Source of the DNA: an uncultured Verrucomicrobiae bacterium
Lineage (GTDB): Bacteria > Verrucomicrobiota > Verrucomicrobiia > Chthoniobacterales > JAFAMB01
Direction: 5' to 3'
DNA: 64,000 bases
Assembly: GCA_963762565.1 (NCBI GenBank)
Contig: CAVXLD010000002.1
Location: forward strand, 1-64,000
Numbering within the stretch: the first letter of the stretch is position 1; every line of letters starts with the position of its first letter. The position numbers and the translations under genes were made by a program. The notes under the pieces are model-generated. The model searched no databases. It was not told where the DNA came from and saw nothing but the letters and a program-made list of their open reading frames with translations. This document shows, in pieces, positions 1 to 64,000 of the stretch.

Positions 1-344
1 GAAAGCCAGGCAAGCAACCCAAAAGCGACATCCTCTTGACGGCGTTCCAGGCTGGGAACGAGTGACCAAAGCACAACTCGAGGCCGAGAACGCATGGCGC
101 TACCGGTTCGCGTTCCTGTACCCGAGAGTCGATAAGCGAGGCGCTCGCCAGTCACCCGCCTCGACGTTGCCGTTTATGTCGGCATAAGGAACGCGCAACC
201 CACACAGCAAGCGAGACGCGGGGCAACCCTAATACGGCTGATACATTGAAGTGACGCTTTAGGGGATAGGTAGCACCCTCTGCGGGGTTCGATGGGTCTT
301 CCTGACACGTCATCGACCGCGGTGACAGTCTGAGCGCGATATTT

Positions 345-782
345 TTGCACATTTTTGCGTGTTTTTTGGGGTCCGACGACGACACGGGAAGGCGGATTTT
401 GCCTACTGTGGCGGACTGGTTTTGGCCAGAAACGGAATTCTACGATGTGTCGATCCTCCGACGTCGACTCGACATTTTCGCCCTTTCCAGAGTGAAGACC
501 TACCCTTACACCGACATTTCAGACAATGAGACTCGCGACCTTTACCGCCAATACCGCGACACGATCACCGACCGCGACGGACTTGCCGAGGCACTTAATC
601 CAACCAACCGCGTCTCTGAGCTTACCATTCGCGGTCAGTTCGTAGCGGCTAACAAGAACCCCCTGCGGTACGCCGTCGATCACAATCTCTCATGCTATTC
701 GAATTACAAGTGGGCGATTAACAAAGAGTTCTTCTCTCTCTTGATTAATCTGCCGTCCGACGATTGGAGACCGCAGAATTAG
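345..782 (+). CDS. Hypothetical protein (start uncertain)
   Basis: 145 aa ORF with protein-like composition; no motif recognised. Confidence 0.4.
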   Translation: MHIFACFLGSDDDTGRRILPTVADWFWPETEFYDVSILRRRLDIFALSRVKTYPYTDISDNETRDLYRQYRDTITDRDGLAEALNPTNRVSELTIRGQFVAANKNPLRYAVDHNLSCYSNYKWAINKEFFSLLINLPSDDWRPQN

Positions 783-1012
783 CGCCCAGATAATTCACTA
801 AAGCCGTCGTCAGAGACTGTCGCTCGCTGTGTCCGTGTCGAGGAACTGTCCTATTGACACAGAGCGTACCAGGTCGTTTCTTTCGAAGTCGCTCAGAGCG
901 CCTTGACTAAGGCATTCCTTCTGACCCCTTGCAACACGGAGGTCCTGAAGCCTCAGAAATCTCGAAGCAGGTCGTTTGGCGACGAATCGTCCTAAACCCC
1001 TCGGGAGAACCA

Positions 1013-2024
1013 ATGAAAATCCGCTCAGTAGTCGCCCTAATGGGATTGGCAATCAGCTTTGCTGTGCCAGCCTTTGCCCAACACCCGCCGCACGCAGGAC
1101 ACTTCGTGACCTCGACCCGCCGGGCTCAACGTTTACCGTGCCTTCGGCCATTACCGCGGCGGGAGTGGTCCTCGGATCTGCCAGCGATTCAAGCGGTGCG
1201 CAGCGCGGCTTCCTGCGCAATGCTGACGGCAGCTTCACTACGTTCGACCCGCCGGGCTCCACACTCACCACGGCTACAGCCATCAATCCCGCGGGAACGC
1301 TCACTGGGGCCTACAACGACGCGGCGGGCGTGACCCACGGCTTCATGCGAACCGCAGGGGGGGCCTTCACCAGCTTCGACGCGCCGAGCGGTGTCATACT
1401 CAACAGCATCTACCAAATTGACGGCGCTCCGCCAAGCATCAACCCATCGGGGGCGATCGCAGGAACGTACTCCGTTTATATCCCGAGCTCACCGAGCACG
1501 GCTTCCTGCGCGAGAGGAACGGCACCCTCACCACGATCGATGTCCCCGGCTCGACATTCACCGAAGTCCTAGCGATCAACCCGGCGGGAACCCTTACAGG
1601 AGATTTCAATACCACGACCGTCCTCTTCCATGGTCTGCGGCTTGACGGGACCTGCATCACGACTAATTTTCCCGGCATCCCCGTCTGCATCAATCCGGCG
1701 GGTACGACCGCAGGAAATTACGTTGACGCAAGTAACGTGCGCATGGCTTCGTGCGGGCCGCGAACGGAACCTAACCACTTTCGACATCCCTGGCTCCCAA
1801 TATCTCCAAGTCTACGCGATTAACCCCGCAGGCACGCTCACGGGATACTATGCCACCCCCACTTTCTACGGCTTCCTGCTGGCTCCCAACGGGCCCTCAC
1901 CACGATCGATGTGCCAGGCTCCACTGGGACGGCAGGCGCGGCTATCAACCCGGCCGGCACAGTCGCGGGAATCTTTTTCGACGCGGCGGGCGTGACCCAC
2001 GGCTTCTTGTTTTTCACAGACTGA
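1013..2024 (+). CDS. Secreted repeat protein, HAF-like/beta-propeller-type repeats; several frameshifts
   Basis: Signal peptide MKIRSVVALMGLAISFAVPAFAQ, then repeats like TTFDPPGS..T.A.AINPAG.LTG.Y.DAAGVTHGF spread over three frames; ends GFLFFTD*. Confidence 0.75.
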
Positions 2025-2128
2025 GCAGGGCGCGACACTTCCACCCCTGGTAGAAAACTGCCGGTCCTCTTTTCACGTCATCGGTCGCGGGTGGCTTACA
2101 CAGCCTTCGCCTTAGCTCGCCAACGCGC

Positions 2129-2746
2129 TTGGCGCTCATTGGATGCCTTGCGGACGCGTTCAGTTGCTCGGGCGACAGTGAAGCGCAGGCGATTGTGGAT
2201 CGATGGAGGTTTGACTGGCTTGACCGGCTCAGCACCACACGCGCCACCATCAGCATCGTTCTTACCGGCGAGGCATGCCTCGAATTGCCTGGAAGCTTCC
2301 GAGCCTCTCTACGTTCCAGCTGGCGAACGGTTGGCTCGACAGGTTCGTCACTCACGGCAACGTTCAACGAAGCCAAGGCGATGCTCAGTGCTAATTCTCG
2401 CGGCCTTGAATCGATGACGCTTTGGTCGTTTCCTGACCTTCGCGGTAATGCCGAACATCTCAGCGATAAAGCGGAAGTGTCCCAAAGTCTTCGAGTCGAT
2501 CTGGTCTCCAGTGAGGTAATCGAGAAGAAAGTTAATAATGCCGTCTCGGCGTTCCTGACTGAGGCGAATTTCCTCCTTGCTATGCGGATCACTCACTACT
2601 TCCGCGCAATGTCAGCTAATAATGCGGTAAGAGTTGACACTCTTGTTGGTGGTATGAGTCAAGCACTCAGCACGATTAACCAGCTGGCAGTTGAAGCGGA
2701 GAGAGATCCGCGCACCGTCGAGCTCACGCTTACACGAAACGATTAA
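2129..2746 (+). CDS. Hypothetical protein
   Basis: 205 aa ORF; no motif recognised. Confidence 0.55.
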   Translation: MALIGCLADAFSCSGDSEAQAIVDRWRFDWLDRLSTTRATISIVLTGEACLELPGSFRASLRSSWRTVGSTGSSLTATFNEAKAMLSANSRGLESMTLWSFPDLRGNAEHLSDKAEVSQSLRVDLVSSEVIEKKVNNAVSAFLTEANFLLAMRITHYFRAMSANNAVRVDTLVGGMSQALSTINQLAVEAERDPRTVELTLTRND

Positions 2747-2878
2747 CCTCTTTGCACAGTTGCATAGCGCAAGACGACCGCAGTCTCTCTATTCCAGGGA
2801 TGAGGCAAAGAAGATACTCGCCGAAGCGCTCCGCGAAGCTGCCGAGAAGTACTCAAACTCCTAACAACGAAAGAAGGC

Positions 2879-3502
2879 ATGGAACAAGAAGCATATACGA
2901 TCACGCGGCACGATGTTACGAATAACAAGGTCGAGACGCGAACGATCACCCCGCTACCCCAACCAGAGCAACGTTTTGCCAAACCGGAAACGCCCACGGT
3001 CGAAGAATTACGCGAAGCGGTCAACGACCTCGTCGCAGATATCGAAGGAGCCGGATCCAACTATGAAACCGTGTCGGCTGATTTGGACAGCTTTTATGCT
3101 TCTCACAAAGCTTTGGAGAAGCGAATCTCTGAGCTAAGAGCAGAACTCACACAGGCTGAGCAGGAGTTAAGCGGCCTACGTTTGGAGGGCTCACCCGCGG
3201 AAGGCTACAAGCGGTTTATCGTCGAGGCAGAGACAAAGGTCTCGGGAATTGCGCGGCAACTGATCGACAGATTTTCCACCGATCGAGCACGCGATAAGTT
3301 CGACACCGAATTTTCAAGACTGTCTCCAACGACGCAAAAAGACTTGCAGATCTCGATCCGGTTGAAACTGGAGCGATTTGCTTCGCAGTTCTACGCCAAG
3401 TTAGGGCAGCGGAATTTCAACGCGAGCATTGAACAGGTTAAGAGCCGAGCCTCCGAGCTCCTCCGCGACCTTCAAACGATCCTTGCAGAGAATTTCAAAT
3501 GA
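2879..3502 (+). CDS. Hypothetical coiled-coil protein
   Basis: 207 aa; purine-rich RBS (GAAGG) before ATG; helical heptads (LEKRISELRAELTQAEQEL). Confidence 0.75.
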   Translation: MEQEAYTITRHDVTNNKVETRTITPLPQPEQRFAKPETPTVEELREAVNDLVADIEGAGSNYETVSADLDSFYASHKALEKRISELRAELTQAEQELSGLRLEGSPAEGYKRFIVEAETKVSGIARQLIDRFSTDRARDKFDTEFSRLSPTTQKDLQISIRLKLERFASQFYAKLGQRNFNASIEQVKSRASELLRDLQTILAENFK

Positions 3503-3788
3503 ATAGCCACTCACGATTAGATCTACTATCAAAGTCAATGGCACGAGCTGCCAAGCGCGCGGAAACGTCGCAAAGTCTCGCCTGCCCCCACTGTGGGGAG
3601 CCTCTACCCGAGGGATGGCGCCCGATGACGTAACTGGCGTCAGCGATGATAACCAGGACGAGGACAACGAAGGCGATAACGCGGATGGAGCCGATCAGGA
3701 CGTTGCCGACTACGACAACCGGCGGATTACTCGCTTGAATAATCTGGCTAAGAGCTTGGCGGCAGCAACAGAAAGAGCAAAGAGATAA
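3499..3788 (+). CDS. Small acidic protein with CPHC motif; one apparent frameshift near 3620
   Basis: ATGA overlap with previous stop; MNSHSRLDLL...ACPHCGEPLPEGW, then DDVTGVSDDNQDED...TERAKR* in the next frame. Confidence 0.5.
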
Positions 3789-3971
3789 TTTAACTTTGTC
3801 GGCATGGCGTCCGTCGAGATGGCGGAACCGCTACAGTCATAGCGAATGCAACACCGACACAACTGCCAGCGGCATGATGTTCGCAGATAGAGGCGGAATA
3901 GGCACTTCTAAGCCGTTTGAAACACGCTGGCGACTTTTTTATAAGCCTAACCTAACGTACAGGACCGGGCG

Positions 3972-4511
3972 TCAGTGATTGGTGCAATAACCCCATGAGA
4001 TCGCTCCGTGGTTCACGCCAAACAATTCTCCATTGAAGCACTGAACGAATGTTCCATACCGCGCGTTAATCGTTATGGTGCGAACTGTTTCTCCCTCATC
4101 TCCCACGTTGGAAAGTATAAGGTAATTACTGGTTTTCGATACAACGGTCCACGTTTCATTTGTGATGGTTTCCAAGCCACCTCCTGCGATGATTAAATCC
4201 GCAGTTTTGTCGTGCAGGGTGATTTTCCAGACGCTGGGAGCTTCATCGGGCGTAATATCTGCTCGCTCTAGAATCTCTGAATCCTTGTATAAAATCTCCT
4301 TTTTTTCGTATCCAGCAACGGAGTAGGTCTGAAAGACACATGTTATAGGCCGATCAAAAGAAATCGGATCTTTCTGGCGCTGAACGTATGGTCCTTTGAA
4401 TTGATACTTCGGTCGATCTAGGTCGGAGGTATCTCCGCAAGCCCGAGGTGAAATCTCAGGCGTGATCGCTAATCCAAGGATCATGGTAAGAATGTAGAGG
4501 AGGTATTTCAT
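3972..4511 (-). CDS. Exported hypothetical protein
   Basis: Signal-like start MKYLLYILTMILGLAI inside the 324 aa ORF, which is an artefactual fusion. Confidence 0.6.
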   Translation of the reverse strand: MKYLLYILTMILGLAITPEISPRACGDTSDLDRPKYQFKGPYVQRQKDPISFDRPITCVFQTYSVAGYEKKEILYKDSEILERADITPDEAPSVWKITLHDKTADLIIAGGGLETITNETWTVVSKTSNYLILSNVGDEGETVRTITINARYGTFVQCFNGELFGVNHGAISWGYCTNH

Positions 4512-4569
4512 TGTAGCGTCAGATGCGAGGAAGAGACCATGGCGACCGTCTGCCGAAGCAAGTCTTTGA

Positions 4570-4995
4570 CTAAAGCCACTGATCAAGACCACGGTCGCCC
4601 TGTCAGTGTGGTGACGAGCGATGACCGTCGTGCCGGTAACGGTTGCACCTGCTCCCATCGGCGTGATCGTGCCATTGGTGAATGCTCCAACAGCTTCGGA
4701 GCTTTTGCCGTGTGATTCTACTAATACGGCGTCAGCGCCAAGTTTCTTGGCGGAATTTGCCGCATCCTCTACCGCGTCTGAAAACCGGCCGTGGCTAGTT
4801 TCCTCGAGAAATCCGACGACTGCGTAGGCTCTGGACGGGTATCCGTAATAAACCGGTACAGCGTACTGAGAATCGACGAATGCGCCAGGAGAGGTCGGCC
4901 ACTTTATCTTGTTGTCCGACATAAGGATGAAATTCGTGAGACGCACACGCGCAAAGGAGGAATAGGCACGCGCACAGGAGGGAGAACGATTTCAT
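4570..4995 (-). CDS. Lipoprotein, frameshifted
   Basis: MKSFSLLCACLFLLCAC lipobox; continues in another frame with AANSAKKLGADAVLV. Confidence 0.6.
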
Positions 4996-5193
4996 GATAA
5001 TGATTGCGCAAGTCGTCCTAGCAGACTTTCTTCATGGCGACGAGAGGAAATCAAAGATGGGGCAGAAAGCGAAAAGGCGACCACCTTTCGATGACCGCCC
5101 TTTGTTGCTTCGTTGCCTTGCGCGTGTTGCTATTCCTTACATATCGTCAAGAAAGCATTGACGTCGAGCGGAGCGCGGCAATGTCTGTGCTGG

Positions 5194-5552
5194 TTATTTG
5201 TTTGTTGGCGGGTAGTTTTTCAGGATGCCGTCTGGCGCTGCTTTGTCGTCCTCCACTTGCTTAGTGAAAGACTTAATGAATCCGACCATAAAATCGGCCA
5301 GATCTTGCGATTTAATCTTGTCCTGAAGCGCGTAGGCAGCAGCCAATCCGGCTATAAAATGGTGATCCGCGACCGTGTCGACGTTGAAAACCTTTGCGCG
5401 AAGAAAATCAGGCATACTGAAGAACGCGGAGAATCCCTCTGCGTCCCCCTTAGAGACGGCGGCATCGGGATTGAAGCAATTTCTGGCGGCATGTCGCCAG
5501 CGCTTGCAAAAGATGCCGTAAGCAGCGCGGCAGCTAGTAATAGTCGTTTCAT
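5194..5552 (-). CDS. Exported hypothetical protein, frameshifted
   Basis: Signal peptide MKRLLLAAALLTASFASA; joins ORF 5194..5574 near 5445. Confidence 0.6.
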
Positions 5553-5585
5553 TGGTTGGAGGTGAGTCTGCCAATTTCCAGGCTG

Positions 5586-5911
5586 TTACTGGTTGCCGTA
5601 AATGATCATATGCACTTCATGGTTGGGCGCGTAACAGACTTGGCCGTGATAGCGAAGGGTGTCGACACCATCCCAGCCGATATCGACCACGTAGACGGTT
5701 TCCCCTGGCTTAATGACGGCCAGCACGCCTTGCTTGTATTCAGCGCTTATGCCGTCCTTGTCGCCGTCATTGATCATCTGATCTAGGTTCTTGGCCTCGT
5801 CCTTCGTAGCGGCGACTATCAAGGGTTCTCGAGGACGATCTTATCCGAGGTTCCGGCAGTAGCAGAGATGGCTAGAGTGGCGAGGACAATTACTAAGAAC
5901 GTTTTCTTCAT
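5586..5911 (-). CDS. Exported hypothetical protein, frameshifted
   Basis: MKKTFLVIVLATLAISATAG signal (ATG 5911); joins ORF 5586..5822. Confidence 0.6.
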
Positions 5912-6212
5912 TTGTTGGATTCGCTAGCGTGGATTGGCGAGTTAAGCAGAAAAGGCGATAGCGATCAATAACTAGGAGAGTGCCTACCCTTTCGACGCGC
6001 CAACCCAAATGCTTCACCGCATCAGCTTTCGTAATCGTTCCGTGGTAGTGCCGGACCGGTACTCCTCGAACTCCTCTTTCGAGATCTTGTACACCTCGAA
6101 GTTGTCTCTCGGTAAGCCGGTAATCTCGCTGGCATCGGCATGCGCCCGGACGGCGCTGTCCCCTACGGTGATCGCGCTAGCGGAGAAGTAGAGCTTAATT
6201 CTGTTTCCGATT

Positions 6213-6830
6213 CTAAGTTTCCGAAGGAGGATTTCTGCTGACTCCCTCGCGAATCCTTGTCAGATGAATGGATAATTTAAACAGAAACAGATAAAAGCCA
6301 TAGTTGCTAAGTGTAAATAAGCGCCCTTGTAGAACCGAAGCCAGATCGATGGCACTTAGATCACAGTTATTTATACGATCAAGCATGGCGATTCCTTCGC
6401 TGCCAAGCCTCTGGTTTTCAGGAAGGTAAAACATGTTCGATATCTTCTGCTGACGAATAGCCGCTATATGATCGCTTAACCCTGGAGTTCCCTCCGAACT
6501 GAGCATATTTTCGTAGGCGGAAAGACGAATAATCGGGCAGTAAATTAAGCACGCCCCTAGTTTCCGTTCGTTTTCGGGCGAGACGTCACAGGTATTCGAT
6601 AACACCATGACACGAGCTCGGCTCAACGTGTTTGCTGGCAAATCTCCAGTTGGTAGATCGGATAGACCATCCCCCTGGAATATCGTTCTTTCGTTCTCCA
6701 GATACGAAGTGTAGATCCTCGAATCAATGTTCGCCGGGAACTGTGTAAATTCGCTAAAAAGCGCCGTGCTTGCTGGAGCAGAGAGATACTGAGGTAGATG
6801 TCTCTGAATGTCCTCCAGCAATTCCGACAT
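6213..6830 (-). CDS. Uncharacterised protein, possibly a PemK/MazF-like toxin
   Basis: Intact 205 aa ORF, RBS GAGG; motifs IFQGD...VMVLSNTCD...CPI...FYLP; 3 nt from upstream gene. Confidence 0.7.
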   Translation of the reverse strand: MSELLEDIQRHLPQYLSAPASTALFSEFTQFPANIDSRIYTSYLENERTIFQGDGLSDLPTGDLPANTLSRARVMVLSNTCDVSPENERKLGACLIYCPIIRLSAYENMLSSEGTPGLSDHIAAIRQQKISNMFYLPENQRLGSEGIAMLDRINNCDLSAIDLASVLQGRLFTLSNYGFYLFLFKLSIHLTRIREGVSRNPPSET

Positions 6831-6833
6831 ACC

Positions 6834-7133
6834 TCATAGCAGTTCTGAAAACCGACGATTCAACAAATCGGCTATTTGCGGCGGCAAGTCTTCGGTGTTC
6901 TCCAAAAGTTTTTTCCCAAAGACCTGAAGGACTGAGAGTTGAATGGTTGTCTCCATGTAGATGTTGGCTGTGTAAAACACGTACCCTTGGCCGGATACGG
7001 TGGTGGCGAGTGTATAATAAGCATGTATCCGTAAGGTCCCTGCGTCTGGAACGAGTCCAGGTCCAGTCAACGCGGCTAAATCGTCCGGCGTCGTGGCGAC
7101 TTGATAAGGTGCGCTAAGTGGTTGAGACATCAT
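6834..7133 (-). CDS. Small protein (99 aa), middle gene of the cassette
   Basis: ATG overlaps the upstream gene end; C-terminal FGKKLLENTEDLPPQIADLLNRRFSELL helix. Confidence 0.65.
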   Translation of the reverse strand: MMSQPLSAPYQVATTPDDLAALTGPGLVPDAGTLRIHAYYTLATTVSGQGYVFYTANIYMETTIQLSVLQVFGKKLLENTEDLPPQIADLLNRRFSELL

Positions 7134-7883
7134 ATTCAGGGTGAAATTCGTCGAGGAAATCAGGATTGAGCAAACCAAAGAACAGTTGCTTTTCTGCGGT
7201 GTAAGCAACTTCGAGGAATTCCCTAATTTGCCTATCAAGGGTGCTGTTGTTTGGCGTTGTGAAACAATCAATATCTATCACAGACCCCGTCGCGACCTGT
7301 CCGGTTACGTTATTGGTTACGAGCACGTCCTTTCCGACCTGAAGGATTACCTTCAAAGTGTTCCAATCAAGAATCGTTTTGAAGAACGTTTCCCTCCCGC
7401 TAATGGATTGGTTCTGGATAGAAAAAGAAAGCACCAGCCTGCTCAAGACGTCCCGCGGGAAAAAATTTACTGTATCTCAGCCCGAACCGACCTGGATTGG
7501 CTATCAGTTCTGTTTGGAGGACCTTGTCGATGATTTCGATAAACTTCGGAAACATCGCATTCCAACCCGGATACGCTCCCTTTATCGCAACAGAAACACT
7601 CCGTGGACCCACGAGCATGACAAACCTTTCCCCTTCCAGCCGGTAATGTGCTTGGAAAAGTAGAGTGGGGTTCGCCTGTATTGTTGCCTCAGGCATCGCT
7701 GCCAAAGGCAGGGTGGTAACGCCGGGAAACTCTGGCCGTAGTTTTTCGATATACCATTCCTAGCACAGCCTGAGATGGAACGTTTGAGACAAAGCGAACC
7801 TCGAAGGGGCTGTCTGTATCTGGGCATGGATACGATATTTTTGGGAGCCGATCGGGAATTCGGATCGGGTAGGTGTCAGCCAT
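7114..7883 (-). CDS. TIGR04255-family-like protein, split by frameshifts
   Basis: Pieces LPKI.PCP...FEVRF, YPGW..MFP, RFGLRY, GSVIDID, EKQLFFGLL..FL.EFHPEY match my recollection of the family. Confidence 0.75.
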
Positions 7884-7982
7884 TGAATCCATATCTGCCC
7901 TGATTTGAAACGGTTTGTCAATGGCGGCGTCAATGGCGGCGGACTGCTTTCAGTTCCGCGCCGCCCGCGCGCGCACTAACCC

Positions 7983-9120
7983 TTAGCTTTTCGGCACAAG
8001 CGCCCAAAACTTCTCTGCCTCTTCTGCGGTCATGTGGCGGTAGTAATGCCTGCCAGATCATCTTAAGATCCTTCTGACCAAGCGCCAACATGGTCTTAGT
8101 TGCGTCACCATGCTTCGCCATGTGCGCAGAAGCGAACGTGTGCCTAAAGCCATCCTTTAACCACGTCACATTAGCTTTCTCGACAAGGTCGGCGCGTTTG
8201 CGTGCGAGCGTCGACGCGGAGAACGGGAACACTCGACCAGCGGCATCTTTTGGCCGGACGGCACGCAACCACGCCACAGCATTTGCGGAAAGGTCGACCG
8301 TCCGGCGTTCCCGCGTCTTTGATGTGTCAGCACGCACCACCAGATGAGGCTCTGGCGCGTCAAGGTGGATATCCGCCCACTTGATGCTGAATGCCTCGTT
8401 CTCTGGTCGCAGACCGGCGAAGCAGCACGCCACGACGAACGACGCGAAATCCGCGTCATTGGTGCGGACCCACTCCAGGATCGTTGTGACTTCGTTGTCG
8501 ACGGTATAGATCGAAACTTCACCTTTCTTGCTGCCCGGACAGGTCGAGACGGTCGCCGGGATTCGATTGAAGCCAACCCTTTTTGACGGCGTGATTTCCG
8601 GACCGTGCGGAGCCGATTGATTCGAAGGTCGCGAGTCGCCGGAGCGGAGCCTGTCAAGGCGGCCTCGAGCTCATCGGCGGTAACGTCGACAACCGATCGC
8701 ACCATCAAGTGCTCAACCTTGGCCTTGGTGTGAGCGAGGGAGGCGAGGTAATCCGCCGACAACCGCTTGCGTGAGGCCAGGAATGAGCTCCCAAACCTCT
8801 CCAAGGCTCTTCGATGCGGTCCGGCGAGCGTGGTCTGCCAGAAAGCTATTTACGGCAACCAAGAGTCCAATACCGATCGGCTCGAGGAGTTCGAATGCCT
8901 TAACGCATTCAGCCATCTGGTGCGGCTTCAGTCTGTAGATCAGATCGCCGAAGGACTTTTGGCCGAATTGTAGCGTCAAGGCGTGGTGATCCGCGTCATC
9001 CTTCGTCTCGAAAAACAATTGCTGCCGCTTCCCGTCCTGTGCCATCGACGCGGGAACGTTTAGACGCCACGGTCGCTTCCTTCCGTCTACTTTGACCGGC
9101 TCAAGTTCAGGGGTTCTCAT
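7983..9120 (-). CDS. Tyrosine recombinase/integrase, frameshifted in this sequence
   Basis: FAGLRPE (Arg I), SKT (Lys), DGFRHTFAS (Arg II), then HYYRH...EAEKFW in the adjacent frame. Confidence 0.9.
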
Positions 9121-9277
9121 TCCACAAAAGGCTAACAAATCATCCGCTATTTAAGCAACAAAGTAATGGTGACTAAGTCACCGAATAGCTTACAAATCGT
9201 TACCAATTGTTTCCAATTCTTTCCTATTGCTTCCCATTCTACTCGAGAGAAACGGGCATCATCCCAAGGACGGCTAT

Positions 9278-9323
9278 TTCCTTGCCAAGGAAGATGTCGC
9301 GAGTTCGAGTCTCGTCACCCGCT
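9278..9323 (+). tRNA. 3' fragment of tRNA-Gly(GCC), the att core; not a complete tRNA
   Basis: TTCC-TTGCCAA-GGAA anticodon arm, GCGAG-TTCGAGT-CTCGT T arm and CACCCGCT acceptor strand; no 5' acceptor strand or D arm upstream. Confidence 0.9.
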
Positions 9324-9414
9324 TTCGCCAAACTCGTTGACGGCTCATACCCAAAGGGCGAAAGCGTCGCGCCGGAGTCCCGCTGATAGGGACGAAGGCG
9401 GACTGGTAACCAAG

Positions 9415-9522
9415 ATGCATTACGTCTACATCCTCGAATCGATCTCTACGCCGGCACATTTTTATATCGGCTACACCCAAGATTTACGTGACCCAGTCCG
9501 TAAACTCGTAACCCGGTATTGA
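9415..9522 (+). pseudogene. Truncated GIY-YIG nuclease
   Basis: MHYVYILES...FYIGYTQDL, stop after 35 aa. Confidence 0.75.
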
Positions 9523-9545
9523 TACAATTAATTAGAAAAGCGATC

Positions 9546-9577
9546 CGGCGGCTGCCATAGGCGGCCGCCGTTTTCTT
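9546..9577 (+). terminator. Intrinsic terminator
   Basis: CGGCGGCTGCC-ATA-GGCGGCCGCCG followed by TTTTCTT. Confidence 0.65.
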
Positions 9578-9733
9578 GCGCACTGCCGGGACTGCCTACC
9601 CGGTAATCTTTTTCGAGCCCAGACCTAGCGCGTAGGATCTCCACCTCGGTCCCCGACCGATTTCTGGCCCAAAAAGAGCTTTTCCCGGCACGAAACTTGA
9701 TTAACTGTTACACCTTCTCACCACCCGACACCT

Positions 9734-10336
9734 ATGGCCATACTTGATCGATTCTTCGGACCAACCCGCGATGAAATTTGGGAAAAACTCGCTGATGAAG
9801 TAGGGGGAGACTTCTATGATGGCGGATTTTGGCTCGGCCAAAGTAAGGTAAGAGCCAAGGTGGGAGACTGGATTGTCACCTTAGACACCTACAAAGATCA
9901 CCAAAATGTGACTTATACCCGGCTGCGTGCTCCTTTTGTAAACAAAGACGGCTTCATTTTTACCGTTTTCCGGGTAGGCAGTTTCGAAGATCAACACGCA
10001 GCTGACGACTCGGATGTACAACTCGGCGTCGCGGACTTCGACGACGCGTTTATAGTCAAAAGCAATAATCTCGGACAAGCGAAGAAGTTATTTTCGGTCC
10101 AAAAGATCCGAGACCTGCTGTGCGACCAGCCTAACGTCTTTTTCAACGCCAGTAAACACAGCGGTTGGTATTCGGCTGATTTTCCGGAAGGGGTCGGCGA
10201 ACTGCTATTCCAGGCCCGCGGCGAGATCAAAAACCTTGCCCGATTAAAGCACTTATATGAACTGTTTGGCGAGACGCTCGACCAGCTTTGCCAAATTGGT
10301 TCAGCTACCCATGACAAGACGGGCGTTGTGATCTAA
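9734..10336 (+). CDS. Conserved hypothetical protein (DUF3137-like)
   Basis: 200 aa; FGP..EIW..L, YTRLRAPF, FDDAFIVKSN. Confidence 0.7.
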   Translation: MAILDRFFGPTRDEIWEKLADEVGGDFYDGGFWLGQSKVRAKVGDWIVTLDTYKDHQNVTYTRLRAPFVNKDGFIFTVFRVGSFEDQHAADDSDVQLGVADFDDAFIVKSNNLGQAKKLFSVQKIRDLLCDQPNVFFNASKHSGWYSADFPEGVGELLFQARGEIKNLARLKHLYELFGETLDQLCQIGSATHDKTGVVI

Positions 10337-10392
10337 ACCCAACCAATTTCACCACAGAGACCGTATAGTCTCCCTCCCGTCCCCAGACTAAA

Positions 10393-10923
10393 ATGATACG
10401 CCGTCTTCTTGCGTTTGTGTGCCTCTTGGCCGGGTTCAGCGAACTGGCGCCACAGGCGGGGGCGGCCATTTGGAAATCATCGGAATACTATTGCCAGGTC
10501 AACCTCCCCGACGGCACCTATGTCCACCAGTGGTATGCCATGCTGCCGGCAAACGAAGGCGGTGTCTTGGCTGGAGCACGTCGCCAGGACTACAGCGGAA
10601 TCGTTTATATCGGGGTGGTGGATGAAAACGACAAGCCTCATTTCGTACTCGATGAAAAGAGCGTGGAGCAGCTCGACAAATCGTTCTTCGGTCCCGGGCT
10701 AGGATTTCTCGACAAGACGCAAAAAATCACCCAGCACGGCGTTGAGGGCTTTCGCTTGATTGGAAGGCACCGTTTTAACGGCCGCAACTACGCGATGGTG
10801 GTTGATATGTTTTTTTACCACGGGCTCGTTTATCAGGTCGCCGGCCTAACGACCGCTTTCGATAATCCGTTACAGGACAACGATGTGCGCGGGTTCATGA
10901 ACAGCTTTTATATTCTGCCGTAG
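10393..10923 (+). CDS. Exported hypothetical protein
   Basis: Signal peptide; 176 aa. Confidence 0.75.
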   Translation: MIRRLLAFVCLLAGFSELAPQAGAAIWKSSEYYCQVNLPDGTYVHQWYAMLPANEGGVLAGARRQDYSGIVYIGVVDENDKPHFVLDEKSVEQLDKSFFGPGLGFLDKTQKITQHGVEGFRLIGRHRFNGRNYAMVVDMFFYHGLVYQVAGLTTAFDNPLQDNDVRGFMNSFYILP

Positions 10924-10924
10924 A

Positions 10925-11078
10925 GCCGGGACTCGCCTGAGGCTCGTCCCGGAATAGCAAATAGCAGATAGCAAATAGCAAATCGTCTCCTCACCGAGCG
11001 CTGGGCTCCAGGGGGGCTCCCTTTGCTATGTGCTATTTTCTATTTGCTATTCCGGGCGAGCCTCAGGCGAGTCCCGGC
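10925..11078. repeat. Long inverted repeat with (AATAGCA)n/(TGCTATT)n arms; probable bidirectional terminator
   Basis: ~59 nt nearly perfectly complementary arms between convergent genes. Confidence 0.85.
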
Positions 11079-12118
11079 CGCCCTAACGCAACTTTCACGT
11101 CTTCCACAAACTCCCTTACATCCTCTTCGGTGGTATCCCACGAGCACATCAATCGGGCGGCTCGGTCAGGGCCCACGTCATTATAAAACCGCCAACCTCG
11201 TTCATGGAGCTTGCGGACGGCCTCATCGGGGACTTTGGCAAACACCGCGTTGCCTTCCCTTGGATAAAGGATCTCAACTTGCGGCAGTCCCCGAATTCCC
11301 TGCTCCAGTCGTTCCGCCATCTGGTTGGCATGCCTGGCTCGTTCAAGCCATCGACCGTCCTTGAGGTAACCAAGCCACGGCGCCGACAAGAATCGCATTT
11401 TCGAGGCAAGCTGGCCGCTTTGTTTTAGTCGATATTCGAAGGCAGCAGCCGCGGAGGGGTCAAAGAAAACAATGGCCTCTCCAAAGCCGAGCCCGTTCTT
11501 GGTCCCACCAAAACTCAGGACATCGACTCCCGATCGCCAAGTCAAGTCAGCGGGAGAACAGCCAATCGAGGCGACCGCGTTACCAAACCGGGCTCCATCC
11601 ACATGAACAATTAATCCAAGCCGTTTGGCGGCATCGGCAATCGTCCGGACTTCTTCGGGCCGATAGATCGTGCCCAGTTCGGAAAGGTTGGTCAACGACA
11701 CGGCCCGCGGTAAAGAACCATGCACCGGGCGTTGCGACTTAACGATCTCAATCATCGCATCCGGATCGATCTTGCCATTGGGTCCGCTCACCGGGACAGC
11801 TTTAGCGCCAGCTACAAAGTGACCCAAAGCGTTGCATTCATCCGTCTCCAAATGCGAATGCTCGTGGGCAATCACTGCATGATAACTGTGCAGAAAGGCG
11901 CTCAGGGCCAGGCAATTCGCGCTGGTGCCATTTGAGACGAAGAAAACCGCACATTGCTGCTCAAAGATCTCGCTGACCGCTGCTTGGGCACGTTCGGTGT
12001 AATCATCGTGGCCATAGCCAACAACGTGTCCCTGGTTAGCCTCGGTAATAGCCGCTAGCACCTCGGGAGAGATCCCGGCATTATTGTCACTGGCGAAGTG
12101 GCGAGGTCTTTGAGTCAT
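11063..12118 (-). CDS. ltaE: Low-specificity L-threonine aldolase
   Basis: FASDN, YG.D.YT, NGTSAN, HVDGARFGNA, SFGGTKNG (PLP lysine). Confidence 0.92.
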   Translation of the reverse strand: MTQRPRHFASDNNAGISPEVLAAITEANQGHVVGYGHDDYTERAQAAVSEIFEQQCAVFFVSNGTSANCLALSAFLHSYHAVIAHEHSHLETDECNALGHFVAGAKAVPVSGPNGKIDPDAMIEIVKSQRPVHGSLPRAVSLTNLSELGTIYRPEEVRTIADAAKRLGLIVHVDGARFGNAVASIGCSPADLTWRSGVDVLSFGGTKNGLGFGEAIVFFDPSAAAAFEYRLKQSGQLASKMRFLSAPWLGYLKDGRWLERARHANQMAERLEQGIRGLPQVEILYPREGNAVFAKVPDEAVRKLHERGWRFYNDVGPDRAARLMCSWDTTEEDVREFVEDVKVALGRPGLA

Positions 12119-12159
12119 GAGAGTATAGGAGTTCAGGAGTTCGAGGAGTTCAAGCAGTT

Positions 12160-12370
12160 GGTAGGGCGAGGCTCCCGAACGGCCTGAACGGGTTCGCACA
12201 GCGCCAAGATTTTCCGGATTTGAATCGTGAGCAACACCAAGCCGTGTGCCGAGCCGGGGATTGCGCGCGGCCACGGCTCGGCGGGCGTTTCGACATCGCA
12301 AATCGTCCGTTCGGGAAAACGGAATTGCGTAGGGAATCCGTTTCAGGTCTTTCGGGAGCCTCGCCCTACC
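12160..12370. repeat. REP-doublet/MITE-like element, family A copy 1
   Basis: GGTAGGGCGAGGCTCCCGAA ... GCCGAGCCG ... CGGCTCGGC ... TTCGGGAGCCTCGCCCTACC. Confidence 0.9.
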
Positions 12371-12427
12371 TTCCCGAACCAAATCATTTGTGACCTCCTC
12401 GGCCTCATGTACGGTTGTGCAAAATCG

Positions 12428-12886
12428 ATGAAGGTTGAAAACCTCCGCAGTCCCTACGTTAAGACCGGCGGTCTCTATTATTTTGCCCGGATGATCGATA
12501 AGATCCGGCTCAACGCGGCTAACCTTCTGCCTGGCGATTACCAGCAGGTGCTAGGCTTGGGTTTCGATGGGAGAACTTGCCGATTTCTCAGGGTGGATTA
12601 CAACGAATTCACCGAACGCGTTCTCCAAGGAGGAACCGACGAAGAACTTTTGCAATGGTGTTTTACTCGAGGGCGAACACCCACGGATGAGGAAATCTCG
12701 ACGTGGAACGACTGGGTGCGAAAGAAAGGCTGGCGAGATGGGACTTCTGCCCGTTTGAAAGAACGATTAAAAGAAAGCGGATTCGAAGATCGGACCGACA
12801 TTGAAACCATGTTCGATTACCTCGACCTGGATGAAGGTCGCGACCCACGTCACCGTAACAGGGATTACAACGGAGAATACGAATGA
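12428..12886 (+). CDS. DUF5069-like protein
   Basis: LRSPY.K.GGL.YF.RMIDKIRL ... FDYLDLDEGR. Confidence 0.8.
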   Translation: MKVENLRSPYVKTGGLYYFARMIDKIRLNAANLLPGDYQQVLGLGFDGRTCRFLRVDYNEFTERVLQGGTDEELLQWCFTRGRTPTDEEISTWNDWVRKKGWRDGTSARLKERLKESGFEDRTDIETMFDYLDLDEGRDPRHRNRDYNGEYE

Positions 12887-13494
12887 AAGAAGAAATGATT
12901 TTGGTGGTTCGGCGAGCGCTCTTTGATTCGCTCGGCTCATTTCAAGGTTTTTCATCGAACGTGGATCATTATCTTCCATCGCTGCTGGATCGAGAGAACA
13001 ACTTTTTCGCAGCACGTTCCTCAGCGGAAACTGATCCGAGCCTAAAACAAATAATCCCTTACGCGCTGATCGCCGCACGCGGTCAAATCCTTCGGTATCG
13101 GCGCGGCAAAAGCTCGGGCGAACAACGGTTAGTCGCTAAATACTCGATCGGTATCGGCGGCCACATGAACGATCAGGATGAAGGCTTATTCGCGCTTGAT
13201 CACCAAGCGTATCTCGCCGGAGTCCAACGCGAGATTGATGAGGAAGTCCAAATCTCAGCTCCGCGATCACATCGGATCGTCGGCTTGATTAACGACGATT
13301 CGACCGAGGTCGGCCAAGTGCACCTGGGCGTAGTCCACGTCCTAGAGCTGGATGCGCCCGAGGCGGTTAAGCGCGAAAGCGCCATCACACAGGTGGAATT
13401 CTTGCCGCCGGGCCAATTGTCGGCCGAACGCGAGCTGCTAGAGGGTTGGTCCCAGATCTGCCTGGATCATCTGACTGAGATACTGGGGGCGTAG
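12883..13494 (+). CDS. NUDIX-family predicted phosphoesterase
   Basis: AE.DPS.KQIIPY, SIGIGGH.N, REIDEEV, VGQVHLG. Confidence 0.85.
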   Translation: MKEEMILVVRRALFDSLGSFQGFSSNVDHYLPSLLDRENNFFAARSSAETDPSLKQIIPYALIAARGQILRYRRGKSSGEQRLVAKYSIGIGGHMNDQDEGLFALDHQAYLAGVQREIDEEVQISAPRSHRIVGLINDDSTEVGQVHLGVVHVLELDAPEAVKRESAITQVEFLPPGQLSAERELLEGWSQICLDHLTEILGA

Positions 13495-13648
13495 TGGCAC
13501 GCGGAGTAGCAGTCGGTGAGGGGCTCTGCGAAAGGATAGGACTTATGGGACCTATACGACTTATAGGTCCGGTCCTATAAGTCCTATAGGCTATAGGTCC
13601 CATCCGTTCGCAGAGCCCAGCGCGTTCCACCCACGCCCACACGCGCCG

Positions 13649-14428
13649 TCACGTGTCTGCGTGCCACCGAGTGCCAGACAGAAACTGTAAAAGCCGCTCG
13701 CTCCTCGGCCGCTCCAGCACTTCGCCAGGTGGGCCTTCTTCTTCGATTCTACCCTCAGACAAAAACACAACCCGACTTGAGACATGCCGCGCGAAATTAA
13801 TTTCGTGTGTCACGATGATCATGGTCCGGCCTTCGGTTGCTAGCGCCTGGATTACCTTTAGAACTTCGCCGACCAGTTCAGGGTCTAGGGCAGAGGTCGG
13901 TTCATCGAATAACATGACTTCGGGGTCCATGGTGAGCGCTCTGGCAATGGCAACTCGCTGTTGTTGGCCACCTGAAAGTTGGGCGGGATATTTGTTCTCC
14001 ACCGCGTCGCTCAGACCAACCTTGGCCAAGTTCGCGCGGGCTTTCGCTATTGCGTCCGGTTTCGGTACTTTTTTTACATGTATCGGCGCCTCGATAATGT
14101 TCTGCAATACGTTCAGGTGCGACCAAAGATTAAAACTTTGAAACACCATCGCCACTTTGGTTCGCAGTTGTTGCAAAGCTCGTGGGTTTTCCGCCCTTAA
14201 CATTCCGTGTTTACCCGGGCGAAGTTTAATCTCCTGATCATCTAACCAGATCTTTCCTTGGTTCGGTTGTTCCAACAGATTGATGCAGCGCAGGAAGGTA
14301 CTTTTGCCGGAGCCGCTCGAGCCCAGAATGCTGATCACCTCTCCCGGGCGTGCAGCCAAGCTAACTCCTTTCAACACCTCGGTTGCGCCATAGCGTTTAT
14401 GAATATTTTCAGCCGCCAGTTTGTTCAT
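13649..14428 (-). CDS. hisP: His/Lys/Arg/Orn ABC transporter ATPase
   Basis: [41 protein letters not shown]. Confidence 0.9.
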
Positions 14429-14449
14429 GAACCGGGAATCACTTGAACC

Positions 14450-15157
14450 TCAGGTCGTCGAGAGATGTCTTAGCCATTTCCGTTCCGCTTTTCGGAACAA
14501 CGAAATAATAGTCAGCGATAAACAAGCATAAAGAATCGCAGCAATACCAAAGGCTGGGAAGGGCAGGTAATAATCGGCGTTGGCGTCTCGAGCAACCTTC
14601 AGAATATCCGGAACCGTCGCGGTAGAAGCCAGAGTGGTGGCATGGAGCATCAGAAGAACTTCGTTACTATAGGCCGGTAAAGCCCGGCGCAAAGCAGACG
14701 GCAAAACAATCCGAAGGTATAGACTTATCCCGACGAACCCGAGAGAGCGAGCTGCTTCCATTTCACCGCGAGGCGTCGCTTTCACCGCTCCAGCAAGTAG
14801 TTCGGTCGTGTACGCACATGTGTTTACGGTGAAGGCGAGAATCGTGCAGTTTAGCGCATCTTTAAAGAACGGGCCGAGACCCGGCGTATTCCTAACAAAA
14901 TCGAGCCCATAAAGAGCGGAATAGATGATCAATAACTGCACGTAAAGCGGTGTCCCGCGAAACACGAACGTAAAGACCCAAATAGGCCAACGCATCCAGG
15001 AAGGACCGGCCGCTTTGACGACGGATAAGGGCAAGGAGAGTATGAACCCCATCACACAGGACGCGACCGTTAACCATAAGGTCATCGCCAAACCAGAAAT
15101 ATGGTTCGGCGAACCCCACAGGAACGGCTGCCAATATTGTTTGATTAGGTCAATCAT
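14450..15157 (-). CDS. hisM: Polar amino acid ABC permease
   Basis: FRGTPLYVQL, EAA loop, LPAYSNEV.LMLHAT. Confidence 0.85.
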   Translation of the reverse strand: MIDLIKQYWQPFLWGSPNHISGLAMTLWLTVASCVMGFILSLPLSVVKAAGPSWMRWPIWVFTFVFRGTPLYVQLLIIYSALYGLDFVRNTPGLGPFFKDALNCTILAFTVNTCAYTTELLAGAVKATPRGEMEAARSLGFVGISLYLRIVLPSALRRALPAYSNEVLLMLHATTLASTATVPDILKVARDANADYYLPFPAFGIAAILYACLSLTIISLFRKAERKWLRHLSTT

Positions 15158-15852
15158 CCAGCCATTCGCTCGAAGCCAGCAGCATACCGCTTTTCGAGAT
15201 AGGCAAACACAAAGTTAGAAACGGTTGTCAACAGCAGATAGAGCAAGGCGACTATCGATAGATAAAAAAGGACGTGCGCACCTCCCGGCCAACTTGAGCC
15301 CTTGATGGCCGCCTCGGCAGCATAAATCACTTCGTGAAGATTGATAATCGAGACCAGTGCAGTGGCTTTGAGGATCACTTGCCAATTGTTACTGATACCA
15401 GGCAACGCAAACCGCATCATCTGCGGAAATAAGATTCGGGAAAAGATCTGCCACGCCGTCAAACCAAACGCTGCGGCAGCTTCCAATTGGCCACGGGGAA
15501 CTGCTTTCACCGCGCCCCTGATCGTCTCAGTAAAGTAAGCGCCGTAAATAAAGCCTAGTACAGAGACACCGGCGAGGAACGGATCGATATCAATCTGTGG
15601 TTGGCCCAATAGGTCGGTGATTGCGTTTACCCAGTTTTGAACGCTGTAATACAGGAGGAGCATGAGCACCAGATCCGGAACGGCGCGGATCAAGGTGGTA
15701 TATGCAGATCCAGCGATGGCCAACCAAGGATTCGACGAGAGCTTGGCAGCTGCGCCGAGCAGCCCGAGAACGAAAGCAATCAAAAGGGAAACAGCCGCCA
15801 GTTCAATGGTGACCACCGTTCCCGCCAGAAGCTGTTGCAAATATCCGCTCAC
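15154..15852 (-). CDS. hisQ: Polar amino acid ABC permease
   Basis: YTTLIRAVPDLVLMLL, RFALPG..NNWQV.LKATALVS. Confidence 0.85.
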   Translation of the reverse strand: MSGYLQQLLAGTVVTIELAAVSLLIAFVLGLLGAAAKLSSNPWLAIAGSAYTTLIRAVPDLVLMLLLYYSVQNWVNAITDLLGQPQIDIDPFLAGVSVLGFIYGAYFTETIRGAVKAVPRGQLEAAAAFGLTAWQIFSRILFPQMMRFALPGISNNWQVILKATALVSIINLHEVIYAAEAAIKGSSWPGGAHVLFYLSIVALLYLLLTTVSNFVFAYLEKRYAAGFERMAG

Positions 15853-15856
15853 GGGA

Positions 15857-16094
15857 TCCGTTTGGCGTTTGGCGTTCGGCGTTTGGCGTTTGGCGTTCGG
15901 CGTTCGGCGTTTGGCGTTCGGCGTTCGGCGTTTGGCGTTCGACCTGGCGCTGTCTCCCGGCCGCTTAAGGAATAGCGGTCTTTGGAAAGTGGATGAACGC
16001 CACTCTTCGACGAAAGAAGTCCGGACTCCGGATAGCTCGATGTGGCACTAGAAACGCCCAAACGCCGAACGCCAAACGCCAAACGCCAAACGGA
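15857..16094. repeat. Inverted heptamer arrays (GGCGTTY)n ... (RAACGCC)n
   Basis: ~11 units at 15860-15940 and ~5 inverted units at 16052-16092. Confidence 0.9.
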
Positions 16095-16095
16095 A

Positions 16096-16878
16096 CTATT
16101 TTGGGGCAACATCAAAATCGAAGTACTTTTTCTCTAGCTCCTGATACGTCCCGTCTTGGTGGATCGCTTTCAGCGCTTGATTTAATGCAGCTTTCAAATC
16201 TTGATCGGATTTGCGCAAGCCAATGGCTGAACCCTTCCCCAGGATTTCGTCGTCAACTACGTCAGGCCCCGCGAAAGCAAAACCCTCACCCTGCGGACTC
16301 TTCAGAAAACCCTGTTGCGCCTGGATTTCATCTTGGAGCGCAGAGTCGAGTCTGCCCGATCTGAGGTCAGCGTAGACTTGGTCCTGGTTCTGATAAGAGA
16401 CAATGGTCACGCCCTTTGGCTCCCAATAAGTCTTAGCGTACGTTTCCTGGACGGTTCCCTGCTCGACTCCAACTGACTTTCCCTTAAGCGACTCGGGAGT
16501 CGGCAAAAGAGTGGATCCGGTTTTCGCCACCATTCTGGTTGGTGTGGCAAAAAGCATATCGGTGAAATCGATCTGCCTTTTTCTTTTCTCGGTCTCCGCT
16601 AAGGACGAAAGAATCCCGTCGATCTTGCGGGCTTGCAGGGCCGGTATCATGCCATCGAAATCATTCTCTACCCAGACGGCCTTAGCGCCCATCTTTGCGC
16701 AAAGAGCGTTGCCCAGATCGATATCGAACCCGACTAATTCGCCGCTCGGCGCTTTTGATTCAAATGGGGCGTAGCTGGGATCTACGCCGAACCGAACGGT
16801 TTTCCAGTCTTTTGCCGGGGAGAGCGAACACAAAAAAACAAGCAGTGGGAGGATCCAAAGGAAACGGTTTTTCATCAA
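16096..16878 (-). CDS. Basic amino acid ABC substrate-binding protein (HisJ/ArgT type)
   Basis: Signal peptide; YAPFE, GFDIDL, FDGMIPAL, VGVEQGT.QE. Confidence 0.9.
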   Translation of the reverse strand: MMKNRFLWILPLLVFLCSLSPAKDWKTVRFGVDPSYAPFESKAPSGELVGFDIDLGNALCAKMGAKAVWVENDFDGMIPALQARKIDGILSSLAETEKRKRQIDFTDMLFATPTRMVAKTGSTLLPTPESLKGKSVGVEQGTVQETYAKTYWEPKGVTIVSYQNQDQVYADLRSGRLDSALQDEIQAQQGFLKSPQGEGFAFAGPDVVDDEILGKGSAIGLRKSDQDLKAALNQALKAIHQDGTYQELEKKYFDFDVAPK

Positions 16879-16943
16879 ATCTGCCGGAAAACGGCAACGC
16901 CGAACTATTTCTACCTAGGAGCGGAACTGCAAGGAGAATAAGG

Positions 16944-17048
16944 AGAATGACAAATGACGGATGACAGATGACAAATTGTCGCCTTTCGTCGCTGTATAGC
17001 TCCCCCGAGCTCCCAATCTGTCATTTGTCATCTGTAATCTGTCATTCT
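16944..17048. repeat. Inverted heptamer arrays (ATGACAR)n ... (YTGTCAT)n
   Basis: Four units per arm, complementary. Confidence 0.85.
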
Positions 17049-17198
17049 AATGCCCCACCCATAGCGGCGACCGGCCCCTATTACGCCCGCGGTCCGGATC
17101 AGGGTGAATCCCTGAATCATAAATTTGCCAGAATTTCTCTAAGTGTCCGTCCTAAGTGCGGCGGTCTCATTCGTCGAAGGTTTGAACTCGAGAATAAT

Positions 17199-17984
17199 AT
17201 GCAAAACAACGAAATTGTATCGCCGGACAGATGGATTCTTGCGCGTCAGCAGCTCCTGCTCAAAGAGAAGGCGTTTAGTCGGCTACGTGATGAACTGAGA
17301 GCCGAGCGGCAGAGACTCCCCTGGGTGCGAGTGAGGAAGGAGTACATTTTTGACGGGCCAGAAAGAAAGTTGACCTTGTCAGACCTGTTTCAAGGACGCA
17401 GTCAACTTTACATCAAGCACTTCATGATGGCCCCGGGGGTGCAACACCAGTGTGTGGGATGCTCGCTCGAAGTCGATCACATGGATGGGATTCTTCCGCA
17501 TCTTGAGAATCATGATGTCAGTTACGCTGTGGTCGCCCGCGCGCCAATCGAGGAGATCGAAATCGTCCGGAAGCGAATGGATTGGAAGGCCCTCTGGGTC
17601 TCCTCGTTCGCCAACGATTTCAACTTTGACTTCAACGTTTCGTTCAAACCAGAGGACGTCCTCGCCGGCCGAGCCCAGTACAATTTTCAACCCGCGCCCG
17701 AATGGACAATTGACGTTGAAGACCTGTCTGGCCGAAGCGTTTTTTACAGGAATGAAGCGAGCGAAATCTTTCACACCTACTCGGCTTACGCTCGCGGAGG
17801 AGAAGAAGTCCTTGGAATCTATGGCATTCTCGACGCGATGCCTAAGGGCCGTAACGAAACCGGTCCCTACCATTCACTGCCCGATTGGGCGCGGCCGCAC
17901 GATATGTATGGCAAGGGAGGCGAGGTCCAAGGCTGTGGCCGCTATCATCCGCCGGGCTGCGGCTGTGCCGCGCATGGCAACTAG
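17199..17984 (+). CDS. DUF899 thioredoxin-like protein
   Basis: R.RLPWV, L.DLF.GRSQL, CVGCS, FHTYS.YARG. Confidence 0.88.
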   Translation: MQNNEIVSPDRWILARQQLLLKEKAFSRLRDELRAERQRLPWVRVRKEYIFDGPERKLTLSDLFQGRSQLYIKHFMMAPGVQHQCVGCSLEVDHMDGILPHLENHDVSYAVVARAPIEEIEIVRKRMDWKALWVSSFANDFNFDFNVSFKPEDVLAGRAQYNFQPAPEWTIDVEDLSGRSVFYRNEASEIFHTYSAYARGGEEVLGIYGILDAMPKGRNETGPYHSLPDWARPHDMYGKGGEVQGCGRYHPPGCGCAAHGN

Positions 17985-18059
17985 ACAACGATTACGAAGC
18001 GCCACATCCATGGCGCCGCGCCCTCCTAGCTCCTAGATTCTAGCTCCTGGCTCCTGGCC

Positions 18060-18980
18060 TCACTTCACCACATCTTTCCGATAGGGCATTCCATCCTGTG
18101 CGCCTGGTCGCGTCGTCTTCAAGGACGCGGCCACGGTCGCACGCCGCACGGTATCCTCGAGGCTCAGCCCTTCAGCGATACCAACTCCAAGCCAGCCAAC
18201 AAAACAGTCGCCCGCTCCAGTGGTATCCACGGGTACAACCTTAGTCGCGGGCACCGAGCCATGTTTTCCGTCCGAAAAGCTGACATAAGTCGCGCCTTCC
18301 GCTCCCAGGGTGACGACCACCACTCGGCAGCCCTGCGTCTGAAACCAAGCCGTGGCTGCGTCGATATCTTCGATGCCACTCAGAGTGCGCACCTCGTGCT
18401 CGTTAACGATCAAGATCTCCACGCTCTCATAGATTACCTTCGACAAGGGTCGGGTCGGCGCCGGATTCAAGACCAAAGGCTTGCCCACTTCTTTGCAGAT
18501 CCGGCAAACGGCCTCGACCGCTTCGTCCCGGATCTCCAACTGAGAGATCACAACATCCGCAGCTTCAAACACACCGCGGGCGCTAGAAATCATCGCTGAG
18601 TCGACCGCTTCGTTCGCAGATTTCGCGACGGCGATCAGGTTGTCCCGAGTAACTCCATCAACTAAAATCAGCGCCACGCCGCTAGGCGTGCCCTCCACAC
18701 ACTTGAAGTAGTCCAGCCGGATCCCCTCTTTAGAAAGACGTTCGCGAGAGGCGGCGCCAAAAGTGTCGTCTCCGTAGGCTCCAAGGAAGGTTACGTCTCC
18801 ACCCGCCCGGGCGGCAGCCACCGCCTGGTTCGCCCCCTTGCCGCCACCAAACATTTTGAACTCCCCACCCAACACGGTCTCTCCGGGTTTCGGTAAGCGC
18901 TCACAGAACACGACCAAATCAGTGTTAGAGGAACCAACGACCAGGACGCGAGGTTTGTGAGATCCGGTGGGAGTGGCCAT
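18060..18980 (-). CDS. rbsK: Ribokinase
   Basis: VVGSSN.DLV, GGKGANQAVAAAR, DTTGAGDCF. Confidence 0.93.
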   Translation of the reverse strand: MATPTGSHKPRVLVVGSSNTDLVVFCERLPKPGETVLGGEFKMFGGGKGANQAVAAARAGGDVTFLGAYGDDTFGAASRERLSKEGIRLDYFKCVEGTPSGVALILVDGVTRDNLIAVAKSANEAVDSAMISSARGVFEAADVVISQLEIRDEAVEAVCRICKEVGKPLVLNPAPTRPLSKVIYESVEILIVNEHEVRTLSGIEDIDAATAWFQTQGCRVVVVTLGAEGATYVSFSDGKHGSVPATKVVPVDTTGAGDCFVGWLGVGIAEGLSLEDTVRRATVAASLKTTRPGAQDGMPYRKDVVK

Positions 18981-19045
18981 GGTTAGGCATACAGAAGCCG
19001 TTTATAGCGGATTCTCCAGCAAATGATTGGGTAAGAATGATCTAC

Positions 19046-19308
19046 CACGAAGCGGTTAAACACCATAGCCCAGGGCTTTAGCCCTGGGTTCTTCGGCCCC
19101 TGAAAGTGTCTCCAACCTCGCGGCCTCGCAGGGTGCAAATCGGGGAGGGCGCGCTGCCTGTCCGACATAGCCTGACGCATCCAATCGATTTTTCACCGAG
19201 CGTGGCGACGTCGGATCCTCGCGCGCCGCGGGAAGCGTCCCACAACCCAAGGGCGTCTTTTTATCCGAATCACAACATGTCCTCGGCTTCGGTCATAGCG
19301 GATCGCGA
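19046..19308. repeat. Composite REP element, family C copy 1, preceded by a CCCAGGGCTTTAGCCCTGGG hairpin
   Basis: Shares blocks with 31411-31782 and 49736-50080. Confidence 0.85.
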
Positions 19309-19344
19309 TTTTTTACGTTTTCCAAGCAACACAAAACGGTAAAC

Positions 19345-20052
19345 ATGGACGGATCGCGTGCGGTCCTCCAAAATATGCCCTGTACTACCGCCAAAGAACT
19401 CGTTGTTCAGATAGAGAATCAAGCCGCATTGGCGAAATCATCCACCGTCCCGGTGCTACGGGCGATACGAAAACGGGTTTCGGGGCAGATCACCGGCCTC
19501 GACCGCTCGGTCATTATTGAAGGTGCCCTCACTCTGATCACCAACGGACGAGTTCACCGATTCGTCCCCTACGAACTCGTTCAATATCATCCCGCGACCA
19601 TGGAGAAGATCACTTGGCCAGAAATCGAACAGCTCGCGGACGGCATCGCCAGTTGGAGTGAAGTTGACTCGTTCGGATGTTCTATTTCCGGACCCGCGTG
19701 GGCGGGAGAACGCATCAACGATTCCAAAATAAAGACCTGGGCAAGGTCACCTAATCGCTGGTTGCGCCGGGCGGCGTTAGTCAGCACCCTCGCACTGAAC
19801 GGACAGCCCCCTGCTGAGGAGTCCACCGGACGCACTCTGGAGATTTGCCGGATGCTCGTCGGTGATCGTGATGACATGATCGTCAAGGCGTTGTCCTGGG
19901 CTCTGCGCCGGCTCGGCACGAAGGACCCTATAGCGGCCCGGAATTTCGTCGACCAACATAGGGCAAAACTAGCCAGCCGCATCGTGCGCGAAGTGAACCG
20001 AAAGCTCGAGACCGGCAGAAAAGACGGCCGGCGGAGGGCTAGTGAGAAGTGA
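19345..20052 (+). CDS. DNA alkylation repair protein (AlkD-like)
   Basis: SWSEVD, W.RS.NRW.RRAALV, DRDDMIVKALSWALR. Confidence 0.85.
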   Translation: MDGSRAVLQNMPCTTAKELVVQIENQAALAKSSTVPVLRAIRKRVSGQITGLDRSVIIEGALTLITNGRVHRFVPYELVQYHPATMEKITWPEIEQLADGIASWSEVDSFGCSISGPAWAGERINDSKIKTWARSPNRWLRRAALVSTLALNGQPPAEESTGRTLEICRMLVGDRDDMIVKALSWALRRLGTKDPIAARNFVDQHRAKLASRIVREVNRKLETGRKDGRRRASEK

Positions 20053-20071
20053 TTGGTGGGGTGAGAGGTGA

Positions 20072-20440
20072 TTAGTTATCAGCCGGCTCCAGCTGTCTTG
20101 TCCGCCGGTGGTCGTGAACCTTCTCCATGTTCTCTGATGACCAGTGACACATGTTTTTGAGGATCTCCCGAAGTGACTGACCAAGCGGGGTCACTTCGTA
20201 TTCCACACGCGGCGGTACTGTTGGATAGATGGTTCGCTTGACCAGGCCGCTCTCCTCCAGATCTCGAATCTGTTCTACAAAGACCTTCTGGGTAACTGGC
20301 GGGATGCTCCTTCTTAACTCGCTGGAGCGGCGAGGCTTTTGTATCAGCTCCCAAAGAATGAAGACCTTCCAGCGACCTCGTAACATATCCATGAATTCTT
20401 CGATGGGACAGGCTTCCGTGCGATTCCGGGTAGTGGCCAT
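20072..20440 (-). CDS. HxlR-family winged-helix regulator
   Basis: CP.E, GRWK..IL, YPTVPPRVEY.VT. Confidence 0.92.
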   Translation of the reverse strand: MATTRNRTEACPIEEFMDMLRGRWKVFILWELIQKPRRSSELRRSIPPVTQKVFVEQIRDLEESGLVKRTIYPTVPPRVEYEVTPLGQSLREILKNMCHWSSENMEKVHDHRRTRQLEPADN

Positions 20441-20560
20441 AGGTAACCAGTTAGTGCCTACGTAACGAAAAAGTGCGGTCTTGTCGACCTTACACCGCTA
20501 CTTAAGATACTAGCGCCCGAGCGTTACCTCTTACCAACTAACCCCAAGACGAGCCATCTT

Positions 20561-20941
20561 ATGTCAATTGAGGAGAATAAGACTTTCGTCCGCCGCCATT
20601 TCGAAGAGTTCGTTAATCAGAAAAACCTCGAGATCGCGGATCGGAATTTTGCCAGCGATTATCGCGAGCATGGAACTGATGCCCCAGCTGGAACCGATCC
20701 GGGACCGAATGGCCCGAAAACCTATCTAGCGGTGGCGTTCAAGCGTTATCCGGACCTTCGAGTCACAATTGAAGATATCATTGCCGAGGGAGACAAAGTC
20801 GTGGTTCGAAACCGCTGGCAGGCAACTGAGGCGCAAACCGGCGAAGCAATTGAATTCACCGGAATCGTAATTTGGCGAATCGCCAGCGGGAAACTGGCGG
20901 AACGATGGGCCTATTTACAGGCCCCCCATCCTATTCACTGA
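20561..20941 (+). CDS. SnoaL-like ester cyclase
   Basis: EENK..VRR, PDL.VTIEDIIAEGDKVV. Confidence 0.85.
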   Translation: MSIEENKTFVRRHFEEFVNQKNLEIADRNFASDYREHGTDAPAGTDPGPNGPKTYLAVAFKRYPDLRVTIEDIIAEGDKVVVRNRWQATEAQTGEAIEFTGIVIWRIASGKLAERWAYLQAPHPIH

Positions 20942-20969
20942 TAACAGCTAACTACACAAACGAACCACT

Positions 20970-21830
20970 ATGATTCTTGTAACCGGCACACCAGGAAATA
21001 TCGGCACTCCTTTAGCTCAGCATCTCCTTCGACAAGGCAGGAAGATACGCTTGATGGTTCGCAATCCAAAAAAGCAGGATCAAGTCGTAGCGGATTTGCA
21101 ATCGCGCGGCGCAGAGATTGTACAGGGCGACTTCGGCGATCCAGGATCATTGGCAGATTGTTTTACCGGGATTGACTCGGCTTTTTTGCTGGTACCGGTC
21201 GCACTAGAAACTGCTGAATGGAAAAGTAATTTCATCCGAACCGCTAAACAAAACGGTGTGGAGCGGATCGTGAATTTATCCGTTTCCGGCGCGAACTCCA
21301 CCGCTCCGGTCGATCTGTTCCGTTGGCACTGGGAAGCAGAGCAAACCCTGGAATCATCCGGGATCGCGTGGACTCATCTTCAACCTACCGATCTCGCCCG
21401 TTTTAATATCCGCTCAATATTACCAACGGTGCCCTCGCAAGGCGCCTTCTATTCAACCATTGGCGACGGCCGCGTCGCTATGGTCGATGAGGAAGACGTC
21501 GCTGAGGTCGCGGCTGCTGTCCTCACCGAGGAAGGTCACGTGGGCAAAAAGTATGTACTCACCGGGCCCAAAGCTTTGAGTTATGCAGAAGTCGCCACCG
21601 CACTGAGTACAAAACTCGGGAAGCCGGTGAAATATATTGATATCGATCCGGTTCAGGCCAAGCAGGCGATGATTGGAGCCGGCCTGCCGGATTGGGTCGC
21701 CGATTTCGTGAATGACCTGCGGGAACTGGAGAAGAAGGGTGGAGCAAGCGGGCCGACGGCGGATATCCAGCATGTACTCGGACGCCCGCCACGGACGCTC
21801 GAAGTGAGCATCGATGCCGTGCTCGGCTAG
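20970..21830 (+). CDS. NmrA/atypical SDR NAD(P)H-binding protein
   Basis: ILVTGTPGNIG, VD.EDVAEVAA, LTGP.ALS. Confidence 0.88.
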   Translation: MILVTGTPGNIGTPLAQHLLRQGRKIRLMVRNPKKQDQVVADLQSRGAEIVQGDFGDPGSLADCFTGIDSAFLLVPVALETAEWKSNFIRTAKQNGVERIVNLSVSGANSTAPVDLFRWHWEAEQTLESSGIAWTHLQPTDLARFNIRSILPTVPSQGAFYSTIGDGRVAMVDEEDVAEVAAAVLTEEGHVGKKYVLTGPKALSYAEVATALSTKLGKPVKYIDIDPVQAKQAMIGAGLPDWVADFVNDLRELEKKGGASGPTADIQHVLGRPPRTLEVSIDAVLG

Positions 21831-21874
21831 GGTAAAAAGTGATTGGGGATTGGGGGGCGAAGGGCCTTGCATTT

Positions 21875-22115
21875 GGTGGGGCGAGGCTCCCGAAAGACCT
21901 AAGGCCGTTGCCAGGGGGGGTGCGACCGCTCGATACCCCCTGTTGCTAATAGGCCGATAAGCGTGCCGAGCCGTGGGTCTATGAGGTCGCTAGACCGTGA
22001 AAGGGACACATCAGGGACAACGGCTCGGCAGGTTTCTGGCCTATTGCCGCGTCCGGCTTCGAATCGTCTGAAACCCTGCTAATACCATCCGGTCGTTCCG
22101 GAGCCTCGCCCTACC
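21875..22115. repeat. Family A copy 2
   Basis: Same terminal and inner anchors; followed by (AATYACC)n to 22150. Confidence 0.9.
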
Positions 22116-22159
22116 AATCACCAATTACCAATTACCAATCACTAATCACCTTCCCCACC

Positions 22160-24055
22160 TCACTGCGGCAGAGCGTGTGCCGGCACCACGGCCGCCTCCG
22201 CTACGCGCCGTTCGCGCGCACGGATTCCGCGCCAATATTTCAGCGGCAGCAGACCGATGCCCATGATAACGAGCTGACTGGCAACAAAGCCTAGCAGCGG
22301 CCCAAACGCCTGGTCGATGAATCCGTAGGAGTGAAGACCAACGCCTAACATGTTAACGCCAAACCAGGAAAGACTACCAATGACATTCCCAAATACTGCC
22401 AACACGGCTATGCCACGCTCTCGAGCATAGCCGCCCCAGCGCGCATGCAGAATAATCGCATTCCAGAGCACCACTAAAAGGGCTCCGTTTTCTTTTGGAT
22501 CCCAACCCCAGAATCGGCCCCAAGATTGATCGGCCCAGATTCCGCCGAGGACTGTCGCCACTAAACTAAACAGCGTAGCGAAGCAAACAACGCCATAGAT
22601 CATCCGGCCTAAGGTTTTTGAAGCAGTCTCATCAAACGACGTCGTAAATACTCCGCGAAAGATGTAGATGATCCCAATCAACCCAGCGAGAAAAACGGCG
22701 GAATAACCGAGGACCTCGCCAACGACGTGAGTCGCCAACCAGGCGTTGGTGTCGAGCACCGCTCTCAGCATTTCCATCGTGTCGCCATCAAACTGCAAGT
22801 TCTGGGCGATTAAGAGCGTGCTAAAACCGATAACCGCACCGCACACACTTCCGATTCCATTCCGATAAATGCGCTCGAGCACTAAGCAAAACAGAACGGT
22901 AGCCCAGCCAACAAATATGGCTGAACTGTATAAATTCGTGACGGGCGGACGCCCCTGAATGTACATTCGCAGGGCCAAACCGGCCGTGTGAATAGCGAAA
23001 GCGAATCCGAGCAATAGGAACGCGGATTGGCCCAAGGTCTTTGGCCAGACCAACCAGGAAAAGAGGGCCAGCAAAAAGACAACCAAGTATAGGACCAGCG
23101 ACTGATAGAATGGTTGGGCCGAGTTGAAGAAGTACTCCAACGTCGGCCGGTTGAGTTCCTGACTAACATTCTTTTGTAAATACTGCTGATACTCACTCAG
23201 AGTCTGGTTAAAGGCGGCCGAATCACCATTGCGATAGGCCGAGACCATCCGCCCGTAGGCCGTGACTGGATACGGGATTTGGCCAGTGCCAATCGCGCTT
23301 AGTAGTGCTTCGGAGATTGGAGACCACCTGTCATTTTCTGTTTTGCCGTCAGGGTTCGGAATCGCGTAGGCGTATTTCGCCTGAGTCAGACTTTGGTATC
23401 TGTGAGTAAAGAGCAGAATTCGCTGGAACGCCTGATCGTCGTATGGCTTCCCTGCATCCCGGTTCTGAAGCGCATCGATGCCGGGTTTAATCGCTTGCTG
23501 AAAAACTTGGACTTCTTTTCCGAAATCCGGTGAGTCCTGCGGTTCAACCGTATTCCTAAGCTGGACATAGAGGCGCAGGACTTCGCGTAACCGGACAATG
23601 CCGCGTTGAAATGCATTCCGCGCGTCGGCATCGGTCTGCTCAGCTTGACCTGCCTGTTCTTCAATCCGGGCAAAGAAAGGTTGGAAATCGTTAAACGAAT
23701 AAGTTCCCGCCTTCCGCCATCCGAACAGGTCGAGAATATCCGGATTATTCACCTCGAAGACTTTTGCGGTATCCGCGTGTTCAGGCAGCATTAGCACGTC
23801 GAGCAACCATTCAATTTGCGACGGCTTTTGAGCCGCCTTCTGGTTCTCGGCGGTTTCTTCGACGCCGTGGTGGTTCATCTGCAGCAGAGAAACCCGGGCC
23901 AACGTATCCATCGGCAGTACTCGGCCGCCCGCCAGGACAGGTAACTTCCCGAAGCCGGCGACATCAAACCCGCTTTTCGCCTTCTTCGGGATCATTTGGG
24001 AGAGAGCCCATCCCGCAAACACGACAAAAATGATCCAGGGAATAATCCGCTTCAT
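22160..24055 (-). CDS. ccsA: Cytochrome c biogenesis protein CcsA/ResC with large periplasmic domain
   Basis: GRPPVTNLY, WLATHV, GGIWADQSWGRFWGWDPKE, GLHSY. Confidence 0.93.
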   Translation of the reverse strand: MKRIIPWIIFVVFAGWALSQMIPKKAKSGFDVAGFGKLPVLAGGRVLPMDTLARVSLLQMNHHGVEETAENQKAAQKPSQIEWLLDVLMLPEHADTAKVFEVNNPDILDLFGWRKAGTYSFNDFQPFFARIEEQAGQAEQTDADARNAFQRGIVRLREVLRLYVQLRNTVEPQDSPDFGKEVQVFQQAIKPGIDALQNRDAGKPYDDQAFQRILLFTHRYQSLTQAKYAYAIPNPDGKTENDRWSPISEALLSAIGTGQIPYPVTAYGRMVSAYRNGDSAAFNQTLSEYQQYLQKNVSQELNRPTLEYFFNSAQPFYQSLVLYLVVFLLALFSWLVWPKTLGQSAFLLLGFAFAIHTAGLALRMYIQGRPPVTNLYSSAIFVGWATVLFCLVLERIYRNGIGSVCGAVIGFSTLLIAQNLQFDGDTMEMLRAVLDTNAWLATHVVGEVLGYSAVFLAGLIGIIYIFRGVFTTSFDETASKTLGRMIYGVVCFATLFSLVATVLGGIWADQSWGRFWGWDPKENGALLVVLWNAIILHARWGGYARERGIAVLAVFGNVIGSLSWFGVNMLGVGLHSYGFIDQAFGPLLGFVASQLVIMGIGLLPLKYWRGIRARERRVAEAAVVPAHALPQ

Positions 24056-25290
24056 GCGATCACGCGCCTCCTCACAAAACTAACCAGATGCATGCCGAAC
24101 TGGATCACTAATCCGAGAGCCATCAGGCCGCACGCGACGTACGGCACTAACCGGCTCGGATTTTTCATAACCTGAAGAACCGTGGTGTGATCATTATTCC
24201 CAAAACCAGCCTGATAAAGAATCAGATCGGAATACCACAACGGATGATTCATGTAGATCAGCGCTTCGCGGTTTTCATGAGTCGATGGGTCAATTAATCG
24301 GACCTTACTGGAAAAGTTCTTGGCGATATCGGTGCCGGCATAACGATCATGATTAAACTCTTCCAAAGTGATCGAGAAGGGCCGGTAATACCGCCTGGGC
24401 CGAAACACGATTGTAAAAGGATCCGAACCAACCTTGAATTGGACCGGTTGCGGAAAGCCGCTCGATAATGCCCAGGAGCCAACCGATTTACCATCTTTAA
24501 ACAGGGTGACCGCGGCCGTTGGCTGGTTCCGCTCATTTTGTTTGTAGGTCTTTGGAATCGCGACTGCTACTGCCATCGGCCCGAGTCGCAGGTGCGGGTA
24601 GGTCGGCGAAGGCAATTGATTGGGATTGATCAGCGCCGCGTTCTCATACGATTCATCCACCCGCAATTGCAGGTCATCGACAGGTAAGGAAATTGTCTGA
24701 CCTTTCACCAGCCGGCCGGCCGGGACGCTGATCACCTGGTCCGAGTCCGGTTTCGATTGATCGATAATGGCCAGCTCATCAAAATAAGGGCTCTCTGAAT
24801 AGTTCTTGGTTTGCCCTTGATCGAGTTGGATCTGGCTCTCTTCTTCGAAAATGCTGGTCACAAGCTGCCCGATCAGTAGCAAGATCAGGCCCGAATGGAG
24901 GATTAAAATACCAGACTTTTTCCAACTGAATTTGAAACGAGAAACGTGCGCCGCGATCAGGTTAACCAAGAGGACCGCGCCCAGGGTGTAGCCTCCCGGA
25001 AAATAAGGAATGCGGAAATTGCTCCCCGGCAGCGTGAAGTATAGGAAGAAGCTCTTAAAATAACGCAGCTGAGCTTCATAAACACCGATCTGCACTTGAT
25101 CCAATGTCCCCACAAAAACAATGAACATCGCGCAGGCCAGGCAGACGATAGTTAGTCGCAGCGAGGCGAATGGCTTCAACACATTCTTTAGCAATACTGT
25201 TACCGACGTTCTCTGTCCTTCGGAAGCGGGAACGTTTCCCTGCGTTGTCGGCACCCCTGCTAGCGAGCGTTGGCCTTCTCTACTTATCAT
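24052..25290 (-). CDS. resB: ResB/CcsB-like cytochrome c biogenesis protein
   Basis: ASLRLT, ILH.GLI.LL.G, F.I.L..F..DRY.GT, IYMNHPL; overlaps ccsA. Confidence 0.8.
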   Translation of the reverse strand: MISREGQRSLAGVPTTQGNVPASEGQRTSVTVLLKNVLKPFASLRLTIVCLACAMFIVFVGTLDQVQIGVYEAQLRYFKSFFLYFTLPGSNFRIPYFPGGYTLGAVLLVNLIAAHVSRFKFSWKKSGILILHSGLILLLIGQLVTSIFEEESQIQLDQGQTKNYSESPYFDELAIIDQSKPDSDQVISVPAGRLVKGQTISLPVDDLQLRVDESYENAALINPNQLPSPTYPHLRLGPMAVAVAIPKTYKQNERNQPTAAVTLFKDGKSVGSWALSSGFPQPVQFKVGSDPFTIVFRPRRYYRPFSITLEEFNHDRYAGTDIAKNFSSKVRLIDPSTHENREALIYMNHPLWYSDLILYQAGFGNNDHTTVLQVMKNPSRLVPYVACGLMALGLVIQFGMHLVSFVRRRVIA

Positions 25291-25954
25291 TGGTTGATTT
25301 CACGTTGCTCGCGGGCGGTTCTTCCTGCTGCTTTCGCTGTTGCGGTTGTTCCGCAGGCGCGGACGGAAAGTGGAACGAGTGCACAAATCCCAAGAAATTA
25401 TCTTTTTGCGCCTTCAACAGATCCGCAGGGCCGCTCATCTTTATGAACCAGGTTCTGTCGGCCGTTCTCATCACTGCCCCAAGAATCGCGCTCACCTTTT
25501 CCGCGCCGGCCGGACTTTGGAGATCCACGATTACGGTCGGGACCCCGTCCACCGTTTCTTCCTGCCAGCTCTGAGCGAGCTGGTCCCCTTGAAGTGAAGG
25601 CTGATGCACCTGTTCACGCCAACGATTGACATTGGAATCCAAGCCGCCCGCATCACCCGGAAACGCTGTCACCGATACGTCAGCCGATTCACCGTCGCTG
25701 CCTTTGACGTCAAAGCTGCCCAAGCGCATCTCGCTTAAGGCCTTTTCAGTCCAGGCATCCGGTTTGGTCCAGCTAGCCGGATTCGCCGGCGCCGGGGGCG
25801 CCAAACTTCCTGAACCGCTTTGCAGCGACACCTGGTTATTCTCTTTCGGGATCCGATAGACCGAGATTTTCTCGTTGTTGCAGGCGGCGAGCGCCAACGC
25901 ACACAGAACGAGCGAGATCGAGCGCCGGGAACAGAAAAAGTTCTCTCGGATCAC
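25280..25954 (-). CDS. Conserved lipoprotein upstream of resB
   Basis: LAAC lipobox; VYRIPKE, NVNRWR.Q, WFIKM.G; start uncertain. Confidence 0.75.
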   Translation of the reverse strand: MIRENFFCSRRSISLVLCALALAACNNEKISVYRIPKENNQVSLQSGSGSLAPPAPANPASWTKPDAWTEKALSEMRLGSFDVKGSDGESADVSVTAFPGDAGGLDSNVNRWREQVHQPSLQGDQLAQSWQEETVDGVPTVIVDLQSPAGAEKVSAILGAVMRTADRTWFIKMSGPADLLKAQKDNFLGFVHSFHFPSAPAEQPQQRKQQEEPPASNVKSTNDK

Positions 25955-26184
25955 ACTGCTAAAGACTGACGGAAGCCAATGAAGAAACATCAAAACCGAT
26001 CGCGCCCCCTTTTTAGGCCCGTACCGCTGTGAATTTGCCCATTTTTCTTTGACGATCAAACCAGGAGCCCGGGGGACGCATATCAAACATGTTCATCGGG
26101 AACGCCAAACCGGGAAAACACCGCATTCGGAGTCACTTATCAGGACTTCTAATAGTTGACGGGGTGTCGCGCAAGTCCCGGGTT

Positions 26185-26357
26185 GGTGGGGCGAGGCTCC
26201 TGTGCGGTGCCAAGACATACAGATATGATCGGAGGGATAAGATGATCCGATTCCCCAGACCAATGTTAGGCCAGAAATCGTGCCGAGCCGTTCCCTTGAC
26301 CCGTCACGTTTCAGCGACTGCTACTGTCCTTTGGTCTTTAGGGAGCCTCGCCCCGCC
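26185..26357. repeat. Family A copy 3 (internally deleted)
   Basis: Both termini and the left inner anchor present; right inner anchor missing. Confidence 0.8.
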
Positions 26358-26369
26358 AAGTTGTCGTTC

Positions 26370-27155
26370 CTAAGCCAAAATCAACCGGCAAACCAAGATT
26401 CCCAACACCAGGCCTACCCCGACCTCCAGCCACGTATGGCGCCGAAGTTCGACCCGAGACCAGCCTACAGCGACGGCAAAGAGCATCGCCACTACGGCTA
26501 GCGGCGCGCTCAACGGCCACAACGAGCATGCGGTCAGCATCGCGAATGCAGCGTGCATTGACGGTTTCAACCATCGATTCAGAAACCAGCCGCCTACGAT
26601 GAGGATCATTGCTGCGAGACAACCGCGCGCATAAATGATGGGCTGACCGGTGACTGTAAGCACCAGCACGGTCAATAGTAAGAACGCGAAACCGATCAAG
26701 AAAAGCTGGGGCCTGTCTTTCCGCGCAGAAACATCGAGATCGCTCCATTGGCCAATCCGAACTTTTCGGAGGATATACAGCGACGCGGGGAGCAGGCAGC
26801 AAAGGATCACTGTCACAAGGCCGATCACAGACTCAAGCGGGCCGAAAAGAGATGCTCCGACAAGAAGTGCTACGATTGGCGAGAAAACAAACGGATGGCC
26901 GGCAATCGAGATCCATTTGGCGACCTGTCCGTTTCGCAGAGCCAGCGCCAATCCTCGCATAAAATGACGAGCTCCCCGCGAATCAGTTGCCTGTTGTTGT
27001 TGTTCAACGTACCAGCGACGAGCATTCCTTAATCCGGCATCTACAGACCGAACAGCGCTGACAACCAGCCACCTGACCACGATCCGCAGGGTTTCGATAA
27101 AAATGGTCCGGCGATTGTCTCGTTGCCCCGGGATCGGGTTTACGTACTGATTCAA
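26370..27155 (-). CDS. PAP2-superfamily membrane protein
   Basis: KPSMHA, WSRV.L.RH...EV..G; start uncertain. Confidence 0.75.
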   Translation of the reverse strand: MNQYVNPIPGQRDNRRTIFIETLRIVVRWLVVSAVRSVDAGLRNARRWYVEQQQQATDSRGARHFMRGLALALRNGQVAKWISIAGHPFVFSPIVALLVGASLFGPLESVIGLVTVILCCLLPASLYILRKVRIGQWSDLDVSARKDRPQLFLIGFAFLLLTVLVLTVTGQPIIYARGCLAAMILIVGGWFLNRWLKPSMHAAFAMLTACSLWPLSAPLAVVAMLFAVAVGWSRVELRRHTWLEVGVGLVLGILVCRLILA

Positions 27156-27275
27156 ATAGGTTCCCTCCCAGCGTCCGGCAACTGCCGGACCGACATGATC
27201 ACAATCCGCCTCTGCGGGTCACCGTTATATGCGAGACGGTACACCAAGCTCCGCTCGGTTTGCATTAGGAAATCC

Positions 27276-27542
27276 TTAGGACGACCAGTTTGATTGGGCA
27301 GAGGCAGATCGATGAGCCTCATCCAATTGCCGACAACTCCGCGCCATCATCCAAGCCAAACCGCTCAGAATAGATCCGACCATGATCAGCATGAAAACAA
27401 CACTCGCGGAAAAACCGAAGCTGATCCCGTCAACGCCTCCGTTGCCTGCCACACTCGAAGGTTCTTTACAGCCTTCACAAGCCATTACCGCAGGTGCGTT
27501 CGCCAACACCGCACCAATCAACGTAGCGAGAAATAGCCGCAT
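27276..27542 (-). CDS. Small membrane protein with CxxC after a signal peptide
   Basis: AVMA-CEGC followed by one TM helix. Confidence 0.7.
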   Translation of the reverse strand: MRLFLATLIGAVLANAPAVMACEGCKEPSSVAGNGGVDGISFGFSASVVFMLIMVGSILSGLAWMMARSCRQLDEAHRSASAQSNWSS

Positions 27543-27624
27543 ACCGGAAAATGTGCTATTTCGCGCGGTCGTGCAATCGATAAACCCGAAATAGGAACCA
27601 GGGATGGGAGTGCGTCCTCCCTTT

Positions 27625-28230
27625 CTACCGTTCGGCCCGCAAAAGGTTGCCGACGTCGATCAGGATTTTCTGAACAGTCTCCGGCGCAGTAGCATCGTAG
27701 ACGTTTCGTATTTTGCCTTGCCGGTCAATCAGCACGAAAAGATTCTCCGCCCCTATTCTACCCCGGCATCCTGCGATCGCTGAGGCCCAATCTTGAACCA
27801 GCCCGGGGGCACCTTCAGGGATAAGAACAAGATGCCAATGGTCAGAGGCTTCGTAACGCTGAGCATAATCTTTCAGCGCGTTCTTCTCTGCCCCGATAAA
27901 GAACGAGACCAAGGTCAGTCCCTGCACTCCCCGGAAATTCTGGTCGAGCTCCGCAAACTTGCCGCAGAGTAGTTCGGCTTCGTCTGGCCTACTAAAATTG
28001 ACAAAACCGGCAACCCAGATGATCCCCGAGAGTTCGGTAGTCCCGATCGGCCGGCCAGTTTGGTCGCTAGTCTCGTACCGTGGAGCCGGACCACACATTG
28101 CAAGAGCGGTTACCGAATGGCGGATCGACCCGTTCCAATAAAGGTATGCTGGAAAGAAAAGGACTCCGGCAACTACGAGCAGAATTGTCGCGCCAATGAT
28201 CTGGTTGAGGGGAGATCGCGAAGGTCGCAC
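27625..28230 (-). CDS. SCO/SenC-like protein lacking CxxxC
   Basis: N-terminal TM; DQTGR, L.G.IWVA.F, FVLIDRQGKIR.VYD. Confidence 0.75.
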   Translation of the reverse strand: MRPSRSPLNQIIGATILLVVAGVLFFPAYLYWNGSIRHSVTALAMCGPAPRYETSDQTGRPIGTTELSGIIWVAGFVNFSRPDEAELLCGKFAELDQNFRGVQGLTLVSFFIGAEKNALKDYAQRYEASDHWHLVLIPEGAPGLVQDWASAIAGCRGRIGAENLFVLIDRQGKIRNVYDATAPETVQKILIDVGNLLRAER

Positions 28231-28299
28231 TGGATTCGAAGGATTGGCTGTTTACCCGGGCCAGACGGAAAAGACGTTAGATCCGATCCAGAGCCCAGC

Positions 28300-28753
28300 T
28301 TAAGGAGCTACTTCTAGGCCGGCTGCTCGGGCCAGAGCCGATTGATTTGCATCGAATGTGAGCAGCTGCTCGGCTTCGAGCTCGCAACGCCGTGGCCACA
28401 TGCAGAATATCCAGAGCTCGATGACCGCCGGCCAGCGTATATTGGGCGCTGAGACGTTCGGCCGTGCTATGAACCTCCGGCCATTGAACCGGGATGAGTA
28501 GGATCGCGCCGCCGTTAATGTTTTCTTGCAGAACATCGAGCATCTGATTGGCTGCTCGTTTTGAAAAACCCGTCGAGCGATCTTTTGAGTGTCGAAACAC
28601 TTGAAAACGAGCAGACTGGCGGAATTCGGAGATCACTAGGGAAGACGCGTGAATCGGTTCTCTACTTCTCAACACGAAAGCGTCCGCTAAATGTGAGTTA
28701 TCCTGTTGCCGGTAGAGTGCGTACAGAAATGAGGTGTCAGCGAATGCTTTCAT
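28300..28753 (-). CDS. vapC: VapC PIN toxin; frameshift near the 3' end
   Basis: ADTSFL, RALDILHVATA, LLTFD.NQ. Confidence 0.88.
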
Positions 28754-29035
28754 CCCTCTTCACCTTCAGCCTCAGCCTGGTTCATCGCTTCCACTTCCTT
28801 TGACGAGAAAACCCTGCGACCCCAAATCCGTCTTCGTTGGGCCCGAAAATCGACCTTAGTTCCAGGTCTTTCCTCCGTCACAGGGAGCAGCCTGGCGAAG
28901 AGCTTGCCGCGCTTAATGATGGCAACCGGTTCGCCATCTTCAATCCAGGCCGATATCCGGCGGAAATGGTTGCGCAAATAGAGTGTAACCTCGACCATGA
29001 GCTCCACCACTATCCGCGACCGTTGCAGTCCTCAT
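28750..29035 (-). CDS. Phd/YefM-type antitoxin interrupted by a 34 nt insert
   Basis: MRTATVAD|LRNHFRRISAWIEDGEPVAIIKRGK; ATGA overlap with vapC. Confidence 0.8.
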
Positions 29036-29056
29036 GATACAAAATTCTATCATGAG
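29031..29056. promoter_or_regulatory. Probable TA autoregulation operator
   Basis: Perfect inverted repeat CTCATGATA-N8-TATCATGAG over the antitoxin start. Confidence 0.6.
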
Positions 29057-29239
29057 CTGACATCACGAGCAACCAAGCCAATCGCGAAAACGACTACTCC
29101 CCCTAAACGTCGCCGGGAGAGAGGCACCGTAATTGAATTGAGTTTGCCTACTAAATCCCTACCCTCCTTCCTCCGGAATGTCGGATCTGCCTCCACTTTC
29201 AATTCGAGGCAAGAACTGCCGGAAGATAGACGTTGAATC

Positions 29240-29610
29240 TTGACGAGTAGGAGTACTCTAATGGAGGGGTCCCCAGCGGGAAAGTCGTCTAAATCGCGCG
29301 TGACGAGTACCCTCTCGCGAACCTTCGCGAGAAAGCAAAGACGATCGCGTCAGGCTCTTTGAGTCGATACTGTATTTCGGAGCTCAATCGATCGCCTCGC
29401 TACGGCCTCGTACCAGCATCGATCATTTCGAAATACGCGAGGAGGCTCTCAACTTGAGTCTGATCTTCATGATCGCGAACGCCGGTTAAAACCTCAATCC
29501 AGCTGATGCGGGAAATCGCCACCTGCGAGTATCGTCCAACCTCTTTGTTTGCATTCGAGAATACCGTTTAGCAGATCAATGACGATGTTGGTATCAAACA
29601 CCGCCTTCAC
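29240..29610 (-). pseudogene. vapC: Second VapC PIN toxin; multiple frameshifts
   Basis: MKAVFDTNIVID, ISRISWIEVL.G, PDAIV.A, LVTRD..DF; 3' end approximate. Confidence 0.75.
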
Positions 29611-29854
29611 GAGCGCTTACCCCACTCTTCTCGCAGCTTTCGCTGAAACTCAACGGAATCGAACCTTCCGATGCTTCCATGCACCGAACGCTGGATGATT
29701 ACTTAAATCCAACCTCCGCTGCGAGCGTTTCGGAAGAAACATGGCGATTGCTCGGCGGACAGCTTCCGCCCGAGAAACGCCATGGACTTTTTGCTATATG
29801 CATCCGAACGCTCAGGATTTGTTACATCGGGCAGATCAACAATCAGTCCATCAT
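29607..29854 (-). pseudogene. RHH/CopG-type VapB antitoxin; frameshifted
   Basis: IVDLPD ... HGVSRAEAVRRAI ... DSVEFQRKLREEW; GTGA overlap with toxin. Confidence 0.7.
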
Positions 29855-29897
29855 TGCGATATCGTCCTATGATGACGCAGTTCAAGTCAACGCTGGC

Positions 29898-30464
29898 TCA
29901 GCGAATCAATATCTGAGCAGCTCTCCTCTTAATTGGTTCGACGTGGTCAGGCCGGAGCTCAACCCCACCATTCTTAAGATGGATTGGAATTTGATACGCC
30001 TCAAAATAGACGGTCCGGTTCTGTGGCCCCACCTGCGTGTATTCCAGGAAATTCTGTTTCGCATCATATCGTTCGTGACCGGTAATGACGTCGAGACCTA
30101 GATTTTGCTTTAGGAACTCAGCGGCTTGACCTGGACTGATACGCTGAGACTCGCCGAATTGCACCGTTACCGATGTGATCAACGCTTGTTCCGGTGTCAC
30201 TGAATCCCCTTTCACCGGCGTCGTATCAAATAGGAGAACCGATAGACCGCGCCACCCGCGTAATTCGTATAGGGAACGATTCGGCCGAGTTGAATAAGTC
30301 GTGGTTCCTCCGGGAAATTGGTCGATTGCAGTTTTCAGTGGCTTTCCGATTACCTTTTGCAGATCCGGGAGCTCGGATGCCTTTGCTGCGCTCAGAGCCA
30401 GGATAATAAGTGTACCAATCACTCTTGGATCACCTACCCGGAATCTAGCTAAACGATCCTGCAT
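29898..30464 (-). CDS. Exported hypothetical protein
   Basis: Hydrophobic signal IGTLIILALSAAKA. Confidence 0.65.
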   Translation of the reverse strand: MQDRLARFRVGDPRVIGTLIILALSAAKASELPDLQKVIGKPLKTAIDQFPGGTTTYSTRPNRSLYELRGWRGLSVLLFDTTPVKGDSVTPEQALITSVTVQFGESQRISPGQAAEFLKQNLGLDVITGHERYDAKQNFLEYTQVGPQNRTVYFEAYQIPIHLKNGGVELRPDHVEPIKRRAAQILIR

Positions 30465-30654
30465 GATCTGATACGGCTTTGGCGTGAGGATAATTGATCT
30501 TAGTAGGGAATTCGCACCCGCTGTCCTCACGACGATATCGTTTCATGATAACGTGAAGGGTCAAGGTACGAAGACCTTGGCGTCTCGGCAGCGCCCATGA
30601 TCAAAGCACAAACCGATAGGTGATCAGCCACAGTTTATGGCGGCCCGCCGGCCT

Positions 30655-30773
30655 GGGAAGGCGCGCGTCCTCGCGCGCCGCGAACAGGTCTATAATTTGG
30701 GACCTAGGCTAACGCTGGGTTGGGTCTGTTGTGGACTTCGGGAACAACTGATCGCGAGGACGCGATCCCTCCC
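30655..30773. repeat. Family C REP doublet, uninterrupted form
   Basis: GGGAAGGCGCGCGTCCTCGCGCGCC ... GATCGCGAGGACGCGATCCCTCCC. Confidence 0.8.
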
Positions 30774-30860
30774 CGAAAAGCTTGCGCTACAAATCCAACA
30801 ACTTTGGTATCTGGCTTCGTCTTTACTCAGTGAGGCCAAACAAACCAAACCGGAAAAAAC

Positions 30861-31232
30861 ATGTCCGCCAATATCTATTCCATCGACCCCACTGAACCTC
30901 TGTTCCAGCCAGCACAGACAAAAAATCCTTTAGCGAATCGGGAAACAAAAACCTCCTTCGCCAAGGACTTCGGCAAGCTCAGTCGAGTCGCTTCGACGGG
31001 CGAGTTAACCAGGGAAAGCTCGATCGGTTCACGGGAAAAACGAGCATGGGAACCAGCTCAGCCAGCAGTTTCAACAAAGCGCAAGATCGGCGCAATGCTT
31101 GCTGGGATACGGCCTTCCATCTGGCGCTTAGGCCTGATTGTGCATGGGGCTGCCGCGATCTTGGCTGCGCTATATCTGCTCGGCATAATGGCCTTCTGTG
31201 CTGCTTTGCTTTACCGCACGTTCATACACTGA
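30861..31232 (+). CDS. Hypothetical membrane-anchored protein
   Basis: 123 aa with a C-terminal hydrophobic segment. Confidence 0.55.
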   Translation: MSANIYSIDPTEPLFQPAQTKNPLANRETKTSFAKDFGKLSRVASTGELTRESSIGSREKRAWEPAQPAVSTKRKIGAMLAGIRPSIWRLGLIVHGAAAILAALYLLGIMAFCAALLYRTFIH

Positions 31233-31410
31233 CATCAATCCCGCGGTGCTAGCACGGCTAACAATTTCTCAAAACGCGGATCCTCCCGAACAAGGTCCCA
31301 AGCAGCATTGGTCTGCCGGTCTCCGTAGCTGATGTAAGCACCCGCCACTTGGCGTGGATTCTACTTTTCGGTAGAGCTGCTCACGCAGGTCCCCAAACTC
31401 ATCCAGAGGT

Positions 31411-31782
31411 GCCCCTGAAAGCATCTCCAACCCCCGGGCGTTCGCAGGGTGCAAATCGGGGAGGGCGCGCTGCCTGTCCGCCATAGCTTTAGCGACGGAG
31501 GATCCCCGCGCGCCGCGAGGACGTGCCACAACCCAAAGGGTATTTCCATCAGCGATCATAACACCTCCTCGGCTTCGGCAATCACGGATCGCGAGGACGC
31601 GATCCCTCCCGGGCGATGGGCCTATACTTGATCTATGAGCCAAGCGCCTCACGATGGCATCCGATATTGGGGCGCGCCGTGCGAATTCAGGACCAAAACC
31701 GACCTCGACCGCCACTTTCAGCGCGGATCTTATGCTACCCGACACCCAGGGCTATTCTGTCGGACCATTTCATGGTCGTGGG
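31411..31782. repeat. Composite REP element, family C copy 2
   Basis: GCCCCTGAAAG ... family C doublet ... CACTTTCAG ... GGACCATTTCATGG. Confidence 0.85.
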
Positions 31783-32385
31783 CTACAAAATATACAGAAT
31801 CGTGAACAGGAACACCCAGACGATATCAACAAAGTGCCAATAAAGGCCAGTGCACTCGAGGAATCCATGCTTCTGGGGTGTGATATTACCGGTGAGCGCT
31901 CTGATCAAACTAGTGATCAAGAGGATCACGCCGATGGCGACGTGACAGCCGTGAAATCCGGTGAGCACGAAAAAACAGGAGCCCATGATCCCCGCCGTAT
32001 TGAACCAGAACCCTTCGTGAAAAAGGTTTCTCCATTCATCGGCTTGGTTGCAGAGGAAGAGCGTGCCTAGCACGATGGTAAGTACCAGCAGCAGTTTGCC
32101 GTATCGAGTTCCCTTGATCAGACGCGCTTCGCTGAAGTGCAGCGTAAAACTACTACCGATGAGGCACAAGGTGGCTGCGATGGTCTTGATCAGAACGAAG
32201 CCGCCTTTTAAGCCCTCGGGCATCTGCCAGGCGGAGCCAGCACCCGCGCGGAGAACCATGTATCCACAAATCAGGCCTGAAAACAGCATCGCTTCTGAAG
32301 CCAGAAACGTGAGCATGCCAAAACGAACGACGTTCGGGCCAACTTTATGGGGGGCAGCATCGATGGCGATAGCAGAGGCACTCAT
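31783..32385 (-). CDS. coxC: Cytochrome c oxidase subunit III (short form)
   Basis: FLASEAMLF, FFVLTGFHG.HV, YWHFVDIVW. Confidence 0.93.
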   Translation of the reverse strand: MSASAIAIDAAPHKVGPNVVRFGMLTFLASEAMLFSGLICGYMVLRAGAGSAWQMPEGLKGGFVLIKTIAATLCLIGSSFTLHFSEARLIKGTRYGKLLLVLTIVLGTLFLCNQADEWRNLFHEGFWFNTAGIMGSCFFVLTGFHGCHVAIGVILLITSLIRALTGNITPQKHGFLECTGLYWHFVDIVWVFLFTILYIL

Positions 32386-32504
32386 ACTCAGGCTTTATGA
32401 TAGATCGACAATTTCCAAACAAGAACGAGCAGGGTTAGAAGAACAGCAAAAATCGTTAAGGCGATCAGCATCCGGCGATTACGTTTTCTTAGCTCTTCGT
32501 CCAT

Positions 32505-33425
32505 TTACGCTCGCGCCAAGACCAGGCATCCAAGCGTGACCGGCAAATAAAAGATCGACATTAGGAAGAGCCGGCGAGCGGCGCGTTCGGTGCCATGCAA
32601 AGCGAAAACGAAGGCCACGATCGAAAAAGCGAGTCCAGCGACCAAAGCGACCGGCACGTACCAAAAGCTAGTCAGTCCTAAAACGAAGGGCAGCAAGCTG
32701 ACTGACAGCAATCCCATACTGTAAAGTAGCGCCAGCCGGCCGGTGAGACGGCATTCGGTATCCTGACTGCTGAGCATCCGAAAGCCGGCTTGCCGGTAGT
32801 CATCCCGGTACAACCAGGCAATCGCCAGAAAATGAGGCATCTGCCAAAGAAAGAGGATGGTGAACAGGAGCCAGCTTTCCAATCCGGCCTCACCGCGAGC
32901 GGCCGCCCAACCAATCACCGGTGGGAGAGCGCCTGGAACCGCTCCGACGATCGTGTTCAGGGTCGTCACTCTCTTAAGAGGCGTATAAACGAAGACGTAA
33001 GTACCAATAGTCAATGCTGCCAGCAGAGCGGCCAGCAAGTTTGTGGTGACGCTGAGGTACACAACCCCGACAGCGCTGGTGACAACACCGATAAACAAGC
33101 CGCTATCCCGAGAGATTCGGTGAGTCGGGATCGGCCGGTTCTTAGTACGACGCATCCGCGCATCGTAGTCACACTCAAAGGCTTGATTTAAAGCCGAGGC
33201 GCCGGCCGCGGCGAGAAAGGTTCCGAACAGGGTATGAAAGAGCAACAACCAATCGATCGGACCGCGCCAGCCGAAGAGGAAGCCGACCAGCGTTGTGACC
33301 AAAACCATGGACGTCAATCGGGCCTTTACGAGCACCAAAATATCGGCGGCCAAGCTACTCGCCGGCAGCTTTGGCTGAGGGGCATGGAGTCCTGGCAGAT
33401 GGGTCTGTTCCGAGAGTGTGCTCAT
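32505..33425 (-). CDS. ctaB: Heme o synthase
   Basis: D..M.RT..RP, YTPLKR, GALPP.IGW, WQMPHF. Confidence 0.95.
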   Translation of the reverse strand: MSTLSEQTHLPGLHAPQPKLPASSLAADILVLVKARLTSMVLVTTLVGFLFGWRGPIDWLLLFHTLFGTFLAAAGASALNQAFECDYDARMRRTKNRPIPTHRISRDSGLFIGVVTSAVGVVYLSVTTNLLAALLAALTIGTYVFVYTPLKRVTTLNTIVGAVPGALPPVIGWAAARGEAGLESWLLFTILFLWQMPHFLAIAWLYRDDYRQAGFRMLSSQDTECRLTGRLALLYSMGLLSVSLLPFVLGLTSFWYVPVALVAGLAFSIVAFVFALHGTERAARRLFLMSIFYLPVTLGCLVLARA

Positions 33426-34567
33426 ACGGTTCCCAGCTCTATACCCCGGGTAACGCCAGAAGGCGATAGTCCGTTCGTATTATATCGCATGAGCCCGCTG
33501 AGTCCTACGGCCAGGAGGACGCCGAGCATCAGCGTCAATGCCCCGCAGGCCACGTGAGCAGTAGCGATATCAGCGGCCTTATTGCTGAGGACGGTCCAAG
33601 CACCAAGACAGAACTGCACACCCACAAGGAGCATCCACACCGAAGCGCAGCGCCGGAAAAACATCGGCAACGAACGTTCGCGCAGCAAGCGAACCGAGGT
33701 TGCGCACAAGCCGGCCACGACCACCAAGGCCAATAGCCGGTGCACGTACTGAAGCAAAATCAAAGCTGCAGACGTATAGGGTTGAGACGCAGCCCCACGG
33801 GCCTCATTGATCCGCGCAAGACTAGCGGCATCCAAAGGCGGGAACAGCTGCCCGTAACTGGCAGGAAAGTCGGTGATCGAGAGCCCCGCATGTGAATGGC
33901 GCATGGACGCTCCCAAAATGAGCTGCACAAAGACCATTGCTGTCACCACGATCGTCCAGCGGCGGTAAGAGGTGAGAGGTGAGATACGGGACGTGATTGG
34001 TGATTGGTGATTGGTGATTGGTTGGTTTCCGGCCGTTCGCGCTCGCTCGTTGCCGCTTATTCTCGTTCGTTCGAGTTGCTCCCAAAACCGGGATGTGACC
34101 AACGCAATGGTTGCCATTAACGCGAAAAAGCTTTGAGCCAAACAGCCATGAAAGAGACCAAGCAAGGCATTGTTTTCGGTCACCCGCAATCCTCCCAAAA
34201 CCCCTTGCACGACCACGGCGGCGACGGCAATGACACCGAGCGTTTTGACCCACCGGCGCTCCTCGATTATGAACAGGGCCACGCAGAGCGCCACGGTCAA
34301 CAGGCCAACGCCGCTCGCAATTAGCCGGTGGGTATGCTCGAACAAAACGCCGCCCACCCAGCGGGACACCGGGAAAAAAAACATGTTATAGCCGAAACTA
34401 TTCGGCCAGTCGGGCACCGACATGCCCGCTTCGTGGCTGGTAACTAGCCCGCCACTGCAAATCAGGAGCAGAACGCTAGCCGCCGCTGCCACCGCATACC
34501 AGTGCAACAATCTTTTCGGATTTGTCGCGCCAGAGCGCAGCGTCGGCGGAAGCGAGTAAGCGGCCAT
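33422..34567 (-). CDS. ctaA: Heme A synthase (COX15/CtaA)
   Basis: G.SVPDWP, EHTHR, HG.LAQ, VHR, TAHV. Confidence 0.92.
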   Translation of the reverse strand: MAAYSLPPTLRSGATNPKRLLHWYAVAAAASVLLLICSGGLVTSHEAGMSVPDWPNSFGYNMFFFPVSRWVGGVLFEHTHRLIASGVGLLTVALCVALFIIEERRWVKTLGVIAVAAVVVQGVLGGLRVTENNALLGLFHGCLAQSFFALMATIALVTSRFWEQLERTRISGNERARTAGNQPITNHQSPITSRISPLTSYRRWTIVVTAMVFVQLILGASMRHSHAGLSITDFPASYGQLFPPLDAASLARINEARGAASQPYTSAALILLQYVHRLLALVVVAGLCATSVRLLRERSLPMFFRRCASVWMLLVGVQFCLGAWTVLSNKAADIATAHVACGALTLMLGVLLAVGLSGLMRYNTNGLSPSGVTRGIELGTV

Positions 34568-34573
34568 TGTCCA

Positions 34574-36346
34574 CTAATGCGCCACAAATCGTGCGGTCTC
34601 CGGCGCCGGCTGGTTTTGAGGCAAGAAATCCTGGTCCATACCGGGAACGCTATACTCGTAAGGGCCATTGTAAACAGTCGGAGTGACTGGGAAATTCCCG
34701 TGCCCGGGAGGCGACGGGAGCGTCCATTCCAAAGTCGTTGAATTCCAGGGATTCCTGGGGGCTTTCGGTCCCTTGAACATGCTGTACACGAAATTCACGA
34801 AGAAAATAATCGTAGATGCCCCTAGACCGAACGCGCTCAGACTGACGAAAATCTGCAGCGGCTGCTGGCTCTGAAGGAAGGAATAGAGACTTGGGTCCGC
34901 TATCCGGCGCGGCATCCCGTTCAACCCCAGGTTGTGCATCGGGAAAAAGGTGAGGTTGAAGAACATGAACGACAAAACGAAATGCACTTTGCCCCAGAAC
35001 TCGTTCATCATGTGTCCGAACATTTTCGGATACCAAAAGTAGATGGCCCCAAAGATCCCGAACAAACTGCCGCCGAACAGGACGTAGTGAATGTGGGCGA
35101 CGATGAAATAAGTATGGTGAATGAAAAGGTCGACCGGTGTGGAGGCCATGTAAATTCCGCTGAGACCTCCAATGACGAACATGGACACGAACGCGAGGGC
35201 AAAGCACATGGAGGTCGTGAACCGGATCGAACCACCCCAGACTGTTCCTAGCCAGTTAAAAGTCTTAATCGCCGAAGGAACCGCAATCAACATGGTCGAG
35301 AATGAGAACGCCGACGATAACATCAGGTTCATTCCGCTGACGAACATGTGGTGCCCCCAAACGACGAACCCCAATATGCCGATCGCGGACATCGCATAAA
35401 CCATCGCTTTGTATCCAAAGATCGGTTTTCGCGAGAAAACGGCTAACATTTCCGACACCAGACCCATGGCCGGAAGAATCAAAATGTAAACTTCCGGATG
35501 GCCAAAGAACCAGAAGAGGTGTTGCCACATCAAAGGCTGACCGTAATTTTTCGCCTCAAAGAATGAAGTGCCGAAGTTAAGATCGAAAAACAGCATGGCC
35601 GCCGCCGCGGAAAGAACGGGAACCGCTAGCAGCAACAAAATCGCCGTGATGAAAAGTGCCCAGACCGGAAGCGGCAACCGGAACATTTTCATACCGGGTG
35701 CACGCATGTTGATAATCGTGGTGATGTAATTAACCGCGCCGGCAATCGATGCTAAGCCGTTTATGAAGATCCCGATGCACCAGAGACTTTGGCCCTCTCC
35801 GCTGCCATTATAGGCTCCATTCGCCGAGAGAGGGGCGTACGAGGTCCAGCCGGCGGCAGGAAACCCAGTCGGCACCAAGAAGCTGGAAAGTAGGATGATG
35901 CCGGAAGCGAAAAACATCCAAAACGACAGAGCGTTAAAGAATGGGAACGCCATGTCGGGAGCACCGATTTTAAGCGGGATCAGGAAGTTCCCGAAGACGC
36001 CCACCAACAAAGGCATCACCACCAGGAAGACCATCACGGTGGCATGCATGGTAACCAACCCGTTGTATCCCTGAGGTTGGATAGCGCCCGCATCCGTGAC
36101 CAACCACTTTGGCAGCAAAGTGCCTATCAATGGGATCGGAGCGCCCGAGAAAGCCAATTGATAGCGGACGCCCATGGCCAGTAGTCCGCCAATCATCAAA
36201 AAGAACAAACTGGCGAAGAGATACTGGATCGCGATCGTCTTGTGATCTTCAGACCAGATATATTTATTGAAGAAGCTGAGCTCGTGGTGGTGGTGAGCCG
36301 TTTCGGCGTGCGCCTCAGCCCCACTATGCGCGATGGTTTGAGACAT
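34574..36346 (-). CDS. coxA: Cytochrome c oxidase subunit I, A1 type
   Basis: TMH, GHPEVY, WGHH, AHIHY; D-channel (APDMAFP) and K-channel (AIKTF) residues present. Confidence 0.97.
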   Translation of the reverse strand: MSQTIAHSGAEAHAETAHHHHELSFFNKYIWSEDHKTIAIQYLFASLFFLMIGGLLAMGVRYQLAFSGAPIPLIGTLLPKWLVTDAGAIQPQGYNGLVTMHATVMVFLVVMPLLVGVFGNFLIPLKIGAPDMAFPFFNALSFWMFFASGIILLSSFLVPTGFPAAGWTSYAPLSANGAYNGSGEGQSLWCIGIFINGLASIAGAVNYITTIINMRAPGMKMFRLPLPVWALFITAILLLLAVPVLSAAAAMLFFDLNFGTSFFEAKNYGQPLMWQHLFWFFGHPEVYILILPAMGLVSEMLAVFSRKPIFGYKAMVYAMSAIGILGFVVWGHHMFVSGMNLMLSSAFSFSTMLIAVPSAIKTFNWLGTVWGGSIRFTTSMCFALAFVSMFVIGGLSGIYMASTPVDLFIHHTYFIVAHIHYVLFGGSLFGIFGAIYFWYPKMFGHMMNEFWGKVHFVLSFMFFNLTFFPMHNLGLNGMPRRIADPSLYSFLQSQQPLQIFVSLSAFGLGASTIIFFVNFVYSMFKGPKAPRNPWNSTTLEWTLPSPPGHGNFPVTPTVYNGPYEYSVPGMDQDFLPQNQPAPETARFVAH

Positions 36347-36353
36347 ACTTACT

Positions 36354-37226
36354 CTATTGATCTTTCGTTTCGGTTACACTCGAGAGTTTCGCGCCAGCCT
36401 GTGGTTGAACGGCCTTTGCTTTCTCTTGATACCATTTTTCGAAATCAGCTTCGGACACGACGGCAATGTCCGCCTTCATGTTGTAGTGGCCGGATCCGCA
36501 GAGCTGGTTGCACGCTAGTTGGTAGGTTCCAATCTTGGTCGGAGTGAACCAGACCCAATCGATCATGCGTCCCGGCACAATGTCCTGATAGACCCGAAAT
36601 TGAGGAACATAAAACCCGTGGATGACGTCCTTGGAATCCATCCGGATGTGAACGGGCCGGTTGACCGGGATCTCCAGAACGGATGAAGTGAAATTGTCCT
36701 TCGCGTCGGGGTCATCCGGGTCATTTCCGAACGGGTTGTCGTTGGAAACAAAGCTGGCCTCAGCCTTGCCGAGTTTATTGTCTGTGCCCGGGTATTGAAA
36801 AGAGAAGCCAAACTGGTAAGCGGCAACCCCTACCTGTAGGGAATTTGCGGGTGGCGTTGAATGCAGAACATCCGACCAAACGTGATTGCTGTAGCCCCAT
36901 AGCCCGATGAAGATCGCGGTCGGAACCGCGGTCCAGATTATCTCGAGCCGGTTATTCCCGTGACTATAAGTCGCGGGCACACCCTTCCGGGCTCGGTATT
37001 TAACGATGAAGAAAATGTAGACGATCTGGGTTATAACAAAAACAATACCGGTCAGGTACAGGATGAAGTAAATCAGCTGGTCGATGTACACGCCGCCTTC
37101 GGTGACGTTCTCCGGCATCCACCAAAGGTTCGAAGTCCGTGGATCGGCCCAACAGGTACCTAGGCCTGTCAACAGAACCGCCAGCACCAGGCTGCATCGA
37201 GCAAGAGAGGATCGCCAGAAACTCAT
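36354..37226 (-). CDS. coxB: Cytochrome c oxidase subunit II, no fused cytochrome c
   Basis: LEIIWT, DVIHGF, CNQLCGSGHYNM CuA site. Confidence 0.95.
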   Translation of the reverse strand: MSFWRSSLARCSLVLAVLLTGLGTCWADPRTSNLWWMPENVTEGGVYIDQLIYFILYLTGIVFVITQIVYIFFIVKYRARKGVPATYSHGNNRLEIIWTAVPTAIFIGLWGYSNHVWSDVLHSTPPANSLQVGVAAYQFGFSFQYPGTDNKLGKAEASFVSNDNPFGNDPDDPDAKDNFTSSVLEIPVNRPVHIRMDSKDVIHGFYVPQFRVYQDIVPGRMIDWVWFTPTKIGTYQLACNQLCGSGHYNMKADIAVVSEADFEKWYQEKAKAVQPQAGAKLSSVTETKDQ

Positions 37227-37305
37227 AAGGGGACGACGAGGTATTTGAAATACGGTACGAAGGTTTTGCTCTTTGTCATCAGAGTGGTCCGTCGCCGCAA
37301 GACTT

Positions 37306-37573
37306 GGTGGGGCGAGGCTCCTGAACGGCCAAACCATTTCCATAAGACCCAGAGCGAATGCGGCCCTTGCATTTGATCGAAGTTGACAGACGCGCCGAGC
37401 CGCTGGCCCATGGCGTACCACGTTCCTAATCGCGGCAAAAGAGTCAGGTCAAGCAACTGCACCACCTTGGTCCCAACGGCTCGGCGGGTCATTCGGCGTA
37501 CTCCCACCATTTGATCGCTCAAGCCATAGTCCCTGTTGATCACTTCCAGGCCGTTCGGGAGCCTCGCCCCACC
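37306..37573. repeat. Family A copy 4
   Basis: All four anchors present. Confidence 0.9.
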
Positions 37574-37614
37574 AAATGTGGGCCCTACCTCACCAAATAT
37601 CTGTGTCGCTATCA

Positions 37615-38376
37615 TCATCTCTGTTGGGGAGCCGGTGAAGCGCTACCCGCCGGTTGGCTTGCCGGTGACGCTCCAGGCGCTGGTTTATTCGCCGCTTGCT
37701 GTTCTGATCCCCCAGCCTTGGCCACATCTTTGCCCGGCAAGTTCATAAGTTCGGCGTAAGTCCATTGTTCCTTCCGATCCTTCAATTCGTCGCGCATCTG
37801 TTTTACTGCTTCAGGCGGGATCGGCGGCCCGTTGTTACCCCAATCCGAACGAACATAGGTCAGAATATCGGCCAGTTGAGAATCCGTGTATTGGCCTTCC
37901 CAAGCTTGCATCGAATTATTAACGCTTTGGCCCCTGATGGTTACTGGGCCTTGTAAACCCTTAAGCACAACCGCAATGAGACGGTTGCTGGCGTCACCTA
38001 ACACGATCTCTGAGCCGGCTAACGGTGGATATTGGCCAGGTAAACCCTGTCCAGTCGCTTGGTGGCAGGTAATGCAATTCGCGGAGAACAGTGCTTTCCC
38101 AATCACTTTTGGATCAGGAGCGGACTGAGGCCCTGAAGTGAGCGGACCGAATTTCGGCAAATAATCGAACACGTCGGCGCTGAAGCCTCCGCTGTAAGAG
38201 AAAAGATAAGCACCCGACCAGAATAGGCCGAAGAAAATCAAACCAATCAACCATCGCGGAATCACTCCGTCTCCTACCATGGGCACGGTCGGATCGTTGA
38301 TCGCCGTCTCGCCGTCTCGCCCCTTCACCGTTTCGCTTGGTCCGGGTGTCTCTAAGTGTTCTTCGTGAGAGCTCAT
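37615..38376 (-). CDS. Membrane-anchored monoheme cytochrome c
   Basis: TM helix, CITCH, YPPLAGS, distal Met (NSMQAW). Confidence 0.92.
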   Translation of the reverse strand: MSSHEEHLETPGPSETVKGRDGETAINDPTVPMVGDGVIPRWLIGLIFFGLFWSGAYLFSYSGGFSADVFDYLPKFGPLTSGPQSAPDPKVIGKALFSANCITCHQATGQGLPGQYPPLAGSEIVLGDASNRLIAVVLKGLQGPVTIRGQSVNNSMQAWEGQYTDSQLADILTYVRSDWGNNGPPIPPEAVKQMRDELKDRKEQWTYAELMNLPGKDVAKAGGSEQQAANKPAPGASPASQPAGSASPAPQQR

Positions 38377-38996
38377 TGTTGTGGGGCCGGAGCTTCCGGT
38401 AAAGCGTAGTCCCGCTTGAGTGAAAGCAGGTAAGCAACTAGCGCTTCCGCTTCAGCAGTCGGTACAACTTCATGACCAGGTCGTGGAGCATCTGCCCCCT
38501 CCAGCTTCAACGCGTTTTGTGACGCTTGTCCCACGATGGCTTGGTCCTGGAATAGCCACCGATAAGAAGGCATTGTCGTCTCCGGGTCGAACAATCGTGG
38601 GTCGTACAAGTACCGATAAAACCATTGGGCATCCTTTTGCCGGACACCAACGTTAGTCAGGTCAGGACCAAACCGAGAAACGCCCCAGAAAACTTGACCG
38701 TCCTTGATGTAATCCCGAGCCACGGTTCGGCGCTTACCCCATTCCCGGTCGATATCGCTACCTTCGCTCTTGTCGCGGACAAACTGGGAATGACAGGAAA
38801 TGCAACCGTTGGCCGCATACACGCGGTACCCCTGTTGCGCAGCGCCGGGTACATCGGGAGGAGCTACCTCTTTCGTGTTCGGATCGACATTTTCTTTCAG
38901 CGTAGCAAAGGAAAGGTATGGGTAGACGGCTAATCCCCACCACGAGAGTCCGAATAGGACAAACGTGCCGCCGATAATCTTGCTTAGCCGATTCAC
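38373..38996 (-). CDS. ccoO: CcoO/FixO-like monoheme cytochrome
   Basis: G.RVY...GCISCHSQ.VR, G.SR.GPDL, MPSY. Confidence 0.88.
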   Translation of the reverse strand: MNRLSKIIGGTFVLFGLSWWGLAVYPYLSFATLKENVDPNTKEVAPPDVPGAAQQGYRVYAANGCISCHSQFVRDKSEGSDIDREWGKRRTVARDYIKDGQVFWGVSRFGPDLTNVGVRQKDAQWFYRYLYDPRLFDPETTMPSYRWLFQDQAIVGQASQNALKLEGADAPRPGHEVVPTAEAEALVAYLLSLKRDYALPEAPAPQQ

Positions 38997-40453
38997 GCTA
39001 CTGATACCTCCTCATTGATCACCGGTTCGGGAATTTCTTCAGAATCAGGGGCCCAGGCCGGATTCACAAAGACGGTCAGTAAGGCGCCTAGGCCCAGCAA
39101 CGCGGAAAGTCCGATAAAAACGGCTGCGAGCTCGTAGCCAAGTAGAAATGGTTTGGAAAGATCGATCACCGCAGCAAACGGAACTTTCGGATCGATTAGG
39201 CCAAATCCTTGAAGCACCCCGGCAATGGTTAGATCAAAGACCAGCATCCCAAGAGCAACAATAGATAGCCAGAAATGCACTTGAATCAGTTTGGTGTACT
39301 TCCAGGAGCGTCCGATTAATCGCGGCAGGATATAATAAATCGCTCCGAAACAGACCAAGGTTACAAAGCCGATCAAGAAGAGATCGGTACGAGCGGTAAT
39401 GGCCCAGGTAAATTCCAGAATCCGGTTTACTGATCGAAAGGTTGTGATGGCGTTCCAGATCCCCGCCAAACCAAACACCATACCGCCGGTCACAAGAAAC
39501 CGTAAGGCTAGGTTCGGTTTAATCAGGTCGAATGAACCCTTCATGGTGAGATGAAGGTTGGTCGCAAACGCCAGGATCGGCACCACCAGCAACACATTGG
39601 CCACAACGCTAGCGGTCTGGATCCAGGCCGGAATAGGTCCACCGAGGATCTGCGCGATTCCGGTCCAACCGCCAAATGCGAGCATCCCCCAGAAGCTGAT
39701 GACCGCTAGTTTTGCGCTATAAAGAGGGCGCCCGATCAATAAAGGCACAAAATGGTAGACGATCCCGATACCTAAGGGGGTTAACCACAGACTAATCAGA
39801 CAACCAAAATACCACCATTGAATCGCTGGTTCGGCCGGGCCGCCCACTTTAACGAATTGTAGGAAATCGTTCGCGCTTCCGTAAGCCCAGGCAAAAGAGA
39901 TAAACGCAATCAGTAAAAACGCCTGGGAAATGTAGCCGCCTTTACTTCGCCGGCCAATAACTAGTGCGACCGCCCAAATCGCCATGATGATTTCTGCCAG
40001 CCAGATCGGAAACGCGGCATACAGCGGGAATTCCAGCCATTCTCTTCCGGTGCTGCCACCACCCAATACGCCCCAAACACCAAACACCAGGCCAAGATTC
40101 CAAATAATCGCCGCCCACAATGGCAGGTAACCTCCGGGAAGCGGATTCTCGGCCATGCTGTCTAAGATCCAAATGGCGGCTCCAACACCGACCATGGATG
40201 CCCAGCCATACACGAGCAAATCCATGGCGACTGGGTAGACGCGGCCATACGTCAGCCAGGCAACATCGGGAAAAACTAACGGCGCAAATGGATCCGCCGC
40301 CTGGAACGCGGACAATGTCCACAGCGCCGCCGCTATTACGAGCCAGAAAAGGCCAGAGACAAAGAATAGCAGGATAGGACCGCGCAAAACAGAGCCGTTG
40401 CCGGTTGCAACCCGACTCACTTGAAGGTCCGCTATTTGGTTAGGAACAGGCAT
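38993..40453 (-). CDS. CcoN-like membrane protein lacking heme/Cu ligands
   Basis: LTYGR..P, G.EWLE, QWWY, YHFVP...RPLYS, YYILPR, HFW scaffold motifs; ligand His absent. Confidence 0.88.
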   Translation of the reverse strand: MPVPNQIADLQVSRVATGNGSVLRGPILLFFVSGLFWLVIAAALWTLSAFQAADPFAPLVFPDVAWLTYGRVYPVAMDLLVYGWASMVGVGAAIWILDSMAENPLPGGYLPLWAAIIWNLGLVFGVWGVLGGGSTGREWLEFPLYAAFPIWLAEIIMAIWAVALVIGRRSKGGYISQAFLLIAFISFAWAYGSANDFLQFVKVGGPAEPAIQWWYFGCLISLWLTPLGIGIVYHFVPLLIGRPLYSAKLAVISFWGMLAFGGWTGIAQILGGPIPAWIQTASVVANVLLVVPILAFATNLHLTMKGSFDLIKPNLALRFLVTGGMVFGLAGIWNAITTFRSVNRILEFTWAITARTDLFLIGFVTLVCFGAIYYILPRLIGRSWKYTKLIQVHFWLSIVALGMLVFDLTIAGVLQGFGLIDPKVPFAAVIDLSKPFLLGYELAAVFIGLSALLGLGALLTVFVNPAWAPDSEEIPEPVINEEVSVA

Positions 40454-40514
40454 ATCCCGGAGGTGAGAAATGAGAGGTGGGAGGTGAGAAGGGAGAGGTC
40501 GCAGGCCGATTGTT

Positions 40515-40842
40515 GGTGGGGCGAGGCTCCCGAATGCCCGACTGATATTCGCAGGGCTTACGGTCTATCCCAGCCTCACGGTGCGAAAGGCCGAATGGCT
40601 TGCCGACTTGTCCGACGTAGCTCCGCGCATTTTCGCCCACAGAGCTATGTACGAGGCGTAGTCGGAGCCGGACCCAGGGCGATGAAAACTGAAAGACCCT
40701 CTGGAGGTTAGAATCGCGTCCAGACAGGTGGCACATCTTGGGCCAACGGCTCGGCGGGTTCATCGGCCTAGCAAAATTCGGGGATTTAAACCGTCGCGAA
40801 CTCTGTAAACAATTGTCGGTCGATCGGGAGCCTCGCCCTACC
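40515..40842. repeat. Family A copy 5 (longest)
   Basis: Termini intact; (GTGAGAR)n upstream; partial extra terminus at 40849-40863. Confidence 0.88.
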
Positions 40843-40893
40843 AGATTAGAGCGTCGCCCCACCAAATTAGGTCTTATCATTCCAACATTCATT

Positions 40894-41450
40894 TTAATGG
40901 CCGGTGGGTGACGTAGACGGCGAAGCGCTAGCAGTCGGCTCCGGGCTCGAACTGGGTGAGCTAGCAGGTGAAGGTGCTGGGGTAGCACTGGCTGAAGGCG
41001 CCGGGTTTGCTGGCGGCGTTACTAGCGGCTGCGACTTGGGTTGGCGGCTGCCGGAGCCGGACTCGCCGCTGGAGTTGGACTCGCCGTTGGCGGGTTAACC
41101 GGGCCGGCTGCATGCGGATGGTTCGCGGACAAATCCTTCAGCACTAATTCCATCGCCCGGTTAATCGGGATACCAACAATCCCTTTCGATTTATCTACCC
41201 AATGATAGGTCGTCAGGATCTTCTGATTATCCGCGTTTAACTGAGCCAGATTCTTCAACCGCTCCGCTCGGGTTTCATCGGTGCTAGTGGGGATCGCTTG
41301 CTTTTGTAGGAACACGATCCAAACCAGGCCTAAAAAGACCAGCAGCATCACCAATGTCGTAACAACGGTCAGAGTAGAAACTTCCCGCTTCTCCCGCGTC
41401 TGCGGGACTCCGGCGTGACCGGTTTTGTGGGATTCGACGGCTTCGGACAT
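40894..41450 (-). CDS. actG: ActG-like subunit with Pro/Ser/Ala tail (frameshift near 41030)
   Basis: Single TM, YHWVDK..G.V.IPI.RAM; tail continues PANPAPSASATP...TGH* in another frame. Confidence 0.75.
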
Positions 41451-41454
41451 AGGA

Positions 41455-42690
41455 TCAATTGCTCAGCTTTAAAGATTCCAACAACCGCGGGTCCTTGGCT
41501 GGAAATAGGTACGCCTTGCCCAACGTTCTTAGGAAAATGAACGCGAGCGGGCAACCAATAGCAAAAACGCACAGAACATCGAGAGGATGGGTTGAAATCC
41601 GGTTGGATGAACGAACGGCATAATGGTGACGTACATATCCAGCAAATGCATGATCAGCACCCAAACCGAAATAGCGGCCAGGAATTTTGAGTTCCGCTTG
41701 GTGTATTCAAACAACAAATAAAGGAATGGGATAAAGAAACGTCCAACCACCAGTCGCGGTGCTGAGGGTATTCCAGGACTCGACATTCCGTCGAAGAAAC
41801 CACTCGGTCTCCTCGGGAATGTTGCCGTACCAAATCAACATGTATTGGGCGAACCCGATGTATCCCCAAAAGATCGAGAAGCAGAAAAGGAGCTTACCCA
41901 TGATGTGATAGTGCTCCTCGTTAACGAAACTGAGGTAACCCGCGTTCTTCAAGCCGAACACCACGAGAATAATCAGGGACATGCTCGCCCCCGCTGATCC
42001 GGCAAAAATATAAACTCCCCACATGGTAGAAGCCCAGCGATAATCCAGGGACTGCCATCCAGTCGAACGCCATCAAAGTCGTACACACCGCAAAAAGAAT
42101 GAGTCCGGGAAACGAAAAACCGCGCATCTGGATCGATCGCTTCGGATCGCCGTCGCCGTCCTGTTTGATCGAGGTGCGGCGGAAGTAAAACGCCGCTCCC
42201 ATGAAGTAGGCGAAGTAAAGCACGGCCCGAACCCAGAAGAATGGAACCTCGATCGGTCCAAGGTGCAGGTTGAAGTAAGATAATTTGTCTCTTAACCCCG
42301 GCTCCAGATGCGGTTTGTGGATGTCCGTAAGCCACTGCCAAAGGTCGTACCGCAGCAAAAAAATCGGGATAAAGAAAATCAGCATCCACGGAACCAAGGC
42401 CGCGAGATTTTCCATCTGCCGCCGTACGACAATGCCCCAGCCCGAGTCGGTCGCGTGATGCAATAAAATCCAGAACAGACAACCAATCAGGATGGTGAAG
42501 AAATAGAGGAAAGCGAATAACCAGGAAAATATGAATTGATGTCTTTCCTGGCTGCCCGCTGGAGCAAAAACCCGAGTAACAGCGCGCCGACCAACGAGAT
42601 GAGGCCCATCGCCAGCAAAGCGATCATAAACCGGGACATCCCCTTGGATTGGAATGTCTCCGGAGCTGGGACATGCGAATGATTACTCAT
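41455..42690 (-). CDS. actF: Alternative complex III subunit F; several frameshifts
   Basis: W...VRR..EN, AFDW, STMWGVY, FWGYI.F.QYMLIWYGNIPEET, DPRL.ES. Confidence 0.88.
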
Positions 42691-43381
42691 TTTTGAGCCT
42701 CCAAGGCGGCACGTTGACTCTTCTGGTACATCATTGATGGTGGCATTTTGGCTTCGTTGCAGAGCACGGATATAGGCAATAATCGCCCAACGATCCTTGA
42801 CGGTAACCTTGTCTCCATAAGCCATCATCGTGTTGTGACCGTGCGTGATGGTGTCAAAGATCTGGCCGTCGGCCATCTCTCGGTACTTATCCTGGTGATA
42901 GTTCGCGATGCTCAGAAGACCGTATTTCGAAGTGATCCCATTACCGATCCCGGTGGCGCCGTGACAGACCGCGCAGTCAATATTGAACACGTCATGGCCT
43001 CTCTGTAGCAGATCCGCTGTTACCTGGATCTGCTCCCGGCATTCCGGTCCCCCAATTTTCTCCCATCTTTCCCGTGTTATAATAATCGGTGCCGGCGCTG
43101 AACTCGCCAAACGGCGACATGATGTCATTGGGTACGCCGGAGTTTTGGAAGGGATGCCCTGGGATATCGTAACCCATAGGAATAGTCCCTCCGACTGGAT
43201 ACCTGGAGCCTGCGCCGTCAGCGAAAAAGTCGCTCGGTTTTTGGTATTTCACCTTCGACTGACGCTTCATATCGCTAAAGAACTCGATCGGAGGAGCAGC
43301 ATGCCTTTCGCCTCGAGTGCCGAGCAATCCGACGGTCACGACGCAAAGCAAGCCAAATCCAATCAGGAAATTCTTAATCAT
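42687..43381 (-). CDS. actE: ACIII monoheme cytochrome subunit E; frameshifts
   Basis: DMK.Q.K.K.Q, PV.GT, CAVCH, DRWAI.AYIRALQ. Confidence 0.9.
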
Positions 43382-43937
43382 TATCGTCGTAAATGAGCGT
43401 TGCTTCTTTCCCGCCGATCTCAGTGAGGAACTCCACCGTGCCGGTCTCGGAGAAACGGGGGTCAACCGCTTCGATCACCAGAAAGAAAGAGTCCCTGGTA
43501 ACACGCCTAAAGGAGGGATAGCCAAATAACGGATGATGAAACCGCGGTAACCGGTTCAGCACAAAAACACCGAAGAAGGCGGTGAAGGCGGAGAGCAAAA
43601 TGGTTAGCTCAAACATGACCGGGAAAAAAGCCGGAACCGTGAAAAAGTTCACCGGCTTTCCGTGAACAATCAGCGGGTAGAGAAATGATGATGGGATGAA
43701 CTCCAAGGCGACCGCGGTGGCAAACCCGGTAAAACCGCCACAAAAGATGATGTAACCGAGGTACGATCTACCCAACCCCATCGCCTTGTTCATTCCGTGG
43801 ATAGGAAATGGTGAGTGAACATCCCAAAACCGGAACCCTTTATCCCGGACTGTCTCGGCAGCGTGGTAGAGTTCGGCGGCCGACCCGAATTCTGCGATCG
43901 CGGCAAATGGTTCTTGTTTAAGAGCAGCTGCGGTCAT
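43374..43937 (-). CDS. actD: ACIII subunit D (DUF3341)
   Basis: SPFPIHG, GKP, P.MFELTIL. Confidence 0.93.
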
Positions 43938-45382
43938 GCGCGTGCCTCCCCTAAATCTTCATCCGCAGTGTCTTGATGCGGCACTGGCGGTTCATAATGA
44001 GGATCCGCTTCCGGTAAGACTGATCTAACCTCAGACATCGCCACCATCGGCAAAAAGCGAATGAACAAGAGAAAGAGCGTAACGAAGATTCCGATTGTTC
44101 CGATAAAGGTCCAAATATCGACCCAGGTCGGGTAGTACGTGCCCCAGCTCGAAGGCAGGAAGTCGCGAGTCAACGAGATGACGAAGATGACGAACCGCTC
44201 GAACCACATCCCGCAGTTCACACACATGGCAACGAAAATAACTGTAATTACGTTACGCCTGAATGCGCGCACCCAGAACAGTTGGGGCATAATCACATTG
44301 CAGGTGAACATCGACCACGAGGCCCACCAGTAAGGGCCAAAGTAGCGGTTGATAAAAGCAAAGCGTTCAAATGGGTTTGCTCCGTAGTACGCCACGAAAA
44401 ACTCCATGCTATAGGCGTAACCGACAATCGACCCGGTCAGCAGGATGATCTTGCACATCACATCGATGTGATTCCAGGTGATTACATCATGCAGCTTGTA
44501 GATCGACCGAGCCGGCATCAAAAGGGTCAACACCATGGCGAAACCGCCGAAGATGGCGCCCGCAACGAAATAGGGCGGGAAAATCGTGGTGTGCCATCCC
44601 GGTAGGATTGACGTAGCGAAGTCGAAGGACACCGTTGAGTGGACCGAGAGCACTAGCGGCGTGGAAATACCGGCCAGGACCAGGTAAGCCATTTCGTAGT
44701 GCCGCCACTGGCGATTCCCTCCGCGCCAGCCGAGGGCCAATATCCCGTACACAACTTTTCCGACTTTACTCTTCGCTCGGTCCCGCAGGGTTGCCAGATC
44801 AGGTACCAGACCCAGAAACCAGAATAAGACCGAGACCGTGAAGTAGGTCGAGACCGCAAAGACGTCCCACATCAACGGGCTGCGGAAGTTGGGCCAGATC
44901 CAATTCGGAACAGGTACAGGGGCGAGAAACCAGGCCATCCAGATTCTGCCCACATGGATCCCAGGGAAAATAGCGGCGCACATGACCGCAAACAGCGTCA
45001 TTGCTTCGGCAGAGCGGTTGACTGCAGTCCGCCATTTCTGGCGAGTTAATAGGAGAATCGCGGAGATAAGGGTACCGGCGTGTCCAATGCCGATCCAGAA
45101 GACGAAGTTGGTAATCCCGAATGCCCAACCAACCGGAATATTGTTACCCCAGACGCCAACCCCGGTAAACAAGAGGTAAAAGATACAAAAGACACCGAAA
45201 GCGGCTATCGAGCCGGTAATGCCGATGGCGATAAACCACCAGAGCGGTGTCTTACTCTCGGGAACGCCCGCGATCAGATCGGTGATCCACGCCATCGAGC
45301 GGTTGTTTTCGACGTACGGTGGACGCGGCATGCGTTCCACAAAAGGAACCATCTTAGGGGCAGAGACCTGCGTTTCAGCCAT
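43934..45382 (-). CDS. actC: ACIII quinol-oxidising subunit C (NrfD family)
   Basis: [45 protein letters not shown]. Confidence 0.96.
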
Positions 45383-48300
45383 TATGCGTTTCCTCCGGTT
45401 GGTACGCTAGTTTGTGTTCGTTCCTGCTCGTTGTCTTCGTGTTCGGCGTTGATCTTCCCGACTTTGGCGGCTCCCGGCATCTTTGGATTCGGGTTGCGCA
45501 GCCTGGCGAGATAACCCGTGCGCGTCTGGATGTTAAGGTACTCGAGCAAATGGTATTCCTGCGGTAATTGGCGTTCCTTCGCGACCTGGCTCTCGGGATT
45601 TTTCATATCCCCAAAAACGATCGCTTCCGCTGGACAAGCCTCTTGGCAAGCGGTCCGCACGCTATCAGTCGGAAGCGATAGATCTCCGGTGACACCTGCC
45701 TTGATTCGTTGGGAAATCTTGGCGGTCTCAATCCGCTGGACGCAATAAGTGCATTTCTCCATGACGCCACGGCTGCGCACCGTGACATTCGGATTCTTCT
45801 GCAACTTGGAGATCTCATCCATTCCCCACTTCGCGAGCGGCCCAAGGATAAGTGTCTGCTTGCCTTGGAACCCAGGTAAACCCCATTCGAGCTTATCTGT
45901 TACCGAGCGATCGTTGTAATTGAAGAAATTGAACCGGCGGACCTTGAACGGGCAGTTGTTGGAGCAGTACCGGGTCCCGACACAGCGATTGTAGACCATC
46001 ACATTCAATCCCTCTTCGCTGTGAACCGTGGCGTTCACCGGGCAGACCGTTTCACAGGGCGCGCTTTCGCAATGCTGGCACATCATCGGCTCAACCACCA
46101 TCTCAGGGTCGTCGTCGAGGTGCGGATTATGCACATCCCCATCAGCACTGGAAAAATAGCGGTCGATCCGCATCCACTGCATCTCCCGGCCGCGTTCACA
46201 TTGATCCTTACCAACTATCGGGATGTTGTTCTCTGCCTGGCAAGCGATCACGCAAGCGGAACAGCCGATACAGGTATTCAGATCAACCACCATGGCCCAT
46301 TGATTGGGAGCGTTCAGTGGTGGATGCGAATAAAGCGAAATGTTCGGCGGGATCTCGGCATCCATCCACATCTTCTTGGCGAATGCCGGGTTCTTCTCAT
46401 AATCCTCGAGCGAGCCTTCCCGAACCAAGGCGCGACCCTCCATGCTATGATGGAGTTGAGTGCGAATCAGTTTATATCCATCGCTCTGCAGCAATTTGAT
46501 ACTTACACCCGTAGCGAAATAAAGGGCTGCAGTCGTGCGCAGTTTGTAAGCGTTAAACCCGCTGCCTTCACCGATCCGGCCTACCTTGTCTCGGCCATAG
46601 CCCAGCGTGAACGTTAGTGAATTATCTGCATGGCCGGGTGAGATCAGCACGGCCGCCTTAACTTTGCGATCTCCGACCGTGATCTCGACCAAGTCTCGCT
46701 CGGCTAGCCCAAGGGCTGTCGCCGTGACCGGACTAACCTGGACCCCGTTATCCCAGGTCAACTTGGTGATGGGGTCGGGCATTTCCATTAGCCAGGCGTT
46801 GTTGGTGTAACGCCCATCCTCAACTTTGTAGTCACCGGCAAAAACAATTTCCAAGGCGTTAGCACTGACCGGACCCGGAAGCGCGGTCGCTGTTCCCAAT
46901 AACCCGGAGACACTGCCGAAGTTAGGTTTTGCCGGGCTAGCCTGATAAGCCGTGTCGGCCGTATATCCGTGGCGCAATAACGCGGTCCACGCTTCTTCGA
47001 AATCGCCGGTACCGGCAAACGCTTTAAAGGTTTCCCGGACTGCTTCCAGTCCGCTCGGGATGGCCGCCAGTTTGGTCAACAGGTCCAGCTGCGACCAACC
47101 GCCAAACAGCGGTAAGATCATTGGTTGAACCGGCAGATAAGTCCCGGTGGGATCGCGTTGATCTCCCCATCCCTCCAGATAATGGGCCTCAGGAACGAAC
47201 CATCGGAGATTATCTGAGGTCTCGTTTTCCCAGTAACCAAGTTGGACGACCTCAGGTACCTGCTTCTGAACTTGCTCGGCCCACTGCAGATCCGCAGGTG
47301 CTGTATATGCCGGATTGCCAGCCAGAATGAACAACCGCTTTACGGTCCCGGCTTTAACATCCTTGGCTAGGTCTTCAATGGTGCCGCCTTTTATCTTCGG
47401 AGCGGTCAGCACCTGAATGGTAGAACCAAACGCCCCCAGCGCATTATTTATCGCATAGGCTAACGCTTGAATCGCAGCTGGGTATCGGTTGCCCAACAAC
47501 ACTAGGCTCTTGCCTTTGCGAGCCACCAGATCGTTGGCGCACTCGGTAACCCATTTTTCGTCAAAGGTGACCGTGGTTTTGAACTGGCCGGCCAGCGAGG
47601 TCAAATCTTGGTCGCCCGTCGCTGCCGCCACCTTGTTCGCGAGCGCAACCGCAAAAGAAGGAATATGGGCGGCAGGGCACCGTAATCGGTGATCCGCCAT
47701 TCCGCCGGTAATAGTGAACCGGTTCTCCACCGAATAGAGCCGGTTTACGGCTTCGGTCGAACCTCGAACCCGGCGGCGAGCACTAAAAGCTTTAATGTTA
47801 TCTAAGGTCTGCTCGAGGCCCAGGAAATCGGCATCGAGCGAAAGGATCACATCGGCGTTAGCCAAGTTCGCCCGTAGGGCAACGTCAGCGCCGAACAGCG
47901 CTTCAACCACCGGATTGATCTCGTCATTGCCGAGCGGTTCATCGTAATAGAACCGGGCTTGGGGAAAGTCTTGCTGCAACTTCTTAAGAGCCCGGTCGCG
48001 CGTCGGTGACCATTGTTCATCAAACAACAACGCAAAACCGGCCCCTCCGTTCTGCTGCAACTCATTGCGAACCTGTTTTAGATAGGCCTCAAACTTCTCA
48101 GCGGTGCTTTCAGCCCCCTTTTCGCGGAAGAAGCGGGCGCGATCCGGATCGTACAAGTTCAGGATCGACGCCTGGGCGAAAAGATCCGTCCCTCCGTTAT
48201 AACCTGGAACTAGAGGGTTACCTTCGAGCTTGGTAGGTCTTCCCTCGAAAGTGGTAGCAACCAATGGCATGCCGCCGAACCGGCGAGGCATCGAAGTGGT

Positions 48301-48594
48301 GTAAAGAAGGGCCTTACCCGGGATCAACCATTCAACACTTTTGGTGTAGGGAACAATGTAGGTCTCCGGACGCCGGCAGCCGCTGAGTCCAACCCCGGCC
48401 AGCGCCAGGGATGCTCCCATCAAACGCATGAAATTACGCCGGGAGACGCCGTCCATCTCCAGTTCGGCCGCTCCCTCGGGAAACTCGCGCTCCAGCCAAC
48501 TCTTGAACTCAGGAGTTTCTGCTAGCTCCTCGAGTCCACGCCAATAACGCCGGCCGGTCGCGGGTTCGGGGGGATGTTGAAAAATCCTCTTCAT
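45382..48594 (-). CDS. actB: ACIII subunit B (Tat; molybdopterin-like plus Fe-S domains)
   Basis: SRRNF Tat motif; [31 protein letters not shown] coupling with actA. Confidence 0.96.
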
Positions 48595-49247
48595 TATCGG
48601 TGACAACCGGCGCAGTTTTGCGGCGGGTTAATGTTCCACTGCTTCTTTAGCTCGGTTCCAATCTGTTCCTGCGTTTCGCCGTTGGAAGGTTTCCAGTCGA
48701 GATTGAACACCTGATTAACTGGGCGCAGGTTTTCTTCCGGATGCCGATGGCAGTTTAGGCACCAACCCATGCTCAACGGTTCATGCTGGTAGACCACATC
48801 CATGTGGTTCACGTCGCCGTGACAGCTGACGCAGCTGATCCCGCGATTAACGTGAACTGCATGGTTGAAATAGGCGAAATCAGGTATCTGATGGACCCGG
48901 ACCCAGTGCATCGGCTGCCCGGTTTCCCAGCTTTGTTTAACCGCCCATAGCTTGGGATTATCTTTCTGCACCTCAGAATGGCAATTCATGCAGGTTTGGG
49001 TAGTCGGTACGTTCGACGCTGAGGAAACTTGAACGTTGCTGTGGCAATACCGGCAATCCATGCCGAGCTCGTTCACATGGATCTCGTGAGGAAATGGCAC
49101 CGGCTGCACGGGCTGGTAGCCCTGGCGCATATACTCTGGGGTTAAATACCACCAGTAAGCGGCAGACGCTGCTCCTCCGACCACGAGGAGACAAAAGACG
49201 AGTTTAATTGCTAAATAATTTGTCCAGCGAGGGAAAAAGTTAGCCAT
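48594..49247 (-). CDS. actA: ACIII pentaheme cytochrome subunit A
   Basis: One TM and five CxxCH motifs. Confidence 0.96.
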   Translation of the reverse strand: MANFFPRWTNYLAIKLVFCLLVVGGAASAAYWWYLTPEYMRQGYQPVQPVPFPHEIHVNELGMDCRYCHSNVQVSSASNVPTTQTCMNCHSEVQKDNPKLWAVKQSWETGQPMHWVRVHQIPDFAYFNHAVHVNRGISCVSCHGDVNHMDVVYQHEPLSMGWCLNCHRHPEENLRPVNQVFNLDWKPSNGETQEQIGTELKKQWNINPPQNCAGCHR

Positions 49248-49735
49248 TCGACGGCAAGGGGGTTACCCGGATCCGCGCAAATGCATACAGCCTTGGGATC
49301 CGAATTGCAGCCTTGTTTTGGGGGTTAAAATTCTCGTTCTCAAACCGCACCGTCAGAGACCTGATGGCGGTTGAGAATATTGCGTCGAATCCATTAGGCA
49401 ACCAAATTTTCAACGCGTCCCTAACCCCGAGTTCTGGTCTGTTGACGACATATCCAGTAATTGACGAGCGAACGTTCCGTCAAATGAGAAAATGATTAAA
49501 TTGCAAATCGTTTTACACGCGAACTTTCACGAATTTCGGAAGTAGCGAAGGATAAAACTCAGAGAAAGAACGTTATGTCGGGATGGTGGATGGTGGGGCC
49601 AGGGATGCTGCGAAAGCGGGTGCGCCACTGCGTGAGAACGAATAAGATCCGCCTTCGCCAAGCCTACGTCGCGACAGGCTTTACAGGACATATGGGACCT
49701 ATATGTCTCGGTCGAGGCAACGCAGCCGGTGCCCA

Positions 49736-50080
49736 GCCCCTGAGAGTGAAATGTTATTAAGCACTAACATCGGCCTGTGGGTGCAAATAGGGGGAGGGCG
49801 CGCAGCCTGTCCGACGAAGCCTGTGGTCTTGAGGTTATTTGTTCTTTCGCTCGGCGAAGGCGGGTCCTTGCGCGCGCCGCGAGAAGTTACCACAACCCAA
49901 GGGCGTATTTGTGTCCGAAATCACAACCTGTCCCTTGGCTTCGGTCACAATCCGGCAGCTGCCGGACGAGGACGCGATCCCTGCCGGGCGATGGGCCTGC
50001 ACTCAATCTAAGAACGACGGGACGCCCCCACGAGCCAAACCCGCTGGGCTCTTGTGCGGGACCATTTCATGGCTATAGGC
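49736..50080. repeat. Composite REP element, family C copy 3
   Basis: Colinear blocks with 19096-19308 and 31411-31782. Confidence 0.85.
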
Positions 50081-50168
50081 AAAAGGCGGCCACCGGCTTC
50101 CCGGCGCCGCCTTCTAGATCCTAGATTCTAGCTCCTAGCTCCTTTTCGGGCGCCAGGAGGGCTCGTCC

Positions 50169-52310
50169 CTATTGTGAGCTTTCTTCCAAAGCCGATTCTG
50201 CTTCGGCATTCCGCTCTTTCATCGCGGCTTTACGGCTGAGTTTTACCCGGCCTTTTTCGTCGATGCCGATGCACTTTACCCAGACTAGGTCGCCGACCTT
50301 AACCACGTCTTCTACATTCTTGACCCGGAAATCGGCTAACTCAGAGATATGCACCAGACCGTCTTTACCGGGCAACACTTCAATAAATGCGCCGAACTCC
50401 TTGATGGAAACAACGCGGCCGTGATAGCTCTCGCCGACCTCGATTTCCTTCGTCATCCCGGAGATGATTTCCTTCGCGCGATTCAAGCTGTCGCGGCTCG
50501 ATGAATAGATGTGCACGGAGCCATCATCGTCGATGTTAATTTCAGCGCCGGTCTCCGCCACGATCCCCTTAATCGTCTTACCACCGGGTCCGATAAGAAG
50601 CCCGATTTTATCCGGATGGATCTTGATGGTCTCGATCCGGGGCGCGTATTGGCTGAGTTCTTTACGCGGAGCGTTGATTGCTTCGTGCATGACGTCGAGG
50701 ACTTTCATCCTGGCCTCACGAGCTTGGCGAATCGCTTCGGTCATGATGGCGTGCGAAACGCCCGGGAGTTTTAAATCGAGCTGGAAGCCGGTAATACCGT
50801 CTCTGGTACCACAAAGCTTAAAGTCCATATCGCCAAAATGATCTTCCGATCCAATGATATCGGTTAGCGTCGTGTAGCGTTTCAAATGCTCGGCTTCGTA
50901 TTCGGTCACTAATCCAACCGAAATCCCTGCCACCGGCTTGCGGATGGGAACGCCGGCATCCATAAGAGCCATCACGCCCGCGCAAACACTAGCCATTGAA
51001 GTCGAGCCGTTCGATTCCATCACTTCGCTGCTGATGCGAATGGCGTACGGGAAAACGGTCTCGCCAGGAATGACTGGCGCGATAGAACGTTCCGCCAATG
51101 CGCCGTGCCCAATCTCGCGACGGCTAGTGCTCCCGACTCTGCCCGTCTCTCCCACGCTGAAGGGCGGAAAGTTATAGTGCAAAATGAAACGTTTGCTGAG
51201 TTCGCCCCCCGTATAAGCATCAATCATTTGAGCTTCCTCAGACGAAGCCAGCGTAGCTAAAGCCATCGCCTGGGTTTCACCGCGCTGGAATAGAGCTGAA
51301 CCATGGGAGCGCGGCAGCAAACCAACCTCGGCGCTCAACGGGCGGATATCAAAGAAGCCTCGGCCATCACATCGAACCTTCTTATCCAGGATACTGATTC
51401 GGAATGCCTTTTTCTGTAGGTAGTCGAACGCTTGCGAGATCTCGAAAGGCGTCGCATCCGGGTATTTGGCCAGAATTGCCTGTTTTACCTCTTTGCTCAA
51501 CGCATCCACGGCTTTGCTCCGAGCGACTTTACCTGGCGTATAAAGAGCAGCCTCAATGCGGTCGCCTGCCACTTGATAAGCAATCTCCAGGAGATCATCC
51601 CGAACCGTTAGAAGCTCGGCGTTTCGCTTGGGTTTGCCCGCGCCGGCGGTCAACTCCTTTTGCATGGCGGTGATCTCGCTCACGAATCCTTGAGCAAATT
51701 CGAGGGCTTTGATGAATTCTTCTTCGCTTAACTCATCGGCAGAGCCTTCGATCATGACGACGTCGTTTTCATTGCCGACGTAAACGAGATCGAGGTCGCT
51801 GAGTTGCCGCTGGCTGTGAGTCGGATTGACGACCAGTTGTCCGTCCACTCGACCCACCCGGACGGCCCCGATTGGACCGGCGAAAGGGATATCTGAAACA
51901 CACAATGCCGCAGAGGCGCCATTGATGCTGAGAATATCAGGATCATTCTCGCCGTCCGCACTCAGCAACACGCTGATTACTTGGGTATCGTAAAAATATC
52001 CTTTCGGGAACAATGGCCGAAGCGGACGATCGGTCATCCTGGCGGTCAGCGTTTCCTTTTCTGTCGGGCGCCCTTCTCTCTTGAAATATCCCCCCGGGAA
52101 TTTACCGACCGCAGCCGCTTTTTCGCGATAATCAACGGTTAAAGGGAAGAAATCCTGGCCTTCCTTAACCGAGGTCGCGGAGACGGCAGCCACTAGAATC
52201 AATGTTTCGCCTGACCGAACCGTTACTGATCCGTCGGCTAATCTTGCTATTTTACCGGTCTCGATCGTGAGATCGCTAGATCCGATAGTTTTTGAGACTT
52301 TCGTTATCAT
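50169..52310 (-). CDS. pnp: Polyribonucleotide nucleotidyltransferase
   Basis: [24 protein letters not shown] and S1 domains. Confidence 0.98.
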
Positions 52311-52547
52311 TTCGAAGTTGAACCTGCGAACGATCGCCTATCCGGGCCGTTGCTCGTAGGTCTGAATCCCGCGTTTTCCCGGGACTCAGACCTAAGATCA
52401 ACGCCAGTGTATAGGGACCATCGAAGGGTTTTGTTAAGATTACCCTCCGGCCATTGCCAGAAGGGTGCTTTCGGATGTCAAACCAAGAGACATCCATCCG
52501 TGGAAGCATGGCTCGGAAACTCCGCCCATGCGGTAAAATACCCCTTT

Positions 52548-52618
52548 TTTGAAAGTGAAAAAGAAAAGATCAGACAAGGCCTATAGCTCCTCGGAGCTTC
52601 TCTCCCATCGGCCTAGTC
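52548..52618 (-). terminator. Probable terminator after rpsO
   Basis: GACTAGGCC...GGCCTTGTC stem followed by a U-rich tract. Confidence 0.5.
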
Positions 52619-52630
52619 TCAACCGCGCCA

Positions 52631-52885
52631 TCACTTCCGAAGATTAAGCTTTTCGATCACGGACTTGTACCGGTCCTGCTGGGTGCGCTTCAAATAATCC
52701 AACAGACTTCTGCGAGTGGCGACCAGCTTCAATAGTCCGCGCCGGGAAGAGTGATCTTTGCGATAGACCTTCAAGTGATCGGTCAACTGATTGATCCGGC
52801 GGGTCAATAGCGCGACTTGGACGTCGGCGCTGCCGGTATCCTTATCGTGCAGCCGGAACGCGCTCAGATCAATATTATCACTCAT
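52631..52885 (-). CDS. rpsO: 30S ribosomal protein S15
   Basis: [24 protein letters not shown]. Confidence 0.97.
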
Positions 52886-53016
52886 GGCCATAATAATTAG
52901 GGAGTCAGGAAGATAAAAGATAAGTCTCCCTGTGCAAGCGCAATTTGCGAAATGGCGAATAGGCGAACCGGCGCAACGTCCGATAAACGCCGACAAAACG
53001 CGGATCAGCCCAACAC

Positions 53017-53246
53017 CGGTAGGGCGAAAAACTAGGCGCGCCGAGGGTATGAATTCAGCACCAGCCCCGTCGCCCCGGTTTTGAGCCGCGACCTCTGGTT
53101 CGCCACCTTTTGAAATCCAATGCGATCGGAGCGTCGGTTTCGCGGTGCATCCCCGGCAAACCACACGCACGGCACGGCTCAAAACCGGCGCGGATGCGTC
53201 ATAGAAGGAGTATTACCCTCGGCACGCCGAGTTTTTCGCCCTACCG
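53017..53246. repeat. REP-doublet family B
   Basis: CGGTAGGGCGAAAAACT.GGCG.GCCGAGGGTA ... TACCCTCGGCACGCC.AGTTTTTCGCCCTACCG, flanked by GGCGAA/TTCGCC heptamers. Confidence 0.85.
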
Positions 53247-53303
53247 AACGTCCCCATCGCCCGCTCGCCCATTCGCCGTTTCGCCCATTCGCCCTTTGCT
53301 TGA

Positions 53304-53564
53304 TCACGCCTTCTTCCCTTCGCTCCTTACCAGCTCGTCCGCCAAGTTCCCAAAATTCTGAACCACCAGGCTCTCGCCCAACTCATTGATATTGATCTCG
53401 ATACCCAGTTTTTCCTCGAGGTGCAGCACCAACTCCACCAATTCCAGGCTTTGTTGGATAACATCACCAGCGCGCAAGGTTTCCAAGCGGTCGACAGGGA
53501 CCGCCGGAAAGTGGGCAGTGACAAACTGTCTTATCGCATCAAGGACCGCTTGCCGATCAATCAT
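53304..53564 (-). CDS. Acyl carrier protein-like protein (QSL motif)
   Basis: 86 aa acidic; QQSLELVELVLHLEEKLGIEI; ATGA overlap with PKS. Confidence 0.8.
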   Translation of the reverse strand: MIDRQAVLDAIRQFVTAHFPAVPVDRLETLRAGDVIQQSLELVELVLHLEEKLGIEININELGESLVVQNFGNLADELVRSEGKKA

Positions 53565-54604
53565 AGCTTGGTGCAACTGCCATAGATGACGTGGAAACCG
53601 GCTCCCATCGATAGCCACCGGATTGGTTGGCCGGGCTGCGCCTGATCCAATAGATCCCTCAGAATGTGCAAAATACTGGCGCTGCTCATATTTGAGAAAG
53701 TGCGAAAATGTCGAATCGATGGTTCGAGACGGGCTCTATCGAGACCGATCCGCTTGGCTACACTCAAAAGCAACATCATTCCCGCGGGATGGACTGCCCA
53801 GAGGCTATCTTTCGTGTCTGCCCAATCGATTTCGCTGAGCGCACCCAAGAGACCCGTCCTAACCTTCCGATCGAAACCCTCGAAATCGGAAACGCTAAAA
53901 CGATAGTAATTCGAGCTATAATCCCAGCGAATCAGGTCTGCGTCCCCGCGATGCGACGAATTGATTGGACCGAGTTCAGCCAACGCTCCAGTCGGGTCAG
54001 TAGAAAGCCAAATGCCGGAGGCGCCGTCCCCAAAGGTACAGATCCCTTGCCAATTGGATCGATCTACGGACAACGGGTCTGCTAACGTGGAGGTCGGTTC
54101 AACCACCGCAACCAAGACGTTCCGATGGTGGCTATCGAGGGTCGAGGCAAGTTGAAGAGCTCGAGAGCTAGCGGTGCACCCTCCGTTGCCTAAGTCCAGC
54201 AACAGGGCGTCGCTTTTGACCTGAGATCGTAAGCTGGACGCTAACCGGTCAGCGATCCCGGGCAAAAGTTGTCCCACACTGGAAACTCCGATCACTGCGT
54301 CAAACGCTTCGGAACCGGCCGACCTCACTTCTTTGCTGAGTGTGCCGATTGACTCAGTCACGGCGGCGGCAAAAGCAGCGGCATGGTCTTCGAAAGAAGC
54401 CAGATCAAGGAAACGCGGACACTGCACGTAACGCGTTCGCGAGCCGATTAGAAACAGTCGGATTAGGGACAGTAAATGTTCGGTTTCCGCTTCTGGCCGG
54501 TTTGCTTTGCCCCGCAGGTGCGCGCTAATCCGGGCGAAAACCTCGCGGTTATCCCACTGCTCCCCTACGACCGGGGTATAGACTGATCTGATATACCACT
54601 TCAC
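53561..54604 (-). CDS. Type III polyketide synthase-like condensing enzyme
   Basis: GGCTA (Cys), FGDGA, VHPAG (His), NMSSASI (Asn), MGAGF. Confidence 0.88.
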   Translation of the reverse strand: MKWYIRSVYTPVVGEQWDNREVFARISAHLRGKANRPEAETEHLLSLIRLFLIGSRTRYVQCPRFLDLASFEDHAAAFAAAVTESIGTLSKEVRSAGSEAFDAVIGVSSVGQLLPGIADRLASSLRSQVKSDALLLDLGNGGCTASSRALQLASTLDSHHRNVLVAVVEPTSTLADPLSVDRSNWQGICTFGDGASGIWLSTDPTGALAELGPINSSHRGDADLIRWDYSSNYYRFSVSDFEGFDRKVRTGLLGALSEIDWADTKDSLWAVHPAGMMLLLSVAKRIGLDRARLEPSIRHFRTFSNMSSASILHILRDLLDQAQPGQPIRWLSMGAGFHVIYGSCTKL

Positions 54605-54701
54605 TAGCTAGACTGGCTTCGGAGAACTGTACCTTCCCCAGTGTACAAATTCTCGCTCCGAAATTGCAGCAGAATGTTTAGGATAAAAGAGAGAATTGTC
54701 A

Positions 54702-54946
54702 CGGCAGGGCGAAAAACTGGTGGGGCGAGGCTCCCGAAGGCCCAGGCATTGAGCAGGGAAAATCTGCAAAACAACCTAGCTGAATAGTCAGCGAGGCCTG
54801 TAAACGCGCTGAGCCGAGACCCAGCGATAGACGCGGCTCGGCAGGCTCAACGGCTTAACAATGATATCCGGCCCGAATTCGCCGGATGCTTCGCGAGCGC
54901 GTTGGATCTTTCGGGAGCCTCGCCCCACCAGTTTTCCGCCCTACCG
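54702..54946. repeat. Family A copy 6 (54719-54929) nested within family B termini
   Basis: CGGCAGGGCGAAAAACT-[A]-AGTTTTCCGCCCTACCG. Confidence 0.88.
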
Positions 54947-55004
54947 ATCAGGGGCTGCATCACGCATCGCCCATTCGCTCATTCGCCGACACGCCCAAAC
55001 GCCT

Positions 55005-56996
55005 TCAGAACCCAACCCTCCACTCCTCGCACAACTCGCCCGGAATCTCTCCCAAGAACCGAGAAGGACGTTGGACCCGCTGGTCGAGATTGCCGTTTGG
55101 CCAAATCGCCGGATAAAGAAAATAGAGCTGGTCTTTCGCCCGGGTGATAGCCACATAGAAAAGCCGGCGCTCTTCCTCGACGTTGTCGGTGGACTCCAAA
55201 GACCGGGCACTGGGGAACATCCCGTCGGTCAGCCAAACGATGAACACCGCCTGCCATTCGAGACCTTTTGCTTGGTGAACCGTGGAAAGGGTCACTCGTT
55301 CCCGATCCTCGTCTTGGGTAGTGAGTTGTTCGGTCTCACCGGTCGCCATCAGGGAGAGCTGACTAAGAAACTCGACCGGATCGGTGAACCCGCGAGCAAA
55401 ATTCTCTAACGCCGTAAGATCCTCGCGGCGTTGTTCATGGTTGGAATACTTGGACTTCAGGTAGTCGTCGTAGATCGCTTCGAGAATGCTGTGGATCATG
55501 GTAGTCGGTGGAACCGGTTTTTTCTCGGGCGCGATCTCGTCCAGAGTATGCCGAAGCTGCTCCCAAGCCCTTTGCGCTTTCGCCGGCGCTTTCCCTATCT
55601 CCAACCAAGCGCCAAAAGTAGTTCTGGTTTCGGACGGGGCCAGGTTGATTTGTTCCCACAGTTTTTCAGCGTTACGCGCAGCGATTCCTGGAAGCAGCCG
55701 AACCATTCGTTTAAAGGCGACTTCATCCGACGGATTGGTAACAAACTTCATGAAGGCAGCCACATCTTTGATATGAGCCTGTTCGAAGAAACGCAGACCG
55801 CTGGTAATCGAGTAAGGGATCCCGGCACGGGTTAACGCCAGTTGCACCTCCAAAGATTGAAAATGAGAGCGGTAAAGCACCGCGATTTCTTCCAAGTCTA
55901 CCCCTTCGTCGCGCAACTCCAGAATACGCTGCGCCACAAACACGGCCTGTTGATTGTTATCAAGTAAAGGCACCAGCGCTGGTTTCAATTCGGTGCCTTT
56001 TCTGTCCGGCCGTAGCACCTTCGAGAATTGACGAGCATTCGGACGAATCGCGGCGTTGGCTACCTGCAAGACTTCCGGTACGCTACGATAGTTCGTCTCA
56101 ATCTTGTAGATCGCGGCCGCGGGATAACGTTTGGGAAAATCCAGGATGTTCTGATAGTTGGCGCCGCGCCACGAGTAGATCGATTGCGCATCGTCGCCCA
56201 CCACCATTACGCTTTGATGACGGGCTGCCAGCAGATCAATGAACTCGGACTGGAGCCGATTCGTATCCTGGTATTCGTCGACTAGAATGAATTGAAAATA
56301 GCGCTGATAGAATTCGGCGATCTCCGGCTTCGTCTTGAATAGCTCGACGATCTTAATGAGCAAATCATCGAAATCCATCGCGTTGGCCGCTCGTTTCCGT
56401 TCCTCATACCGTTTCTGAATCCACTCGATTTGGTTGGTGAGCGGAAGAAACCGCCGGTAACGTTCCGCGATCACCTGCGGCAGCGGGCGATCGGTGTTCA
56501 GGGCAAAGCTATAGAGGTCTCCCAGTACTTCTCCAGTCGGGAAACGGACCTGCGTAGTATCAACTTCCTCGCTAGCAACAACGGCAGTCAAGAGGTCTTC
56601 CTGGTCTTCCCGGTCCATGATGCTGTACCCGGGCCGGAAACCGATCTCGAGAGCATGTTTTCGCAGCAACCGGTTCCCAACTGAATGGAAAGTTCCACCC
56701 CAGATCGCGGTGGTTTCTAGCGGCACCAACGATTGAACCCGAGTTAGCATCTCGCGTGCGGCCTTGTTGGTAAAGGTCAGCAAAAGAATTGACTGCGGCT
56801 CCACGCCGTTATCGAGCAACCAGGCAACGCGGTAGGTCAGGGTACGCGTTTTGCCGCTGCCCGCTCCTGCCAAGACCAGAGAGGGACCAGGCCCCGAAGT
56901 CACCGCTGCGTACTGCTGGTCGTTAAGTTCCGCGCGGTAATCGATGCTACTGCTCGAAACTGAGGGCAAGTGCTTGAGCTGGTACTCGCGGGCCAT
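55005..56996 (-). CDS. UvrD/PcrA-family helicase
   Basis: AGAGSGKT, TFTNKAA, VDEYQD, VGDDAQSIY, HQAKGLE, EERRLFYVA. Confidence 0.96.
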   Translation of the reverse strand: MAREYQLKHLPSVSSSSIDYRAELNDQQYAAVTSGPGPSLVLAGAGSGKTRTLTYRVAWLLDNGVEPQSILLLTFTNKAAREMLTRVQSLVPLETTAIWGGTFHSVGNRLLRKHALEIGFRPGYSIMDREDQEDLLTAVVASEEVDTTQVRFPTGEVLGDLYSFALNTDRPLPQVIAERYRRFLPLTNQIEWIQKRYEERKRAANAMDFDDLLIKIVELFKTKPEIAEFYQRYFQFILVDEYQDTNRLQSEFIDLLAARHQSVMVVGDDAQSIYSWRGANYQNILDFPKRYPAAAIYKIETNYRSVPEVLQVANAAIRPNARQFSKVLRPDRKGTELKPALVPLLDNNQQAVFVAQRILELRDEGVDLEEIAVLYRSHFQSLEVQLALTRAGIPYSITSGLRFFEQAHIKDVAAFMKFVTNPSDEVAFKRMVRLLPGIAARNAEKLWEQINLAPSETRTTFGAWLEIGKAPAKAQRAWEQLRHTLDEIAPEKKPVPPTTMIHSILEAIYDDYLKSKYSNHEQRREDLTALENFARGFTDPVEFLSQLSLMATGETEQLTTQDEDRERVTLSTVHQAKGLEWQAVFIVWLTDGMFPSARSLESTDNVEEERRLFYVAITRAKDQLYFLYPAIWPNGNLDQRVQRPSRFLGEIPGELCEEWRVGF

Positions 56997-57030
56997 GATA
57001 AGAGGATAAAGGAGCTAGGAGCGAGAATCT

Positions 57031-57484
57031 AGCGAATGGGCGAAAGAGCGCACCGGCGAAAGGGCGAAACGGCGAAAGGGCGAAACGGCGTATCGGCGTA
57101 TCGGCGTCTCGGCGAATGGGCACAGCGACGACAAGCGCCCGGAGGGGAGCCGCTTTGGCGCGTGCCGCAAAAGCCACCCCAACTTTGCTCAATCATGAGC
57201 ACGACAGAGAAATGTGCTTAACAGGCGGCTCCCGCGAATAGCCCAGCGGGGTGTAGCTCCACCGCTCGGGCAAAAGACGAATGAAATCGGTGGGCGAAAC
57301 ATTGCGTTGGGTAATTCCCGGGAGCCGCCTGCTTTCACGTTTTGAGATCAGCCTCGCGATATAACAAATATCGAAGGTCGTAAGGCACGAGCCAAAGCGG
57401 CCCCCCTCCGGGCGCTCGTCGTCGCCGCGCCTCGCATCGCGGCCATCGCCCTTTCGCCGGTGCGCCGTTTCGCCGATTCGCCCC
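57031..57484. repeat. Composite: (GGCGAAA)n, family D nested inverted repeats, (TTCGCC)n
   Basis: Outer inverted repeat 57125-57166/57384-57425; inner inverted repeat 57222-57245/57308-57331. Confidence 0.88.
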
Positions 57485-58195
57485 CTACGCTCCGCCGAGG
57501 TAAGATTCGCGGACTAAGCTATTGGCTTTAAGATTTTCCGATTTGTCTTCCAAAATTACCCGACCGGTTTCGAGCACGTAACCGTAATTGGAGATTTCCA
57601 AGGCTAGGTTCGCGTTCTGTTCAACCAACAGAATCGTGATGCCGAGCTGCCGATTGATTTCGACGATCTTTTCGAAAATGGTTCGGACCAGAAGAGGAGC
57701 AATGCCAAGCGACGGCTCATCTAACATCAAATAGGCCGGTTTACTCATCAGAGCGCGACCAATCGCTAGCATCTGTTGTTCGCCTCCGCTCAACGTGCCT
57801 GCCACTTGCTTTTCACGCTCTTTCAAGCGTGGAAAGATCGAGTACACGTATTCATAGTCGGTCTTGAGTTCGCCGTTGTTTTTCCGGCGATAAGCTCCCA
57901 TCTGGAGATTTTCTACAACTGTCAGGTTCGGAAAAATCATCCGGCCCTCCGGGACCTGGGTTATTCCCAGGCCGACAATCAGGTGAGGCGCCCAGTTAGT
58001 TATGTCTTTGCCCTCGAGTTGAATCTGCCCACTCTTTACCCGCAACAACCCTGATACCGAGCGTAACGTGGTGGATTTGCCGGCGCCGTTGCTCCCGATC
58101 AACGTCACGATCTTCCCTTTCTCCACCCGAATATTAATCCGGTGAAGGGCCGTGATCGAGCCGTAGGCCACCTCGAGGTCTTTAGCTTCTAACAT
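57485..58195 (-). CDS. livF: Branched-chain amino acid ABC ATPase
   Basis: GSNGAGKST, LSGGEQQMLAIGRAL, DEPSLG. Confidence 0.95.
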   Translation of the reverse strand: MLEAKDLEVAYGSITALHRINIRVEKGKIVTLIGSNGAGKSTTLRSVSGLLRVKSGQIQLEGKDITNWAPHLIVGLGITQVPEGRMIFPNLTVVENLQMGAYRRKNNGELKTDYEYVYSIFPRLKEREKQVAGTLSGGEQQMLAIGRALMSKPAYLMLDEPSLGIAPLLVRTIFEKIVEINRQLGITILLVEQNANLALEISNYGYVLETGRVILEDKSENLKANSLVRESYLGGA

Positions 58196-58257
58196 GGCAG
58201 CAATGACAGATGACAAATTTTTGAGGACCGCATTTGCTATGTGCTATCTGCTATTAT

Positions 58258-59019
58258 TCACTCCCCCAAGTAGGCTTGAATCACCTTGGGGTCGCGCCGG
58301 ATTTCTTCGGGGGCTCCCTCGGCGATGGCTAGGCCATAGTCTAAGACGTAGATTCGTTTGCAGATGCCCATGACCACGCGCATATCGTGCTCCACCAGCA
58401 ACACCGAGATGTCGAATTTCTCCTGAATGAATTCGATGAGATTCATGAGAGCGCTCTTCTCGGTCGGATTCATACCAGCGGCCGGCTCGTCCAACAGTAA
58501 GAGCCGCGGCTTAGTGGCGAGCGCCCGGACGATCTCCAGGCGGCGCTGGTCGCCATACGGCAGACTTTTACACATGACATCGCGAAAGCGATCCAGGTTA
58601 AAGATCTTTAACAGGTCCATGGCTTGCGCTTCGATGTCAGTTTCTTCCCGCTTAAATTTGGCGCCACGGGTCAGAGCGTGAATAGGACCATGTTTGAGAT
58701 GCAGGTTAAAAGCAGCCCGCACGTTATCGAACACGGTCAATGAAACGAAGAGACGGATATTTTGGAAAGTTCGCGCGATCCCGCGGGCCGTAATATTAAA
58801 CGGCTTCAAACCATTCAGAAGTTCGCCGTTAAGAAAGATTGATCCTTCAGTGGGTTGATAGACGCCGGTGATCATATTGAAGACCGTAGTCTTTCCCGCG
58901 CCGTTTGGTCCGATCAAGCCCACCAGCTCACGGTTCCCGATCGACATATTGAAGTTCGATACTGCCGTGAGACCGCCAAAACGGATGGTGCAGCAATCAA
59001 CTTTCAATAAGGCATCCAT
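58258..59019 (-). CDS. livG: Branched-chain amino acid ABC ATPase
   Basis: GPNGAGKTT, LPYG.QRRLEI, DEPAAG. Confidence 0.95.
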   Translation of the reverse strand: MDALLKVDCCTIRFGGLTAVSNFNMSIGNRELVGLIGPNGAGKTTVFNMITGVYQPTEGSIFLNGELLNGLKPFNITARGIARTFQNIRLFVSLTVFDNVRAAFNLHLKHGPIHALTRGAKFKREETDIEAQAMDLLKIFNLDRFRDVMCKSLPYGDQRRLEIVRALATKPRLLLLDEPAAGMNPTEKSALMNLIEFIQEKFDISVLLVEHDMRVVMGICKRIYVLDYGLAIAEGAPEEIRRDPKVIQAYLGE

Positions 59020-60137
59020 TACTTTGAAGCAGGTGAAGCCACTCGTTTGCGGCTACCGGCTAAATCTCCAAACAACCCCTGCGGTCGAGTAAGCATCATG
59101 ATGATCAAGAGGAGCGAATAAAGGATCAAACGATTCTCTAAAAGCCCTTGTAATGGTGGCAAGTGGATTGGGATGACGCTCTCGAGCGCTTTCTGGAAGG
59201 CCGGCACGAAGTCGGTGTGCGCCAATGCCCGCAATAGTTCCGGCAAGATAGTCAGGAGAATTGCCGCGAGTATCACTCCGGTCGTACTGCCCATGCCGCC
59301 GAGAATGACCATCACGACCACATCAACTGACTTAAAAAAGTTAAATCCTTCCGGAGTCAAATACCCGGTGTAATGAGCAAACAAAGAGCCGGCAGTGCCG
59401 GCGAAAAAGGCGCCAACCACAAACGCAATCACTTTATATTTCGTGGTATTGATCCCCATGGCTTCAGCGGCCACTTCATCGTCACGGACAGTCAGAAAAG
59501 CGCGGCCATAAGTGGAGTTTACCAAACCGAGGACGATATAGACGGCAACGGCAGCAATGCCGAACGTCCAAAACATGTTGGTATAAGTCCCCGTCACGCT
59601 CATGCCGCGAGCTGCACCTAGGAAATCAATATTCAGAATGAGCGTACGAATGATTTCTCCGAACCCGAGGGTCACAATAGCGAGATAGTCACCTCGCAAC
59701 CTCAGCGACGGGATACCGACCGCCAGGCCGGCCAGGGCAGCCAGAAAACCGCCGAACAGAGTCGCAATTGCCAAATCCAGATTGTCTGCGACCGCGGTTG
59801 GAAGCGCAAACGGCTGCAAAAATGGAAACGGCTTTAACACGAAAGTCAGAATGCCGTTTGATCCCGCCAAAAAGTTGACTAGACCTGGACCCAAGTGAGC
59901 GGTCCAACTGCCGGCCGCGTAGGCGCCCACCGCCATAAAACCGGCATGACCCAAAGAAAATTGCCCGGTATAACCGTTTACCAGGTTCAAACTAACAGCG
60001 AGAACCACATTAATCCCGATGTTGATCAGGATGTCGTAGTAATAAGCTAAATGGGCCGCAAACGGGCGCTCGCCGGTAAGCGCAAACACATAGAGAAGAA
60101 GCAGAAAGACCCCCAGGATCGTACGCGCTCGGCTCAT
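59019..60137 (-). CDS. livM: Branched-chain amino acid ABC permease
   Basis: GQFSLGHAGF, LRLRGDYLAIVTLGFGE. Confidence 0.95.
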   Translation of the reverse strand: MSRARTILGVFLLLLYVFALTGERPFAAHLAYYYDILINIGINVVLAVSLNLVNGYTGQFSLGHAGFMAVGAYAAGSWTAHLGPGLVNFLAGSNGILTFVLKPFPFLQPFALPTAVADNLDLAIATLFGGFLAALAGLAVGIPSLRLRGDYLAIVTLGFGEIIRTLILNIDFLGAARGMSVTGTYTNMFWTFGIAAVAVYIVLGLVNSTYGRAFLTVRDDEVAAEAMGINTTKYKVIAFVVGAFFAGTAGSLFAHYTGYLTPEGFNFFKSVDVVVMVILGGMGSTTGVILAAILLTILPELLRALAHTDFVPAFQKALESVIPIHLPPLQGLLENRLILYSLLLIIMMLTRPQGLFGDLAGSRKRVASPASK

Positions 60138-61135
60138 ACTTTTTCCCGTTCAACGCGACCGAAAATGCCTGTTGGCTTGAAGAGCAAGATAATGATAAGC
60201 ACCGCGAAAGCGATGGCGTCGCGAAGTTGAGACAAGCCCTCGGGAAACAAATAGTGGAGGAAAGGAAACCAGTTCGCTAAATCGTTGGAATATCCTACCA
60301 CCAGCGTCTCCAAAACCCCGATAATTAATCCGCCTACGACCGCTCCGTTAATGTTTCCGATGCCACCCAGTACAGCCGCCACGAACGCTTTTATCCCTGG
60401 CAAATTACCCATCAGGGGATTGATCGAAGGCGAATCCATCGCCACTAAAATTCCAGCAGCAGCTGCCAAAGCTGAGCCAAGCGCAAAAGTGAACGAAATC
60501 ACGAGTCCGTTGTTCACGCCCATCAGAGAACAAGCGGTTGGGTTTACGGACAACGCTCTCATTGCCAGACCGAGTTTCGTCTTCATGACGATCAATCGGA
60601 GGAATACCATAAGCACAATGGTTGAGATGATAATCGCCGCTTGACTGCTCAATACCGTGAGATCTCCCAGGCCCTCGATCGCTCGAACTGGGATCAGCTG
60701 TTTGAAGGCTTGCGGCTGAGCCCCAACGAAGAACTGGGTCATGTTTTGTAAGAACAGAGAGACGCCAATGGCGGTGATTAGTACCGTCAATCGGGGTCGG
60801 TCCCGTAACGGTCGATAAGCGATCCGCTCGATTGCTACGCCAAGGATGGCGCAGAAAATCATCGCACCCAGCATCACGATCGCGGTGCAAGCAAATATCG
60901 GGACGAACGTGTGCCGACTGATCGCATTGAACTGGTCCAAAGGGATGAACTTGTAGAGCAAGTTCGTAATGGCGAAACCGGCATACGCACCCAGCATATA
61001 GACATCGCCATGCGCGAAATTAATGAACCGTAAGACCCCGTACACCATGGTGTAGCCGAGGGCGATCAGAGCATAGATCGAACCCAGCGAGAGGCCGTTT
61101 AGTAGCTGCTGTAGGAAAAGTATGACTTGTGCCAT
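60134..61135 (-). CDS. livH: Branched-chain amino acid ABC permease
   Basis: YALIALGYTMVYG, INFAHG, KAFVAAVLGG. Confidence 0.95.
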   Translation of the reverse strand: MAQVILFLQQLLNGLSLGSIYALIALGYTMVYGVLRFINFAHGDVYMLGAYAGFAITNLLYKFIPLDQFNAISRHTFVPIFACTAIVMLGAMIFCAILGVAIERIAYRPLRDRPRLTVLITAIGVSLFLQNMTQFFVGAQPQAFKQLIPVRAIEGLGDLTVLSSQAAIIISTIVLMVFLRLIVMKTKLGLAMRALSVNPTACSLMGVNNGLVISFTFALGSALAAAAGILVAMDSPSINPLMGNLPGIKAFVAAVLGGIGNINGAVVGGLIIGVLETLVVGYSNDLANWFPFLHYLFPEGLSQLRDAIAFAVLIIILLFKPTGIFGRVEREKV

Positions 61136-61232
61136 CGATTGATCGTGGATCCCTGAGCTCGTCCCGCTTGCCTGGGGCCTATATTCAGCGCATTTCAGGT
61201 ATTTAGGCCAGAATTTTTAACCGCAAACCCGT

Positions 61233-62384
61233 TCACGGTTCCACCCTCTGCACCATTTTGACCTGACCGTTTGCGATAGTGACGACGACCACCGGCTTAC
61301 TCGCGTTGCGTTGTTCGTCCAGCGAAATATTGCCCGTCACACCCGGAAAACCTTTCGTTGTGGCAAGGGCGTCCCGGATCTTAGCCGGTTCGGCGGAGCC
61401 GGCTCTCCGGATGGCATCGGCCAGCAGTCCGGCACCGTCATACCACAACGCAGCTAGGGCGTCAGGGGACGTCCCGTACTTGGCTTTATAAGCCCGGACA
61501 AAAGTTTGGACCAACGGCTCCGGGTCATCTGGAGAAAAATGATTGGTATAGAAACTCCCGTCAGCGCTCTTTCCCGCGACGGAGACCAAGGAAGGACTAT
61601 CCCAACCTTCACCGCCCACGAATGGCGCTTTTACTCCTAGTTGACGGGCCTCCCTTAAGATTAAGGCGGCTTCGGTGTAGTACGCCGGCACAAAAACCAC
61701 ATCGGGTTGCAGGCTTTTTAACGATGAAAGCTGCGCCCGAAAATCGGTATCACCACTACTGAAACTGAATTCTTCCAGAACTTGTCCTCCTTGTTGGCGG
61801 TAATAAGAGCTCAGTTCTGCGCTTACGCCGATACTGTAGTCTTGTTTGACGTCGGTCAGGATAACCGCACGCCGAGCATTAAGATGATCGATGGCAAATC
61901 GGGCCATAATCCGCCCGGTAAACGGATCAGTAAAACAACTTCGAAACACGTAATCGCCCACTTTAGTGACGGAAATTGCGGTGGCCGTGGGTGTGATCAG
62001 GGGAACATGGGCTTCCTGGGCCAAAGGAGCAGCTTCCATGGTCGCAGACGACGTAAGGTCGCCGAGAATCGCTACCACATGGTCTTGGGACAGGAATTTC
62101 CGGGCTATCCGCGCCGTCTCTCCCGCCTTTGAACCATTGTCGTCAACAATCAGGTCGATCGGCTGCCCCAGAACACCGCCCTTGGCGTTGATCTCCTCCG
62201 CCGCCATCCGCGCACCTCGAATACTGGAGACACCGAAAGTAGAGAGCGGACCACTGACACAGCTGACAGCGCCGATCTTGATTTGGGCGACCGCGGGCAG
62301 GGCGAAGAGGAAAATCGTGAGAAGTGAGACGAGAGAAGTGAAAGGTGAAAGGTCGGCCAGGAGCAGCCGGGATATCCTCCGCAA
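61233..62384 (-). CDS. LivK/LivJ-like binding protein 2 (probable TTG start)
   Basis: IKIG, YVFR.CF.D, SSGD.DFRAQL; paralogous to 62768..63895. Confidence 0.9.
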   Translation of the reverse strand: MRRISRLLLADLSPFTSLVSLLTIFLFALPAVAQIKIGAVSCVSGPLSTFGVSSIRGARMAAEEINAKGGVLGQPIDLIVDDNGSKAGETARIARKFLSQDHVVAILGDLTSSATMEAAPLAQEAHVPLITPTATAISVTKVGDYVFRSCFTDPFTGRIMARFAIDHLNARRAVILTDVKQDYSIGVSAELSSYYRQQGGQVLEEFSFSSGDTDFRAQLSSLKSLQPDVVFVPAYYTEAALILREARQLGVKAPFVGGEGWDSPSLVSVAGKSADGSFYTNHFSPDDPEPLVQTFVRAYKAKYGTSPDALAALWYDGAGLLADAIRRAGSAEPAKIRDALATTKGFPGVTGNISLDEQRNASKPVVVVTIANGQVKMVQRVEP

Positions 62385-62444
62385 CGTGCAGGAAAGGTGA
62401 TTGGTGATTTGTGATTGGTAAAAGACGGTGAGTCGTCTCGGACT

Positions 62445-62683
62445 GGTGGGGCGAGGCTCCCGCAAGTCCCTAAGGGTTTCGCAGGGCAAACAGTTCCTCA
62501 TAGGGCAAGATACGCAACGCCTAACAACGCGCCGAGCCGCGGCTCACCAGGGGTGTACGGCTCGGCAGGTTTGAGACATTGGAAGAGAAGTATTCGGCTG
62601 TGATGGTTCCGCTTTTGGCCCTTCTAGGCCGTTCCGGAGCCCGCCTCCGCCAAGCCTACGGCGCGGCAAGCTCTCGCCCCAGC
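62445..62683. repeat. Family A copy 7, right terminus interrupted by a 32 nt insert
   Basis: GGAGC-[62641-62672]-CTCGCCCC. Confidence 0.85.
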
Positions 62684-62767
62684 AAGTCGGCCCCATTCGG
62701 CATACACCGCCAATCACTTCTCACGTCTCACTTCTCACCTCTCACGAAGCCAGCCGTTTCAGCTGGC

Positions 62768-63895
62768 TTATTTCGGTTCTATCGTTTCGAAATAGTGCTG
62801 GGCGCCGTCTTTGATCGTGATGATCACGGCGGACTTATTGGCATTTCGCTCAGGATTGATCGTGATACTGCCGGTTACCCCTGGGAAATCTTTGGTGCTG
62901 GCGATGGCGTCGCGCAATTTCTCCGGATCCGTACCTCCCGCTCGTTTGATCGCGTCAGCCAGCAGATTAACGGCGTCGTAACCGAGGGCAGCGAAAGCGT
63001 CGGGTAGCTTGCCATTGTATTTCTGTTTGTATTTCTGGACGAATTCTTGAACAGCAGGCGATTTGCCTTCCGTGGAGAAATGGTTCGAGAAGTAGGAGCC
63101 TTCAATCGCCTTGCCGGCCACAGGGATCAACGAAGCTCCGTCCCAACCATCGCCACCGCAGAAGGCGGCTTTGATACCGAGCTGCCGGCCTTGCCGAACG
63201 ATCAGGGAGACCTCCGGATAATAACCGGTTATAATGATGACATCCGGGTTAGCCGACTTGATATCGGTCAGTTGCGCGCGGAAATCCTTGTCCCCGGAGC
63301 TATAGCTCTGTTCCTTGACGATCTGGCCGCCGTTTTTCAGGAAATAATCTTTGGCGAACTGGGTGAGCCCGACGCTGTAGTCCTGTTTCACATCCGTCAT
63401 GAAAGCGACTTTGTTCTTGTGCAGCTTTTCCAGCACAAAACGCGCGATCACGACCGCCTGAAAGTCATCAATAAAACAGACCCGGAAAATGTAGTCACCA
63501 ACTTGAGTCACCTTCGGATTCGTGGCCGCCGTGGCGATTAGAGGGATCTTGTTCTCTTGGGCGACCGGTGCTGCTTCCAGAGTCTTCGAAGAAGCAACTT
63601 CTCCGATCAACGCCACGACATGATCCTGAGAAATCAGCTTTCGGACGATCGTGGTCGTCTGGCCCTGCTTGGTCTGATTGTCCTCGACCGTCAGATCGAT
63701 CTTTTTGCCGAGAACACCGCCGGCATTATTGATTTCTTCCACCGCCATTTGGACTCCTTCGTTTTGCGAAGTGCCAAAGCTGGCGTTGTCGCCGGTTAAA
63801 GAACCAAACTCGCCGATTTTGATGGTATCCTGCGAAAAGGCAGGAAGACACAGCCCCAGAAAGGAGCACAGGGAAAGGAACAGCCGCCGTTTCAT
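62768..63895 (-). CDS. LivK/LivJ-like binding protein 1
   Basis: Signal peptide; IKIGEFGSLTG, YIFRVCFID. Confidence 0.93.
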   Translation of the reverse strand: MKRRLFLSLCSFLGLCLPAFSQDTIKIGEFGSLTGDNASFGTSQNEGVQMAVEEINNAGGVLGKKIDLTVEDNQTKQGQTTTIVRKLISQDHVVALIGEVASSKTLEAAPVAQENKIPLIATAATNPKVTQVGDYIFRVCFIDDFQAVVIARFVLEKLHKNKVAFMTDVKQDYSVGLTQFAKDYFLKNGGQIVKEQSYSSGDKDFRAQLTDIKSANPDVIIITGYYPEVSLIVRQGRQLGIKAAFCGGDGWDGASLIPVAGKAIEGSYFSNHFSTEGKSPAVQEFVQKYKQKYNGKLPDAFAALGYDAVNLLADAIKRAGGTDPEKLRDAIASTKDFPGVTGSITINPERNANKSAVIITIKDGAQHYFETIEPK

Positions 63896-63952
63896 TAGGC
63901 GGATATAACGAATCGTTGAGCAAACTGCAATGGGGTTTGTAGTGGGAGTGCA

Positions 63953-64000
63953 GGTAGGGCGAGGCTCCGGAACGGCCTGCCTATATCTGCGGAGAGCTTT
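63953..64000. repeat. Family A copy 8, left terminus (cut by window end)
   Basis: GGTAGGGCGAGGCTCCGGAACGGCCT. Confidence 0.8.

Follow-up and report, generated by a model that had tools for sequence, protein, structure and literature searches.

Does the AT-rich stretch beside an integrase near the end of a verrucomicrobial contig encode a defence or toxin-antitoxin module of an undescribed kind, and what would each of its three genes contribute? The cassette lies in a 64,000-nt stretch of DNA (the window) from an uncultured Verrucomicrobiae bacterium. A first-pass annotation, drawn from the sequence alone, had proposed a PemK/MazF-like toxin, a small antitoxin and a chaperone or sensor, analogous to SecB-dependent toxin-antitoxin-chaperone (TAC) systems. 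With moderate confidence we read the cassette as a horizontally mobile, tripartite TAC-like toxin-antitoxin or defence module whose third partner is not SecB; its toxicity, binding partners, trigger and defensive role are what we infer from the evidence below.

Gene layout and setting of the cassette

Three coupled minus-strand genes are found where the first-pass annotation had placed them (Table 1). The end of gene 1 at 7114 and the start of gene 2 at 7133 give an overlap of 20 nt, and genes 2 and 3 are separated by a 3-nt gap, both as previously described. The open reading frames also agree with the earlier account of gene 2 as a 99-aa protein with the C-terminal end KKLLENTEDLPPQIADLLNRRFSELL and of gene 3 as an intact 205-aa protein containing FQGD...VMVLSNTCD.

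Table 1. Positions of the cassette genes and of the adjacent integrase in the window.
Feature	Position	Strand	Description
Gene 3	6213..6830	-	Intact 205-aa ORF; proposed toxin/effector
Gene 2	6834..7133	-	99-aa ORF, ATG at 7133; proposed antitoxin/adaptor
Gene 1	7114..7892	-	TIGR04255 and phrog_5464 matches; two +1 frameshifts in the window
Tyrosine integrase of the island	7930..9138	-	PF00589; three frames in the window

The cassette is AT-richer than its surroundings, as had been noted, with a GC content of 0.454–0.494 (windows over 6251–7750) versus 0.51–0.53 (5001–6250) and 0.54–0.61 (7751–8750) in the flanks. The integrase lies directly upstream of gene 1, in keeping with the described position of the cassette downstream of it, and its piece at 7930–8433 matches PF00589 at 28.7 bits (cut-off 27.1 bits). 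No tRNA and no Rfam family was detected in positions 1–20000 of the window, and thus no att/tRNA site was found for the island. Promoter- and terminator-like sites were no more frequent than in shuffled sequences.

Recurrence of the three-gene operon

Gene 1 is a member of TIGR04255, the family to which it had been assigned. The NCBIfam model (252 positions, curated cut-off 30 bits) scores 35.9 bits on the piece at 7400–7705 and 27.3 bits on the piece at 7114–7446, and a search of the genome gives 41 bits for 7418–7783. Pieces of gene 1 also match phrog_5464 (E 7.7e-8 and 1.1e-7), a PHROGs family without assigned function. To our knowledge, TIGR04255 has been listed at NCBI for years as a sporadically distributed family whose function is not given.

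Searches of species genomes returned 108 relatives of gene 3, from which 80 loci in many phyla were kept; the gene 3 ORF was recognized by script in 77 of these. An ORF of ~100 aa is found just upstream of gene 3 in 74 of the 77 loci and a further-upstream ORF in 70, and 68 of the latter pass the TIGR04255 cut-off with scores of 61–147 bits. With this operon found again in 74 of 77 loci, the arrangement in the window is more than a chance observation. The coupling is also retained: genes 2 and 3 overlap in 62 of 74 loci (by 4 nt in 37) and are never more than 19 nt apart, while genes 1 and 2 overlap or lie within 30 nt of each other in 67 of 68. TIGR04255 was found in 9 of 301 genomes from the phylum of the window, and gene 3 was found in none of 40 relatives' genomes. 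Among 1.84 billion proteins, 983 representative clusters belong to the gene 3 family (E ≤ 0.001), so material for testing is plentiful.

Predicted fold and conserved site of gene 3

Gene 3 matches phrog_4575, a further PHROGs family without assigned function (E 7.7e-35, residues 4–199 on profile positions 6–206 of 209). The AF2 model of the protein (pLDDT 82) contains a MazF/CcdB-like fold at residues 48–195, preceded by an N-terminal helical extension. All 24 rows listed by Foldseek for this model are MazF-type toxins (best E 9.5e-4). VIA-align superposes it on Staphylococcus aureus MazF (4mzm_A) with Z 10.0 and an rmsd of 3.3 over 113 of 115 residues, on CcdB with Z 8.8 and on Kid with Z 7.7; 80 chains reach a Z of at least 8, and each of the 50 entries listed is a MazF, Kid or CcdB chain. 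From these models, gene 3 is predicted to have a MazF/CcdB-type SH3-like barrel fold.

The sequence of gene 3 gives a different picture from its predicted fold. No Pfam family matches at E up to 0.1, and there is no NCBIfam match. A search of the window's own genome with PF02452 (gathering score 23.1 bits) found two other genes, gene 3 not among them, and alignment of the gene 3 profile with 13 canonical PemK proteins by hhalign was weak (probability 2.6%). Against PDB sequences the profile matched BstYI only, at E 0.58. Fused forms of gene 3, sought among proteins of 360–2000 aa, were not found, which is weak evidence.

The residues of the presumed active site differ as well. R21, P22 and T44 are invariant in the 13 canonical PemK proteins, and the gene 3 columns aligned with the catalytic Arg and Thr of MazF hold A/T/S/G and I/V/F/L. 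Confidence in this part of the alignment is low, and the register may be shifted by one position; among 41 gene 3 relatives, the adjacent columns carry R or K in 32 and S or T in 21, and neither is invariant. By sequence, the catalytic Arg (RP motif) of MazF and the Thr/Ser that follows its strand 3 thus appear not to be conserved in gene 3. A separate set of residues is invariant across the gene 3 family, namely Q52, G53, D54, S78, N79, C81, D82, K185, S187, H189 and R192. The earlier likening of gene 3 to PemK/MazF RNases therefore holds for the fold and fails for the sequence and for the catalytic Arg/Thr pair. Fold likeness by itself is no proof of toxicity, and CcdB and MazF differ in their targets. 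If the MazF site has been lost and a new one gained, the target of gene 3 may be other than that of either toxin.

The TIGR04255 protein, the middle protein and a proposed mechanism

Gene 1 is not SecB by sequence: TIGR04255 is its sole NCBIfam match, and Pfam contributes nothing relevant. Its model, predicted to be a two-lobed alpha/beta protein of about 240 aa, has fold matches in BFVD and PDB that are limited to TBP/AdoMetDC-like and guanidino-kinase-like structures at low TM, so no fold is assigned. SecB is absent among the listed fold matches, and the best of these, at Z 7.9, is at a level that the tool calls common for unmatched models. In the ESM Atlas, the listed clusters are named TIGR04255 or hypothetical protein only. 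No mention of TIGR04255, CHP04255, IPR026349, phrog_4575 or phrog_5464 was found in the main texts of open-access papers.

Gene 2 has no match in Pfam, NCBIfam, PADLOC or PHROGs. In family alignments its conservation is confined to the C-terminal ~35 residues, with the pattern FA..LL....D..P.........FWDL. A hydrophobic 15-aa N-terminal segment is present in 51 of 71 gene 2 members (shuffles: mean 14.4, maximum 21); the gene 2 of the window is without one, its best 15-aa stretch reaching 0.78. This segment is the only lead toward a chaperone-addiction (ChAD) segment.

A mechanism consistent with these features can be proposed. The cassette is a self-contained operon of three genes that travels on integrative elements and temperate phages. 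As effector or toxin, gene 3 would contribute a MazF/CcdB-type beta-barrel that is extended by helices at its N-terminus and has an invariant site of its own (D54, S78-N79-x-C81-D82 and K185/S187/H189/R192), unlike the Arg/Thr pair of MazF. Gene 2 could act as a neutralizing adaptor that binds gene 3 through the conserved helix region at its C-terminus and is itself bound by gene 1 through its N-terminal segment, which is variable and mostly hydrophobic. As the constant third partner, gene 1 would stabilize or control gene 2, and may be the entry point of an infection signal. Loss of gene 2 function would then free gene 3 and stop growth, and this growth stop could serve to abort phage infection or else to keep the element in the cell.

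Genomic neighbourhoods: possible roles in element retention and defence

The co-occurrence of the three genes extends in the same order across many phyla and to mobile or accessory places. The cassette adjoins the portal gene in Pseudomonas phage Dobby, lies between cI and int in Pseudomonas phage VW-6S, is carried on a 15-kb circular plasmid record in Phocaeicola, and at one further locus (L072) stands directly beside an integrase, as it does in the window. Such integrase-adjacent, plasmid and temperate-phage locations would suit a system devoted to addiction or stabilization only, that is, a toxin-antitoxin system which keeps an integrative element, prophage or plasmid through post-segregational killing and provides no phage defence. 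MazF/CcdB-fold toxins are classic plasmid addiction toxins, and the flanks of the relatives point the same way, consisting mostly of ordinary genes or genes without a recognized function; as raw counts, neighbours that look defence-, toxin-antitoxin- or phage-related make up about 3 of the 55 on the upstream side and 10 of the 69 on the downstream side. However, many toxin-antitoxin systems do both, combining element addiction with defence, and the portal-adjacent site in Dobby is presumably, by the P2 gene order, the P2-like anti-phage hotspot next to cos. We consider it unlikely that addiction is the sole role of the cassette, and retain its reading as a TAC-like toxin-antitoxin or defence module.

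TIGR04255 loci with other third genes

Eleven TIGR04255 loci were examined in the phylum; in nine, two further ORFs, a middle one and a third, come after the TIGR04255 gene. The third encodes a PIN domain in two of the nine (L105 and L112, E 4.4e-10 and 2.8e-11), a HEPN-like domain in one (L104, E 5.4e-4 and 20.5 bits, below the cut-off of 22), a member of the gene 3 family in one (L106, window), and a protein without recognized family in five. Outside these genomes, phage SNW-1 has a TIGR04255 gene followed by genes of 111 and 129 aa. PIN and HEPN are toxin-type RNase domains. Judged from gene content, TIGR04255 appears to be the constant partner of different toxin-type third genes in three-gene operons. 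The TAC analogy drawn in the first-pass annotation gains support from this, since TIGR04255 precedes toxin-type third genes of different kinds (PIN, HEPN-like and MazF-fold); it is weakened where the third partner is concerned, with gene 1 not SecB by sequence and without a clear fold match.

The swapped third genes also bear on the possibility that the cassette is no toxin system. The gene 3 barrel would in that case be a non-toxic binding or enzymatic module, part of a complex that serves mobile elements in regulation or modification, with roles such as lysogeny control or superinfection exclusion, and a thiol-type active site could be made up of Q52, C81, D82 and H189. A MazF catalytic pair that is not conserved, beside another set of residues that is invariant, would agree with such a module, as would the greater length of gene 3 (~90 residues more than MazF) and its conserved extension at the N-terminus, the lack of any sequence link between gene 3 and a toxin family in Pfam, NCBIfam, PADLOC or PHROGs, and the place of the VW-6S cassette in the cI-int region. 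Sister cassettes, however, carry PIN and HEPN-like third genes, and toxin-antitoxin logic would account for the tight coupling of three genes, their sporadic distribution and the small size of the middle one. A non-toxic complex is thus distinctly improbable in our judgment, and gene 3 is treated below as a candidate toxin of the TAC-like module.

Integrity of the cassette in this genome

Gene 1 had been described as encoding a ~255-aa protein, but in the window as assembled it is not one ORF of that length: its pieces occupy three frames (7689–7892, 7400–7705 and 7114–7446) with +1 frameshifts near 7747 and near 7455–7470. Three collinear tblastn segments in the three frames correspond to residues 17–254 of the homologue at L008. 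Logan short-read contigs from four soil runs (X1–X4) served as the comparison set for indels. Between them and the window there are 12 indels. These all lie within 7747–8790; no indel occurs in those parts of 6100–7177 that the contigs cover, where gene 2 and gene 3 equal the contigs save for two substitutions, both in gene 3. The contig of run X1 is without the extra base at 7747 that makes the first break in gene 1. When the contig differences are applied, one open frame of 150 codons appears at 7474–7926, aligned to homologue residues 2–126, and the integrase becomes a single open frame of 386 codons.

The breaks in gene 1 and the integrase are probably assembly errors, since the contigs are without the indels of the window at every covered site. 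The 12 indels stand against 11 substitutions in the compared stretch, several of which adjoin indels, a signature of consensus errors rather than of decay. The copy of the cassette in this genome is therefore probably intact, although it could be broken after all because the frameshift at about 7455–7470 falls in 7178–7473, outside the cover of the contigs. That the copy is a decaying, non-working remnant with gene 1 and the integrase as true pseudogenes is very unlikely: the pieces in several frames, the uncovered second frameshift and the possible origin of the contigs from a sister strain would allow it, but the reopened frames, the consensus-error signature and the intact genes 2 and 3 argue against it. 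In practical terms, genes that look like pseudogenes near this contig end most likely reflect assembly indel errors.

Comparison with known systems

A search of the window proteins and five intact cassettes with PADLOC 2.0 gave no relevant match; two weak matches to PDC models concerned a gene 3 homologue from Phocaeicola and a partner gene of the second cassette. The description of the system as undescribed consequently stands within the scope of this search, and the cassette is apparently one of a set of toxin-antitoxin-like cassettes, as yet undescribed, in which a TIGR04255 gene always comes first. More tentatively, and with some doubt, TIGR04255 could mark an unrecognized superfamily of three-gene immune or addiction modules in which a saddle-shaped protein guards an adaptor-antitoxin and the effectors (PIN, HEPN-like, MazF-fold and others) are interchangeable, the MazF-fold member having lost the MazF site and gained an SNxCD loop and a K-x-S-x-H-x-x-R helix site. 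If the TAC-like reading is right, TIGR04255 would gain a role as the constant partner of modular toxin-type cassettes carried by phages and islands, and gene 3 would offer for study a MazF/CcdB-fold protein whose conserved site is a different one. The cassettes would also be new candidate anti-phage systems that current defence finders miss, as the lack of a relevant PADLOC match suggests.

Rousset et al. (2022) describe a P2 hotspot of anti-phage systems next to cos, and among its systems Rst_3HP (‘hp + hp + hp’, E. coli E1114) protects against P1 (PMC9122126). Rst_3HP resembles the cassette in having three genes without predicted domains at a variable locus of P2-like phages. Each of the three proteins is much longer, however, and the cassette motifs are absent from them in Table S2A, compared by eye; with these differences of size and motif, the cassette is probably not Rst_3HP. 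The cassette proteins have no relevant PADLOC match, in a release that may not include Rst_3HP models.

Type II Gabija, a validated anti-phage system, has a MazF-like domain as its presumed effector (PMC13069673), and shares this kind of effector with the cassette. GajC is a split MazF-like domain that acts with the helicase GajB, and neither TIGR04255 nor a small middle gene is part of the system. A precedent for one domain joined with many unrelated toxin domains exists in Panacea (DUF4065) (PMC8832971), much as TIGR04255 is found with varied third genes. Panacea is itself the antitoxin of two-gene systems, whereas TIGR04255 is a third gene beside a separate small protein.

The MazEF, PemIK/Kid-Kis and CcdAB systems share with the cassette a small gene directly upstream of the toxin or toxin-like gene, overlapping gene 3 in most relatives, and residues 48–195 of the gene 3 model superpose on whole MazF chains. 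Gene 3 differs from the toxins of these systems in its 205-aa length with an N-terminal extension, and from MazF, PemK and Kid in having no PF02452 match and in not conserving the catalytic Arg and Thr. Compared with MazEF and CcdAB, gene 2 has no recognizable MazE- or AbrB-type DNA-binding domain (no Pfam match), and the cassette almost always includes a third gene.

TAC systems are reported to defend against phages (10.1101/2024.02.24.581848; PMC11618068). They differ from the cassette in having a SecB-like chaperone where the cassette has TIGR04255, of about 240 aa and predicted to be two-lobed alpha/beta. They also differ in gene order, which in the cassette is third partner, small protein, toxin-like protein, and in the small protein, which in the cassette is conserved at its C-terminus and variable and hydrophobic at its N-terminus. 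HigBA-SecB and CmdTAC nevertheless resemble it in consisting of three tightly coupled genes, in combining a constant partner with varied toxin types and in being carried on mobile elements and phages. Should the reading proposed here be correct, the cassette would represent a second, non-SecB solution to toxin-antitoxin-chaperone logic.

A conserved three-gene operon

The cassette lies head to tail with an integrase on the minus strand (see table), in the order integrase, gene 1, gene 2, gene 3. Several observations of the first-pass annotation recur in the window: a 20 nt overlap between genes 1 and 2, 3 nt between genes 2 and 3, the quoted peptide motifs, and AT-richness, with a GC content of 0.454–0.494 in the cassette against 0.51–0.53 in one flank and 0.54–0.61 in the integrase flank. 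The assignment of gene 1 to TIGR04255 also stands (35.9 bits for the middle piece against a cut-off of 30, 27.3 for the last piece, and 41 in the genome search). The PHROG families matched by genes 1 and 3 have no known function, and gene 2 has no match in Pfam, NCBIfam, PADLOC or PHROGs.

Clustered at 90%, the relatives of gene 3 number 555, all of them unnamed and none with a Pfam domain, and a profile search recovered 983 representative clusters (E ≤ 0.001) among 1.84 billion proteins. Taking one genome per species gave 108 relatives, of which 80 loci were retained, with hosts in Verrucomicrobiota, Pseudomonadota, Desulfobacterota, Bacteroidota, Bacillota, Spirochaetota, Cyanobacteriota, Planctomycetota, Acidobacteriota and Bdellovibrionota, plus one contig labelled Methanococcoides. 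The gene 3 ORF was recognised by script in 77 of the 80 (L018, L020 and L075 failed the ORF rule and were excluded). The genes co-occur elsewhere, as their reading as one system implied: an ORF of ~100 aa ends at the gene 3 start in 74/77 loci, overlapping gene 3 in 62 of the 74 (by 4 nt in 37) and never separated by more than 19 nt. A further-upstream ORF is present in 70/77 loci and passes the TIGR04255 cut-off in all but two of the 70 (68; failures L011 and L043). Loci L014, L041 and L083 reach a contig edge, L021 has only 197 nt upstream, and the exceptional loci L053 and L080 were left out of closer inspection. In L039 and L043 a longer middle ORF (153 and 159 aa) keeps the C-terminal motif with no TIGR04255 gene directly upstream, the adjacent gene in L043 being a pyrophosphatase; these may represent a two-gene form of the system.

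Coordinates and third-gene types of the cassettes and flanking features
Feature	Record	Coordinates	Strand	Remarks
Integrase	window	9138–7930	−	piece 7930–8433 = PF00589, 28.7 bits, cut-off 27.1
Gene 1	window	7892–7114	−	TIGR04255; also phrog_5464
Gene 2	window	7133–6834	−	99 aa from ATG
Gene 3	window	6830–6213	−	205 aa; phrog_4575, full length, E 7.7e-35
Island ORFs	window	345–5822		no Pfam family except weak coiled-coil matches on 2879–3502
ORF just past integrase	window	9166–9522	+	no Pfam match
Second cassette	L005 (window's own genome)	C10:41043–42933 (L005 1387–3277)		third ORF without known family
Integrase-like ORF	L005	177–707		176 aa
Cassette	Sulfurimonas phage SNW-1 (L103, OP810509)	2471–3921		TIGR04255, then 111-aa and 129-aa genes
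Third ORF	L105, L112			PIN, E 4.4e-10, 2.8e-11
Third ORF	L104			HEPN-like, E 5.4e-4, 20.5 bits, below cut-off of 22
Third ORF	L106			gene 3 family; middle ORF matches gene 2 profile
Third ORF	L107, L108, L109, L113			no known family
Longer middle ORF and gene 3	L039	4531–5597
Longer middle ORF and gene 3	L043	4525–5609
Gene 2 homologue	Pseudomonas phage VW-6S (L001, MF975720)	3675–3992		105 aa
'XerC integrase' CDS	VW-6S	3852–3992		46 aa, inside gene 2 homologue

Frameshifts and assembly errors

Gene 1 had been described as a single ORF of ~255 aa; in the window it occupies three frames. Because its three collinear tblastn segments, spanning residues 17–254 of the closest homologue, lie in these different frames, two +1 shifts are placed near 7747 (a run of five A) and near 7455–7470. 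The integrase is likewise broken into pieces. Parts of the stretch are present as Logan contigs of four soil-metagenome runs from one study, which were aligned to 6100–9300. Against these contigs the window shows 12 single- or double-base indels, all within 7747–8790 and several common to two or three runs, and zero indels in the covered parts of 6100–7177, which holds genes 2 and 3. When the contig differences were applied by script, 7474–7926 became a single open frame of 150 codons, aligning with residues 2–126 of the homologue in L015, an intact homologous cassette (44.8% identity, E 2e-41), and the integrase region became a single open frame of 386 codons. The balance of 12 indels to 11 substitutions speaks for faulty consensus calls over this stretch of the assembly, not for decay. 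The runs may include the window's source sample, contig depths are only 2–6, and the contigs leave 7178–7473 uncovered, including the second gene 1 shift. The apparent pseudogenes near this contig end may be assembly errors, a caution against taking frameshifts called elsewhere in the genome at face value without reads.

Predicted structures

The likeness of gene 3 to PemK/MazF, proposed from a sequence pattern, holds for the predicted fold and fails at the level of sequence. An AlphaFold2 model (41 sequences; pLDDT 82, pTM 0.76) retrieved MazF-type toxins in 24/24 listed Foldseek rows against the PDB (best E 9.5e-4, target TM 0.63–0.73). VIA-align superposed residues 48–194 on Staphylococcus aureus MazF (Z 10.0, rmsd 3.3, 113/115 residues), with CcdB at Z 8.8 and Kid at Z 7.7; residues 1–47 form an additional helical part of lower model confidence. 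Gene 3 has no Pfam PemK match, searching the genome of the window with PF02452 turned up two genes, neither of them gene 3, and hhalign against 13 canonical PemK proteins gave a probability of 2.6%. The MazF catalytic pair is not conserved: in that low-probability register, the invariant Arg-Pro and Thr of PemK face A72-R73 and I101. Among these and neighbouring columns, 32/41 sequences carry R or K at R73, and 21/41 carry S or T at position 102. Invariant in 41/41 are Q52, G53, D54, S78, N79, C81, D82, K185, S187, H189 and R192. Because the fold matches this toxin superfamily and the invariant residues differ from those of PemK, gene 3 is a predicted MazF/CcdB-superfamily fold with a different conserved site.

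The model of the L015 gene 1 homologue (pLDDT 93.8) is a two-lobed alpha/beta protein. Neither a fold nor a likeness to SecB was assigned, matches in the PDB and BFVD being weak: AdoMetDC and TBP at TM 0.27–0.35, guanidino kinases and McsB at Z 7.7–7.9, scores that the tool describes as frequent among unmatched models, and in BFVD only further TBP-like matches of low TM. Conservation in gene 2 is limited to the last 35 or so residues (FA..LL....D..P.........FWDL), the N-terminal part being variable. A 15-aa hydrophobic N-terminal segment (hydropathy ≥ 1.5) occurs in 51/71 members (shuffles: mean 14.4, maximum 21), and only 21/71 have values high enough to be membrane-like. At 0.78, gene 2 of the window falls outside this pattern.

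Other TIGR04255 cassettes

Nine of 11 inspected TIGR04255 loci of the phylum show TIGR04255, a middle ORF of 111–196 aa and a third ORF of varying family; L110 has one 238-aa downstream ORF only, and the arrangement of L111 is not clear-cut. The window's own genome carries one of these, L005, in which an integrase-like ORF is closely followed by an intact TIGR04255 gene (111.9 bits) and then by 196-aa and 146-aa ORFs without a Pfam family; the 196-aa protein gives a weak match (E 4.4e-5) to PDC-M32A, a candidate model of PADLOC. The SNW-1 cassette lies in the early or lysogeny region, and its 129-aa protein, without a Pfam match, looks similar to the HEPN-like product of the third gene in L104 when the two are compared by eye.

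Mobility and flanking genes

Gene 3 is found in 0/40 genomes of relatives, which share the window's genus (5), family (19) or order (16), and TIGR04255 in 9/301 genomes of the phylum and 0/14 control genomes. The contig begins within the island, for which the search yielded neither a tRNA nor an att site; housekeeping genes (beta-eliminating lyase, ABC transporter) follow from about 11000 on. Read by eye, the end of the ORF just past the integrase looks like the N-terminus of a GIY-YIG-type protein (YVYIL...FYIGYT); this ORF could be a gene truncated at the insertion site.

The cassette lies between the CI repressor and integrase in Pseudomonas phage VW-6S, and right after a 445-aa ORF, integrase-like by eye only, in a circular Phocaeicola record of 14,960 bp. 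The 46-aa 'XerC integrase' CDS of the VW-6S record was probably annotated in error. In the peduovirus Dobby, also a Pseudomonas phage, the cassette directly adjoins the portal gene, a position that, going by the gene order of P2, corresponds to the variable locus next to cos. This P2 locus is described as a hotspot of anti-phage systems by Rousset et al. 2022 (PMC9122126).

The flanks of the cassette vary among the relatives; as neighbour, the longest ORF up to 2.6 kb away was taken for either side. Upstream (n = 55) there are 4 mobile-element genes and about 3 clear defence or toxin-antitoxin (TA) genes (HipA, type I restriction-modification specificity (S) subunit, GmrSD), and downstream (n = 69) about 10 defence-, TA- or phage-related genes (two DNA methylases, HEPN, MqsA, R.Pab1, Uma2, WYL, AAA_14/DUF4143, terminase, Peptidase_M78) and 36 without a family, counts without a control and hence not an enrichment test.

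Comparison with known systems

The cassette matches no system in PADLOC 2.0, and a literature search found no mention of TIGR04255 or its aliases. The 'hp + hp + hp' system Rst_3HP differs in its much longer proteins and, by eye, in the lack of the cassette motifs within Table S2A of PMC9122126; nor is the cassette type II Gabija. Having no SecB recognisable by sequence, the cassette falls outside the toxin-antitoxin-chaperone (TAC) systems, and gene 3, with neither an HMM match nor the catalytic pair, falls outside PemK. The mode of action of the cassette is probably that of a TAC system, a mechanism proposed with moderate confidence because we infer toxicity, binding and defence alike. TAC systems combine a constant third partner with swappable toxins, and the TIGR04255 loci follow that logic with varying, putatively toxic third genes; the two differ in the identity of the constant partner, which is SecB in TAC systems and TIGR04255 here.
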